Shown here: piece by piece, positions 1-54,767 of the stretch
Layout of the letters: each line of letters begins with the position of its first letter
Numbering within the stretch: the first letter of the stretch is position 1
Assembly (NCBI GenBank): GCA_048213135.1
Contig: PS015055.1
Coordinates: forward strand, 26,823-81,589
Length of the DNA stretch: 54,767 nt
Direction of reading: 5' to 3'
DNA from: Reclinomonas americana ATCC 50394
Taxonomy: Eukaryota
Made by a program: the position numbers and the translations under genes
Notes under the pieces: model-generated
What the model was told of the DNA's origin: nothing
Seen by the model: the letters and a program-made list of their open reading frames with translations, nothing else
The model's database searches: none

Positions 1-167
1 TTTTCCTCTCCTGCTGCGTCTTCTGTCACCTTGCTTTGTTTCGCGATCCCTCGCAGCGCTTTTTTGCATTCGCATGTCTTCCTTGTGGTGCTTTACTCGT
101 ACTGTCTCACTGTCGACAGAGATGTCTCTTTTGTTTTCTGTGCCCGTCCTCTCGATGTGCTTATTTG

Positions 168-720
168 CTCTCTTTCCACTGGTGATGTGCTTCAGTTGTG
201 GACAGTGTCGAACGAAAGGGAGGCAGCGCGAGGGAGATACGGGGAGAGAGGGAGTGAAAGGGAAAGAGAAGATGAAAGAGGGGAGAGAGGGAACAAGAGA
301 CAGAACGAAGGAGAGGGATAACGGAAGAGTTTGAGAGAGAGAGAGAGTGTCAGAGTTGCAGGCACTTCGCGGGAGAGAAGCGTAGAGGGAGAGACTTTGA
401 AGGTGAGAGACAGAGACAGAGTATGTGTGTGTGCGAGAAGGAGATCGCTCTCTTTCCACTGGTGATGTGCTTCAGTTGTGGACAGTGTCGAATGAAAGGG
501 AGACAGCGCGAGGGAGTGAAAGGGAAAGAGAAGATGAAAGAGAGACAGAGAGGTAGAGAGACAGAGAGAGAAAGAGAGAGGGAGCAAGAGACAGAACGAA
601 GGAGAGGGAGAGAGAGAGAGAGTCAGAGGTACAGGCACTTCGCGGGAGAGAAACATAGAGAGAGAGAGAGACTTTGCAGGTGAGAGAAAGAGACAGAGTA
701 TGTGTGCAAGGAGAAAGAGT
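168..720. repeat. Imperfect tandem duplication of a ~280-bp GA-rich unit, probably intronic in the RGS gene
   Basis: ctctctttccactggtgatgtgcttcagttgtggacagtgtcgaa occurs at ~168 and ~448. The downstream blocks gagtgaaagggaaagagaagatgaaagag, caggcacttcgcgggagaga and gagagactttg.aggtgaga also recur. Confidence 0.8.
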
Positions 721-795
721 CGTGACCTGTATTTGACAACGTCCCCTTCCCTCTACGGCACCTCACCTCTCCCTCTCCTCCCCCCACCTACACAG

Positions 796-1249
796 CCATC
801 TACGACAGATATCTCAAACCAGGCGCGGAACGCGAGCTCAATCTCTCCGCGACCGTCACCGAGCCGGTGCACGTGGTGTTCGAGTCGCTCAGGTTAGAGC
901 GGTACGCGGATGCGTCGCGAGCCTCCACGCATGCCGCGCACCTTCTCGTGAACTCAATGCTGGTGCGCGTGGCGTTCCCTCCTTGTGCCTCGATGTTTTT
1001 GTTCCTCGGTTTGACTCTTTGACTGGATGGGTGCAGTTTGAGGAGGCCTACAGGTCGGCGCTGTACTCTTTAAAGTTGCGATTGGCGGCGGTTTGCGTGT
1101 GTGGTGAGAGTGGGACTGCTGGCTGAAAAAAATGGTTGGTGAGCAGAACCGACTCGTTTCCGCGCTTTCTCAAGTCGAGCTCTTGGAAGGCGTATGTGTC
1201 GACAGGGAGGGAGTTGTTGCATAGAGCGGTGGTGTCGGAGGTGTGTTGA
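796..1249 (+). CDS. 3' exons of an RGS (regulator of G-protein signalling) domain protein; the 5' part was not found in this window
   Basis: Exons 796-962, 1037-1074 and 1147-1249 are joined by GT-AG introns with matching phases. They read IYDRYLKPGAERELNLS...FEEAYRSALYSLK|TDSFPRFLKSSSWKAY...*, matching the RGS-box hallmarks IY..Y....A..E.N(I/L)S and DS(F/Y)PRFL.S. The ORF track misses this gene because of the introns. Confidence 0.85.
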
Positions 1250-1328
1250 GGAGGGAGAGGAAGTAAATAGGTGGGGGTTGTTTGCTTGTAGCTCTGATAA
1301 TGCAATATGGTCCATTCACTGTTGGTGC

Positions 1329-2140
1329 TCACGACAGGCGATCGAGGTAGATGTGCATCACTGACTCTGTGATTTTCTGCTCAAACAAGTCGGTGGAGGC
1401 TCCCAATGCGATAACTTCCAGTTCGTATTTGCCCGGAATGTCATAGGCTTCCTTGAACACCTCGATCATCCGGTTCGTGTGGTCCGTGATCTTGATGAAA
1501 ATGACGTGGACGTTGAGTTCGTCACGAAGCCGACGAAGCTGCTCCTCCGGATTGCCGCATTCACAGCCACCAGGAAGTGAGTCGCCGAGCCCAGTGTGGT
1601 ACTGTGCGGAGGAGTAAGATGAGACTGTAACGACCGCAACACACTCTGCGGCATCGAATAAACACCCACCCGAGTTCCGTGGCACGGGCAATCTGCCACC
1701 AACACAAGGAACCGACAGTGTGACTTCGGACTCCACTCCAGCTCCAGAGCTTTCGCAAATCCACCGGCTACATCTTCTGGCGCATCACCACCGCCGCTGG
1801 CGGACTGACTGCCAATAAAGCGAGCAACAGTCGCGGCGTCTGTGGTCAACGGGGTGAACTGAATCCGCTGTGCCCCATCACAATGGTCACGATAGGCGAC
1901 GAATCCCACGCGAGGAGATGCCGTTCGACCAAAGTCTTCGGCAAAGCGACGGCTAAGGCCCGTGAGGATACCCTGAACGTGGTTCTTCGCCGCCGTGATC
2001 CACGCACCCATGGAACCCTGCAGAAATCGATTAAAAAAACAAAGCGTTAGTCTCATTGCAGAACTCAATCACAAACATTTAATAAACAACCGGACGAAGA
2101 CTCACCGTGCAGTCCATCACGAAGACCAAATCGAGCGACT
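1329..2140 (-). other. VWA/MIDAS domain 3, of the type found in VWA-alpha-kinases such as Dictyostelium VwkA
   Basis: LDLVFVMDCT|GSMGAWI...RVGFVAYRDHCD...ASGGGDAPEDVAGG...LEW...LVLVADCPCHGTR|YH...D..PGG. The DxTxS motif is split by the intron 2018-2105. Confidence 0.85.
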
Positions 2141-5100
2141 CAGTCATCTTACCGGCGCCTCCTTCCAAGTCCACGTGCACGAAGTTCGACAGCTCATTTT
2201 TCAAGTCATCGAGCACGAACATATTTGGCCGGTCTCGCATGTCATTCCACAGCTGCTCCACTGACTGTGATGATTCCGCACCACTCTGCAGCATCATGCG
2301 ATCGGCATCAGCCAGCTTGTATGCGTCGCCAGTGCCATCGCCAGCAGTCCAGCAGCGCACGCTCTGCGCCAGCACAGACGGCACGCAGCACATAAGCCAG
2401 TTCGGATACGTGGTTGCCAGCCCGGAGTCCGTCAAACCGACGCTGCAGGCGACGACAGTGACTCCAGCGTGTTCCGCTGCTTGCAACGACTTGAGCAGGG
2501 CCCCACTTGAGCTGCTGTAGCCATCCGTAAACACAAACATAAATGACTCTCCGCCAGCACCGACACTCGACGATTCCAAAGCTGCAGTTGCGTACTCCAC
2601 CGCGTCAGCCTGCGCATATTTACAGTTAAGTAACCACCGTCAGCTCGGAAACACGAAAGCAATACTGCTCTTCTCACGTCGAAGAAAACGCAACATCACA
2701 AGTCTGTCTGTCAACAGAATCTGCACCAGCACAGTGCATCCACTGATACATGGCTCGTGAGTCCCAAGCCTGCTCCTCCGACTTCACCCACTGGACCGTT
2801 TCGCCAAAGACGAAGAGATTGAAGTGCGGTATCTGCAACTGAGCCAAGGCCGCGACGAGGATGCTTGCCGCAACTGAACACTGCACGAGGAAAACAAAGA
2901 TTTGAGTGCACACTCCGATGCAGCGAAAATACATGCTCGGGTCTCTCTCACTTACCATTGATCCACTTTCACCCATCATCGATGACGATTTGTCGAGAAC
3001 AATCGCAATGCGATAGTTGCGTCGACCGCCGCCAGTGAGACGGGCGAATATCTTGCGGTACGAGAAGTCACTCAGCACAGCCCGAATAAGTGACGGCATA
3101 TGCAACGACGACCCAGTGAAATCCGGCCGCCGTCGAGTGTACTTGTTCACTGGCATCATCGTACCCTCCAGCACCTTGGCGAGCTCGTCAATTTCTGGGG
3201 CGTAGTTGCGAGAGAAGTCGGTGCACCATCGCTCAAAGGCGTGCTCGCACGCCACCTGACACCTCGGTTGCGTCAACACCGATGAGTAGTACTCCTTGAG
3301 AGCGCTGCGAGTCGCCGCGACATGTTCCTTCAGCAGCTGCTTCCTCTCCACCACGTGGTGTGCTCCGGCGGACGCATCAGCAACCATGAACACTGGTCCA
3401 ACAGAGGGTCTGCTGCAGCGGAACAACTCTTCCAACCGCAGTCCTCTTGGCTGCTGGAAAACGACTCGGCGCACTGGTGGCGCCTCCGTCACTCGCCGAC
3501 TGGCCGCATCAGATGGCAATCCGCACGGAGCATAAGTACTCAGCTTAACGCGACTCAGCGCCGGCATCGCCAGCAATCCGTGCGCATGCGCTGCCGCAGC
3601 AGAGTCGGGGCGTGGGAGTCCACGGAGAGTTGTGACCCACTTGGTGAACTGAGCGCCCATTAGACTGCCGAGAATGAGAGGCATCTTCTCTTGCTCCTGC
3701 CGAGTGATACTCTGCACGAACTCGCGACCGACGATGTTGGCCAGATCATTGCGAATGGCGATCTCCACATCACCAGGCACTTCCTTGTCCGAGATTTGCA
3801 CGATCAACAGTGACTTGTCCTTGTGGCTGTCAATAAGTTCTCGATAACGCTGGCTGTCTCGCTGTCCAGTGATGCCGTCCGTGATCATCATGACCGATCT
3901 GGACGTCAGAGCCAACAATGAGCAACCAATATGCTGAGAAGAAGAGTGACACAGATACATGAAATACATCAGCCGACTCACCGAAGTACGTGTGCGCCCT
4001 CAGAGCCAAACTTGAAGCCGTGCGTCAGAGCAAATTTGAGACCATCAAGTGGATGAGTGCCACGGTCGTTGAAGTCGATGGCTGTGAGAGGGAACTCCAG
4101 TTAGCAACTCGCGCACCTTTCATCGACAACTGCAACACACGTGCGAACCTTCAAGCAAGAACTCTCCAAGTTCCTCACTCATCTCCTTCTTGAGGTCCTT
4201 CAAAAGCTTCTGTGCGAAATGGACATCTTCCGATTCGCGAGCGCCGAAGCGCACCACGGCAAAGCGGCATTCTAGACGGCGAAGGGTCTCCATGAGAAGC
4301 ACCAAAGCGGTCTTAGCGTGCTCGCCTTTCGACCCACTCATCGACCACGAGGAGTCAACCATGAAGACGAACTCGTACTCCAAAATTGTATCTCCAGCCA
4401 GACGTTGCAGTTGATTCATCGAGCCACGAATACGTGCCGTGAGATCGCGCCGAAGCTCCACCATGCTCTTCAGGCGGCACAGTAACGCATATGTCGCAGT
4501 CTCCAACTTCGCATCTGCAGCCAACGAGAACCGATTGTGATCAATCGCACGGTACTGGCTGATGGCACCAACAGCGTCCTCAATTCGTTTCTCCATGAAC
4601 CCTGGCGGCAGCTTCTTGGTTTTCAGCTGCCTCAATGCCTCATCAGTCAGTTGCACACGGCCATGCTTTTTCAAAGGCCCACTATCGTCGTCATCTGCGA
4701 GGCCGTCACGCTCAGAGTCTTCACCTGAGTTGGTGGATATGCGAGTGCCCATCATAATGTCGTGCAGCATCGCAGCATGATGACCACTTGCGGCACCGCC
4801 GCCGCTGCCGGCGCCGCTGCCTGAACTGGGCGTTCCACCAGGTACCCGTCGTGCATTGGCGGATTTGCCAGCAGATCCTGCTGCCGCCGAGTCATCCAAA
4901 AACTTCAGCCCCAATCGTCTGTTCGTCAGCACTTCAACATTGCCATCCTCATCGTCTTCCTCAAGCAGGCGAACCACGTGGCGCATGTCCGTATCATCGC
5001 CGTCCGCATCAACTGCAGCGTGCGACGGGCTGAGCAGTTCGTCTTCAGGCATTGAAAGATTGCGCAGGAAATCTGCGAAAGTCGAGGACGATTCCAGCTG

Positions 5101-8100
5101 CTGCACAATAAGGTCGTCTTCTGCGCGCCGAGCTTCACGGACTGCGGCAAAGCGATCAGCAATCTGTTCGGCACGGTCGGTACCGTGTGACCTTGGCATG
5201 TCAAAGTCGTACAGCAGCGCTACTCCACCGTCTTTTGAAGACAGTTGCGCGCCAACCTGTCGCAACAGACGGCGCAGTGGACGTGGAAGCTTTCGAGAGG
5301 GAAGACGCTCGAGTACCGACACACAGTCGTTACGTTGCTGCACGGCCAGGCTTCGCAAACGTGGCAAAAGCGACGAATCCATGCTCGCTTCTGTAACGTG
5401 AAGCGATACAGCGATCTGGATTCCTAGCTGCAGGACCTCCACTGCGAGCGCCTGCGGACTTGGATCACCGTCGCCAAACGAAGCCTCCGTACAAGAAGAG
5501 CACAATCGACACGCCGCATCGAACATTGATCGCCAGTGTCGAATCGCAGTCTCCATCTCTACAACGATATGACCAGTGTCACGCGTGGAGAGTCGAGAAC
5601 GGCTTCCGTGATCTCCACCAACCAACTGCTGCCTGAATCGCTCGAGCAACTCACTCACCGCTGACAGTTGCATCCGGACAGTTGGAGCAACATCCTGCAC
5701 GGCGCGAGACAGATCGGCAATTCTCGATTCAACACCGTCTTCCATGTCAGCGCCAGGAGCCACATCAACCCTGTCCGACCCAATTGGCGGAGGCGGGCGG
5801 TTGCGCAGCATGTCTGCAACATCAAGTGGCTTGACGGCTTCGTTACTTGGGAACGAGATCCAACACGTTCCAGCGACATCGTCTGCTCCCTCAAGTGAGC
5901 TACTCGCGGCGGACACAAGAGAGGCAGGTTGCGCGGCAGCTGTGGCTCGAAGGCGCATCGAGTTATTCGACGGTCGCGACGGACCTGCAGCGGCAGACGC
6001 AGCGGCTGTAGCCGCCACTGCTGCGTACGAGTCTCCGCGCTTCGTCGACCTACTAGACGGTCCTTTTCGACCGCTGCTGCGTGCGGACGTCGGATGCTGG
6101 ACGCGAAGAGAGATTCTGGAAGATCGATCCTCCTCAGCTTGTCCATCTGACACTTCAGCATGCACATCGTCCGCATCGTCGCAATCATCTGGCACCGTCA
6201 GCACTCTCGGCAGGCACAACGCTAGCAGTTCCGTTGCCGTCCGCAGGGCGACAATGGATCGACTGCCACCCGCCAAGGTTGAGGCACTGACACAGCGCTG
6301 GAGGACGGTGAACAGGCGGCCCAAGTCAGGCGAGCTGCGGATGCCAGCAAGCAAACTGGTTGACGACCTTGGTTCGCACACAGTCAAGAACGACGCCAAT
6401 TCATCGTAGGCACGGCGCAAATTCGTCGAGCTTGTCGAGGACTGCGAGACAGCAGTGACGAGCACTTGTCTCAGTAGTGCAAGCAAACCATCGACACGTT
6501 CTTCAGTCTGCTTTTGCTCATCCGACACCGGCGACAGCTCGTCAGTGACAGCGACGAACACGTCAGTTGCCATTTGCAGCAGCTGTACACCAGTCACGCC
6601 ATCGTCTGCAACTGACAGACTGTCTGCAAACTTCTCCATGTGGCAAACAGAGGCAGCAAGCTTCCGAACACCGCGATACACTATGCCGGAAACAACGTCA
6701 GCAAATTCGACTGTTTGCAATTCACCAAGGCAGTCGCTTAGTGAACCAGTAGCGGCTACCGCAGCGACAGTCAGCAGCCTGGCAGCGGATGGCATATAAA
6801 CTGCGGATAATGCTGCAGAAAGTCGAGCAGTGCCGTAGCCCACTGCTCGATTGTTTCCGTGATTCCACGACGACAGCAGCTCGCGCAAAGGTCCACCAGG
6901 AATTGTCTCTACTACTGAACGACGCAAGAGGTCGATCCGCCAGAGGGAGGGGTCGTCGCAACCAGCGGTTCGATACAGACGAAGCACTTCCATTGAACGT
7001 TTACCAGCCGCCGATGAGGTGTCAACACCGCGCGAGCACATTACTTCGAATGCACCGCTGAGCACAGCCGACATTGACGCAAGACCACTTGCGTCACATT
7101 GCAACAACTCAGAAACCGACCGCGTTCGGCCAACGCCAGGTATACAGTCGACAAGCAACTGCATTGACGCAAGCAATCCATGCTCAGCGTGTACTGTGCG
7201 CAGTTGCTGCACGCTGAATCCCTCGAGCCCAGCAAACTCTGCGGCATCATTGACAAGGGCTGCGGCGCTTTCAGGCGACCATGTGCCAGCCGACATAGCG
7301 CTCACTCCGAGCGTCGCACATCTTGTCACCAGTGACGCCACCTCTGTTCCGCAAGCAGGTTCAAGCAGCTCAAGTCGCAACTCCTCCACAAATGTCATCA
7401 CTTTGTCGGCAAGGCCTCCGTCAGCCAGAGAACTGGCGACGGCTGCATGCACCCGGCCAAGAGCACCTTTCGCACGCGGATACATGGCAACAACTGCAGC
7501 CAGCTCGGTACACAGCGCAGTAGCAAGTGCAGTCAATGCGGCGCTATGAACACAGGCACTCAACAGCTGCTGAGCGCAAGTCGATGCAACAGCATCGATT
7601 TCCGTCGCGATACGGAGGCATTCCGAGACAGCTGTTTCAACAAACAGAAGTTCCCTGACCAGAGAATCTGATGAACCGGATACTAGGGACAAAGCGCGCA
7701 GAGCAATACGAGTCACAGCAGTCGGAAGAGCAGAAGCGTCCGACTCGGAAGTCAAGGCATGCAGAGTGGCACACAGCATCACATCGTCAGAGGTCGCCTC
7801 CAGTGCACCGATCACAACTTGCCGTACGTCGTCAGCCTCCAATAGATCACAGAACATCGTCCAAATGACGGGCGGCGAAAAATCCTCCACAGTTTCCACC
7901 ATTGGCGACAACGCACGTACCAACTGAATAGTCAACCACGGCGACGTGCAAATCGAAGAGGTGGCAAGCCTAGCAAACACTCTCTCAGAGCCATACAGTG
8001 TCTGTAACAGAGCAGCCAAATGATCGTTCGCTCTCGTGGTGTGGTAGACTCGATCGTCGACGAGGGGGACCAGCGTACGCCGACGGTCACTGCCGAGTGT

Positions 8101-11100
8101 GAACACCGAACTGACAAACAGACGAAGTGTGTCCACGTCGCGCCTGCACATCGTGGACCTGGTCGTCACTTCTTCGACCTGCCTGCGGCGCTCGATCTGA
8201 GTGCCCTTTTGAGTGCGCTCGAAAACTGCTGACGTACAATCCGTAAACCAGGCACACAAATCATCAACCGTCAACTCCGCGGTGCACCCAACATCAGCGG
8301 TTGCAGCCAAGCGGCGCAAACGAATGTTGTATTCGTCGCTGCCAAGCCCCCATGGCACAACACTCACTTGACCGTCAACATGGCCGTCAGTGCCTGCAAT
8401 GTCAAGCGCGACACGAATCAATGGCACGGCGGCCGGTGATTCACCGGACGCAGCTCGGCACATTGACTGAATCAAGGAAATGACGCTCTTTTGACGCAGG
8501 CTCAGGCCGGGAGCATCAGCGTCCACTGCATTGACAGCGGCCCAGCACAACTGCGCAGCTGGTGCGTCGGGAATAGTCGCAGCAGCAGCCAGAACTGCAC
8601 ATTGAACTCCAGTTGCGGGCACATCATCACTTGCGTTGTTGACAGCGGACACCACATTGGAGGCGGGTTGATCACACACCACGTGCTCGAGCACGCGAAC
8701 GACGTGGTCCTCACCAAGTTCCTGTGCAAGCCAGATCAGGCAGGCACGAGCCAACAAGCCACGAGCAACATCGTTGACAGTGAAGTCGCTGCCGACAGTA
8801 ACAGTGTCCAGTGGGCATCGGTGTAGTGCAGTCGCACCGAGAATCCGGAGCGCACACTGTAGAGCCGGTGCTGTCGCGATGCATGGCACACGACAGGCTC
8901 TCTCAACAGTCGTCGTCACTGACTGGAACATGCTGTCTGCCAACACCGCCGCCGAAGTAATTGTCGACCACAGAATTGTCGACGAGCCGGCTGCACTAGC
9001 GCCGGCAACCATTGTCGTGTCCACTCGCTCGTTCAGCATCCTACACCACAGGTGCTCGAAGGCACGTACAATACTCTTGCGATGCGTCTCGTAAGCCGAT
9101 GACCACGTGTGCAGCGAAACCAACAGCGCCGATGGCAACGCCGCAGTCGAAGGCAGCAGGTCAATCCACCACGACTGCATTGAACGTGGGACCCCAGACT
9201 CAGCCGCCATGTTCATCAGCGTCATCATGAACTGATGGAGTGGGGTTCCGGCAAGCACACCAAGACGTCCAACGCTCTCGCAAAACTCGCTCATTACAAC
9301 GCTGAGAGCCGTCGTTGCAGTTGGATTCGACGTACAGTCTCCAGCTCGGAGGACCTTTGCAATGCACGACAGCGATGCCGCACAGTACAGTTGGTACTCA
9401 GTTGGCGGTTCCTCTGGAAGCAAAGGAGCAGCGAGGGAACTGGCGAGCCCATCGATCACGACGTGGAGAGGCCGTCCAACTTCAGCACACAGTCGAAGGA
9501 GCTCTTCTCCGCTCTCAGTAACAAGTCCTGGAGCAAAGAGAGAAATAATTCGCAACAATTTTTGAGTGGGCGATGCAGACGTGAGAAGGTACACGCTCTC
9601 GATGCTTCGACTCCACTCCTGTACGTCTCCACGAGGCATCAACAAACGAATTACTGCGCCCACATCTGGCACGTTGCCAGACGCAAGGCTGCTTGCAATT
9701 TGCTCAACAACGTCTGCGTTCACCAGCACAAATTCCAGCGAGGTTTCAACAGTTACTTCCAATCCGTACAGTGAGGACACGAAGCGCTGCACTGCTCGCA
9801 ATTCGGCCTGTTCAAGGAAAAGCTGAGACTCAGATCCCACACCCGCCGTCAGTATGCGTCGAATGACATCAACCGTCTCACTCATGTCCGAAGTCAACGA
9901 TTGGAGCAACAAACCAACGCTTGGTTGTGCTGCTGCATCAACAGCAAACACTCTGAGAGCTTCCAGTGCCGACGCAGGGTCAGCCAGCAAGTGCACGAGC
10001 GCAGTGGAGAGATGCCCAGTAACTGTGGATAAACTGACGTCAGCAGGCCGGCCGTACAAGCTGGCAGTGGAATACAGCGGACCACAACGAATGACTGCGT
10101 CCCATGCACGCAGTCGACTGGCGTGCAATCGCAGAATATCGTTTGGAACAAACGACTGCAGCACAGTCTCCAGTCGGACTCCAAAGTCCAAAGTCGAAGA
10201 CGGTATCGAGCAGAAAACACTGGCAGTGTCCGAATTGTGCATCGCCCGCAACGCCAAGAACAATTGGACGCCCAACGCAACGTGCTCGGTGGTAGCAGCG
10301 TCAATGTTTGCAGTGTGAGCTCTCTGGATAGCCTCGATGAAGTCAAACATCGCGCTTCCCACAGTATGCGCCACCGAGAACGGCACTCCATTCACCGTCT
10401 GGACGAGTGAGCGCCAGCCACACAAAACGGCGATGCGCAACTTGTCTGCCATGGAAGCACCAGTCGAGTCGTCGTCTGCAAATGAGGACGACAGCTGTCG
10501 CAACACTGCCAAGAACGACGCGAGATAGCGGCTCTGCGAGGCTGAACTGCCGGACGACAACAGGACTGCCTCAAGTCGTTGCCACCACTTGAGATCGTCC
10601 GCAATGTTGCTGTGCCCAGGAAGCGACTGCCGCAGTTCCGAGGTCACAGAGGCAAGTCGTGTACTCCTCAAGCAGACGGATGCAGCCTTCCAGAGAGCAC
10701 TGTCTGTTGCCGATTGTGCCATGTGTGGTTCACGAGCCAGGCACAAGGAAGACAGAACATGCAGCGATTCCAACACGCTCACACATCGTTTTTGTCTCAA
10801 GGCTCGTTGCATGCATACGCGATCTGCTTGCCGAGAGAGTAGTACCAGCATCTCCGCCGCAGAGGCGACCGCTGGCATGTCACTCACTGCGGCAGCAGCA
10901 CTGTGGCGTGATTGGGAATCACTGCCACCAGCTGCGGCGCTCGCACCAACGTCGTTTACATCGGACCACTCCGTGAATGCAGCGTGTACTGAAGTCGACT
11001 TAACTTTCATCAGCGAGCACATATCAGCCACAGACTCAAGAACATCGTCACGACGGTGCGACTGAGACCAGCATGTGAGGATGTGAACGAGAGAATCTGC

Positions 11101-14100
11101 AGTCGAATTGCAGGAGTCTGGGGGAACGAGATACCAGTCCGCTGCACAGTGCTCAGCCACGAACGCCCGATTGATGTTCTCCTCCCGATCGGAGCTGTCA
11201 CACATCGCAAGAGTGATTGGTAGCGCACAGTTCACAGCCAGCATCGTGGGAAAACTGGAACTATCTGCGACAGTGCACAGTTGCCGCAGAAGAGGTCTGC
11301 TGCTTCCACGAGCAAAGCCAACGCCCGCAACGGTATCCATGAAACACTGCAAGAGTAATCTTGCGCCGTGTGCGTTCGTCATGAAAGCGTGACGGCTGCA
11401 GCTGTCTGCCGCAATCCAATCTTCGAGGAATGCAGAGGCGCGCCGCAAGAGTAGCTGCAATAGGCTACGCATCGAGTTGTTCCCTTGCGTTGCGATGCAC
11501 TTCAAGTCTGCGTGCAATCGGCGTAGTGACTCGACAGCTGTGTGACATGTGCTCTCAATCCTAGAGCGGCGAACATCGGCAGACAGCATTCCTTCATCCA
11601 GCTTGCTGTTGCCGTATTGCGCTTGCCGAAGCAGGCGCTCAGCCAAAGCACGATGTCCGTTGCGCAGTATGTCTTCCATGACCCGTTCGAACCTTTCACC
11701 CCGATTCAACGGCACCTGATCGACTTGCAGACCACACGCCTCGGCGAGCAGGACGCTCACTTGATCTTGCCAAGTCTCAGCGGTGCTCATGCGCAAGGCA
11801 ATTTCCACAAAGCGCAAAACGTGCGGTGGCGAATCCTGCAGCAGCAAGCGCAGCGAGTGTTCCGAAGTCGCAAGAACCTCCACGCCAGCAGACCGCAACT
11901 CGTCGACTGGTAATGCTGTGCGGTCTGCAAGTCCAGATGACAGCGACAGCACACTTGAGCAGAGGCTGGCCAACGTCGCACACGGAGAGATGCCGAGATC
12001 TGCAGACGCCAGCGTGACAAGTATGCTATCTGAGCCTCCTCGACGACCAGCACGATACAAAATTCCCACTTGTCCTGAACGAGCGCTCATTGCCGGTTGC
12101 CACTGGGCATCGTTGACCTGCACAGCATCCATGACCACATCGATAGACGCGAATCCCGCAAGCTGCTGTGCATGGACAACTCCCAAGTGCCGTCGGCGCG
12201 TACGCGCAACAAACGATTCACCCGCATGGTCGATCGGAAAGCGTGCCAGGTGAGTGGCCAAATTTCCAACAAAAAGCAACGTCGAGAATCGGGTTCCTTG
12301 CCACGATGTGCTGGAGAACACCGCACTTAGTGGCCAAACAACTTGCAGCGCACTGAGAACACTCCGCGTCACATTCTGGTGTGCCGCTCCTGGGAAACGA
12401 TCAAGAACCTTGACCAGAGCACTGCACACAGCGCCTTGCACACCTAGATTTTTGTCAACATCGGCGTTGCCGCTCGAGATTGCAAGTGTCACCACTTCAT
12501 CCGCCAGTTCCGAAAGGACCTCAACTAGTGAACGGCGTGATGCTCGCCACACAGCCAGCTCTGCTGCTGAAGTGTCCAATTTTTCGAGAGTGAGCAGCTC
12601 CTTAACCGCCAGATCAGCGTCGGGCGGCGTAGGCGCGGTGCGCACACGATCCAATGTATCTCTCACAGTGACGAAAACACGAAGAGAGCTGGCTGCTGCA
12701 TCTGCAAGAATTGAATCATGTCGACACAAGGCGGAAAGCAGCTGCAGTTGACCGCGAGCACTACTGGACGGGGTGTACGAGTCGTCGTCAATGTCAACCA
12801 AAGATTGCAGTAAATCGCGGAGCCCGGATACACACGTCGACAAAGCCGGCAGCACCAGCAGCGTCGACAGTTCGTGCCATCGATTCAATGAATCAAGAAG
12901 ATGGCTGCCACACACCGACGCGCATCGTATGTCGGCAATGACGCGTGTCAGAAGTGGCATAAGTGGTGCTCCCGCTGGTCCACATCGCAGCAAGCATGCC
13001 AGCGCAACTCGATACCACTGAACGCAACCGCCGTCACCACGGACCGAGGAAGCCTTCGTCTCACCAGATGCAACACACAACCAAAGGGCATGCAACAAAG
13101 CAGCCGTCCAGCTCGACGTCGATACTTCCGATTCGTGTGCAAACTCATCAATGTCAACTGCCAACAGCTCAACACAAAGAGTGCTGACAATCGATGAAAT
13201 GCTTGCCGCCGACAGCAAAGCACTTCGACCTGTCGACGATCCTGCTGCAGCAGACGACGCCTTCACGTTGGTGTCGATTCCAAGCTTTGCGGGCAGGGAC
13301 GCCAGCTGACGCCATCCGCGCTCGTCAATGCCAACATGTCCACCACCAGCCCCTTCACCGGCACTGGCAGTGGGCACCAAAAGTTGCAGCACAGTCCACG
13401 CGCGCTGCATCGCACTCATAAAGTTGGCATCGCAGCAGGCAGCCATAAACGAATCGAGCTCGCTGGTGAACAACTCTTGTGCCGAGCTTGCAGCGGTTGC
13501 ATCATGCTCCGCAACAACTGGAATAATGATGTCGGCGGCTTGTTTACAACGTGCAAGTCGGTCAGCTGGTGTCATGTAGCGCCATCCAGACGAACGCGCA
13601 ACCCAATCACGAAGTGCAGTGATCCTCTCTCGCACGTCAACACCAGTAATTGCCACCAGCTTCAATACGAGACGCGCCAGTGCCAACATATCGAAGGACA
13701 CGCCAATTACACTGCGAAGCGCAAACAGTTTCGCAGTATCAGCCAACCAGGTAAGCAACTGCGAGTTCTTCTGTGATCGCGGATCGCTCCCTCGAGCCAG
13801 TTCCTTGCCAAGAAGACGCAGAACCTGCTCGGGGTCACTGGAGTTCCGCGAAACGCACTCCATAAGTGCTCGGATGTAATACGGTTCATTGTCCGTGGGC
13901 GGCATTGGTGCAACGCCTGAAACAACGTGCAACAGAAGATTGTTCACAGTACGTTCAGCGACGGCTTCGAGCTGCGGCAGACTGAGAGGGGCAGCATCTC
14001 GGTCCACGAGATTGAGGACCTCGAGCAACGACGACCGCCTGAGAGCATCGCCCACCGTCGGAATCGCGACCAAAACCAAGTCACGTATCCGACCGAAGAG

Positions 14101-17100
14101 AGTTCCAGCAGGATTCAGACCATCGTCGTGGTCATTGTCCGCCTCATTGAAAACACTTGGAAGCACATCGCACAGAGTGGACCAAATAACATGTGGGTTC
14201 GTTCCGTCATCAAGGACAACGTTTGCGACAAAGCCGAGCAATGAAGTTGACTGATGGTCAACATCTCGGTCTGTCGAATTGCCGAACCTAGCTACACAAG
14301 CAAACGCTTCCTCAGCAGCTGCTGGGAGAACCGGCGAACCAACCAGCATATCAGCACAAGCCACCAAAGTCGGTCGCCACGCAGACCCGTGTCCATACGA
14401 TTCCTCATGAGCAGCGTCTACAGTTTGGGCTGCCATCAAATTGAGGTGCAGCAACAATTCAGCACCGCTACCTTCCGGAACGGTACTCATCACCGAATGT
14501 ACCATGAAATGTCGCAACGCAGTCAGACGAAGTCGCCACCAGCAAGAATCGACAATGGTGTGAACACCATCAACCCAAGTCTTGCGGGCTGCAGGATCAA
14601 ACTGCGTGGCAGCCTCACGAACTCGCGCACCAAGATCGTCACGACCCACAGTCCGTTGTATGAGCGACAACAGTGACCGGGAAGGAGGAGTCAATTGCTC
14701 GCGTGACACCAGTCGGTCGAGCTGGCGGGCAACTCTCTGAGGCAGTGAACATAATTCTTCCACCAAATCGGCCCCCTGACTTGTTGCACGCTCCCGCAAA
14801 CTGGCGACGACTTGTCGAGTCTCGCACGCCTGCCACTGCTCTGCAAGCGCAGTTGAGAGCCACGGGGCAAGCAAGTCAACCTGTTTCATCAATTCCTCAG
14901 CATATGCGAGCAGCGCTCCTTCTTTCTTGGCATTCAACGACCACAAGCCAAGCGTCATCTTCAGCACACCGGCGAGGCTGTCACGAATCTGAGCACGTGA
15001 TGTCGACAAGAAGATTGCCGAGCCAGTCAGCTCTCTACAGTCTGCATCCTCCATGGCGTCAATCCACGCATCACGGACAGCAGAAATAGTCCGAAGCACA
15101 GGCGACGGCGCGACTTGCATGCTCCAAGTTATTGGGTCTGTTGTCAAACACCCTGCGTCGTTCTTCATGCAAACCACAGCATCCGCATCGGCACTGAGCG
15201 CAGGGCACAGAGTCGACACTTGTTCAATCACCCAGGAGTGATGCTCTGCACAACAACGCCCAAAGACGTCGTTGGCGAGCCAGTAAAACACTTCATAACA
15301 GTCGCGGAAAGTGTATTTTAGTACGCCGCCTACTGGTTCAGGAGTGTCGTCCACCAACGACCGCAAGCCAGTAACACCAGCTTCAAACGTCGCAAGCAAG
15401 GCGCTGTACAGACGTCGGGACGACAGTTGTTGCAGATTCCTGACATCGGGTACGAGCAACAACTCAAGTGCAAGCAGAGCGGCTTGTGGAATTCTGTGTC
15501 GACCAAGACATGCACCTCCGATGGCAATTGCAGAGCGCAGAACGTCCTCAGCACAGTGCACACCATCGGCGAGTTGGGAGGCTGTTCTCATGCGACCTTC
15601 CAGCCTGGCACATTCCAACTCGTACTGCGATTCAGCAATTGTACCGTGAAGATGCTCGCGTGCTCGGTCGACTGCAGCAGTCAGCAAATCAATCCACGAC
15701 ACATCGGATGCAAGCATGTCCACAGCATCCGACAAACGGAACACTGCAGCACTCGGCGACGGACTTGATTCTGCTGATCGTGGAGAAGCCATGTTGTCGA
15801 GCACAGTGAACACCAGTCGAACAGAGTTGGAAAAAGCAGTGACAGGTGCCTCGCCAACTTCTGGGCTGTTGAACTTGTTTCTTGGAAGTTGTCCATCACA
15901 CGACAACTGTGCCACGTTCTCCAACACTGCCAGCAGTCGCGACTGCGCAACAAGCGCGTCAAAGAGTACACAAATCTTCTCGGACGGGTTCGCGAGACGA
16001 TCCCGATCGGCAGACGGTACCACTCTGCCTGTGATACGAACAACAAGCGGTGGCGCCTTGTCGACAACAATAGCTCCGAGGCCGACACCGCCGTCTGCTG
16101 AAAACGAAAGTACTCGTTCGTTCGTTCCAATCATCAACCGCTTCACAAACGGTCCATCAGACAGAGAGCTAAGATTAACAGTTCCCTGAATCATAAACTC
16201 CTGCCCGGGTCGAATTGGATGGGACGATTCCAGACGGGTCAAATGCACTGACACTCCGTCCGGAGGACTGATAATCCAATTCAACAAAGCATTTCCGCGA
16301 TTGCACAGCATAACCGTGAACTGCGCACCCGCCGTGCTCTCGCGCGTCACGTCACCCAGATTGATCGACGCCCGCTCGACGACGGCAAGTGGGTTTCCAA
16401 CACTGCACTTGAGTCGCTTCGTACACATCACACTTGTTATTGGACAGAGGGCAGTAACGTCCGTGTCGAAGGTTTCGTGTGACGAAGTCGGGATCCAAGA
16501 TACGCCAACTTGGACTGGCTGGTATTCATACGATCGACCTCCAACTCGTTGCGGCGGTAGCAACGCAGAAGTGGAGTGAAGCAGAAGGCGTGAATCTGTC
16601 GATGAGAGCGACACAGTTGTCGGCATCGATCCACGGTTCATCAGTGTCACGGTGCTAGTTGCTGCAGGCAATGACCATGGCCCATTTCCGGTCAATGTGA
16701 CCAAGTTCAACTGCAGAGAATCGCTGCCGTCAGAGTAGAAAGCGACGACTGGGCGACCGGAGCGGAACGTCAGTGGAAGGACCCAACGACGATAGCCGTT
16801 TGCCACTGAGACAGTCAAATTACAGTTCATAACAGTGACTGCTGTGTCAGACACGTGTCTGCGCAACGCTGTGACAGTCAATGTTCGGTCGCAATTGGGA
16901 GCAAGCTGACCTCCGAGAACATCAACGGACATATCCACCTCTGTCGACATGCGCGCGTCAATCACCGGTCGTACATCGGCAGTAAATTCAAATGGAATGA
17001 TGCCCGTGTTGCGCAGAACGAGCTGCAGTGTGCTCGGCTGGCCGCTCAACACCGTTTCGGCAACAAGGGACTGACTGTCTGTCACCACTTGCTCACCCAG

Positions 17101-20100
17101 TCGGAGCTCGCACCGCGGAACTGCCACAGTCGCATTCAGCGCAATGTTGAAGAATTTGTTCTCGTTCATGAACACTTGCAGCAAGCCTTTGTGCACTGCC
17201 TGTTGCAACCCAGAACACCTGAACCCAACCGCAACGTCAGTCGTAGTTCGTGGCCTCAACACGAGCTGTTCATCGCCTGGAAGGAAAAACGCGCCGACAC
17301 TGCCAGTCCCATCAACACCGCGTGCGCCGAGTCGAAGCTTGATCAACACAGGAACGTCAGTGGTGTTGGCCACCTTCACTGCCCGTCGAACCTCCGCACC
17401 GGTCACAGAAGCGTGTCCAAAGTCCAACTCTTGTGTGTCAAACAGCAATTGCAACGATTGCACGTTCGCCTTCACCACAATGGAGATGGTGGACAGGCGG
17501 CCGTCACTCTCGAGCACAAGGTCATACGCGGTTGAATGCAGACCAGGAACGGGAGCCACAGATTCGACGACAAGGTCAGTGTGACTGCTCGGTCCAAGAT
17601 AGCCAGCTGCTGGTCCCACAGCGATGGGAGAATCACCAACGTCCACGTCGCCTTCGCCGTCGCGGCGTCTGACCACAGAGTATCGGATACCCGCGCGGAC
17701 GGAGGCGTTCTCGACCTTGATTACACGACGTGAAATTGCCGGCTGTTCGCACAAGCGCGTATCCAAGTCAATCATCAAATTGTTTCGGCTGCACACGAGT
17801 TCGCCTCGATCCGAGATGTCGATTTGCAGAGACTCGGCGGAGTGCATAGCAGCAACGAACTGGTCCATCAATACTTCGTCGGGGGGAAGAACACCAGACG
17901 CCAGCGCCATTGTCTCAAATGCTGAACTGGCATGTTTTCCACCATCTAGTTGCTGCGTGACACCGTCCAGAAGCTTGTCTGATTCCGCAACAATGCTGCT
18001 CGCTCGTGATTGCTCGAGGAGAAGGGCGCGCGATTGATTATTCACAGCTGACCGCTGGAATACAGTGGTGCGAGCAAAAAGGAGCTTGGGAGTCTCTGTA
18101 GTAGACCGCGAATCTGGACGCCAAGAGTTCACAGTCGCCAGATCCATGTCAGACCGTACCTCAACGCATGCACGACGGTACAACAGCGCCAACAGCAGAT
18201 CCAAGTCGACATAGAGTCGCAGTAGTCGCGGAGCAAGGGTCAGCAGCACTTCGGAGGTGCAGTGTACAGCTTGTTTCATGTCCGCCGTACCCAATTGCGA
18301 AACTCTGAGACTCTTGTTGTAGTCGGTGACACGCTCAAATAGTTGTAACTGTCCTCCAACAGTTACCATACTGCGATACTGGTCGGCAAGCATGCCAACT
18401 CTGGTGAGTAGCTGCTCGGCCAGAGCTGGCCACTCGCGCAGCGTGCGTTCAATTAGTTCAGCACTGCGACCGTTGAGGCCATCAGACAAACCCTGATACA
18501 CAGTGTTGAACAGGTTAACAGCTTCGGCAGTGGTCGAGCGACAATCGCGCATCCACTGATGCAGCGGCCAGTTGCCGTACTCTTTCCTGTCCTCTTCCCG
18601 TGCTCTGGCCGAAGACGTTTCGGGGTCTTCGCGAGTTTCCTCACGGGGCCGATCAAGTTGTGGTCGCGGACCAAGGTCCTTAGTCAAGGTAACAAGCTCT
18701 TTCACCGCCTCCTTCACCGTCTGCACTGTTGCGTGGATTGTACTGATATCGAAAGCCATGCTTTCGTCCTCAGCGGCTGGAGATGGCGTCTGGCGAACTG
18801 CAGCAAGCACCGTCATCCATACAGCCGCTATTGGGAAATCGTCACAGTCATCGCCGCGAGGTAACGGAATTTCCATGCGACGATTGGCATAGCGCGGATC
18901 TCGCTGCTTCCAGTGCCGTACAAAATCGGTCAGTGGATGCGACAGAACCACACTTCGAGTGCCAACAGTAAACGTGAACTGCACGGATGCCGTACGGAAG
19001 TCGCCAACTTGAGGACGCACAAGCTTGTAATTGTTGGCATTCCCACCAATGATTCGCCACCCCTTGTCACGCGCACTCCATTCAATGACCAACTCGGGTC
19101 CCACTCTCACAACCTCAGCATCAGATGAGCCGGGTTTCACAGAGATTTGGAGATAAACCGTAGACGAAGTGTGTGCAGGCGCATATGCCGCGCTCGCACG
19201 AAAAGACAACTGGCTCAGTAAGACGGACTCCACAAACTCGAAATTCAACTGCACAGTCTCCGCTGGTCCCATCCACCGTGCAATTTTCTCGTCGCACGAT
19301 TTCACGTACGTGTCAAGCTCGACAGCAAATTTTTCGAGCACACGGTTGTCTCGCTGAGGCTGCAGAAGCCAGTGTACGATGCTGGAGCCTGCTGTTGACA
19401 GCAGCAGCACCCGCTGGCGGATGGCGTGGCAGCGCTCGTCATACCGTTGAGTTTTTTGCCGGTATTCTGCTTCAGCCTCCTCCGCTTTACGTCTGAACAA
19501 GTTCATAAAGTCGTCCCACCGCTTCTTCAACCAACTCCGTGCAGCTTCAAAGCGCTTGTCCAACACGATCTCTACACCATCGGACCACGATCGCCAGGCT
19601 GCGTCAACAGAGTCAACACACTGCCGTATTTCAGATCGATCCGAGAGCAGCGCAAGAGACTCGGTCGACAATGTGCGCAGCATATCTGTCAAGAATGAGT
19701 GCTGCGTCGCCGTCACACGGTGGCGGAAACCGTCAATGTCGCGAAGCAGTTGCGAGACCCGTCCAAGATCAGCAGTGAATTCTCTTTCGGCCTCTACAGC
19801 TGACAGCAACATGAGCTCCCGCCCACGTTCGACCAAACGGCCGAGGTCATCCAAGAGTGCAGCTGCTTGCGGATTGGCAACACTGTGCGGTACAAGAACC
19901 TGCGTGTATCCTGCCACAGCTCGTCCAACATGACCACATGCGTCTGCCACAGCCAGTGCCACAGTGCTTGGAGTAGCAATTGCAGATCGCAGTTCGTCGG
20001 TGGTCAACACGGAATAATCTGGAACCTCATCGGCGAGGCCACCGCTGATGTGCATCACAAACTCACGTCGATCTTCCAACTCATACAACTTGATCACATC

Positions 20101-23100
20101 TGTGCGCACCGTGCGCGCTGCAGCATCTACCGTGTCACGAACTCTGGTCCGAGGCATCAGCTTGGTGTATACAGCGAACTCGACGCTGTAAAAGTTGGCC
20201 ACCGCTGAAACGAAGTCACAGAAGAACTCCCTGCACGCGAGCTGCAGAACCGTCACTGCTTCGGTTGAGTTTCGTCGCAGACGCTGTACTTCTGCCACAA
20301 GTGACAACATTTGCTGCATAAGCCCGTCAAGGCGACCGTCTCGAGCGAAAACACATAGCGCATCTCGCACAAAGTACCGCAGTCGTTCAGAAATGACACC
20401 AGTGTGATATGACGCCACAATCTCAGAAGACGGAAGCGCTGTCCGACGTATCAAGCCACTGAATCCCTCGAGAACAGGAAGAAGAGCCCTTTTCTCGTCC
20501 ACCGTTGCGTCATGTTGTTGACAGACAGAACGCGCAACTGATGACAGGCTGAGAGCCAACACACTCGCAGAATACGCGGGCTGCAGGAACAAGCTCTCCA
20601 AGGTGTGCGCACCGAGTCTTGCGTCAAGAAGAAGCACAGATGGCGACTGATGACACTGGAACAACCAGAAGTAAACACTGCGCTGCAGCGTTGTACCCAA
20701 GCCGTCAATTGTTATGCGCGATTGCTCCAGCTCGTGAACAAGTTTCGGCGCCTCCATGCCAAACACATTGGTCATGGAAAACGGTGATTCAGACGCAATG
20801 TCGAGTGCGGCACACTGTGACTTCAAGCTTGCGGTAAACGCAGACAACTCTGGAAGTGGCGAGCGGCACCATTGCTGCAGCAGCCGTGACATCACCAGAG
20901 ACAGTCGACGGACACAAAGTCGGAGCATTTGCACTGTGCTGCTGAGGAACGGCAAGTCGTTTGCAGTGGGACTGTCGACAACATGTTGCAACGCCACACA
21001 CCGCGCCCACTGCTGCATAGCCTCCTCTGCAGACAGCACAGGTGTAGCGTCACTGTCAGTCAGCGACTGCCCGATCTGTCGAACCAAAAGGCGAATGCTG
21101 GAACCCATGTCTCGCAAAGCAGGGGCGCGCTCCACAGCCAGATCACAATCTTCCTTTTGCGCAATAAGCCTGCGCACACAGTGCAACAGAGCGCTAAATG
21201 TCTCTTCCAGTGCGGAACGGCCAAGCTCAACACAAGCCAAAAGTCTGCGCACTCCGATTGCGATACCGTCTACATCCTGCAACAGGACCGCGAGAATCTG
21301 CGACACATCTCGTGCGGCGTCAGCAAATGCCGTGGACTGGAAAGCGGCAATTGTCTTGCCAAGCACATTCGCGCTACGTTGCAAGTCGTCCACAGACGGC
21401 CCCAGTCGACACGAAACACACCCAATCACTCTCTCAGCAGCAACTGCCGGCAACAAACGAACAGTTTGCATCTCACTGCGCTCAACGTCATCATCTTCGG
21501 CGACACACGATCCAGCGTACAGGTTGTCCTCCATCGGGCTGACAGCAAGGGCCATAAGTCGATCCATGCACTGAGCCAATTTGGAGCACATGTCCTGCTG
21601 CTGCTCAAGGCGTGCCTGAGCAAGCTCACCGCGTACACCGTCAATTTGAGCCTCAAAGTTCGCCTTGCTGACCAACGCTCGCTTTCTCTCTTCACGAGCG
21701 GGGCCGAGGTAGAGGCGCTGATACTCTTGAATCTGCGAAGACAGAGCCTCGAGCTGTTGAACAGCGCGTTCACTCCGCCCTCGCGTTACAGCGCCTGTTT
21801 CCGTCTCGAGTCGAAGGCGTTCAAATGCCTCGTTATCCATCTGTACGTGGCGTTCATAACGCGCAACCTCGGCATCGTGACGTCGAACAATGTGCTCACA
21901 GGCAGTCAACTGACTCTCCAAGTCAGCCAACCGTTGCATCAGTCTCTCCACGCGCTGCGTCGGGGCGAGCGATGCTTTGCTGAAGGCCAGCAGATCGTGA
22001 TTGCGAAGAGCACCTCGCATGCGCTCCCACATCATGCGAGCCGCATGGACCAGCATGTGCGAGGAGAAGACACTCAACGGCAAAAGATCCGACACATGTG
22101 CACTTGGCGTGAGTAGCAATGCAGCAGATTCTCGATCAGCAGCAACATTGCGTACTCGATCAACAAATTCCGTACTCTGTCCCACAAGCTCATTGCTGAC
22201 ATCGCGAAGCACACTGCGCCAACCGCCGTCATTATGGTCAAAGATGCCTACTCGACGGCTGCTGGTACCGACATTTGGCACACCGACACACAAGCTGGAG
22301 AACAGCGCACCCAGTGAACCCGGTGGCAGACGATCAGATGTTGCGTCGAGAGCAGTCGCCGCAGCACTTGCCGTCACCATCGATGAGTTGGTGAACAAGT
22401 CAACTAACAGACACTCTTGGTGATGTAGTTGCATCAATGTTACCGTGTCTTCCGGTATCAGCAGCATCGCTACATCGCGCCAGTGCAGCACCGACGGGAC
22501 AAGCAACGATTCGTCAGTTTTGTTGAGGATCTGTCCAGATGTGAACACACTCTGGCGACGTCTGCAAACATCGTAAAGATGGACGAGTCGCGGAAGCGGC
22601 AAGGCAGCATAGCCGGCCGGCAGTTCGTCATCGTCACCATTGGAAACACCAAGTTGATCCACCACAGCAGACATGTCGCCAGTAACGGAGCGCAATGACA
22701 GGTGTGACAACAATGGGATTGTAGAACGACTGGGAGACACAAGGGAGTCGACCAGAGGGCGGTGGAATGTTTGTAGCAACTCCAGCAGGCAGTTCAGCAG
22801 ATGGCCGTCAGTGACAGGTGAGTCAAGTGCGCGCGTAAAGCGCTGCGACACATCCAGAGAGTGCCGAGATGTCACCATCGCACGTAGGTGCCTCGCGTCT
22901 TCAGCAATAATCGACTGCCCTCTCGCAACAGTGAACGCAGCCATCCACAATTGCTGAATGTACGACTCAGACTCAGCTTGTTGCATCCACAGAGCAACAG
23001 CATCGCTTGACGGGATCTTGATGTTGACAGTTGTCTCGAGATGTTCAACGTAGTGGAGGAGCACCTCACGGTCCGCCCTTGTAGCGTTGCTGTCACCAAA

Positions 23101-26100
23101 GTCTCGAGAGATAGCGATGGCCCAGCCGTCGGGTGGAGATGGCGCAGGAATGCGGTCACGGAGATGGCCCCGACGAATCGCATCACGAACCAGAGCCGAC
23201 CGCGCAGCAGTGAGAAGTCTCACATCTTCGTCCAGACGCATCTGGATCTTGTTGATTAACAGTGCCAGGTAACTCAAATCCACCTCCAACAACGAGTCGT
23301 CAGCCTTGAGTCGCGCATACAGTGATGCGATCTGCTCAGAAATGGACGGATTCGGAAGCGGTGAGGTGGCGACTCTCTGCTGGAGTCGCTCAAGACGTTG
23401 AAGAAACTCGAACTTTTGTTGCTCCAGTCTCTCCTTCCGCTTCGAGTGCTCGCCAGAGCCGCTGCCGACCATTGATTCTCCATGCGCCAGGAGATCTGCA
23501 GCAACGCCGGTGCCGGCCACAGAACCAACAGAGTGCGAAGGTCTGGAACTGGCAGCGGTTCGTGAAGTGCCGTTATCAGCTGAGCCACCAGCTGCCCGCG
23601 CACGCATTCGATCGTCGTGATAACAATGCTCAAACTGTGCACGCAGCCGATCGCAGAGACGCTCTGGAATCAGCGTCTCGAGAGGCACTCGTCGGCCCAA
23701 CTGTTCCAGCTGGTCACCGTCCAAATGCTCACTGACAAAAGAGCGCACAGTCTCAAACTCAGCCTTGGCACGGGCATTCAAGTCGTCCAGCTTGAGAATG
23801 TCGAGCACAGCAATACCAGACTCCTGGTCGTGGCGAACAAGGTCCAATGTCTTGCGGACGCACAAAAACCACGCGTCAACAGCACAGCTCACATCGTGAA
23901 CCACCCGAGACAAGTCATACACGGCTGCACTGCGAACTGTCAAGCTCGTCACTTGCGCCATGACGTCATGCAGATCGCCAAGTCGCTCCACTGCACACAG
24001 CGCGCCATGCGCTCGAATCACAACTGAATCCTCCTCCAACTCCGTCAGAACTGGTTGCAACAATGGAGCCGTAGAAACAAGCCTTCGTGCTGATCGCAAC
24101 AGTGACACTTTGGCCACCACCGGGATCGATAACAACTTGGCCTTGTATGCACTGAGCTCGTCCTCTATCTGGCGACGTCGCTGGCTTGATAGGGCTTTCA
24201 CAGTCGACGAGTTCAGCAGCACACGACACATCTCAATGCGTTCAGGAGCGGCAATTCGCGAATTCTGCTGCCAAGTGAGAACATCAACCGCCTCACGCGC
24301 AAACTGCGTGGCGTCCTCCACTACGGAGTCCGCATATTGATGCGCACCATCAGCAACCGTTGGCGACCACACACGCACGTCACTAAGAACCGTCGACAAA
24401 CTGTGGCACGCGTCGACGTAGATCTGGAGCATCGCCGCCGCTGACTCGCCGTCAACAACAACAAAACTCTCGGAGCTCTCGACCCACGAATCGGCGCACG
24501 TCTTAGCAAGTGCTACCAGTAACAGAAGCTGTCCTGGCACGGATGCCTCAACGTTACCGTCACTACACTGCACATCAACTACGTTGATGTTTGGCGCTGA
24601 CTGCACACCAGTTGGAGAGGGCACGTCACCATCTTGTGCGTCGACACCGGCACCGCCACGAAGAGTAGTCACAACCGAGTTGATGCAGGCGTCTGCAAAC
24701 CGTGTTGTGCGATTGTAGTCTTCGGTGTGGCGGAATTTCGAGTCGAGGCGAAGATGCCGCACAACAGATACAGTAAGTTGCTCACCACGACCTCCCACTG
24801 AGAGTCCGTCAGCGTCCACAAAGTCGTAAACAAGCACCGACATGGACGAATCGGGGGCACCTGACTGGGCAGTCACTTGTGCGACTCGTGGAAGCACCAA
24901 GAACTGAACAAGGCGTGATCCTGGCACACAAATCTCAGCCTTCGTGGCCGCCGATGCCAACAGCACATTTCTGTCCGAGGACACGGCGCATTGGAGAATC
25001 TCTACGACTACGCGACCGTTGTCAGCGGCAGCTGCTCGTTGTACACGGTGAGTGGGTGACTGCATACGCGTCGCAGCAGTGTTGCCCACCGCAGCGTGCA
25101 ATAAATTCACCGACTGCAACAGCCTACGGTCACAACAATGCAAGATCACCCACGGAGCATGGACAGCTGGAGTCACCCCAGTAAGCTCGTCCCTGCTCGA
25201 AAGCGCTAAACGCAAGTGGCGCAGCAGTGCGGTTCCCTGACAGGCAGTGATAATCAACTCCTGCAGACTGCAAGTGTAACCGAATGCAGCTCGGGAGGCA
25301 CCCAGTGAGGCGCAAATCTCCACTGCTGCCGCGCCCTGCTGCTGCACCACCGTCACCGCAGTGGACGACGCTGAAGCCGAACTACGTTTCTGCTCGAGAA
25401 CGTGAACAAGTTTCCTTCTGCTCTCCTCCGCAGCGCGGATTGAGTCCTGAGTCTGGCGTAACAACCGCTCACGGTCACTAGCCGTCTTCTGACTACGCCT
25501 CTCCGCCTCCAGCATGTTGCTGAGAGACACTTCGTAGTGCCGGAAATCCTGCAAACACTTTTCCAGTCGGCGAAGGGAATCCACCAAATCCGCAGCGACC
25601 CTCAGGACTGCAACAGCCTCTTGCTTCTGCTGCAAATCGCGCAAGACCACAGGCTTCAACAGTTCGCTGATGTGCCCCACGTGGCTTCCGTCAACAAAAG
25701 ATGTTGGCAGCGAAGCCCACATTGCCAGACGAGCGCTGCCAAGATCGGCAAAGGCCGAGAGAGTCGCAACCGACGGAACAACAGAGTCCTTGAGCTCTTC
25801 CACCAGGCGCACAAGCACGTTCCGACGGAGTACAGCACCGGCAGGTGTGCCTGATTCTCTTGCTGGTAAGCGTAATACCTTTTGCAGCATTGCTCCAACA
25901 AAGGCATGCGTCGTCGCAGTGGAACTCTTGTTGTGCACACCACCAGTGAGCTCATGCATCACATCCCCTGTGGACGAAACAAGCGTGGCGTCACACAGCG
26001 GGTCCAGGAGCTTGAGAAGGCGACGGAGCGCATGAAGCTCCTGTAGCGAGGTGGCCACCGCGGTCATGATACCGGGGTAGACTGCAGTCCCTCGCCGCTG

Positions 26101-29100
26101 CCAGACACTGTCACACACAAAGCCCACAAGCACGTCGCTGACAGCGAAGAGCCGTTGAAGAGACTGCCGCCGTTCAAGAGCATCACTGATCGACGCATAC
26201 AAGACGCAAGATACTGCAGAATCTGCGATACTACGCGACGCTGAGCACAAGCGAGTAACCGAAGTCATCAGCTGCTCATCGGAGCCGGGTCGCAGTTGCG
26301 GCACCTGCAGGATAATCGTCCTCAAGAGTGTTGTAACCGTGCGTAGCGAACGATGAGCAACGGATGACCCAGCGGCCCTGGCAAGCGCGTCCAAATCACG
26401 ATGCATTTGATCAACGGCAGTCAAAGTCGGTACTGTAGAGTCGGCACCTGCTGCCATCGACAAGAACAGAGTGCGCACACCAGGGACCACCAACTGCTCC
26501 AAACATCTGTGCACAAACGCCGCCACCTCGAGCACCACATCCTCCCTCTCTGTCGCATCTGCGCTTTCGCACAGATTGACAACTGCATTCGACAAGATGC
26601 GCAGCATCAGAGACTCCACCACAGCCAGCTCCGTTGTCATCGAGTCATGCTCAGCCTCCCACATGTCTTGGTGTTGCACAGTCGGCAATCCACGTTGATC
26701 CCAAGCACTGCTCGTGACAATGGCAGGCATCAAAATAAGCGGATTCGTGAACACTGTCTGCAAGTGCCGAAGAAGAAGCTGTCTCGCGTCAGAATGACCA
26801 ACTGGCAGTGGAGCCACATAAACACGAAGCAGGGCATAGGCCAAAGCGGAAGCGGGAGACACAGTTGCGCCTTCCTCTCGCTGCCCGCGAAGTATCCAGT
26901 TCACCATGCGGCACACTTGCAACAGGCTGCGAAACGTCACTGGAAACTCAGTTTGCCCCGCCGCCGAAGCAATGCGCTCTTTTCGACAGCGGACAGCAAA
27001 TGCGTGGAATGCCAGCGCGGCGACCACCAGCCGGCGACTCTCAGATCCAAGAACAGTGCCCAATACTCGCTCAAGTACACCACCAAGTTCCATCACTGCA
27101 CGTCCCATCGGCTCCGGCATTTGAGTCACCTCGGCCGGCAGCAGGACGTCAATTGGCGTTTGCACGAGAGACAAATCCACAGGCGCAACATTCAACCGAA
27201 TTACACGATTCATGAAAGCCGGTGACAGTTTGAAACCGTGCAGAAGGTTGATATTTGCCGAGAAGAAAATACGGAAGTGCGGGTCAATGCCACTCCCACG
27301 TGTGAGCTCCTCGCCGTCTTTCTCCATCACATTCAGGAACGGATTGTCCTCCAACAACGAGTTCAGTCGCTCAATGACTTCCGGCGGCGCACAGTTCACA
27401 TTGTCCAACAGCACCCAGTCACCATTGCGCACAGCTGTCAACAGCACTCCTTCAACGAAGGCAAACCGCATGCCGGAAGACGCAGACTCGGCAAGCTTCC
27501 TCTCCAAGTCACTACTCATGGCCCGCAGCCGTGTGAGCGACATCGCGAGAATCTGCTGGCAGGGAAGCTTGGCCAGCTCACCCTTGCACAGTTCCATCAC
27601 AGCAGTCACACTGGCGGCAGCTTGCTGCAACCCAACCTGGAAGGCGCGCGCGAGACGACTCAGACGATCGGCAGACGAAAGGTGGCCACTGTCATCACTC
27701 TGTCGTTCGTCGTCAGCAAGTTGCCCGCGTGACAAATTCTGCATACAGCGCTGCACCACCACCACGTTCGCCAGTTCGTCAAGAAGTGCCACTGCAGAGC
27801 CACTCACTGCAGTTGTCGCATTCACTCCGGGCTGCAACAGCGCAGGAACCAAGTGTGCCAAAATGCTCTCGCAGGCGACCGTAAGCAAATCAGCGGCTTG
27901 CAGACAATGACGGGACACCGACTTGATACTCTCGGGTTGTTGCGGTGCCCACTGTCCGAGCAGATCTGACACTTCCGTATCATGATGCATGGACACAACA
28001 TGTAGGTGCCGCCGGCAGAGCCGGGCGAGCTCCGTGACCAGGCCAGTCTTCAGCGAACAAGTATCTCCGACGTACAGAACTGGCTTTGCCGCACGAACAG
28101 CAGCAGCAAGACAGCGTAGCTGTGAAACCGTTGACGGAGTATGAACCAGGGTCGCACTGTGATCCTCAGCAAGTCGTCGACTACGGTCGAGTTGCATGAC
28201 TGGGCCTCGCTCGAGATACACCGTGTCGATGCGAACAAAGTCATCGAGTATGTCAATACTTGGTTGCCCGTGAATTTGCAACACAGAATCAGCGACTGCA
28301 AGATGCTTCTTCAGCAAACTGCGAACACGGTCTTGGTCGGCCACATCAGACAGTCGCCGGGCAAACACAATGTCCAGGAGACTCAACAGCACAGCAAGAC
28401 GAGCGTCGGAATCTTCAGTATGCGTAGATGCTGCAGGCAAAGAAGGCGAAGCAGCAGCACCAGCCGCTGCACTTGGAGTTCCCACCGTCACAAAGTCGGC
28501 CGCAGACATGGCATCGGTGGCTGCTTGAGCATTCATAGCCAGATGCGCTCGCATAGCTGGGGCATTGCCGTACACCAACGCCACAAAGTTTTCGATGTCA
28601 CGCAAATTGAAGCTAACATGCTCGTCAGAGCGTGCAATCTCTCGCAGCTTGATGAGCCTGTTGACTTCTCGCATCACTTCCAACACACGGGCCAACTGCA
28701 GTTCCGACAGAACACCTTGGTGGTCCGCACCGTCCAGCAGCCCAGCAGTGCGCGCCATCTGAAACGCCACCAGAAGCAGTTCGCGCTCATCATACTCGTC
28801 GAGAGTCACCCGTGAGAAATACGCCAACACGGAGCGTGGCAACTTGCTGCGGCCACCGCCGATTGACTCTGGATTCATCGTGGCAAACACGCGAACCGAC
28901 TCGCCAATGGGCAGCCGCTCCTGCGTGGCGCGGCAAACGAAGAACCTTGGCGTCGACGCACGACTACCAGCAAGAATAGACAAGAGAGGCGAGAGCTCCT
29001 CCAACACCTCAGCCGGCGCGAGATTGAGTTCGTCGAGGAGCAGCCAAGAGCCGGCACGAATACCAGCCAGCACGCGACCGTCACGCCACGAGAACTCTCG

Positions 29101-32100
29101 TCGTCCGTCCACCACGCGAGGAATGTACGATCCAAACAGATCATCAACGGTGGTGTTCGCGGAGCAGTTGACGCGTACCACCTTGTTGCCAGTCAGAGAA
29201 CCCGCCTGGTGTACAATCATGGTCTTGCCGACGCCAGGTGGACCTTCAAGCATCAGTGGGTAGCCAACCGCAATGGAAGCCACGACGCGACCAAGGTTGC
29301 AGGTGACCGTAGGCGTGAGCTTCATCGCTCGCGGTTGATCAAAGTGGGACTCAAGTTCGTCAACAGTGCAAACCTGACGGGAGGGTGCCAGTGGAACAGC
29401 CAAGCGCAGGTACTCAAGCTGCAACTCAACTCCGTGAGTAGCAGACATGCGTGCCGTAAGTGGCTTCACCATGACCTCCTTCGACGGCATCACCTCGTCA
29501 ATCCAGAGTGGATCGGCATCAGCAGAATGCGTCACCAGGTTGCGCCACAGTGCCAGTTGTTTCGGCACTCCAGGAACTCGGTCAACAAACGTAAACTTGG
29601 CCGCGATCAGGAATGCTCGACGAACTGCACCGGGAGCTGCTCCGTCAGCAAGGTGCAGACCAAGTTGGAGCCAGCGCAACCAGTCTCGAATTGTACGCTC
29701 GACGCCAGGTACCTCGGCAAGTACACTGTCAACAACGTGCATGGTATCACGGACAAGGCTCCACTCAATGTGTGCCCTTCCAGCGAGGAAAATCTCAAAG
29801 TACCACAGTAAGACCTCCTCGCGCTCATCCGTTCGATAGCCAGGAACCCAAACCTCGGTAAACCGTGACCGTAACGCAGGGCTGAGAGCGATCTTGTCCG
29901 TCTCAGTGTCGAGGTGCACAGTGGCGAATATCATGAATCGCGGTAAGAGCTCAATTGTAGCTGACTCGCGTGGACACGTAATATCCTCCATCAAGCTGAA
30001 GCTTCGGCTGGTCTCCAGTAAACTGTTCAGACGCTCACTCACAGATTGGGGCGGCAGATCGATGTCCTCTAGCAGCACCGGACGAGAGTCCACTGCTGCA
30101 GTAGTGACCGGCCCATCCTTGAACACGAACACTGGTTGATGAAGATCACAGACAGCCAGATCACCCAGCAGGTGCTTGCACTTTGCCAACAGTCGCCGTA
30201 AGCTGTTGTCAGCAGGCAACATCTCCAAACATTCGTCCAAGTTGGCAACGAAATCGTCAATAAGATGCAGCACTTGTCGCTCTGAATCGCTCGGCGGGCC
30301 AAGCAACCCCTCCTTGTACCGACTGCCTCCAAAACACCGCTGCAGCGCCATGTCGCGATAGAGAGCAGAGGCCTTCTGCTGAAGTTGCGCTTCGACTTGC
30401 GTGCGCAAGTCGCTGAAGCGGGTGCTGCCGCTAATCGTGTCAATGCCGTCAACACTGTCGTCTCCGGAGTTTGCCAGCGACGAAGATGGACGAGGAGCTC
30501 CTCGTGACAGTGGCATCTGGAAGGCAGCATCGTGCTCGGCACCAACCGCATCGGCGGCTGCGAAGCCGGCCAATTCGGCGCCACCGCGCACGTCACCAAA
30601 CTCGTCATCCTCCGCGACAGCAAAGGTGAAACCAAACGCAGATCCGTCCCCACCGTCGTCAGCAAAATCGAAATCTCCAAAGGCAGAATCCGGCAGCACG
30701 TCATCGTCCGCAGCCCAGCCACTGAGACCACTGTGCACATTGAGCACAGGCACCGAATCATCCGCTACGGCCGTCGACAAGAAGGGCGCTGCGGCCGGTC
30801 GAAAATCGTCGTCCGAATCAGGACTTGTGGCACGACGTCGTTGATGCAGGAGTCCATCGTACTCATCATCGCTCTCTCCGTCAACGATACCAGTTACGTT
30901 CTGGCCGCGAACAGAACCGGCTGCATCATGTCGAGGTTGGCTGTGATCACTGTTCACTTGCGATCGTCGAACATCGAAATCGGCCAGAGGGTCACTACCG
31001 GCGGAATCGGCAGCAGCTGATGAAGCGACGGCAGCGAAGAGGTCCATCGCTCGTGCTGCACCCTGAGCAGCGTGCATCATGTCCTCGTCTGATGGCAACA
31101 GCAGGCTGTGGGCGAGTCGGTCCAAGACGGAATCGTCGGCAAACAGAGAGTCATGCTGACGCTGTCGAGAAGTGCCTTCGCCAGCAGCCGCGTCTGACAC
31201 GTGCGCGCTGTCCACATCGTCGCCGGCGACGAATGAACCATTGATATCCTCGACGCCATCAATCTCGGCCTCAGTCATTTCATCGCGACGTGACAAGAAA
31301 ACCTCCAACGCTTCTACAATCTGCTGCAGCAATTCGCAGCACCCGTGAATACGATCCTGCAGCGCACGGCGTTGCTGGCTCTCGATGACATTAAGGCCAA
31401 CCAAGCTTGCCGACTTGCGAACGTACTCGGCACGATCCAAAAACTGCCGCCACTGGTTCAGCAGTTGTCGTACAGCAGAAGCGTAAACCACTGGGAAAAT
31501 GTGGCCCACGAGATCCCCAACTTCGGCATCTCGAGTGCAATAGACCGTAAGCAAGTCGCTGTCTCCGTCATCATTGCCTTGCTTACCAGCCGGCGTTGTA
31601 ATGGTGGCGTACGTGCTTGCAGCCAGACTCTTCAGCCCCGTGGGGCCAACCAAGAGAACTGGTTCACCGGCCTGTGCCGCAAGGCTAACGAGGAACAGTG
31701 CTCGGCGGAAACTGGCCGGTGGTTGGCGATCGCCACGGAACAGTATGCTGCGGTCGAGCCTGCCCGGCAAAGCCAGGAGCTTGTTGTCAGCCAACCAGAA
31801 CTCAATCAAGTCGTCGGCTTGCTGAATGCGGACAGAGCAGTCGGGAGCGGCAAACAATTCCTCCGACGCGACACGGATTGGACTGGTACCGGCAGCTGCT
31901 GCAGCACGCTCAAATAGTTGCCGGAGTTGAATTATACGACCGTCACCGGCAAAGTCGCGTCCAACCACTGCAGCCGCTTTGGCCACCGGCCACCGAATGC
32001 TCGAACCCAAAGCCAATGCAGGGCCACACCACCAGTCATGTACGTTGACCGAAGCGTGGAGGGCATGACGAGTGACCCATTTCTCCAAGTCACGCATGGT

Positions 32101-35100
32101 GAGCTCGTCAGCATCGGCTCCAAACACACCAGCCTGCTGGTCTACGTTGCGACCGGCAATCACGAGACGGAATGCATCGGCAACTTGCAGCGACCTGAGT
32201 GGCACGGCGAATCGCTTCTGCGCGATGTACTGCATCTCAGCGTCGGTAAACTTGTGTACTTGGCATTCCAGGAATCTACGCAAATACTCGTCACATTGAG
32301 CACAAGACGAAAAGAAGCAAAGTAACTCAGAAAAGGATGAGAAAAAAGAACAAACCGACTTCTCAAAGCCGGTGGTATCTTGTGCCGACCAGCGAAGCGA
32401 GGATCGTCAGCATCATTCTGGGTGGCAAACAGCCGAAATCCGGGTACAGCTCGAATTGTTCGGTCGGTACCGGGAACGGTGATGCTCCGACGGCCCTCCA
32501 ACAGCGGCGTCAGCATGTTGAGGACTGGTATACTGGCCAAGTTGAACTCATCAGCCACAAACCAGCAGCCACGCTCCATGGCCATTGTCAGTGGGCCAGG
32601 AAGGAAACGAAACGCTGGACTGTGACCTCGGTGGCTGTTTGCCTCAACAGCCTCCGCCGAGTCACTCTCTGGATCTGCGGCGCTGCCAGGCACATACGTT
32701 CCGAGATAATCTTGCACCGTCGTGCCGTCACTGTTGTTCACACGGAAGAGCTGCTGCCGCGACCCATCAGGACGGGTAGAATAACTGGACAAAAATGAGA
32801 TGCAAGCTGTTTTGCCAGTTGCGGGCGGACCCTCCAGTAACACTGGGTATTGTAGTAGTGCACAAAGCGCAACACTGTTGACAAACTTGAAGCGTTCCGA
32901 CAGATGCTCTCGATCCACAACGTAATGATCGTGACTGCTGTCGCGTCCACTCGCAGACACCAGTTGCTGCACAAAGTCAGCCATCGGTGCATCGATGGCA
33001 CTGGCCCACGCCTGCGGCCAGTTGCCCATTGCACTTGAAAACGCCATCTCGACCTGAGTACGTTTATCTGACTTGCACAACACAATGACGGCGGCCTTTG
33101 CTGCTTGTTGCAAGGCAAGCAACCACGTCATGTCTCGCTGCAGGTGCAACTGATACGCACAGTCAACGAGTCGTACAAAGCCACGCAGACCGAGGTGTCG
33201 ACTGTCGGGAATGATACGACGTGCTTCGGCAAACGCGCCAATGAGGCGACCGACAGTTCCGGAGTCACAGGACAATGGCGACGGTGACGATCCCGGAGCC
33301 ACACCAAGGCAGCTGCATCCAATACGATACACTTCGTCGTCCAATTGCCCTGCTCCGAGATTCACGTCGTCGAGTTGGATAATCGTAAACCGATTATACA
33401 GTGCCGGCGACAAATGCTGGTCTGACTGTGCGATTGCAGAAGCGGGGGGGTCTCAGTCAAGTGTCTCAAAGATTGAGGAGAGCACAGCGCGCAAACTTAC
33501 CGAGGGCGGAGTCGTCATAGTCGCAAAGAACCGAAAGCCACGATGAATCGTGCGCGCGGATTTCTCGTTGTTCTCCGTCACATGCCACACTGATGGCAGC
33601 TCAAGAAGCGGATTCAAGCGTTCCAATACAACGCTTGGCGCATCATTGAGGTTGTCCAGCAGAATCTGCACGTGCAATACAAAACGAGAGAGCATGTGTG
33701 AGAGAACGAGGTGAAATGTTGCGCTGCAAGCTATACGCACCCAGCCTCCCTTGCTGACAGCTGTACTGACAACGCCGTCGATCCATTGTACTGACTTGCG
33801 AACGGGAATGACTTGCCCCACGAGATCGCTCGGTTCGCTGTCTTCTGTCATGCACAGTTGCAGGCAGCTGGCGTTGCAGAGGTTGGCCAACATACGGATC
33901 AGCTCGCTCTTGCCAACTGAATCGTCGCCGATCACGAGCACGGGCTGGCCCAGAGACACCGCTCGTGCGAGAAGATACCACGCGCGGATGATGCGAGGCG
34001 AGATAATGTACGGCCGTAACGTCGATGCCGCCGCGGAATGTGAAGCACGCATTGCCTCGGCAACCAGCTGTGCGCTCACAGTGCCCATGCTTTGCAGCCG
34101 TGACAGCAATTCGCCGCGAGCTGGTTCCCGTACAGCGACTACAAACTCCAGCATGTAATGGCGCAATGCCAACTGCTCCTCGCCCCTGGCACTGGCGATA
34201 ATTCCGTGCACATCGACATCCGAGATAGTGTACAGCCCCCACGAACGCACGAACTCTGGCGACTGAACGATCCCAAGCACCTGCTGGTGTAGACGCCATA
34301 CAGCCGCCGCAGCGCCAATGGCGACCTCGGCAGACAGAGAGTTAGGTGCAAACGCACGGCGACTGAGCCGAACTTGTGTCCCGTCACCGGAGCCCAGCAC
34401 TACTGCATCCTCCGCAAGATGAATCGCTTGCAGGGCGTCAGCAGCCGTTGGTGCAACCAACACCGCAGGCATGGAACCACGAAAATGTTCTTCGACAAGC
34501 CGCTGCACCGCAGCCTGCGCCGAGCGACGATCAGCACTGGGAGCAGCGTTGCGGAAGCGCGAACCGTAAACCGCCCAGGCCTCTGCAGCGAGGCACGAGT
34601 CCACAAGCTCCAATTTTGAAGACAGGAGCCGAGGATTCATCGCCTGGGAAAACCCGTCGACGAGGCGCAACAAATCCCGCACGGTGACCTCAGCATAGTT
34701 TACGCCGCGCTCTGCAAAGTCGGCATGCACCACAAGCTCCTCAATGGCCATGTGGAAGTCGACGACACGACGGGTAATGCCATTGACAGTGTCAATCGGC
34801 AGCACAACCTCGCGCCAGGACGGGGCTCGACGGAATCGATCACTGACAATCTCCAGCCACTCGTCGCGCGGTAAACGGAGAAACATCTCAGTCTGGAACC
34901 GAGACAAAAACGTCGGCGGCAGCTCAGTGCGCTTGTTCTTGTACGCTCCAGTCGCTGGATTCTGCGTGGCAAATAAACGGAAGTTTGCGTGTCGAAGCAC
35001 AGCCCGATCCGCAGCACCGCTACCAGCTCTCGACATCGCCGATGGTTCGACGTCATCGACAGAGCCGGTGGAGGCATATGTACCGTCAGTGAGGAGCAGG

Positions 35101-37912
35101 CGGCCCGTGTCGAGCGCACACTCTAGAGCGCCGAGCACCTCGCTGCTGGCCAGATTCATTTCGTCAAGCAGCAGCCAGTGGCCATGTCGGAAGGCAAACG
35201 TGAATGGCCCATCTTGGTACTCGAAGCGCTGAGTACCGTCATCATCAGTTGTCAAGGCCACTCGTCCAAACAAGTCCGAAATGGTGACCTTGCCCGACAG
35301 GTTGAAGCGCACAAGCGTCTTGTTGGACACTACGGCGGCAGCGGTTACAAGAGCCGACTTGCCGACACCAGTCTCTCCCTGCAACAGCACCGGCTGGTTG
35401 GTGTCGGCGGCTGCGAGAAGCTTCATAATGTTGACCGTAGTGGTGGCCGTCGGCACGATGCGGCAGGCACCACTAGCCAGAGCCTCATGGAGGCGGCGGC
35501 CAGCGGCGTCTGCCTCAGATTGCGGTTGCAGACTCCGCACAACACTCGAGTCGTCAGCGATCCGGCCACCGATGAGCACTGCAACGCGTTGAAAGTCCGC
35601 AGCCACGTCAACCGCGGCAGCAGACGCCGAATCACTCGCCAACACGCCGTCACGTGACAACCCGTCAGTTGAGGCGCGTAAGTGTTCAGCAAGCGCGTCA
35701 AACACGTGATGCTGGACCGAGGCGGTGGGGTGTTCCATCGTCGCATTAGCTGCAACACCGCCCGCGCCGTCAGCCGCGACAGGCCTGTGGCGTACACTGC
35801 CTCCAACACTGCCCGATTCGACAAGAGTTGCAAGAGATACACCAAACAGCATCTCCACCAGTGAGCAACAAGTCTGACGAACCACGGCATCAGTAGACTG
35901 CAAGCGCTTGATGAGCGACGGCGCCACGGGTTGCACAATACGCCGAATAATCGTAGACATGCCACTTGGGGCGATCAGCGTCCGCAAATTGTGGCCACAC
36001 ATGGTCACAAGTGAGGAATGCAACGGCTTCAATTCATCATTGCTTGCATCTCGGTCAGGAATGTCTTCCAGCAACCAGCGAACCGTATTCAACACAAGCT
36101 GCGAACTGTGAGACGAATCGCACGACGCGTCGACGCGACTGAGTGCAGTAAACACCTGGACAAACAAGTCCGAGTCTGCAAGTAGCGGCCCGCTAAACTC
36201 GGCACACACGGCTAGAATCTCCGGTGACGTGGCCAGTTCCTCAGCACGACGTGGAAAATCAGAAGCTCCAACAGGCGAAACAAAGTGATTGCGGACAAGC
36301 GACAACAGCAATGCTGACAAGAACGTCATCGTCGTGAACGCCGGGATCTTGCCGTTGAGAATACCGTCAAACAGACTGGCAACTGCTGCGCTCGAACCGG
36401 AAGACTCCGAGTCACGACAAGACACCAGTGCAGCTTGGGCGAGCTCAGCAACGTCGCCGACAAGCGGTCGTAGCGACGACGGATTGTCGGTGTACAGTGC
36501 CCGTAAAGCCTGCAGTGACAAGTGGACAGCAGGAGCATCGGCCCAGTCGGCCGGACTGCGACTTGTTTGCATTGCCTCAAGAGCCAGTGACATGGCCATT
36601 TGACACGGCTGTGCAGTTGAAGAAGCGGTGTTTGCAGCCAGCAAAACACTCTCATGCCAGCGCTCCGCGGCTACCGGTATACCAGCCACGCGATGCAGCA
36701 CGTCCCGCAAGTGCCATACGGGGCGGCCGGCAAGCAGGCGCTGGCGCAGCGCTTGAAGAAATCGAGTGACCCAGCACGGATGCGACGGACCAGCAGAGCG
36801 GACAGCTTGCTGCGACAAACGGCCCACAATTCGCACCAACTGCAGGCACTGGCTGTCACCGTCTTCCATGAGCAGGCTATCATCATCAAGAAGCCGCAAC
36901 GTCACTTCTGGGGTGAGAGCGTGCTCAAAAAACGATCGCAGCTTGTACTCCTCAAAACGACCCAGCAGACGATCCGCGACTTGAAGCAACGTAAGTCGAC
37001 TGGCGATTGAGACACACGATGGAGGAGAAGCGTAGAACACTACAGAACCCAGCAGAGAGCAGACCACCGGCGGATCCGAGTGTTCGGCGAGCTGCTCGAA
37101 GTCATCAAGCAGTGACAGAAATACTGCAGACCGACGCTCAACGGCAACCTCAGGAGGCGGGAAGACACGGTTCACAAGTGATGCCCAGTCAAAGCGGGAA
37201 ACAAAGGCCGTTGCTCGTCGAGACGACAGTAGTAATAGCAGTACTCGCAGCACGAAACGGAGAGGGCCGTCAACGTCACCGGCAACAGGGCGTGCACACG
37301 CGACAATCGCTTCCTCGAGACGCAGAATGGCCCCGTCAGCACCAGCATCTGCGGCAGCCAAGACGTCGGCAGCGACGCCGACCACGTTCACAGTAGCTCC
37401 CTCGTCAGCGTTGGCACAGTCAGTCACGAACCCGCGCAGTTGGTGGAACAATTCGATGTACTGGGTGTGGGGACGCGTGGGTAAAGCGCCCTCCAGCCCG
37501 CGATCCTGAAACCAACGCACTTTTGAGTGAGCACGATGCAACAACACACAAGATACTGCAATCACGCCACTTACATCGATGAGTCCGTCGCTCCACGTGA
37601 TACGGTCGCCATTTCTGGAGGCCACAGGAGGATTCAGCACGAGTCGAGCGCAGTACGACATCAACTCCACGTGGCGTGCCAGGCAGGAACGGAGGCGCTG
37701 ACTGAAATCAGCAGCGCCTTGGACGCCAACAAAAAGATCCAGGCACAGCATCGCCTGTTCCAAGTCCGTCACCGTGGTCGCCTTGCAAATCATGCTGGCC
37801 AGCACCGACGGCAGCATCGCCACGGACTCGGCTGACACGGAAGCTCGCTTCACTTCGAGGCACTCAGTGAGACGCTCGCAGAGTGGAGTGCCGTCCGCGA
37901 GCAGTTGACCGC
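1329..37912 (-). CDS. MDN1-like: Giant midasin/Rea1-like AAA+ ATPase (6 AAA modules, long linker, 3 VWA domains), at least 11,960 aa in this span
   Basis: Ten exons, all GT-AG and phase-compatible: 37912-33741, 33665-33501, 33425-32356, 32275-4149, 4081-3982, 3898-2956, 2880-2695, 2609-2106, 2017-1670, 1601-1329 (35,888 nt). There are six MoxR/dynein-related AAA modules with midasin-style motifs (e.g. PLMLEGPPGVGKT...WLLLDELNLA...FATMNP; WVLLDNVNCAPPEVIERLNSLLE). A midasin-type pre-MIDAS segment is present (DFTGSSLHMPSLI...RRNYRIAIVLDKSSSM). Confidence 0.93.
2360..3150 (-). other. VWA/MIDAS domain 2, midasin C-terminal type
   Basis: RRRPDFTGSSLHMPSLIRAV...YRIAIVLDKSSSM...FNLFVFG...QTCDADAV...FMFVFTDG, which resembles the conserved midasin G.RLNM..VI...YQI..AIDDSSSM segment. 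Confidence 0.88.
3650..4385 (-). other. VWA/MIDAS domain 1 of the giant protein
   Basis: YEFVFMVDSSWSM (DxSxS)...FAVVRFG...RGTHP (T)...VMMITDG (D), assembled across the introns 4082-4148 and 3899-3981. Confidence 0.88.
16020..17795 (-). other. About five tandem Ig-like (ASH/PapD/Hydin-like) domains within the linker
   Basis: A repeating ~110-aa beta-rich unit has an (L/I)DFG/NLG start and a conserved Asn strand: IKVENAS, ELDFG...VKVANTTDVPV, LVLRNTGIIPF, VTLMNRGSMPT, INLGD...VMLCNRGNALL. Each unit later shows a G.L.P-type turn. Confidence 0.75.
26800..35460 (-). other. Six-module AAA+ ring (D1-D6) of the giant protein
   Basis: Walker A/B pairs: D1 GETGVGKS/LLLDE (~35370/35165), D2 GDDSVGKS/ILLDN (~33920/33655), D3 GPPATGKT/FVADE (~32820/32550), D4 GPTGLKS/VLLED (~31635/30070), D5 GPPGVGKT/LLLDE (~29235/29035), D6 GDTCSLKT/VLLDN (~28055/27405). 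Each is followed by an F.AT/FSAN sensor-1 strand, and most by an (S/T)xRD/RS-like sensor-2. Confidence 0.92.
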
Positions 37913-38722
37913 CTGCGTGAATGACGGAGAAAGGATTAGAGGAAGGGGAGGAGAAAGAACAGAGAGAGAGTGAGAGAGAGGGGGGGAGGGCGTGAGGAGG
38001 AAAGACATATAATCCTTGTGCAAGTGCTTCTGCAAGTGATACCTAACATGTGATTGAGCGATAGTTAGAAGAACATGAAATGCAGCAAAGAAAAATGTCA
38101 CCACGAACGTCAAAATAAAAGGATTTGTTCGACGACGATTGCAGAAAGGGGAGGAAAAGAAAGGGAATCAGGTAAAAAGCGGAGAAGAGGGGGAGGCAAA
38201 GACAACAACTGACCAAGATGAATGTGCTACCACATCGGGAGTTAGAGACTTTCGCGTGATAGAAAGAAAGAGACACACAGAGTGGCGACAACAGGAAGAG
38301 AGATAAGGGGGAGAAGAGGAGGAAGGAAGAGAGGTAGAGAAACAGACAGGCAGGCAGAAGAGAGACAGTGAAATAAGAATCAAGGCGATATATGATATGC
38401 TGACACACACGCACGCGCGCACACATACAAAGAGAGAGAGATAGCGAGATAGAAAAGATAACTGGAAAAAATGAACATAAATGCAACGCACATAAGAGAT
38501 ATTACTGAGAGGAATGCCGACAATCGCAGCAAGTGGTACGGGAAAGAGAGAGATAGTTCAAGAGAGGAAGGGGGGGAAAGAGAGGGGAGACTGTATGTGT
38601 GTGACAGAAAGAGAAGAGAGACAGAGACAGAGACAGAGCCAGAGAGAGAGAGAGATGTGAGACAGAGACACGGAGAGAGAGAGAGATGCGAAAGAGATAG
38701 AGAGAGAGAGAGAGAACATAAC

Positions 38723-39771
<1,049 letters not shown>

Positions 39772-40940
39772 TTCGTTTCACCGACCAAAGCACGAAGGTG
39801 TGTGCGTTCAGAGTCTGCGCAGTCGGGGGCGGAGAGAGAGAAAGAGAGTGAGTGAGAGTGAGAGGGGGGCAAAGTGAGCAGAAAACGCGACATGGCGGAT
39901 GCTGTCAGAGACAGAACACTCACTGCACCAGCGGTGCACGGAGGCAGCATGGGAACGAAGAGAGCGCGACATATGAAGAGAATCGAAGTGCAGGACCGTA
40001 TACTCACCGGCGCTGCGATCAATGTATTGGGAATATGGGTATTGCGGCGCAAGCAGGCAGTTGTGCGGTACACAGTCACGCACTGCTTGGCAGACGGTAG
40101 AATCAGATTCACGCCCACAGTGTGCACGGGGTGTGCGCGCAGTTGGAGGTGAAATCGATTCCGGCTGGCTTGCATTTCATGTCCCGTCATCCACTTCATG
40201 GAACGCGGCAACAAGACACTGTGCATGATATCGAACCAGGGTCGAGGCGCCAGCTGCCAACTCGTTTGCGAATGTTGACATGCGAGATGGATGTGTCATT
40301 GTGTCGTGAAGCACTTGTTCTGCAGGCGCGCAGCGTCGGCCTTGGAGGAGCAATGGTCGTGATTCGATTCGCATCGATCTGCGTTCGGACAAACCATGGC
40401 CGTCTGCAACAAACAGCGGAAAGCAAACTGCTGGAGGAACAGCCTGTGTTGCTCGTGTGATGCGGTCAGCTGGCGCAATTCGCAAATCCGAAACAGCGCA
40501 CATGCACGTGGCAAACAATTGCAAGCCGGCGCGGGATCGCGGCGCTTGTGTTCGAATTCGAATTCCGGCAAAAGCGCGATTTGTCACGGGCACTCCTGTC
40601 GGCGCCGACCAACGCGCGTGTGCATTCCTCGGGGTGGTAACACCGATCGGGGGCTCGAGCTCACTCAAGCTCGAGATGATGCAGTCGTCAGTCTCCAACA
40701 TTTTCTGTACAACAAACATTTGAATTCTAAGTCATGCGCACACGCATGCCGTACTTGTGGGTCTATGTCATATCGTCAGTCGTCAAGCTCGCTCTTGTCG
40801 TAGATGCAGCCGTACGCGTGCATGCGACATAACAACTCAAAATCGGTGTGCCAATGCTCGCGTTCTCCCGCCACAATGACAAACCCCTCATTACTCTTTG
40901 CACCAAGCACTCACACTCACACACACACACACACACTCAC

Positions 40941-41929
40941 ATGGCTGACGAATCGATAACGATTGTTACGTTCTTTTCCTCGCAAACGCACACACTTACA
41001 TNNNNNNNNNNNNNNNNNNNNNNNNNNNNNNNNNNNNNNNNNNNNNNNNNNNNNNNNNNNNNNNNNNNNNNNNNNNNNNNNNNNNNNNNNNNNNNNNNNN
41101 NNNNNNNNNNNNNNNNNNNNNNNNNNNNNNNNNNNNNNNNNNNNNNNNNNNNNNNNNNNNNNNNNNNNNNNNNNNNNNNNNNNNNNNNNNNNNNNNNNNN
41201 NNNNNNNNNNNNNNNNNNNNNNNNNNNNNNNNNNNNNNNNNNNNNNNNNNNNNNNNNNNNNNNNNNNNNNNNNNNNNNNNNNNNNNNNNNNNNNNNNNNN
41301 NNNNNNNNNNNNNNNNNNNNNNNNNNNNNNNNNNNNNNNNNNNNNNNNNNNNNNNNNNNNNNNNNNNNNNNNNNNNNNNNNNNNNNNNNNNNNNNNNNNN
41401 NNNNNNNNNNNNNNNNNNNNNNNNNNNNNNNNNNNNNNNNNNNNNNNNNNNNNNNNNNNNNNNNNNNNNNNNNNNNNNNNNNNNNNNNNNNNNNNNNNNN
41501 NNNNNNNNNNNNNNNNNNNNNNNNNNNNNNNNNNNNNNNNNNNNNNNNNNNNNNNNNNNNNNNNNNNNNNNNNNNNNNNNNNNNNNNNNNNNNNNNNNNN
41601 NNNNNNNNNNNNNNNNNGAGAGAGAGAGAGAGAGAGGAGAGAGACAAGAGAGGGAGACAAAGACACAAAGAGACAGAGACACGGAGAGAGACATAGAGAT
41701 ATGTTTTGGATACGGTTGAACTTGGTCATCAAGACAGCTGTTGCTTGTTTGTTGGTGAATGAATTGTTGTTGTTGCGTGCAAGATAGTAGAGACACATAC
41801 GCACAGGCACACGCGCGCACACACAGGGGCGCACACATGGAGAGAGAAAGAGAATGTGTGCGTATGTGACAGCCGGAGAATACTGTGACTTTGTGCAACT
41901 TGGTTTTCGCTTTTGTCAACATTGGTCCC

Positions 41930-41978
<49 letters not shown>

Positions 41979-44386
41979 AGAGTCAAGAGAAATGCCGTGA
42001 GTTGTACAGCTTGGTTCTTGTTGCAGATACACAGGCACTCACACACTTCGAGAGAGAGAGAGAAGCGTGCAAATGTGACAGAGACAGAGTGAATGCAACT
42101 TGCTTGTCATTGTTGAAAANNNNNNNNNNNNNNNNNNNNNNNNNNNNNNNNNNNNNNNNNNNNNNNNNNNNNNNNNNNNNNNNNNNNNNNNNNNNNNNNN
42201 NNNNNNNNNNNNNNNNNNNNNNNNNNNNNNNNNNNNNNNNNNNNNNNNNNNNNNNNNNNNNNNNNNNNNNNNNNNNNNNNNNNNNNNNNNNNNNNNNNNN
42301 NNNNNNNNNNNNNNNNNNNNNNNNNNNNNNNNNNNNNNNNNNNNNNNNNNNNNNNNNNNNNNNNNNNNNNNNNNNNNNNNNNNNNNNNNNNNNNNNNNNN
42401 NNNNNNNNNNNNNNNNNNNNNNNNNNNNNNNNNNNNNNNNNNNNNNNNNNNNNNNNNNNNNNNNNNNNNNNNNNNNNNNNNNNNNNNNNNNNNNNNNNNN
42501 NNNNNNNNNNNNNNNNNNNNNNNNNNNNNNNNNNNNNNNNNNNNNNNNNNNNNNNNNNNNNNNNNNNNNNNNNNNNNNNNNNNNNNNNNNNNNNNNNNNN
42601 NNNNNNNNNNNNNNNNNNNNNNNNNNNNNNNNNNNNNNNNNNNNNNNNNNNNNNNNNNNNNNNNNNNNNNNNNNNNNNNNNNNNNNNNNNNNNNNNNNNN
42701 NNNNNNNNNNNNNNNNNNNNNNNNNNNNNNNNNNNNNNNNNNNNNNNNNNNNNNNNNNNNNNNNNNNNNNNNNNNNNNNNNGAGAGACTGTCCGTGTCAT
42801 GTCTCCTATCCGCCGCTTCTCTTATCGCTCCCTCACCCTCCCGCTTCCCCCCCTCCCACGCAGCCGCATCAAGCCCGAGGACAGTGCACGCACGCTGAAC
42901 ATCACAGCAGACGGTGCGCTCCACACCCTGCACGAGCGCCCCATCTCTTGCCCTCAACGTCTCTCACCCTCCCCTCTCCCCAGATGTGCTCATCGCCGCG
43001 CCGAATGCACTCGACGGTATTGCACACAAGCGTCGACCGCATCAACTTCCACTGCTCACATCTCTCCGTCTGTCGCAGCAGGTGATCGAGCTGCCGCCGC
43101 CCCCGCCGTGGCCGACGGCAATGTGACCATTGTTGCGTCCGCCCTCTTTGCAGTTTTTTTGCTTCATCTTCTTGTCACGCTGACTGCGTGCCTCCCACTG
43201 TGCACAGAAAGTGCAAGTGCGTCAACTCTGCCCAGTCATGCCCTCCCGGTGCTTAATTAACCTCGCTGTCTTTGCAGAGCTCCCTGTGGGCCGAACTGCA
43301 GATCAAACTGAAGGTTTGTGTGGGCGGCAGAGTAGGGGTGGATGCGGCAATGCGAGCGAAGAGAGAAAGGGAGACACAGTATGTGGTGTATGCACGCACG
43401 CTGTACGGTGTTTGTGGGAGTGAGTGTGTTTGTACGTATGTATGAATGTATGTTTGCGTTCGTGTGTGTGTAAATATGCATGTGCAGTATGGCGAACGTG
43501 GGTGTGAGTGTGTGAGTGTGTGTGTCACCCCTTTTGTGTGTGTGTGTGTAGATATGTATGTATGTAGTATGCTGTTGGTGGGAGTTAGTGTGTTTGTACT
43601 TATGCTTGTTGTGCATGTATGTATGAATGTATGTTTGCGTGCGCGCGTGTGTGTGAGAGAGAGAGAGAGTGTGTGTGCGTCACCCCTGTGTGTGTGTGTG
43701 TAAATATGTATGCATGTAGTATGGTGTATGTGGGAGTGAGTGCGTGTTTGTACGTATGTGTGTATGTGCATGTATGTATGAATGTATGTTTGCGTGTGTG
43801 TGTGTGCGTGTGTGTGTGTATAAATATGCATGTATGCAGTATGGTGTGCGTGGGAGTGAGTGTGTGTTTATATGTATGTACGTATGTGTATGTATGTATT
43901 AATGTATGTTTGCGTGCGCTCGTGTGTGTGTGCGTGCGTGCTTGTGTGTGTGCGTGTGTGCGTGCTTGTGTGTGTGAGTGGAAGACGACTCTGACAAGAA
44001 GGAGTGCGACTCCCCCATTCTGATTTCCATGTTGCAGCTGGACACTCCCATGCAAAAGCTCTTTGACGCATACGCCAAGAAGAACAATGTGCAAGCGAAC
44101 GCCATTCGCTTCATGTTGGACGGAGTGTTGCGTGTCGATCCCACCAACGAGCACACTTCCCTTCCCGTACCGCATTCCTCACTGTCATCTGTGCGCAGCC
44201 GCATCAAGCCGGAAGACACGCCGCGATCGCTTCACATGGAGGACAACGGTGAGTGTTGAAAGGCCTTGTCTTTCACCTGCACATGCTGGTCCTGAAAAGA
44301 CGGCGGCAGATGTGATTGATGCGATGCGCGACCAAGAGGGCGGTTGGTCGATGGACGAAGTGGTGGGCATGGAGGTCGACGAGTGA
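40941..44386 (+). CDS. Tandem di-SUMO-like protein; some exons of domain 1 are probably lost in N gaps
   Basis: Exons: 40941-40964 (MADESITI), gap, 42864-42913 ([16 protein letters not shown]), 42984-43016, 43079-43131 (...VADGNVTI), 43208-43216 (KVQ), 43278-43313 ([12 protein letters not shown]), 44038-44126 ([30 protein letters not shown]), 44199-44248 ([16 protein letters not shown]), 44310-44386 ([25 protein letters not shown]). Domain 2 matches the SUMO consensus closely. Confidence 0.85.
43400..43980. repeat. Degenerate GT/GTAT-rich compound repeat in a SUMO-gene intron
   Basis: The blocks taaatatgcatgt.cagtatgg, gtgggagtgagtgtgt.tt and gtatgaatgtatgtttgcgt each recur about 4 times among (GT)n runs. 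Confidence 0.8.
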
Positions 44387-45400
44387 GGGGGGCGATTAGA
44401 CAGTGAGAAGAGGGTTGGAGGAAGTGTGGTTTTCTGCGCGATTCAGATAAAAGAGCCCGATCTTGGCAGGGGTAGGGATGGTCACATGCCAGAAACAGAG
44501 AAGCAAAAAGGGAGGATGGGGCGGAGGGTAGAAAGAAGATGAGGGAATTTATTTGAGAAGGATTGGCAGAGGCAGTCGACACGCAGACAGAATGAGACTG
44601 GGGCGTAAGTCGAGTCTCTCGTGGTCTCTGATCCCTTTCTCCAAACTCTCTTTTTAATGCTCTCCCGTTCTCTCTCCATTCCGCCTCATTCTCCTTCTGG
44701 ATGAGTCCTTCGCGTGACTGCCTCTGCCAACTCTTGATTCCCTCTACTTCTTGAGAGGGAATTTGACAGCGACTTGGAAACATAACGGTCCACAAGACAG
44801 AGACAGAAGCGGAGAGAGAACGCAGTGGATGGAGAAATGGGAGGAGAAAACCATGTGAGACCTGGAAGCTCATGTCAGAAGACACGTCACGCAAAATAAC
44901 GTTGTCAAGATGAGGACGGCGAGGAAGAAGACTTCGAAGCACACTGCGGCGGCCCAGATGGCACACAGACGGTCACACCAACGACATAACCGGAGGATGC
45001 TGGAAGGTGAGGGGGAGTTACTGAGAGTCCTGGAACACAGATGCACGGTCCAAAAGATCGATCGTCCAAATGGCGGCGTCTGTCGGTTCATCACAGTTTT
45101 TTCTTTACCCAATCAGGTGAGGACTCACCATCTCCTCTGCCGTTTGTGACTGCCTCTTCATGTCCATGCTTCCCCACTACCCGTTCTCTCCTCAACCCCC
45201 TCCCTCTCCCCCTCTCTCTATTATTCCTTACTCGCAAGCGGTTTCTCGCACTCGACTTTTCTTCGTCCGCCCAGTCCATTGAGGGCGCAGCCCTTTGTGG
45301 CACCTTAGCTTACACACTCGCGCTCTCTCTCTCTCACACACAGAGCGTTATCTGTAGCAAGCATTCTTTTAACTCCAGGTGCACGCGCAGGGAAGCCAAC

Positions 45401-45670
45401 ATGTCCCACTGCAGCGCGCTTGTACGCCGCTCCAAGCAACTCTCACTGGGCTTCTTTGCGCTGCTGTCGTTGATTGTGCTGTGCCACACCGCCACCGCCG
45501 CAAGTGAGTGGCACATGAACACCCACACGCACACACGAATAAGACGCATGTACTTTTATGTGTTCCTTCGTGATCGCAGCGCGCGCGCGCAGCGATCATG
45601 GTCAGGTGCTGAGTACATTGTTGTGTTGTTTGTTTGCGTCAAAACAGCATGTACATGCATCCTTCTCTCT

Positions 45671-45702
<32 letters not shown>

Positions 45703-48700
45703 TATTCTCATGCGCACGCGCACATTCGTTGTGTTGTGTCGTCAACACGCGCGAAAGAAGACCGTTATAGTTTGGACCGCACAACTTGATCATTTAAAAT
45801 TTCGCGCGCAATTATTTTTCTGCACGCCCTCCCTCCCCCTCCCTCCTCCTCCTCCTCCTCCTCCTTCTTTTCTCTCCCTTTATCCCGTCCCCTTCTTTCG
45901 ACCGCGTGCGCCTGGCAGACTTAAGTTTTTCGCGCCTTTTTGGTTTTCTTTTATCAGCCCTCTCTCCGAGCAACATCGCCGTCAAGGCCGGCACCGCTGG
46001 TCAGATCGTTGACATCAATGTGATTGGCTCGGCCATTGCCTGGTCGCCTGCCTCCACTGCCACTCTCTTCCTCGACCGCGCGTGCACGGGCGTGTCGCCG
46101 ACCACAGTCATCAACTCCAGCACCAACTCTGCTGCCTCGCTCACCTTCAACGCGTCTGGCGATGGCAATGGTGGTGAGCGCTATCTGTGCATCGACGTGG
46201 ACGGTGCGGGCGCGGCCACGCGCAACGAGTTTGTGGCCACTGTGTTTGTCTGTTGCGTCTCCATCGCTCTCCCTCGCCTGTACCTCCCTCAACTGACTCC
46301 ATTCTCTCCTCGCTCCACCACCACGCAGACACCCTCGGTTCGCAGAACAAGTCACCGCAGCTGGTGAATGGTCTCGCCGACTTCCGCCTGACGGTGGCTG
46401 GCCAGCACTTTGCCAATCGCCAACTGGGCGCTGGTGGCTCGTTTGGCTTGTTCGCGGCAGCGGACTGCAGCGGATCTCCGGCACCAAACTCGAGCGTCAC
46501 TCTGCAGGCCAGTGATCCTTCCGGCTTCTACACTCTGTTCTCGGTGGCCACTGGCGCATCATTCGCGCAGGGTGCGCTGGGCGCGACGGCAACCGGTTCG
46601 TGCACGCTGGCGTCGCCCGGTGTGTACTATCTGTGTGGCAAGTTTCGTCGTCACTTGGGGGAGAGATGGGCTGATTTGTTACGTGCGATCTAATATTTGC
46701 TGGCTCCTGGCCTGATGGTACGACATGATTGCTGGGATGCGTTTGGCTCTGCCTTCAACATGCCGCGCTGTTATCTCTCAGTCTCTTCTTCTCCTTTCTT
46801 CAACAGCATTGTTATGGCTATCGTCTTCTCCACCTCCACCTCCACCTCCACCTCCCTCTAATTCTTCTCCTTCTTCTTGTTCTCCTCCTCCTCCTTCTTT
46901 CTCTCGGTCATCTTGTTCTTCTTCATCCTCCTCCTCCACCGCCACCACCGCCGCCATGTATGACTCCTTTCTCTCTTCCCCCTCTCGCTCAAGATTTTGT
47001 TTTGGGTCTTCGCCTCCCGCCCCCTCTCATCGCCTCCTTTCCCCTCCGCCAGGTTCCAAGCCGGTGGCACCGCCCTGTATCGCCTGCAACCCCTCCCACT
47101 CATCGTGACCGCCGCCTCGTCGACGCCTGTGGTTTCCTTTGCCAATCCGCCAGTGCTCACGTACGGCAGCGCCAACTCGATTGTGATTGGCTCCTCGGCC
47201 TACAACCTCACCGACTGCACGAGTTTCAAGCTGGTGCCGGCCGGCGTCGATTGCGCCACTCTGTCGGACTACTCGACGCTGACGGGCAGTGTCGGCGCGT
47301 CGTTTGTGCGTGGTGGCGCCGACACTTGCCAGTTCGCGACTGGCTGCAGCGTGTTTCGTGCGACCGTCACCCCGAACGGGTCGAGTGGCGGCGGTGCCTA
47401 CAAGCTGTGTGTAGCGGCCAACAGCGGACCTTACGTGTCTGCGGAGGAGTCGTTCACCTCCGGTTTCATGACAGCCGGTGGCCTCAGTGCGGGCGGCGGC
47501 CCGTCGCCCACATCAACTCCACTCGCCGCTGACATCGACAGCAGCCCTGCCACCCTGAAGCCGAGCATGTCAACACTGGCGGTGACGGCAACCACGATCC
47601 AGTTCACGTTTGCTCGCGAATTCTACCGCCGCCCGCGCGTGTTGCTCGGCTTTGCCAGTGTCGGTAGCCAGCAGCCTGCTGGCCCAATTTCCACCCTCGC
47701 TAACGAGCCGAGTGATGGCACATTTGCATTCTGTGCGGAGCCAGTGGTGACGGTGTCGCAGTTGTCGACTCGCTGCCATGGCGTATCGACTGATGGCCAG
47801 CCGGGACCCACCATCACACTGAGTTGCGTTCGCCGGAGCTGTGCGATGGAAAACAAGTGTGACTCATAGTCTTTCTCCGCTTTGCCGCACGAGCAGGCTA
47901 CCTGGCGTACTATGTGCATCAGACGAATGCTCTGTCGATGGATGGTCAGCGCACGCTGACAAACAAGGCGTGGTTGACAGATGCAGTGAACAAGAACAGC
48001 TCGACTGTTGCGTGTTTTGTTTGAACCCTCCACTCCACTCCAGCCCCTCTAACTTAATCAATGTCGTTCACTTGTGTGCAGTTGGTGAGCGTGTCGTCCG
48101 CGTATCAGTTTGCATCGGTGCCAGCCATTCCCGTGGCCGTCATCGGTGTCATGTCGATGCGCCAGTCGGCAAGGGGCAACGATGGGCGCGTGCGCGGCGA
48201 CAACTTTTCTGTGACAAGCAGCTCAGCCTCGCGCACCAGCTTCGCACTGAAAGGAATAGTGAGCGGCGATTCGCGCGTGGATGCTGTGTCGGCACGTTTT
48301 GCTGTGGCACCGACACGCCCCGACAGCACCAACAGCAGCGGCTTTGTCATGCTGTCGGGAGGTGTGTTCATCTTCTCCATCTCGGTTTGAACTGTATCAT
48401 ATTGTCTCTTTGTCTGACCTTTTGCGTGTGGTGCAGAGACAACACACACCAGCAGCACGACGACGCAGACAGCCAGTCTGGTGACGCCGTCGACTCCCAA
48501 TGGCCTACTGCGTGCCACGATTACGGTGCAGCTGTTCCTGCGTGGGTGGAAGTCGTCTGCAATCACAGTGCAGAACCGCATCGACAAGCAGTCGCTGCAG
48601 TTCACCACCAGGCGCCTCGGCAACGAGGACTATGTGACGGCGATCTCGTACAGTGCCAGTGGGGCGGATGCGTCGGACGTTGAGTATGTGACGTGGGTGG

Positions 48701-51247
48701 CGATTGGCCGTGCGGCGCAGGGTGCACCGATCTCGTGCCCTGTCGGCTACAGCGGCTCCAACTGCGGCGTGTGCACGCTGCCTGACGGCGCCACGACGTG
48801 CTCACTGAACCGACGTGCGGTGCTGAGCTGCGTCTACGGTACCACCCAGATCATCGCCCAGTGTGCCGAGGGTCGCGAATGCTTCGGATCGAACGGCTTG
48901 GCGCGATGCGGGTGCTCTGCGAATGGTGTTGGGTGCTCGGCCAACGCTGACTGCTGCTCTCGTAGCTGTGATTCTGGTCTGTGTGTGTCGGTTTGCAGCC
49001 CGACCACCACGTGCTCTGGTCACGGAACGTGCAACAGTGACGATACATGCCTGTGCGCGGGCGACTACACCAATGCGAGCTGCAACTGCAGTCCCACCGC
49101 CACATGCTCTGGTCACGGAACATGCAAGGCTGACGGCGCCTGCCAGTGCACTGGCGACTACACCAATGCCAGTTGCAACTGCAGTCCGAGCATCACATGC
49201 TCGGGTCACGGCACATGNNNNNNNNNNNNNNNNNNNNCACATGCCAGTGCAATAATAACTACTTCGGCGCCTCCTGCAACGTGAACTGTGTGGCGGCCAC
49301 GACATGCTCTGGTAATGGAACGTGCAAGGCTGACGGTACGTGTCTGTGCACTGGCGACTACACCAACGCTGGCTGCAACTGCAGTCCCACCGCCACCTGT
49401 TCTGGCCATGGATCGTGCGACACCAATGGCACGTGCAGCTGCACAAGTCCTTGGAGTGGTAAGCAATACTATTTTTCTTTCGTCACGAGTCTGTGCTTGT
49501 CGTAATTGTTCACTGCTTGTCGCCCGCAGGCTCCGCGTGCTCGACCTGCGCCGCTAGTACCGTTATTGCGCTTGGATATATCGGCAAGTGGACGTCAGCG
49601 GCCTCCAGCAGCGATGGCACGAAGCTGGTGGTCGTTGGAAACGCTTCTCGAATTTACACCTCGACTGATTCTGGCGTAACGTGGACGGCTCGTGATTCCT
49701 CTCGTGGCTGGTTCTCAGTGGCCTCCAGCAGTGATGGCACGAAGCTGGTTGCTGTGGAGCAGTTTGGCCGGATATACACTTCAACCGACTCGGGCGTGAC
49801 ATGGACTCCTCGTAATTCCGATCGTGGCTGGGTCGCAGTGGCCTCCAGCAGTGACGGCACCAAGCTGGTGGCTGCAGTGGGGGGCGGTGGTCAGCTTTAT
49901 ACGTCCACTGACTCCGGTGCGACGTGGACGGCTCGGGAATCCGGTCGGTCGTGGTTATCAGTGGCCTCGAGCAGTGACGGCACAAAGCTGGTGGCTGTGG
50001 CCAATTTTGGTACTCAGATTTACGTCTCCGCCGACTCTGGTGCGACGTGGGCGGCTCGTGATTCCGGTCGCAACTGGCAGTCTGTGGCCTCTAGTAGTGA
50101 CGGAACCAAGCTAGTTGCCGTGGTAAACCCTGGTCAGATCTACACCTCCACTGACTCTGGCTCAACCTGGACGGCTCGAGAATCCAGTCGCGCCTGGACT
50201 GGAGTGACTTCCAACAGTGATGGCACCAAGTTGGCGGCAACTGTGAACAACGGTCAGGTATACGTCTCCACTGACTCTGGTGTGACGTGGACGGCCAGGG
50301 AATCCAGCCGCGCCTGGAGGGGAGTGACTTCGAACAGTGACGGCACCAAGTTGGTGGCTACTGTGAACGGCGGACCGGTGTTCACTTCCTCTGACTCGGG
50401 GATGACATGGACTGGAGCGACCCAGGGGCTACATGAGCCCAATCAGTGGCGAGCGTTGGCCTCCAGTAGCGATGGTACCAAGCTGGTGGCTGCATCGAAC
50501 CCCGGTCTGCTTTACACGTCCACTGACTCGGGTGTGACGTGGACTGCACGTGAGTCCAATCGCCAGTGGCAAGCTGTGGCTTCCAACAGTGATGGCACCA
50601 AGCTGGTAGCTACTGTTTCGAGCTTCGGTCAGCTTTACACCTCTGCCGACTCTGGCGTGACTTGGACAGCTCGAAATTCTTTCCGCCTCTGGTATTCCGT
50701 GGCCTCCAGCAGTGACGGCGTCAAGCTGGTGGCAGCTGCGAATTTCGATCAAATTTTCACCTCCACTGACTCTGGAGTCAATTGGACGGCTCGTGATTCC
50801 ACTCGACAGTGGGTTGGAGTGGCCTCCAGTAGTGACGGTACCAAGCTGGTGGCTGTGGAGCAAAATGGCCTGATTTACACGTCCGCTGACTCTGGCGTGA
50901 CGTGGACTCCCCGTGAATCCGCTCGCAATTGGTTCGGAGTGGCCTCGAGCAGTGACGGTACCAAGCTGGTGGCGGTTGAATTCGGTGGCCAGATCTACAC
51001 CTCCACGGACTCTGGCGTCACATGGACGGCTCGTGAATCCGCCCGCAGTTGGTTCGGAGTGGCCTCAAGCAGCGATGGCACCAAGCTGGCAGCTGTTGCG
51101 TTGAACAGCCAGGTTTACATATCCACTGACTCCGGCGTGACGTGGGCGCCTCGCGACTCTGTTCGCCAGTGGGCCTCAGTGACCTCGAGCAGTGATGGTG
51201 TCCAGGTGGTGGCTGGTGCGGATCAGGTGTACGTGTTTCCGTGTTGA
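45401..51247 (+). CDS. Secreted multidomain protein: signal peptide, 3 Cys-paired beta-sandwich repeats, ~3 H-type-lectin-like domains, knottin, EGF-like repeats, 14 BNR/Asp-box blades
   Basis: Phase-compatible exons 45401-45503, 45958-46251, 46329-46641, 47053-47822, 47897-48006, 48082-48361, 48437-49458 (N gap at 49218-49237) and 49530-51247. The N-terminus MSHCSALVRRSKQLSLGFFALLSLIVLCHTATAA resembles a signal peptide. No transmembrane segment is seen at the C-terminus. Confidence 0.82.
48990..49550 (+). repeat. Tandem tenascin-type EGF-like repeats (~93-bp period, about 5 copies visible)
   Basis: Units of the form CSPTxTCSGHGTCxxDGxCxCxGDYTNAxCN, with high DNA identity between copies. An assembly gap falls inside the array. 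Confidence 0.9.
49588..51247 (+). repeat. 14 tandem ~40-aa BNR/Asp-box repeats, probably two 7-bladed beta-propellers
   Basis: W..VASSSDGTKLVA....G.IYTSTDSGVTWTAR.S.R occurs 14 times (the last truncated). The SxDxGxTW Asp-box is in copies 1-13, and a short insertion (GATQGLHEPNQ) follows copy 7. Confidence 0.92.
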
Positions 51248-51516
51248 TCTTTTTGCGTGCGTATGCATGGATTTCCTGTGGTGTGATTTTCCGTCTTTTG
51301 CTGCAGCTCTCTTATTGTGTTTCGTCGTCGGATTATTCTTTGCCCATTCTCTCGCCCGACATGAGCTGTGCACTTCATTGTTGTCCATCTTAGGGGCTGC
51401 GTTTTGTTGCTACAAACACGGAATGCAGTCTCCCTTCGTTCTCGTTGCAGAGTACCGCCATTTCGCTGAATTCACCGGCATCCCTCTCACCACGATGAAC
51501 AAGTGTCACTCCATGT

Positions 51517-54389
51517 TTAAAATTCAATCGTTAATCTCTGAAACACATCCTCCACCGCCACCATCTGCAAAAGAACAGCAAAAAGATGAGTAGCTTTGCC
51601 ATGTTCGTGGTCTGCGCGACATTAATACCTTCTCAAAGTCGTCAAAGCCGATCTTGCTGTCGGGAGTGAACGCGCTCACCTCGTCCATCGTCTTTCTCAC
51701 CAGCTGCGACGAGGAGTGGTTGTGAGAAGTCAAGCGCAGGCACATGAGCATCCTCATTGATTCTGACACAAACTACGCAGAATTATCAACTTTCATCCTG
51801 ACACTACAAAACACAGTCGTTCTCACATTAATGCACTTGCTCTCGCATACAACGCCACAGACACAACATAGTGGAGACCATCCTTTGTCACAGACGGCAC
51901 ACGCGCAGCCACACCGTTTCTTACACAACAGCGGCAAATATCAACTCTCAATACCACAAAGCACACACGATTTCTCGCCAAGTTTCCGACGCAAAGACAC
52001 TTGCTCTCGCATGCAACGCCACACACACAACAACAGCGAAGGATGCCAGAGACAGCACACGCGCACACCGTTTCTTACAAACAGAGACAATCATTAACTC
52101 TCACTCTGACACCACAAAGCACAGACGCTCACTCCTCTCTCGCCAAATTTCTGACGCAAAGACACATGCTCTCGCATGCAACGCCACAGACACAACAACA
52201 GCGAACACGCATTCTCTCGCAAACCCGCGAACACAGAGACACACGTGCCACGTCAATGACCAGCCACAACTGCACAAATCTTCCAACTCTGACTGCATCC
52301 ACAGCACACAGCTTCCCTCCCCTTCTCTCCTCATCCCCCTTTCCCCTATTCCTTTCCCCTCCTCACACCTCATCAATCATGTCATTCGACACGTACTGCT
52401 CGCTGTTGCCCAGCACCCGTCGCACCGCGCGATCCAAATCACTCATCGAAATGTACCCGTCGCCATCCGTATCGTACAGCTTAAAGAGGAACTTGAGTTT
52501 CCAGTCCTGCGGGGCGCGCGGAGAGAACACCGCCAGCGCAATTACCAGCTCGCGGAATGTCAGCTGGTTGTCGCCTGCATGGTGGGAGTGAGAGGGTGAG
52601 TGGCGACGGGAGAGCGACAGCGGGAAGGGGCGTACCATTGAGATCGAGAATCTCCAGAATGCGCTCGCAGAAAGGGTTGGATTGGAACTCCTCAAAGTTC
52701 ATGAATTCTGGGGAAAGGGGGGAGGTGAGCGCATGAGGGGGGAAGTAGGTGAAGAAACACGAGGGTGGTGAAAGAGAGANNNNNNNNNNNNNNNNNNNNN
52801 NNNNNNNNNNNNNNNNNNNNNNNNNNNNNNNNNNNNNNNNNNNNNNNNNNNNNNNNNNNNNNNNNNNNNNNNNNNNNNNNNNNNNNNNNNNNNNNNNNNN
52901 NNNNNNNNNNNNNNNNNNNNNNNNNNNNNNNNNNNNNNNNNNNNNNNNNGACTGCACGACGTCTTCCAAAGTACTGACAGTTGGCGGACAAGACCGCTCA
53001 GGAGCCCGCTGCCGTGATCTCAAGAACTCTGGGGATAGAGTAGGACACGCAAGAGAGGTGATGATGGATGCAGCGAGAGGTGGCTTCGAGACAAGAATGC
53101 GACAAAAACGCACTGACTCACTTGCCCGCCTCCATCAGCCGAAGGACTAACGTGACAGAACGAGAAGAACGCAACTGTCTCTAGCACGAAGCAGTCTGAT
53201 GCGAGACACGCGACACACACAAGCCCACTCGGCTGGCTCGCTAACAATCTATGTACGGGACGACAGATGCCAACAACACGCAGAAGGGCGAAAGGAGGTC
53301 ATCAAAATGCTAGAAACACTGCAAGGACTCGGATGAGATCACAAGATAGATGGAGAGGTGGCTGGCGCAGTGAGAGTCTCTTCCACTGACAGACGAAATA
53401 AGCATTGGNNNNNNNNNNNNNNNNNNNNNNNNNNNNNNNNNNNNNNNNNNNNNNNNNNNNNNNNNNNNNNNNNNNNNNNNNNNNNNNNNNNNNNNNNNNN
53501 NNNNNNNNNNNNNNNNNNNNNNNNNNNNNNNNNNNNNNNNNNNNNNNNNNNNNNNNNNNNNNNNNNNNNNNNNNNNNNNNNNNNNNNNNNNNNNNNNNNN
53601 NNNNNNNNNNNNNNNNNNNNNNNNNNNNNNNNNNNNNNNNNNNNNNNNNNNNNNNNNNNNNNNNNNNNNNNNNNNNNNNNNNNNNNNNNNNNNNNNNNNN
53701 NNNNNNNNNNNNNNNNNNNNNNNNNNNNNNNNNNNNNNNNNNNNNNNNNNNNNNNNNNNNNNNNNNNNNNNNNNNNNNNNNNNNNNNNNNNNNNNNNNNN
53801 NNNNNNNNNNNNNNNNNNNNNNNNNNNNNNNNNNNNNNNNNNNNNNNNNNNNNNNNNNNNNNNNNNNNNNNNNNNNNNNNNNNNNNNNNNNNNNNNNNNN
53901 NNNNNNNNNNNNNNNNNNNNNNNNNNNNNNNNNNNNNNNNNNNNNNNNNNNNNNNNNNNNNNNNNNNNNNNNNNNNNAAGCCCCAAGCTCTCGCATGATA
54001 GCACGCAAGACAACTACCACGAGAGTTGATTTCAGACTCAGGTGGAACGTGCAACAATCAGCTTGCTCCCCACTGTAAACCAACACGCGGCTCACCATCC
54101 AACGTGATCACTCCCGAGTCCGTCGGATCGTGTTTCCTGCCAACACGCGCAACGTCACTATCCTCGCTCACCGATGGAACATCACGCACACACACACACA
54201 CACCGAAATCGATCAAACAGTCGCAAAACCTCCTTCTCGGTGACTGAGAGAGAGAGAGAGCGAGTGAGCGAAAAAGAATGAAGGCGCTGAAGGAGAATGA
54301 GAGAGAGACACAGCAAGCAACAGACCCACTCGGCAACTTGAGAGCTCATCAGTGATCTCTGGACGGCTTTTGCGACAAGCTGCACCCAT
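51517..54389 (-). CDS. Calcineurin B / CHP / CIB-like EF-hand calcium sensor, 177 aa, N-myristoylation-type start
   Basis: Seven phase-compatible exons: 54389-54338, 54243-54204, 54136-54096, 52707-52636, 52574-52369, 51703-51629, 51564-51517. They give MGAAC...EKEVLRLFDRFRKHDPTDSGVITLDEFMNFEEFQSNPFCERILEILDLNGDNQLTFREL...WKLKFLFKLYDTDGDGYIS...KIGFDDFEK...LTIEF*. Exon 1 is the least certain. Confidence 0.88.
51835..52210. repeat. Imperfect ~165-bp-period repeat in an intron of the EF-hand gene
   Basis: tgctctcgcat.caacgccaca.acacaaca occurs at ~51838, ~52002 and ~52167; gacgcaaagacac occurs at ~51988 and ~52153. Confidence 0.75.
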
Positions 54390-54559
54390 CTCTCACACAC
54401 TCGATCACCCAGAGCATACAACAACAACATTACACGCTCTCTCACACACTCAGCAGTGATCAATCATTCATTCACTCTCAGTCATGTACTCTGCCAGCAA
54501 GCTGCCACACAACCCATCTCACACACAATCACCCAGAGCATACAGCAACAGCACGCGCT

Positions 54560-54767
54560 CTCTCTCTCTCTCACTCACTCACTGTACTCATTCTTACTCT
54601 CTCACTCACTCACTCACTCACTTACTCACTCACTCACTCACTCACTCACTCACTCTCTCACTCATTCTCTCACTCACCCACTCCCTCACTCCCCTCTCTC
54701 TCGCTCCTCTCGCGCTCTCACTCACTCACTCACTCACTCACACACACACTCACTCTGTCTCTCACAC
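54560..54767. repeat. (CTCA)n / CT-rich microsatellite
   Basis: Long degenerate ctca tetranucleotide run reaching the window end. Confidence 0.9.

Follow-up and report, generated by a model that had tools for sequence, protein, structure and literature searches.

Three tandem VWA domains at the C-terminus of a giant AAA+ protein of Reclinomonas americana, a probable paralogue of midasin

Introduction

The window analysed here, a stretch of 54,767 nucleotides from Reclinomonas americana ATCC 50394 (contig PS015055.1, positions 26,823 to 81,589 of the forward strand), carries on its minus strand a coding region that ends in three VWA domains, and the question raised by this locus is what kind of protein bears them and whether the last of the three was added to a midasin by domain shuffling, as the original prediction had proposed. 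Midasin is, to our knowledge, the sole well-studied eukaryotic six-AAA+ ring that pulls proteins off an assembly via a MIDAS domain. The reading favoured in this analysis, which is considered probable, is that positions 4380-1329 code for the C-terminal ligand-binding module of a gene of ~11,955 aa, a midasin paralogue with an ordered triple-VWA tail that belongs to an unnamed, conserved family.

Gene structure and domain architecture

The whole gene occupies 1329..37817 on the minus strand and consists of nine exons with a CDS of 35,868 nt coding for 11,955 aa, the putative start being the first in-frame ATG. It was assembled from a 9428-aa ORF and ORFs upstream of it. The first five exons lie at 37817-33501, 33425-32356, 32275-4149, 4081-3982 and 3898-2956 and the last four at 2880-2695, 2609-2106, 2017-1670 and 1601-1329, with the stop at 1331-1329, and the joined CDS is a single open frame with no internal stop and no N. 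The six C-terminal introns (4148-4082, 3981-3899, 2955-2881, 2694-2610, 2105-2018 and 1669-1602) are all GT..AG and 67-88 nt long. Positions 4380-1332 of the minus strand hold all three VWA domains within a single reading frame over seven exons, and 4380-1329 amounts to the final ~860 residues of a protein of roughly 12,000. Runs of N and many microsatellites are also present in the window.

The 2694 donor (GTTGCG) is a weak one, preferred because it reproduces the T.DADA motif and the spacing of the triple-VWA family described below. Three other donors for this fourth intron were tried and rejected: 2715 makes the loop seven residues shorter, 2788 breaks the frame, and 2677 (GTGAGA) lacks an in-phase acceptor. 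The spliced model is collinear with the database protein P0001 right up to the C-terminal residues, at 38% identity and E 1e-115, and the alignment has no gaps at any of the four junctions that it covers. Exon 2609-2106, which like exon 2017-1670 is exactly as the original prediction had drawn it, codes for the end of VWA2, the short linker, and the first strand of VWA3 together with the 'DCT' of its metal loop; the border between VWA2 and VWA3 sits within this exon, and exon borders do not match domain borders. VWA3 cannot be an independent gene, because the exon in which VWA2 ends also encodes the first strand of VWA3 and one half of the VWA3 metal loop. VWA1, VWA2 and the VWA3 tail are one reading frame and one gene.

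The encoded protein begins with an N-terminal region of ~880 aa. Next come six AAA_5 modules in tandem (dynein/midasin/MoxR class; approximately 26700..35400, minus strand) and then a linker that is ~8,000 aa long and contains ASH-type Ig repeats. The VWA tail closes the protein: VWA1 is joined to VWA2 by a helical linker with a pre-MIDAS segment, and VWA2 to VWA3 by a short one. PF07728 was matched by three ORF pieces (E 3.3e-47, 8.2e-32 and 1.4e-12, in 2+1+4 stretches), AAA_lid_7 (PF17867) was matched too, and the AAA region contains six P-loop sites, with a canonical Walker A motif in AAA1, 2, 3 and 5 and a degenerate one in AAA4 and AAA6. The ASH/HYDIN-type Ig-like repeats lie in mid-protein at 16000..17730 on the minus strand (ORF residues ~4890-5460), where all matches are sub-threshold; the homologous stretch in relatives is above threshold, and these repeats are a feature of the triple-VWA family and a weak lead to its function. 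The 420 aa ahead of VWA1 contain 15% D+E and no long D/E-rich region.

Metal sites of the three VWA domains

VWA1 lies at 3655..4380 on the minus strand (residues ~11,095-11,286), interrupted by introns 4148-4082 and 3981-3899, and its motifs can be read from the sequence: DSSWS occupies 4356-4342, the T falls in exon 4081-3982, which is 100 nt long, and exon 3898-2956 supplies TDG. The helical inter-VWA linker (3025..3654, minus strand) ends in a midasin-type pre-MIDAS segment at about 3159-3013 (...PVNKYTRRRPDFTGSSLHMPSLIRAVLSDFSYRKIF...). It leads into VWA2, the counterpart of the midasin MIDAS domain (2265..3024, minus strand; introns 2955-2881 and 2694-2610), which has DKSSS at 2994-2980, T.DADA across the 2695/2609 junction with the T directly ahead of the 2694 donor, and TDGY in exon 2609-2106. 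VWA3, of the VWA_4 class (1332..2141, minus strand; introns 2105-2018 and 1669-1602), has a metal loop divided by intron 2105-2018 into DCT (2114-2106) and GS (2017-2012), followed by YRDHCD, GGGDAPED and ADCPCHG; its loop is DxTxS, and the D of GGGD occupies the classical T position. Thus the series DxSxS (VWA1 and VWA2) or DxTxS (VWA3), T (D in VWA3) and D has the expected spacing in all three domains.

In a family alignment of 28 rows with ~25-32% overall identity, each of the 16 predicted metal-site positions is invariant or T/S. The predicted metal-site (MIDAS) residues are accordingly intact and strongly conserved in all three VWAs, and both the three tandem, non-identical domains at the C-terminus and the intact DxS/TxS motif of each, which had been noticed earlier, are borne out, the former at the places first given on the minus strand and the latter by direct reading and by its invariance in the 28 rows.

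Because introns split the domains, the exons of the window fall below the Pfam gathering cut-offs when taken singly: the VWA matches reach 17.4 and 22.4 bits against 23.8, and exon 2017-1670 alone, which holds part of a domain spread over three exons, reaches 17.0 bits for VWA_4 (PF25106) against 27. The VWA_4 domain of relatives exceeds the 27-bit cut-off (P0001, 45.2; P0039, 48.1; P0032, 39.3 bits), and VWA1 of relatives matches PF00092/PF13519 above cut-off. Searches of the PDB with phmmer gave no match at E<=1 for the VWA3 exon and only chance-level matches to proline dehydrogenase for the N-terminal piece of VWA1. The clusters returned by a Protein Atlas search were generic VWA clusters with scores <=0.89, to be taken as leads only.

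Two classes of VWA domain in one tail

Profile comparisons separate the three domains clearly. With hhalign, V2 matched the midasin MIDAS domain at 99.0% (E 5e-18, 172 columns) and V1 matched V2 at 99.1%, against 6.9% for V2 with V3 and 2.7% for V3 with MIDAS. The V2 HMM matches three of three midasins; the V3 HMM matches all 25 of the VWA_4 proteins and none of the three midasins. A domain tree, obtained by a quick search with SH-aLRT support only, three midasins and no generic VWA outgroup, divides {V1, V2, MIDAS} from {V3 + other VWA_4 domains} with SH-aLRT 100 and joins V2 with midasin MIDAS at a support of 99, while V1 and V3 are not single clades in it (2 and 3 changes). Against the PDB, the profile of the pre-MIDAS segment plus VWA2 had midasin as its top match (6or5_A, E 1.8e-31), the linker matched midasin 6qt8_A (E 0.027) with the pre-MIDAS segment aligned, and VWA1 also matched midasin MIDAS. 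The entry 8ql1, labelled NDE1 among the PDB matches, is the human MDN1-MIDAS/NLE1 entry.

An AlphaFold model was made of the relative P0067, not of the window's protein (pLDDT 83.2), and its pTM of 0.44 makes it uninformative on the packing of the three domains. In this model the pre-MIDAS equivalent plus VWA2 superposes on Rea1/MDN1 MIDAS-UBL complexes (Z 21.6-22.2), VWA3 on integrin beta I-like domains (Z 19-21, rmsd 2.2-2.6, ~190 residues) and VWA1 on alpha I domains (Z ~17.7). The integrin domains share the principle of metal-dependent ligand binding, and the likeness is at the level of the fold only, with 14-19% identity; integrins are moreover receptors, whereas the window's protein is a predicted intracellular giant ATPase.

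Profiles and tree indicate that VWA2 is a homologue of the midasin MIDAS domain, preceding segment included, that VWA1 is a more distant MIDAS-like VWA, and that VWA3 is of a separate VWA_4 class, unrelated to MIDAS and common to VWA-alpha-kinase and TROVE/Ro60-type proteins. The hhalign values and the SH-aLRT of 100 thus uphold the view that these domains are of different VWA classes and not recent duplicates of one MIDAS.

The affinities of VWA3 are broader than its signature first suggested. VWA-alpha-kinase proteins carrying VWA_4, which we take to be vwkA-type, do share it: DCTGSMG, YRDHCDG, GGGDxPED and DxPCHG are common to VWA3 and the alpha-kinase-fused P0009, which carries YRDHCDG, GGGDAPED and ADSPCHG, and the V3 HMM matches the alpha-kinase-type P0009 (E 7e-51) and P0014 (E 2e-47). 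The claim that this signature is typical of alpha-kinase fusions stands insofar as it occurs in P0009, but fusions of the other kind are commoner: among 26 relatives of the VWA3 exon, TROVE and vWA_Ro60 were found in nine and alpha-kinase in two. In the domain tree TROVE/Ro60-type VWAs share a deep clade with V3, and the V3 domains of the family are mixed among VWA_4 domains of several architectures and not placed specifically with the alpha-kinase ones. The window's protein differs from both sets of relatives in lacking the alpha-kinase domain of the one and the TROVE ring of the other, and no RNA-binding module was detected in it. Alpha_kinase (PF02816) matched no piece of the gene and none of the 10 ORFs that overlap the stop or lie beyond it downstream; these ORFs, within 1-1380, had no Pfam match at E<=0.01, the sequence left downstream being 1328 nt. 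The protein ends ~100 aa past the DxPCHG motif, at the same end as its relatives, and the remark that no kinase follows VWA3 is correct for this stretch. A scan of metagenome loci with P0001 recovered a single locus, L001, in which VWA3 alone was matched; P0001's own contig was not among the results.

A conserved family of giant triple-VWA proteins

The arrangement seen in the window recurs widely. Counted with HMMs built from 27 of the counted proteins, the order V1-V2-V3 is present in 63 of 148 representatives and V2-V3 in 43, and among proteins over 3000 aa it is V1-V2-V3 in 17 of 18. A single HSP covers V1 to V3 in 33 of 184 proteins, and HSPs between the tail and its relatives extend over ~800-990 aa at 27-32% identity. 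The likeness is not restricted to the tail, for the AAA region matches P0044, P0049 and P0066 over about 1000-1170 aa (E 1e-113 to 1e-135). Members of the family have been found in a choanoflagellate (Monosiga, for example XP_001742639.1), rotifers (Adineta, Brachionus, Rotaria), green algae (Bryopsis, for example GMH42204.1, and Mesostigma), a cryptophyte (Rhodomonas), a chlorarachniophyte (Chlorarachnion) and a syndinian (Amoebophrya), and in the transcriptome-derived relatives P0049 (MMETSP) and P0041 (Trinity assembly) V1-V2-V3 lies within one ORF. These comparisons indicate that the ordered VWA1-VWA2-VWA3 tail is the hallmark of a conserved, unnamed eukaryotic family. No description of it was found in full-text searches of the openly available literature, and passages of PMC3495828, PMC11573180 and PMC7159879 likewise hold nothing on it.

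Relationship to midasin

Midasin (Rea1/Mdn1/MDN1) has the same six AAA_5 modules, a midasin-type lid and a long linker, and VWA2 has the same full MIDAS motif with the characteristic segment ahead of it, V2 and MIDAS forming a clade. The differences are equally plain. The window's protein is about 12,000 aa long against about 5,000-7,800 for midasin; it has three VWAs, the MIDAS counterpart being VWA2 with VWA3 after it, where midasin has one, with MIDAS C-terminal; it carries ASH-type Ig repeats in the linker, unlike midasin, and lacks midasin's long D/E-rich region. Beyond single AAA modules, ring and linker could not be aligned to the three midasins compared: a stretch of 867 aa comprising AAA5, AAA6 and sequence beyond aligned over 770-860 aa to P0044, P0049, P0057, P0066 and P0106, and over only 170-245 aa to the midasins. 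A word-indexed search with the AAA region found three giants only, all of them canonical midasins.

These comparisons bear directly on whether the protein might be the organism's true midasin orthologue, acting in 60S ribosome biogenesis, much expanded and with two extra VWAs. Six AAA_5 modules with AAA_lid_7, midasins as the best matches among solved structures, and V2 as sister to MIDAS would all fit such a protein, but the extended alignments of ring and linker are with the triple-VWA family only, and the three canonical midasins each end in a single MIDAS domain followed by a conserved C-terminal helix. An ordinary midasin is also present in species that have the triple-VWA family, Monosiga for example, which counts further against this explanation, and it is regarded as unlikely. 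The initial identification of the host as midasin is accordingly not retained, the ring and linker being collinear with the triple-VWA family and the MIDAS counterpart not being C-terminal.

It is harder still to credit that a midasin acquired VWA3 (and VWA1) at its C-terminus from a VWA-alpha-kinase gene, through domain shuffling confined to this lineage. The class of VWA3, other than that of MIDAS, the signature that it has in common with the alpha-kinase-fused P0009, and the midasin pre-MIDAS segment ahead of VWA2 are what such an event would leave, yet the border between VWA2 and VWA3 is without an intron, the tree does not place the family's V3 specifically with alpha-kinase VWA_4 domains, and TROVE predominates over alpha-kinase as the fusion partner (9 against 2 among the 26 matches). 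Above all, relatives in no fewer than five eukaryotic supergroups show the order V1-V2-V3, which makes the fusion ancient; since the triple arrangement is conserved across several supergroups, any shuffling of VWA3 was ancient and not lineage-specific, and a recent acquisition is contradicted. The N runs and microsatellites of the window might raise the suspicion that VWA3 forms a gene of its own downstream, or that the tail is an artefact of assembly or gene model, but the CDS is free of N, the exon that completes VWA2 carries the start of VWA3 as far as 'DCT', and the model is collinear through all junctions with P0001 and about 30 other proteins, so that the chance of this is very small indeed. 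The protein is thus best read as a triple-VWA paralogue of midasin.

Proposed function and wider significance

Pairing of AAA+ and VWA modules is not confined to eukaryotes, MoxR-class AAA+ proteins being partnered by a VWA co-factor according to PMC7159879 and PMC3495828. The window's protein has the same pairing as the prokaryotic MoxR pairs, and differs from them in fusing six AAA modules and three VWAs in one giant chain. By analogy with work on Rea1/Mdn1 and on integrins, each VWA would hold a divalent cation, with an acidic side chain of the ligand completing its coordination, and the AAA ring would use ATP hydrolysis to pull on whatever is bound by the heads. From metal-dependent gripping by the VWAs together with the ATP-driven pull of the ring, we infer that the protein may be an ATP-driven remodeller or extractor whose three ligand-gripping heads could seize as many as three ligands, or else a single multivalent assembly. 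A ciliary or centrosomal target is hinted at by the ASH repeats and by the presence of a flagellated or ciliated stage in the life cycle of every named carrier; the Ro60-type VWA3 hints instead at RNP assemblies.

More tentatively, the family could stand alongside dynein and midasin as a further, undescribed lineage of giant mechanoenzymes with six AAA+ modules, one that dates to the last eukaryotic common ancestor, a possibility on which we would not yet insist. Its defining features would be the ASH/HYDIN-type Ig repeats and a three-MIDAS head composed of two MIDAS-like VWAs and one VWA_4, and it appears to have been retained by flagellated protists, green algae and rotifers. The commonly used model organisms are not known to have a member, and this would account for the family being unstudied. 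This would be a second machine of the midasin type, more than twice as long, with three conserved, predicted metal-dependent heads drawn from two unrelated VWA classes and present in several supergroups. If the family is truly uncharacterised, separately expressible domains, invariant aspartates and tractable choanoflagellates and green algae offer a testable entry to it. The eukaryotic VWA8 has about 1,900 aa and a single VWA, against about 12,000 aa and three VWAs in the window's protein. For annotation, such genes should not be named 'midasin', nor should their intron-rich 3' end be taken for separate VWA genes; one cluster of the family bears the IMG label 'MoxR-like ATPase/YegL'.

Gene model and C-terminal domains

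The giant gene is read on the minus strand from an open frame of 9428 aa (32406-4120) and two frames upstream of it (38042-33453 and 33452-32160), and joining these at canonical GT..AG boundaries gives nine exons and a coding sequence of 35,868 nt, or 11,955 codons, within which there is no internal stop or N. The modelled start codon is the first in-frame ATG, and the 5' end is putative. Pfam places AAA_5 (dynein-related) domains in all three ORF pieces, in 2+1+4 stretches (E 8.2e-32, 1.4e-12 and 3.3e-47), together with the midasin AAA lid. There are six P-loop sites, four canonical and two degenerate; on the minus strand, the Walker A motif looks degenerate in AAA4 (GPTGLKS, ~31647) and AAA6 (GDTCSLKT, ~28100), and GK[ST] is retained in AAA1, 2, 3 and 5. 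The introns have a strong 3' bias, with six of the eight modelled falling in the last 2.8 kb of the 36.5-kb gene (37817-1329), and a single exon measures 28.1 kb.

Reading of the minus strand over 4500-1250 reveals six short introns (67-88 nt, GT..AG throughout), which separate an exon ending at 4149 from those at 4081-3982, 3898-2956, 2880-2695, 2609-2106, 2017-1670 and 1601-1332, the last followed by the stop codon of the giant gene at 1331-1329. VWA1 (4380-3655) carries DSSWS, a T within the 100-nt exon, and TDG. VWA2 (3024-2265), with the segment ...RRRPDFTGSSLHMPSLIRAVLSDFSYRKIF... ahead of it, carries DKSSS, a T.DADA motif laid over the 2695|2609 junction, and TDGY; VWA3 (2141-1332) carries DCT|GS, YRDHCD, GGGDAPED and ADCPCHG. 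The original prediction of three VWA domains at the C-terminus was thus right as an observation, the motifs being legible in 4380-1332 of the minus strand, and the two exons it named, 2609-2106 and 2017-1670, match the exon model exactly. Scored singly, the window exons remain under the Pfam cut-offs for VWA domains because two introns cut each domain.

It had been proposed that the prediction would fail if VWA3 were an independent gene, an alternative that the exon structure rules out. Exon 2609-2106 codes for the C-terminal half of VWA2, the linker after it and the opening strand of VWA3 with the 'DCT' of its metal loop, which the following intron splits as DCT|GS; since the end of VWA2 and the start of VWA3 share this exon, VWA3 cannot begin a gene of its own. 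The spliced model aligns with the database relative P0001 (539 aa) at 208/547 identical positions (E 1e-115), gap-free at the four junctions spanned and reaching the last residues of both proteins. The donor at 2694 (GTTGCG) is weak and restores the family-wide T.DADA motif and the family loop length; alternative donors at 2715, 2788 and 2677 all fail against it. Two transcript-derived relatives, P0049 (an MMETSP record) and P0041 (a Trinity contig), hold all three VWA domains in a single ORF. Judged on sequence and comparison, the VWA1-VWA2-VWA3 tail belongs to one gene.

A family of giant proteins related to midasin

A full HMMER scan with P0001 recovered 6542 proteins at E<=1e-3, of which 140 reach E<=1e-30, and among the best 150 matches are many giants of 4,370-7,408 aa aligned across VWA2 and VWA3 in one stretch. 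The window protein is collinear with these family giants at both ends, its AAA region matching at E 1e-113 to 1e-135 across at least 1000 aa and its tail in single HSPs of ~800-990 aa at 27-32% identity; one HSP covers VWA1 to VWA3 in 33 of 184 proteins compared. In a count over 148 representatives, which is partly circular because the three domain HMMs derive from 27 of the counted proteins, the order is V1-V2-V3 in 63, V2-V3 in 43 (many of them fragments), V3 in 15, V2 in 12, V1-V2 in 7 and further combinations in 8. The full order occurs in 17 of 18 proteins longer than 3000 aa, and the eighteenth ends within VWA2. Members from Monosiga brevicollis, Adineta, Brachionus, Rotaria, Bryopsis, Mesostigma, Rhodomonas, Chlorarachnion and Amoebophrya are all labelled 'hypothetical', 'unnamed' or 'VWFA domain-containing'; the family proteins are public yet unnamed, and a literature search of openly available full texts found no paper on the triple-VWA giants. 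Some relatives vary in domain make-up: P0193 (4224-4392) and P0055 (2880-3042) have a fourth VWA domain C-terminal to VWA3, P0036 joins a VWA2-VWA3 pair to an N-terminal RING finger, and P0050 is grouped with these.

The only giants returned by a word-index search with the AAA region were three canonical midasins, each of which, unlike the window protein, has at its end a single MIDAS domain with a conserved terminal helix. The 867-aa stretch from AAA5 on aligns across 770-860 aa to five family clusters; with the three midasins the alignment extends no further than 170-245 aa. By these alignments the window protein is probably not midasin proper, and it is read as a putative midasin-type AAA+/MIDAS remodeller.

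Origin of the three VWA domains

Profile-profile comparison links V2 with MIDAS (99.0%, E 5e-18, 172 columns), V1 with V2 (99.1%) and V1 with MIDAS (98.5%); for V3 the values are 96.4% with V1, 6.9% with V2 and 2.7% with MIDAS. The V3 HMM matches 25/25 VWA_4-type proteins and 0/3 midasins, which are matched 3/3 by the V2 HMM and 1/3 by that of V1. In a quick IQ-TREE analysis of 71 domains, {V1, V2, MIDAS} is split from {V3 and other VWA_4} with SH-aLRT support of 100, V2 forms one clade (98) and groups with MIDAS (99), and V1 and V3 are not recovered as single clades. Against the PDB, the whole-module profile finds midasin first (6or5_A, E 1.8e-31) across the pre-MIDAS segment and VWA2; its VWA1 part also matches the MIDAS domain including the terminal helix, and its VWA3 part the VWAs of CLCA1, collagen VI, ITIH and CMG2. 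The AlphaFold model of the relative P0067 (mean pLDDT 83.2, pTM 0.44) resolves three alpha/beta domains with confidence. Its VWA2 with preceding helices superposes on Rea1-MIDAS/Ytm1 (Z 22.2), Rea1-MIDAS/Rsa4 (22.1) and MDN1-MIDAS/NLE1 (21.6), VWA3 on integrin beta I-like domains (Z about 20-21), and VWA1 on Rea1 MIDAS (18.2) and integrin alpha I domains (about 17.7). Together these comparisons exclude recent duplication and place VWA3 in a different class, upholding the view that the three domains are non-identical.

The VWA3 signature had been called typical of alpha-kinase fusions. The same motifs are indeed found in one such fusion, P0009, but among 26 relatives of the VWA3 exon TROVE/Ro60 proteins are commoner (9 against 2 with an alpha-kinase), and 18 carry PF25106 (VWA_4). 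Acquisition of VWA3 by a local shuffling event is not supported, as the V1-V2-V3 combination is ancient, a conserved family hallmark, and there is no intron at the VWA2/VWA3 border.

Metal sites and proposed mechanism

An alignment of 28 family members shows no variation beyond T/S at any of the 16 positions predicted to coordinate metal: D, S, S, T/S and D in VWA1 and again in VWA2, and in VWA3 D, T and S plus the acidic residues of GGxDxPE (D and E) and DxPxHG (D). Such retention at an overall identity of only about 25-32% argues that all three heads are probably functional. On the minus strand, the VWA3 metal site is flanked by His/Cys pairs (YRDHCD and CPCHG, at 1890-1875 and 1693-1675). 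P0001, P0004 and the alpha-kinase-fused P0009 share these pairs, most family members lack them, and they may form an extra metal site.

In midasin, the MIDAS domain uses its metal ion to bind a ubiquitin-like domain on an assembly factor, and the AAA ring powers removal of the bound factor; the titles of PDB entries superposed on the P0067 model (Ytm1, Rsa4, NLE1) fit this pairing. One plausible mechanism, drawn by analogy, is that up to three metal-dependent VWA heads would hold ligands, keeping hold while the AAA ring pulls. Passages in two papers describe MoxR-class AAA+ proteins as generally partnered with a VWA protein (PMC7159879, PMC3495828).

Within the linker (minus strand, ~17730-16000; ORF residues ~4890-5460) lie four or five Ig-like repeats similar to ASH/HYDIN/CFAP65/Cep192 domains; their Pfam matches in the window all fall below threshold. 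In the relatives P0100 and P0199 the aligned stretch (E 1e-14 and 1e-15) is next to above-threshold Cep192_D3/HYDIN Ig matches, and PF22544 occurs in 8 of 23 long relatives. The repeats hint, speculatively, at a ciliary or centrosomal setting.

Surrounding DNA

A plus-strand ORF of Cys-rich repeats (...CSGHGTC...; 48418-49284), containing a short N run and without a Pfam match at E<=0.001, lies directly upstream of a 594-aa BNR/Asp-box repeat ORF (49463-51247, plus strand; Sortilin-Vps10 E 4e-22, BNR E 4e-14). The giant gene is flanked by low-complexity DNA rich in (CT/GA)n and (CA)n microsatellites (1-760, ~38050-39400, ~43250-44200) and by assembly gaps, with N runs near 40980-41640, 42120-42790 and 53400-54000; in gap-containing segments GC goes down to about 0.34-0.36.

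What the first reader, a model, noticed from the sequence alone, without database searches (positions are those of the whole stretch)
27190..35400. Alternating intact/degenerate AAA sites (D1, D3, D5 intact; D2, D4, D6 degenerate) with a matching arginine-finger loss
Seen: D1, D3 and D5 have GxxxxGK(S/T) and hhhDE. D2 and D6 have DN at Walker B; D4 has a shortened P-loop (GPTGLKS) with ED; D6 has SLKT. The Arg-finger motif is kept in D1-D4 and D6 (LSRF, YNRF, RSRF, RSRF, MNRV) but lost in D5 (LAYF). Known: in linked AAA rings such as dynein, the finger of module n+1 serves the site of module n, so the D5 loss fits a dead D4 site; in Rea1/Mdn1 the catalytically complete modules are AAA2-5. Inference: a trimer-of-dimers firing pattern unlike midasin's.
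Basis: partly seen in the sequence, partly recalled or inferred. Interest (0 to 1): 0.75.

Follow-up and report, generated by a model that had tools for sequence, protein, structure and literature searches.

The report
Undescribed midasin-like motor with alternating ATPase sites
This stretch encodes the six-part ATPase ring of a giant (about 12,000-residue) relative of the ribosome-assembly motor midasin; it belongs to a widespread family that seems undescribed, in which every second ATP site is intact and every other one is disabled.

Summary
On the minus strand, 27202-35378 encodes six tandem AAA_5 modules of one intron-bearing eukaryotic gene (about 38042 to 1329, roughly 12,000 aa).

- D1, D3 and D5 have a full Walker A, Walker B "DE" and sensor-1 Asn.
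- D2 has DN and sensor-1 Thr.
- D4 has a seven-residue P-loop, ED and sensor-1 His.
- D6 has GDTCSLKT and DN.
- Only D5 lacks the Arg finger (Tyr).

The gene is not an odd MDN1 ortholog. It belongs to a separate clade (support 1.0) with proteins labelled Mesostigma, Ectocarpus, Prymnesium, Hondaea, Tetradesmus, rotifers and Hydractinia. The Mesostigma set also holds a canonical midasin.

Among 35 complete family members, the fingers that feed the intact sites (D2, D4, D6) are Arg in 35/35. The D5 finger is Arg in 0/35. Among 257 canonical midasins, AAA2-5 are intact and AAA1 and AAA6 are degenerate.

The family also lacks the AAA2 insert and the C-terminal D/E tract, and it carries three VWA/MIDAS-type domains.

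The three-catalytic-pair mechanism is inferred, not shown. Four literature searches found no description of the family.

The parts
1329..38042 (-). Whole gene, about 36.7 kb and roughly 12,000 aa. It consists of an open frame from 38042, three short introns in the ring region, a 9,428-codon exon (32275-4123), then C-terminal exons down to a stop near 1329.
   Evidence: ORF lists. The spliced model 38042..4123 gives 11,230 aa with no stop. tblastn with the C-termini of P0006, P0008 and P0009 hits 4377-1676. The C-terminal end '...YLDRLS*' resembles the family ends '...LDHL' and '...MDYL'. The true start codon and any further 5' exon were not determined.
34896..35378 (-). D1 (AAA1 position), intact site: Walker A GETGVGKS, Walker B LLLDE, sensor-1 FATQN, finger LSRF.
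   Evidence: Pfam AAA_5 E 8.2e-32 on this ORF piece. In the family: DE 34/35, Asn 35/35, finger Arg 33/35.
33387..33929 (-). D2, non-catalytic but with a complete P-loop: GDDSVGKS, ILLDN, FATMTT, finger YNRF. There is no long insert between Walker A and Walker B.
   Evidence: In the family: Walker A 35/35, DE 0/35, sensor-1 Asn 1/35, finger Arg 35/35. Spacing is 62 aa, against at least 110 aa (mostly 144-261) in canonical AAA2.
33666..33740 (-). Intron 1 (75 nt, GTGCGT...CAG, in frame), inside D2 between GGW and ILLDN.
   Evidence: Removing it restores the family consensus G-x-W-x-x-LDN. No RNA evidence.
33426..33500 (-). Intron 2 (75 nt, GTAAGT...CAG). It removes the in-frame stop at 33453-33455. 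The acceptor could also lie 9 nt further on.
32276..32355 (-). Intron 3 (80 nt, GTTTGT...TAG). It joins ...ALRSR to FLECQVHKF.
   Evidence: The joined reading matches the family's 'LRxRF[VL]E[VI]'.
32266..32831 (-). D3, intact site: GPPATGKT, FVADE, FATQN, finger RSRF.
   Evidence: In the family: DE 34/35, Asn 35/35, finger Arg 33/35. This module group is sister to canonical AAA3, support 0.95.
29854..31647 (-). D4, degenerate site: seven-residue P-loop GPTGLKS, LLED, FATVHL, finger RSRF. A 521-aa, partly acidic insert lies between Walker A and Walker B (about 31626-30079).
   Evidence: In the family: canonical Walker A 0/35, DE 0/35 (ED in 29), sensor-1 His 31/35, finger Arg 35/35. The P-loop is G-x4-K-[ST] in 25/25 non-redundant members. 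The insert is 277-521 aa.
28816..29244 (-). D5, intact site (GPPGVGKT, LLLDE, FATMN), but the finger position is Tyr (LAYF).
   Evidence: In the family: DE 34/35, Asn 34/35, finger Arg 0/35 (Leu 22, His 3, Met 3, others). The Arg two residues later in the window (FSRV) is not conserved. The model places Walker A between strand 39-42 and helix 49-60 and Walker B in strand 109-113.
27202..28068 (-). D6, degenerate site: GDTCSLKT, LLDN, sensor-1 Asn kept, finger MNRV. It has a 216-aa all-helical insert.
   Evidence: In the family: canonical Walker A 12/35 with Lys always kept, DE 0/35 (DN in 30), finger Arg 35/35.
15616..17715 (-). Probable array of ASH / HYDIN / CFAP65-type Ig-like domains inside the roughly 7,600-aa linker.
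   Evidence: Only sub-threshold Pfam matches: Cep192_D3 E 0.002, HYDIN_VesB_CFA65-like_Ig E 0.042. All ten best named clusters by language-model features carry HYDIN/CFAP65/ASH families, scores 0.92-0.94, but the recognition value is below the tool's mark. This is a lead, not shown.
1676..4377 (-). C-terminal region with three VWA-type pieces, each with a MIDAS-like start: FMVDSSWS at about 4377-4246, VLDKSSS at about 3000, and VMDCT|GSM across an intron at about 2100.
   Evidence: tblastn alignments. Pfam VWA E 1.9e-4 (22.2 bits, just under the 23.8 cut-off), VWA E 2.8e-5 (24.8 bits, over it) and VWA_4 E 0.011 on the separate exons. The exon joins here were not modelled.

Best explanation
The region is the motor ring of a roughly 12,000-residue, single-chain, midasin-like AAA+ protein. 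It belongs to an old paralog family of midasin that appears undescribed.

The ring has six modules in the same order and odd/even types as Rea1/MDN1, but the sites are distributed differently.
- D1, D3 and D5 carry everything needed to bind and hydrolyse ATP.
- D2 can probably bind nucleotide but not hydrolyse it. Its P-loop and Walker B Asp are kept, but the catalytic Glu and the sensor-1 Asn are missing.
- D4 probably binds none. Its P-loop is shortened by the Gly before the Lys.
- D6 resembles midasin's non-hydrolysing AAA6.

A site uses the Arg finger of the following module. The three working sites therefore sit at the D1/D2, D3/D4 and D5/D6 interfaces and are completed by the degenerate modules. 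The ring would thus act as three catalytic pairs, with logic like F1-ATPase alpha3beta3 in one chain.

The ring presumably pulls, through a very long linker, on partners held by three C-terminal VWA/MIDAS-type domains.

Shown: the motifs, their conservation, the family split and the register. Inferred: which sites bind or hydrolyse, how they are coupled, and what the cargo is.
For: 1. Motifs in the window.

2. Family split.
- The first search gave seven hits at 504-644 bits, then a gap to annotated midasins at 404 bits or less.
- In a tree of 73 proteins with six clean modules (of 88 scanned), the window and these seven form a clade with support 1.0 on a stem of 0.88 substitutions per site.
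- Two proteins with the same 'Mesvir1' label fall one in each clade.

3. Conservation.
- I pooled 336 proteins and classified them by Walker A to Walker B spacing alone: 35 paralog-type, 257 canonical-type, and 44 left out as incomplete.
- Paralog-type DE counts for D1 to D6 are 34, 0, 34, 0, 34 and 0 of 35.
- Paralog-type finger Arg counts for D1 to D6 are 33, 35, 33, 35, 0 and 35 of 35.
- The fingers that feed intact sites never vary. Those that feed dead sites are lost always (D5) or sometimes (D1, D3).
- Degenerate modules are as conserved as intact ones. Mean pairwise identity for D1 to D6 is 0.47, 0.42, 0.50, 0.44, 0.47 and 0.50 in 25 non-redundant members.

4. Canonical midasins (n=257). 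DE is found in 0, 256, 257, 257, 257 and 0 for AAA1 to AAA6. This matches the literature statement that AAA2-5 are functional.

5. Finger rule. Site n uses Walker A and B of module n and the finger of module n+1, and the second Arg is the critical one (PMC5116814 passages). AAA5 helix H4 supplies the finger for the AAA4 site (PMC6286127 passages).

6. Register.
- Module tree.
- AF2 model of D5-D6: pLDDT 75.4, pTM 0.67.
- The best Foldseek hits are Rea1/Mdn1 rings, E 2e-20.
- VIA alignment to 6hyp: Z 22.4, 537 residues aligned, 24% identity, Rea1 residues 1720-2289.

7. All 150 best representatives out of 1.84 billion proteins are paralog-type or canonical-midasin-type. Nothing bacterial is closer.
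Against: - There is no biochemical or expression evidence of any kind. No RNA run was listed, and the introns rest on GT..AG boundaries and on homology only.
- Intact motifs do not prove that all three sites fire, or that they fire equivalently.
- One family member (P0114) lacks DE in all six modules. At least one relative may therefore work without hydrolysis, or it may be a bad gene model.
- The window's own genome could not be searched. That this organism also has a canonical MDN1 is assumed, not shown.
- In the module tree the even modules group within each family (D2 with D4; AAA2 with AAA4) and D6 is placed poorly. One-to-one orthology of D2, D4 and D6 with AAA2, AAA4 and AAA6 rests on position, not on the tree.
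- By VIA Z-score, dynein chains tie with Rea1 (23.4 against 22.4), although with fewer aligned residues and lower identity.
- Sensor-2 and other lid residues were not examined.
- The full ring could not be modelled.
Confidence: 0.75

Rival explanations
1. It is simply this organism's MDN1/Rea1 ortholog, fast-evolving, with a lineage-specific reshuffling of active sites. It still works in 60S ribosome maturation.
For: The best solved relatives are midasins: 6or5 at E 6.9e-118 and Rea1 at E 5e-105. The layout is six AAA_5 modules, then a long linker, then VWA. Some databases label family members 'Midasin'. The window's genome could not be checked for a second copy.
Against: - The clade is separate, with support 1.0 and a long stem.
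- One labelled genome set (Mesvir1) holds both a family member and a canonical midasin.
- The genus Ectocarpus appears in both clades.
- The family lacks the Pfam midasin lid families PF17865 and PF21108, the AAA2 insert and the D/E tract.
- The pattern is shared by animals, green algae, stramenopiles and haptophytes, so it is not lineage-specific.
Confidence: 0.05
2. The ring is dynein-like rather than a symmetric set of three pairs. One of the intact sites is the main motor site, and the other intact sites, together with the nucleotide-binding D2 and D6, act as regulators.
For: - Single-chain rings with unequal sites are the rule. In dynein one site drives and others regulate (my own knowledge).
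- In Mdn1 one site was proposed to give half of the activity (PMC5116814 Discussion passage).
- The three pairs differ in structure. D2 has no insert, D4 has a 277-521 aa insert, and D6 has a helical insert of 122-241 aa in the members where it could be measured.
Against: All three intact sites and their three trans fingers are equally invariant, at 34-35 of 35. This argues that each is needed. The sequence cannot tell how much each contributes.
Confidence: 0.2
3. The 'degenerate' sites still hydrolyse ATP using non-canonical residues, so the alternation is only apparent.
For: D2 and D6 keep the P-loop Lys and the Walker B Asp, and they receive a conserved finger from D3 and D1 (33/35 each). 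Rea1 AAA1 and AAA6 do hold nucleotide (PMC6286127 passage).
Against: - D2 lacks both the catalytic Glu (0/35) and the sensor-1 Asn (1/35).
- D4 lacks the P-loop Gly (0/35 canonical), the Glu and the Asn, and its finger is lost in 35/35.
- Asn in place of Glu resembles the classical hydrolysis-dead E-to-Q change (established AAA+ knowledge).
Confidence: 0.07
4. The gene is decaying, a pseudogene, or an assembly or annotation artefact.
For: The gene is of extreme size. Its start is undetermined, there is no RNA evidence, and its linker is poorly conserved.
Against: A 9,428-codon frame without a stop. Ring modules are 42-50% identical across members that are below 70% identical overall. The motifs are conserved precisely, including in the degenerate modules.
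Confidence: 0.02

Closest known systems
Midasin (Rea1 in S. cerevisiae, Mdn1 in S. pombe, MDN1 in human)
   Same: - One chain with six AAA_5 modules of alternating odd and even type.
- A long linker and C-terminal VWA/MIDAS.
- The best sequence and structure matches: 6or5, 6hyp and 5jcs.
- AAA_lid_7 is present.
- D6 resembles AAA6: DN and a helical insert.
- One Arg finger, the one that feeds a dead site, is lost in both.
   Different: - The intact sites are D1, D3 and D5 instead of AAA2-5. D1 is intact where AAA1 is dead, and D2 and D4 are dead where AAA2 and AAA4 are essential.
- The lost finger is in D5, not AAA1.
- There is no AAA2 insert. In Rea1 that insert is the auto-inhibitory H2-alpha element.
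- The D4 insert is huge.
- There is no D/E-rich tract before the VWA.
- There are three VWA pieces instead of one MIDAS domain.
- Pfam PF17865 and PF21108 are absent.
- The length is about twice that of midasin.
- It forms a separate clade.
Dynein heavy chain motor domain
   Same: A single-chain six-AAA ring with a mix of hydrolysing, binding-only and empty sites. Structural Z-scores tie with Rea1 (7mi3: Z 23.4, 446 aligned, 15% identity).
   Different: Sequence similarity is far weaker (E about 1e-7 against 1e-118). There is no stalk or microtubule-binding domain. VWA domains are present. Dynein's dead sites are clustered (AAA5 and AAA6, from my own knowledge), not alternating.
MoxR-class AAA+ hexamers with VWA partners (NorQ-NorD, CbbQ-CbbO, CobS)
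   Same: The same AAA_5-type module (NorQ Z 20.6 over one module; CobS, CbbQ and NorQ), and the same functional pairing with a VWA/MIDAS domain.
   Different: Those are homo-hexamers of about 270 aa with six equal sites and a separate VWA protein. Here six diverged modules and the VWA domains are in one chain.
Rings of alternating catalytic and non-catalytic subunits (F1-ATPase alpha3beta3; Pex1/Pex6). Functional analogy only, recalled and not tested.
   Same: Three hydrolysing sites are each completed by an Arg from a neighbouring non-hydrolysing unit, and some of those units still bind nucleotide.
   Different: These are unrelated or only distantly related folds and assemblies made of separate subunits. 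No sequence relationship is claimed.
Bacterial single-chain six-AAA 'midasin-like' giants noted earlier in this scan (e1-1328767 and others)
   Same: They are reported as six AAA_5 modules in one chain, three with ATP-site motifs and three degenerate, plus a VWA domain.
   Different: Those are prokaryotic genes with a zincin-like domain. They were not compared here. None of the 150 best representatives for the window's ring was of another type than eukaryotic paralog or canonical midasin.

Membership tests
Midasin (Rea1/MDN1) orthologs | Six tandem AAA_5 modules in one polypeptide, most similar to solved midasin rings | tested here: met
   Pfam AAA_5 on all three ORF pieces. Six Walker A blocks and six Walker B blocks. 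PDB best hits are midasin.
Midasin (Rea1/MDN1) orthologs | AAA2-AAA5 catalytically complete; AAA1 and AAA6 without Walker B Glu | tested here: not met
   In the window, DE is at D1, D3 and D5 only. Canonical sequences have DE in 0, 256, 257, 257, 257 and 0 of 257 for AAA1 to AAA6. The feature is taken from PMC5116814 and PMC6286127.
Midasin (Rea1/MDN1) orthologs | Long helix-2 insert in AAA2 (the auto-inhibitory AAA2 H2-alpha of Rea1) | tested here: not met
   Walker A to Walker B spacing in D2 is 62 aa in the window and 54-94 aa in the family. It is at least 110 aa (mostly 144-261) in canonical AAA2.
Midasin (Rea1/MDN1) orthologs | D/E-rich region just before the C-terminal MIDAS domain | tested here: not met
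   The maximum D+E in a 200-aa window is 0.19 in the window's protein and 0.20-0.295 in four relatives, and it lies in the D4 insert. Three canonical midasins reach 0.36-0.415 near the C-terminus (5 family members and 3 canonical proteins were examined).
Midasin (Rea1/MDN1) orthologs | C-terminal VWA domain with a MIDAS motif | tested here: met
   DSSWS at about 4368 with VWA E 1.9e-4. Two further VWA-type pieces have DKSSS and DCTGS. There are three pieces rather than one. Binding to UBL-domain assembly factors cannot be tested here.
Midasin (Rea1/MDN1) orthologs | Falls inside the clade of annotated midasins | tested here: not met
   It forms a separate clade with support 1.0. The Mesvir1 set has one protein in each clade.
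Midasin (Rea1/MDN1) orthologs | Pfam midasin lid families PF17865 (AAA_lid_5) and PF21108 | tested here: not met
   They were not found in the window (E up to 0.01). They are absent from the precomputed lists of P0003-P0009 and present in the canonical hits. AAA_lid_7 is present.
New midasin-paralog family (window, P0003-P0009, P0090 and others) | Site pattern: D1, D3, D5 with DE and Asn; D2 with DN and no Asn; D4 with a seven-residue P-loop and ED; D6 with DN; D5 finger not Arg | tested here: met
   The window matches every item.
New midasin-paralog family (window, P0003-P0009, P0090 and others) | Short D2 spacing, a D4 insert of 277-521 aa, and clade membership | tested here: met
Dynein heavy chain | Coiled-coil stalk with a microtubule-binding domain between AAA4 and AAA5; dynein linker and tail families | tested here: not met
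   No dynein stalk, MTBD or tail family was found in Pfam. There were only weak AAA_6, AAA_7 and Dynein_heavy P-loop matches. The D4-D5 junction has no long coiled coil.

The most novel reading that the evidence does not exclude
Eukaryotes inherited not one but two single-chain midasin-type motors from before the split of the major supergroups. The second, found here, is built as an obligate ring of alternating catalytic and non-catalytic modules: three hydrolysing sites, each completed by a dead neighbour's arginine. It carries an array of ASH/HYDIN/CFAP65-type Ig domains and three MIDAS domains. It does not work on ribosomes but on a cilium- or centrosome-associated assembly, and it was lost many times. 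All named holders have cilia or flagella at some stage (my own knowledge).
Probability: 0.15. Interest if true: 0.85.

Novelty: new variant of a known kind. Interest (0 to 1): 0.66.

Why it matters
Midasin and dynein are the two textbook single-chain six-AAA motors. How work is shared among unequal sites in one ring is an open mechanistic question for both.

This family is a natural experiment. It has the same ring and the same module order as midasin, but a strictly alternating set of intact and dead sites. The conservation of the trans arginines follows the prediction of the 'finger n+1 serves site n' rule exactly. It offers a simpler three-site system for testing inter-site coupling.

It also shows that proteins databases name 'Midasin' in rotifers, a cnidarian, brown and green algae and haptophytes are in part a different, unstudied protein. 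That matters for annotation and for any inference about ribosome biogenesis in those organisms.

If the duplication is as old as the taxon spread suggests, it adds a member to the set of large motors of the early eukaryote.

Tried and rejected
- Own-genome search for a canonical MDN1: no genome is held for this window. The first attempt with a 5,427-aa protein was over the size limit.
- RNA evidence for the introns: no RNA holder was listed.
- Earlier scan notes: none for this genome and none by sequence. A word search gave only bacterial midasin-like giants.
- Pfam found nothing at E up to 0.01 on 13549-22977 or on exon 2677-3999. Relaxed scans gave only the weak VWA and Ig matches.
- The 'shorter' homolog search returned mostly fragments of canonical midasins and added little.
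- One script failed on Stockholm parsing. I repeated it correctly.
- Full-ring modelling was not possible.
- I considered and rejected a shifted register. Only six Walker A blocks and six Walker B blocks are found, and D3 pairs with AAA3 and D5-D6 with AAA5-AAA6.
- I considered and rejected a displaced D5 finger at the Arg of 'FSRV', because it is not conserved.
- Literature searches that found no paper on a midasin paralog. The library holds open-access PMC papers and bioRxiv only. For PMC3495828 and PMC5100056 I read only the passages that mention midasin.
Full report
**What is there.** The finding lies inside one very large gene on the minus strand.
- A stop-free frame runs from 38042 to 33456. 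A second runs from 33452 to 32163. A third, of 9,428 codons, runs from 32406 to 4123.
- The breaks between them have the form of short spliceosomal introns.
  - A 75-nt in-frame GTGCGT..CAG intron lies inside D2 (33740-33666).
  - A 75-nt GTAAGT..CAG intron removes the stop at 33453-33455 (33500-33426).
  - An 80-nt GTTTGT..TAG intron changes frame (32355-32276).
- Joined by coordinates, the model is 11,230 codons without a stop.
- The C-termini of relatives align further down, to 1676. An open frame there ends near 1329 with a tail like that of the relatives.
- The gene therefore spans about 36.7 kb and encodes roughly 12,000 residues. It is eukaryotic.
- I found no RNA data to confirm the splicing.

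**The observation.** Pfam finds AAA_5 in all three pieces, plus the midasin lid family AAA_lid_7 and a weak C-terminal VWA.
- Six Walker A blocks and six Walker B-to-finger blocks can be aligned to each other.

| Module | Walker A | Walker B | Sensor-1 | Finger |
|---|---|---|---|---|
| D1 | GETGVGKS | LLLDE | ATQN | LSRF |
| D2 | GDDSVGKS | ILLDN | ATMT | YNRF |
| D3 | GPPATGKT | FVADE | ATQN | RSRF |
| D4 | GPTGLKS | LLED | ATVH | RSRF |
| D5 | GPPGVGKT | LLLDE | ATMN | LAYF |
| D6 | GDTCSLKT | LLDN | SANI | MNRV |

D6 keeps Asn.
- The introns do not affect the readings. ILLDN lies wholly after intron 1, and D3 reads RSRF spliced or unspliced.

**What it is.** The closest solved proteins are midasins: S. 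pombe Mdn1 6or5 at E 6.9e-118 and Rea1 at E about 5e-105.
- The first homolog search was limited to proteins of 5,185-16,499 aa. Of 498 candidates scored, 87 passed.
- Seven hits scored 504-644 bits (P0003-P0009). A gap followed, down to proteins named midasin at 404 bits or less.
- Two proteins carry the same source label, Mesvir1. I take this to be Mesostigma viride. One is the top hit (P0003). The other (P0017) sits among the ordinary midasins and carries PF17865 and PF21108, which the top seven lack.
- I built profile HMMs of the two blocks from the window's six modules and iterated once over the 88 proteins. This gave 527 Walker A blocks and 522 Walker B blocks. I then read the motif columns.
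- The window and all seven top hits share one pattern. None of the other 80 does. Those with six recognisable modules show the published midasin pattern.
- A tree of the concatenated blocks (73 of the 88 proteins had six clean modules; FastTree, LG+gamma) puts the window and the seven in one clade. Support is 1.0, on a stem of 0.88 substitutions per site. P0017 falls among green-lineage midasins.

**How wide the family is.** A profile-free scan of 1.84 billion representatives with 26806-30204 (the D4 C-part through D6) gave 5,162 hits at E up to 0.001.
- All of the 150 best are either paralog-type or canonical-type.
- A second named search (1,728-5,501 aa) gave labels for family members:
  - two Ectocarpus species
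  - Adineta and Rotaria species
  - Brachionus, Tetradesmus, Hondaea and Hydractinia
  - Prymnesium and Mesvir1, from the first search
- Each labelled member that I scanned shows the pattern.
- The genus Ectocarpus also supplies a canonical midasin (P0021).
- In a family tree with eight canonical outgroups, the window groups with unnamed proteins: P0093 and P0096 (support 0.88), then P0104, P0106 and P0112 (0.95). Its organism stays unknown.
- Both clades hold animals, green algae and stramenopiles. The duplication therefore probably predates the divergence of these groups. Transfer between lineages is not excluded.

**Counts.** I pooled all 336 proteins and classified them without using the motifs.
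- The rule was: D2 spacing under 110 aa and D4 spacing over 250 aa for the family, and D2 spacing of 110 aa or more for canonical.
- This gave 35 family members and 257 canonical proteins. I left out 44 as incomplete or irregular. Of those 44, 23 look like family fragments by eye and agree in the modules they have.
- Ten of the 35 are over 70% identical to another member, so 25 are non-redundant.

| Family (n=35) | D1 | D2 | D3 | D4 | D5 | D6 |
|---|---|---|---|---|---|---|
| Canonical Walker A | 35 | 35 | 35 | 0 | 35 | 12 |
| Walker B DE | 34 | 0 | 34 | 0 | 34 | 0 |
| Sensor-1 Asn | 35 | 1 | 35 | 2 | 34 | 27 |
| Finger Arg | 33 | 35 | 33 | 35 | 0 | 35 |

| Canonical (n=257) | AAA1 | AAA2 | AAA3 | AAA4 | AAA5 | AAA6 |
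|---|---|---|---|---|---|---|
| Walker B DE | 0 | 256 | 257 | 257 | 257 | 0 |
| Finger Arg | 53 | 237 | 256 | 257 | 257 | 254 |

- The D4 P-loop is a seven-residue G-x4-K-[ST] in 25 of 25 non-redundant members.
- Exceptions inside the family:
  - P0093 and P0096 also lack the D3 finger.
  - P0105 and P0109 lack the D1 finger.
  - P0114 lacks DE in every module.
- Mean pairwise identity of the blocks is 0.47, 0.42, 0.50, 0.44, 0.47 and 0.50 for D1 to D6. The degenerate modules are therefore maintained, not decaying.

**Reading the pattern.**
- For Mdn1, Kawashima et al. state that a site uses Walker A and B of module n and the finger of module n+1. They also state that AAA2-5 are conserved and required, that AAA1 and AAA6 have Walker A but no Walker B, and that the second Arg of the finger motif is the critical one (PMC5116814, passages). 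That second Arg is the column I tracked.
- Sosnowski et al. say the same for Rea1. They add that AAA5 helix H4 gives the finger to the AAA4 site, and that the AAA2 H2-alpha insert inhibits the ring: its deletion raises ATPase 10-15 fold (PMC6286127, passages).
- Applied here, the three complete sites D1, D3 and D5 are completed by the fingers of D2, D4 and D6. These are the three fingers that never vary.
- The fingers that point into dead sites are lost always (D5 into D4, the most damaged site) or occasionally (D1 into D6, D3 into D2).
- Canonical midasin shows the mirror case. Its AAA1 finger, which points into dead AAA6, is Arg in only 53 of 257.
- This fit between two independent sets of columns is the strongest argument that the intact and dead assignment is functional.
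- I infer three things:
  - D2 binds but does not hydrolyse nucleotide.
  - D4 is empty.
  - The ring works as three catalytic pairs.
- Whether the three sites contribute equally cannot be told from sequence.

**Register.** Only six modules are found.
- In a tree of 132 single modules (8 family and 14 canonical proteins), all twelve module groups are monophyletic.
- D3 is sister to AAA3 (support 0.95), and D1+D5 are sister to AAA5 (0.86).
- Odd and even types stay apart, except that D6 is poorly placed.
- D2 groups with D4, and AAA2 groups with AAA4. One-to-one orthology of the even modules therefore rests on position.
- An AlphaFold2 model of D5-D6 (27073-29370, 766 aa, 16-sequence alignment) has pLDDT 75.4 and pTM 0.67. 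It places each motif in the expected element.
- The best Foldseek hits are Rea1 and Mdn1 rings: 6hyp at E 2e-20 with TM 0.53.
- VIA-align gives 6hyp Z 22.4, rmsd 6.1 Å, 537 residues aligned and 24% identity, over Rea1 residues 1720-2289. That stretch is AAA5-AAA6.
- Dynein chains tie on Z (23.4) but align 446 residues at 15% identity.

**Other differences from midasin.**
- D2 has no long insert: 54-94 aa between the Walker motifs, against at least 110 aa (mostly 144-261) in AAA2.
- D4 has an insert of 277-521 aa. This is the most acidic part of the protein.
- D6 keeps a helical insert, as AAA6 does.
- There is no D/E-rich tract before the C-terminus. The maximum D+E is 0.19-0.295 in 5 family members, against 0.36-0.415 in 3 canonical midasins.
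- The C-terminus has three VWA-type pieces with DxSxS or DxTxS starts.
- The linker is about 7,600 residues, poorly conserved and without Pfam families at E 0.01.
- One stretch (15616-17715) looks like an array of ASH/HYDIN/CFAP65-type Ig domains. The only support is sub-threshold Pfam matches and a language-model look-alike search.

**Novelty.**
- Four full-text searches and the midasin passages of two evolution papers gave no description of a second midasin-type family or of this site pattern. The library is limited to open-access papers and preprints.
- Databases label members 'Midasin', 'MoxR-like ATPase', 'Dynein heavy chain' or 'uncharacterized'.
- Earlier notes of this scan describe bacterial single-chain rings with three intact and three degenerate modules. 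I did not compare them. Nothing of that kind was among the 150 closest representatives.

**Verdict.**
The contrast with midasin is real because this is a distinct, conserved paralog family. The firing scheme is a well-founded inference that still needs biochemistry.

Noticed in passing
window 15616-17715 (minus strand): Inside the giant linker there are about five tandem beta-rich repeats. They resemble ASH / HYDIN / CFAP65 / Cep192 Ig-like domains. The evidence is Pfam matches below threshold only and language-model look-alikes at 0.92-0.94. A family fragment (P0088) carries PF22544 in the precomputed list.
   Followed up: partly
window 1676-4377 (minus strand): The C-terminus holds three VWA-type pieces, each with a MIDAS-like DxSxS or DxTxS start, rather than midasin's single MIDAS domain. 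The third resembles Pfam VWA_4. The exon joins here were not modelled.
   Followed up: partly
window 30079-31626 (minus strand): The D4 module is split by a 521-residue, low-complexity, partly acidic insert. In the family, the most D/E-rich part of the protein sits here instead of before the VWA domain.
   Followed up: partly
window 49463-51244 (plus strand), with 48994-49217: The neighbouring gene has about 12 tandem 40-residue BNR/Asp-box repeats of sortilin/Vps10 type (Pfam E 4.3e-22). Cys-rich EGF-like 31-residue repeats lie upstream of them.
   Followed up: partly
window 40000-44000 and 52000-54767: AT-rich blocks (34-36% G+C) flank genes of 55-60% G+C. Between 40.8 and 43.3 kb long stop-free frames occur in all six frames, and there are simple repeats: (AC)49 at 39184-39281 and (CTCA)n at 54558-55. 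Their nature is unexplained.
   Followed up: no
window 1-800: A CT/GA-rich low-complexity repeat region lies downstream of the gene's stop, with open frames on both strands.
   Followed up: no
proteins P0114, P0093/P0096, P0105, P0109 (relatives, not in the window): These are variants of the family pattern. P0114 lacks Walker B Glu in all six modules. P0093 and P0096 have also lost the D3 finger, and P0105 and P0109 the D1 finger. All the lost fingers point into dead sites.
   Followed up: partly
canonical midasins P0010-P0337 (relatives): In ordinary midasins the AAA1 finger position is Arg in only 53 of 257 (mostly Leu or His). This is the finger that would serve the dead AAA6 site. The papers I read list fingers R2 to R6 only.
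   Followed up: partly
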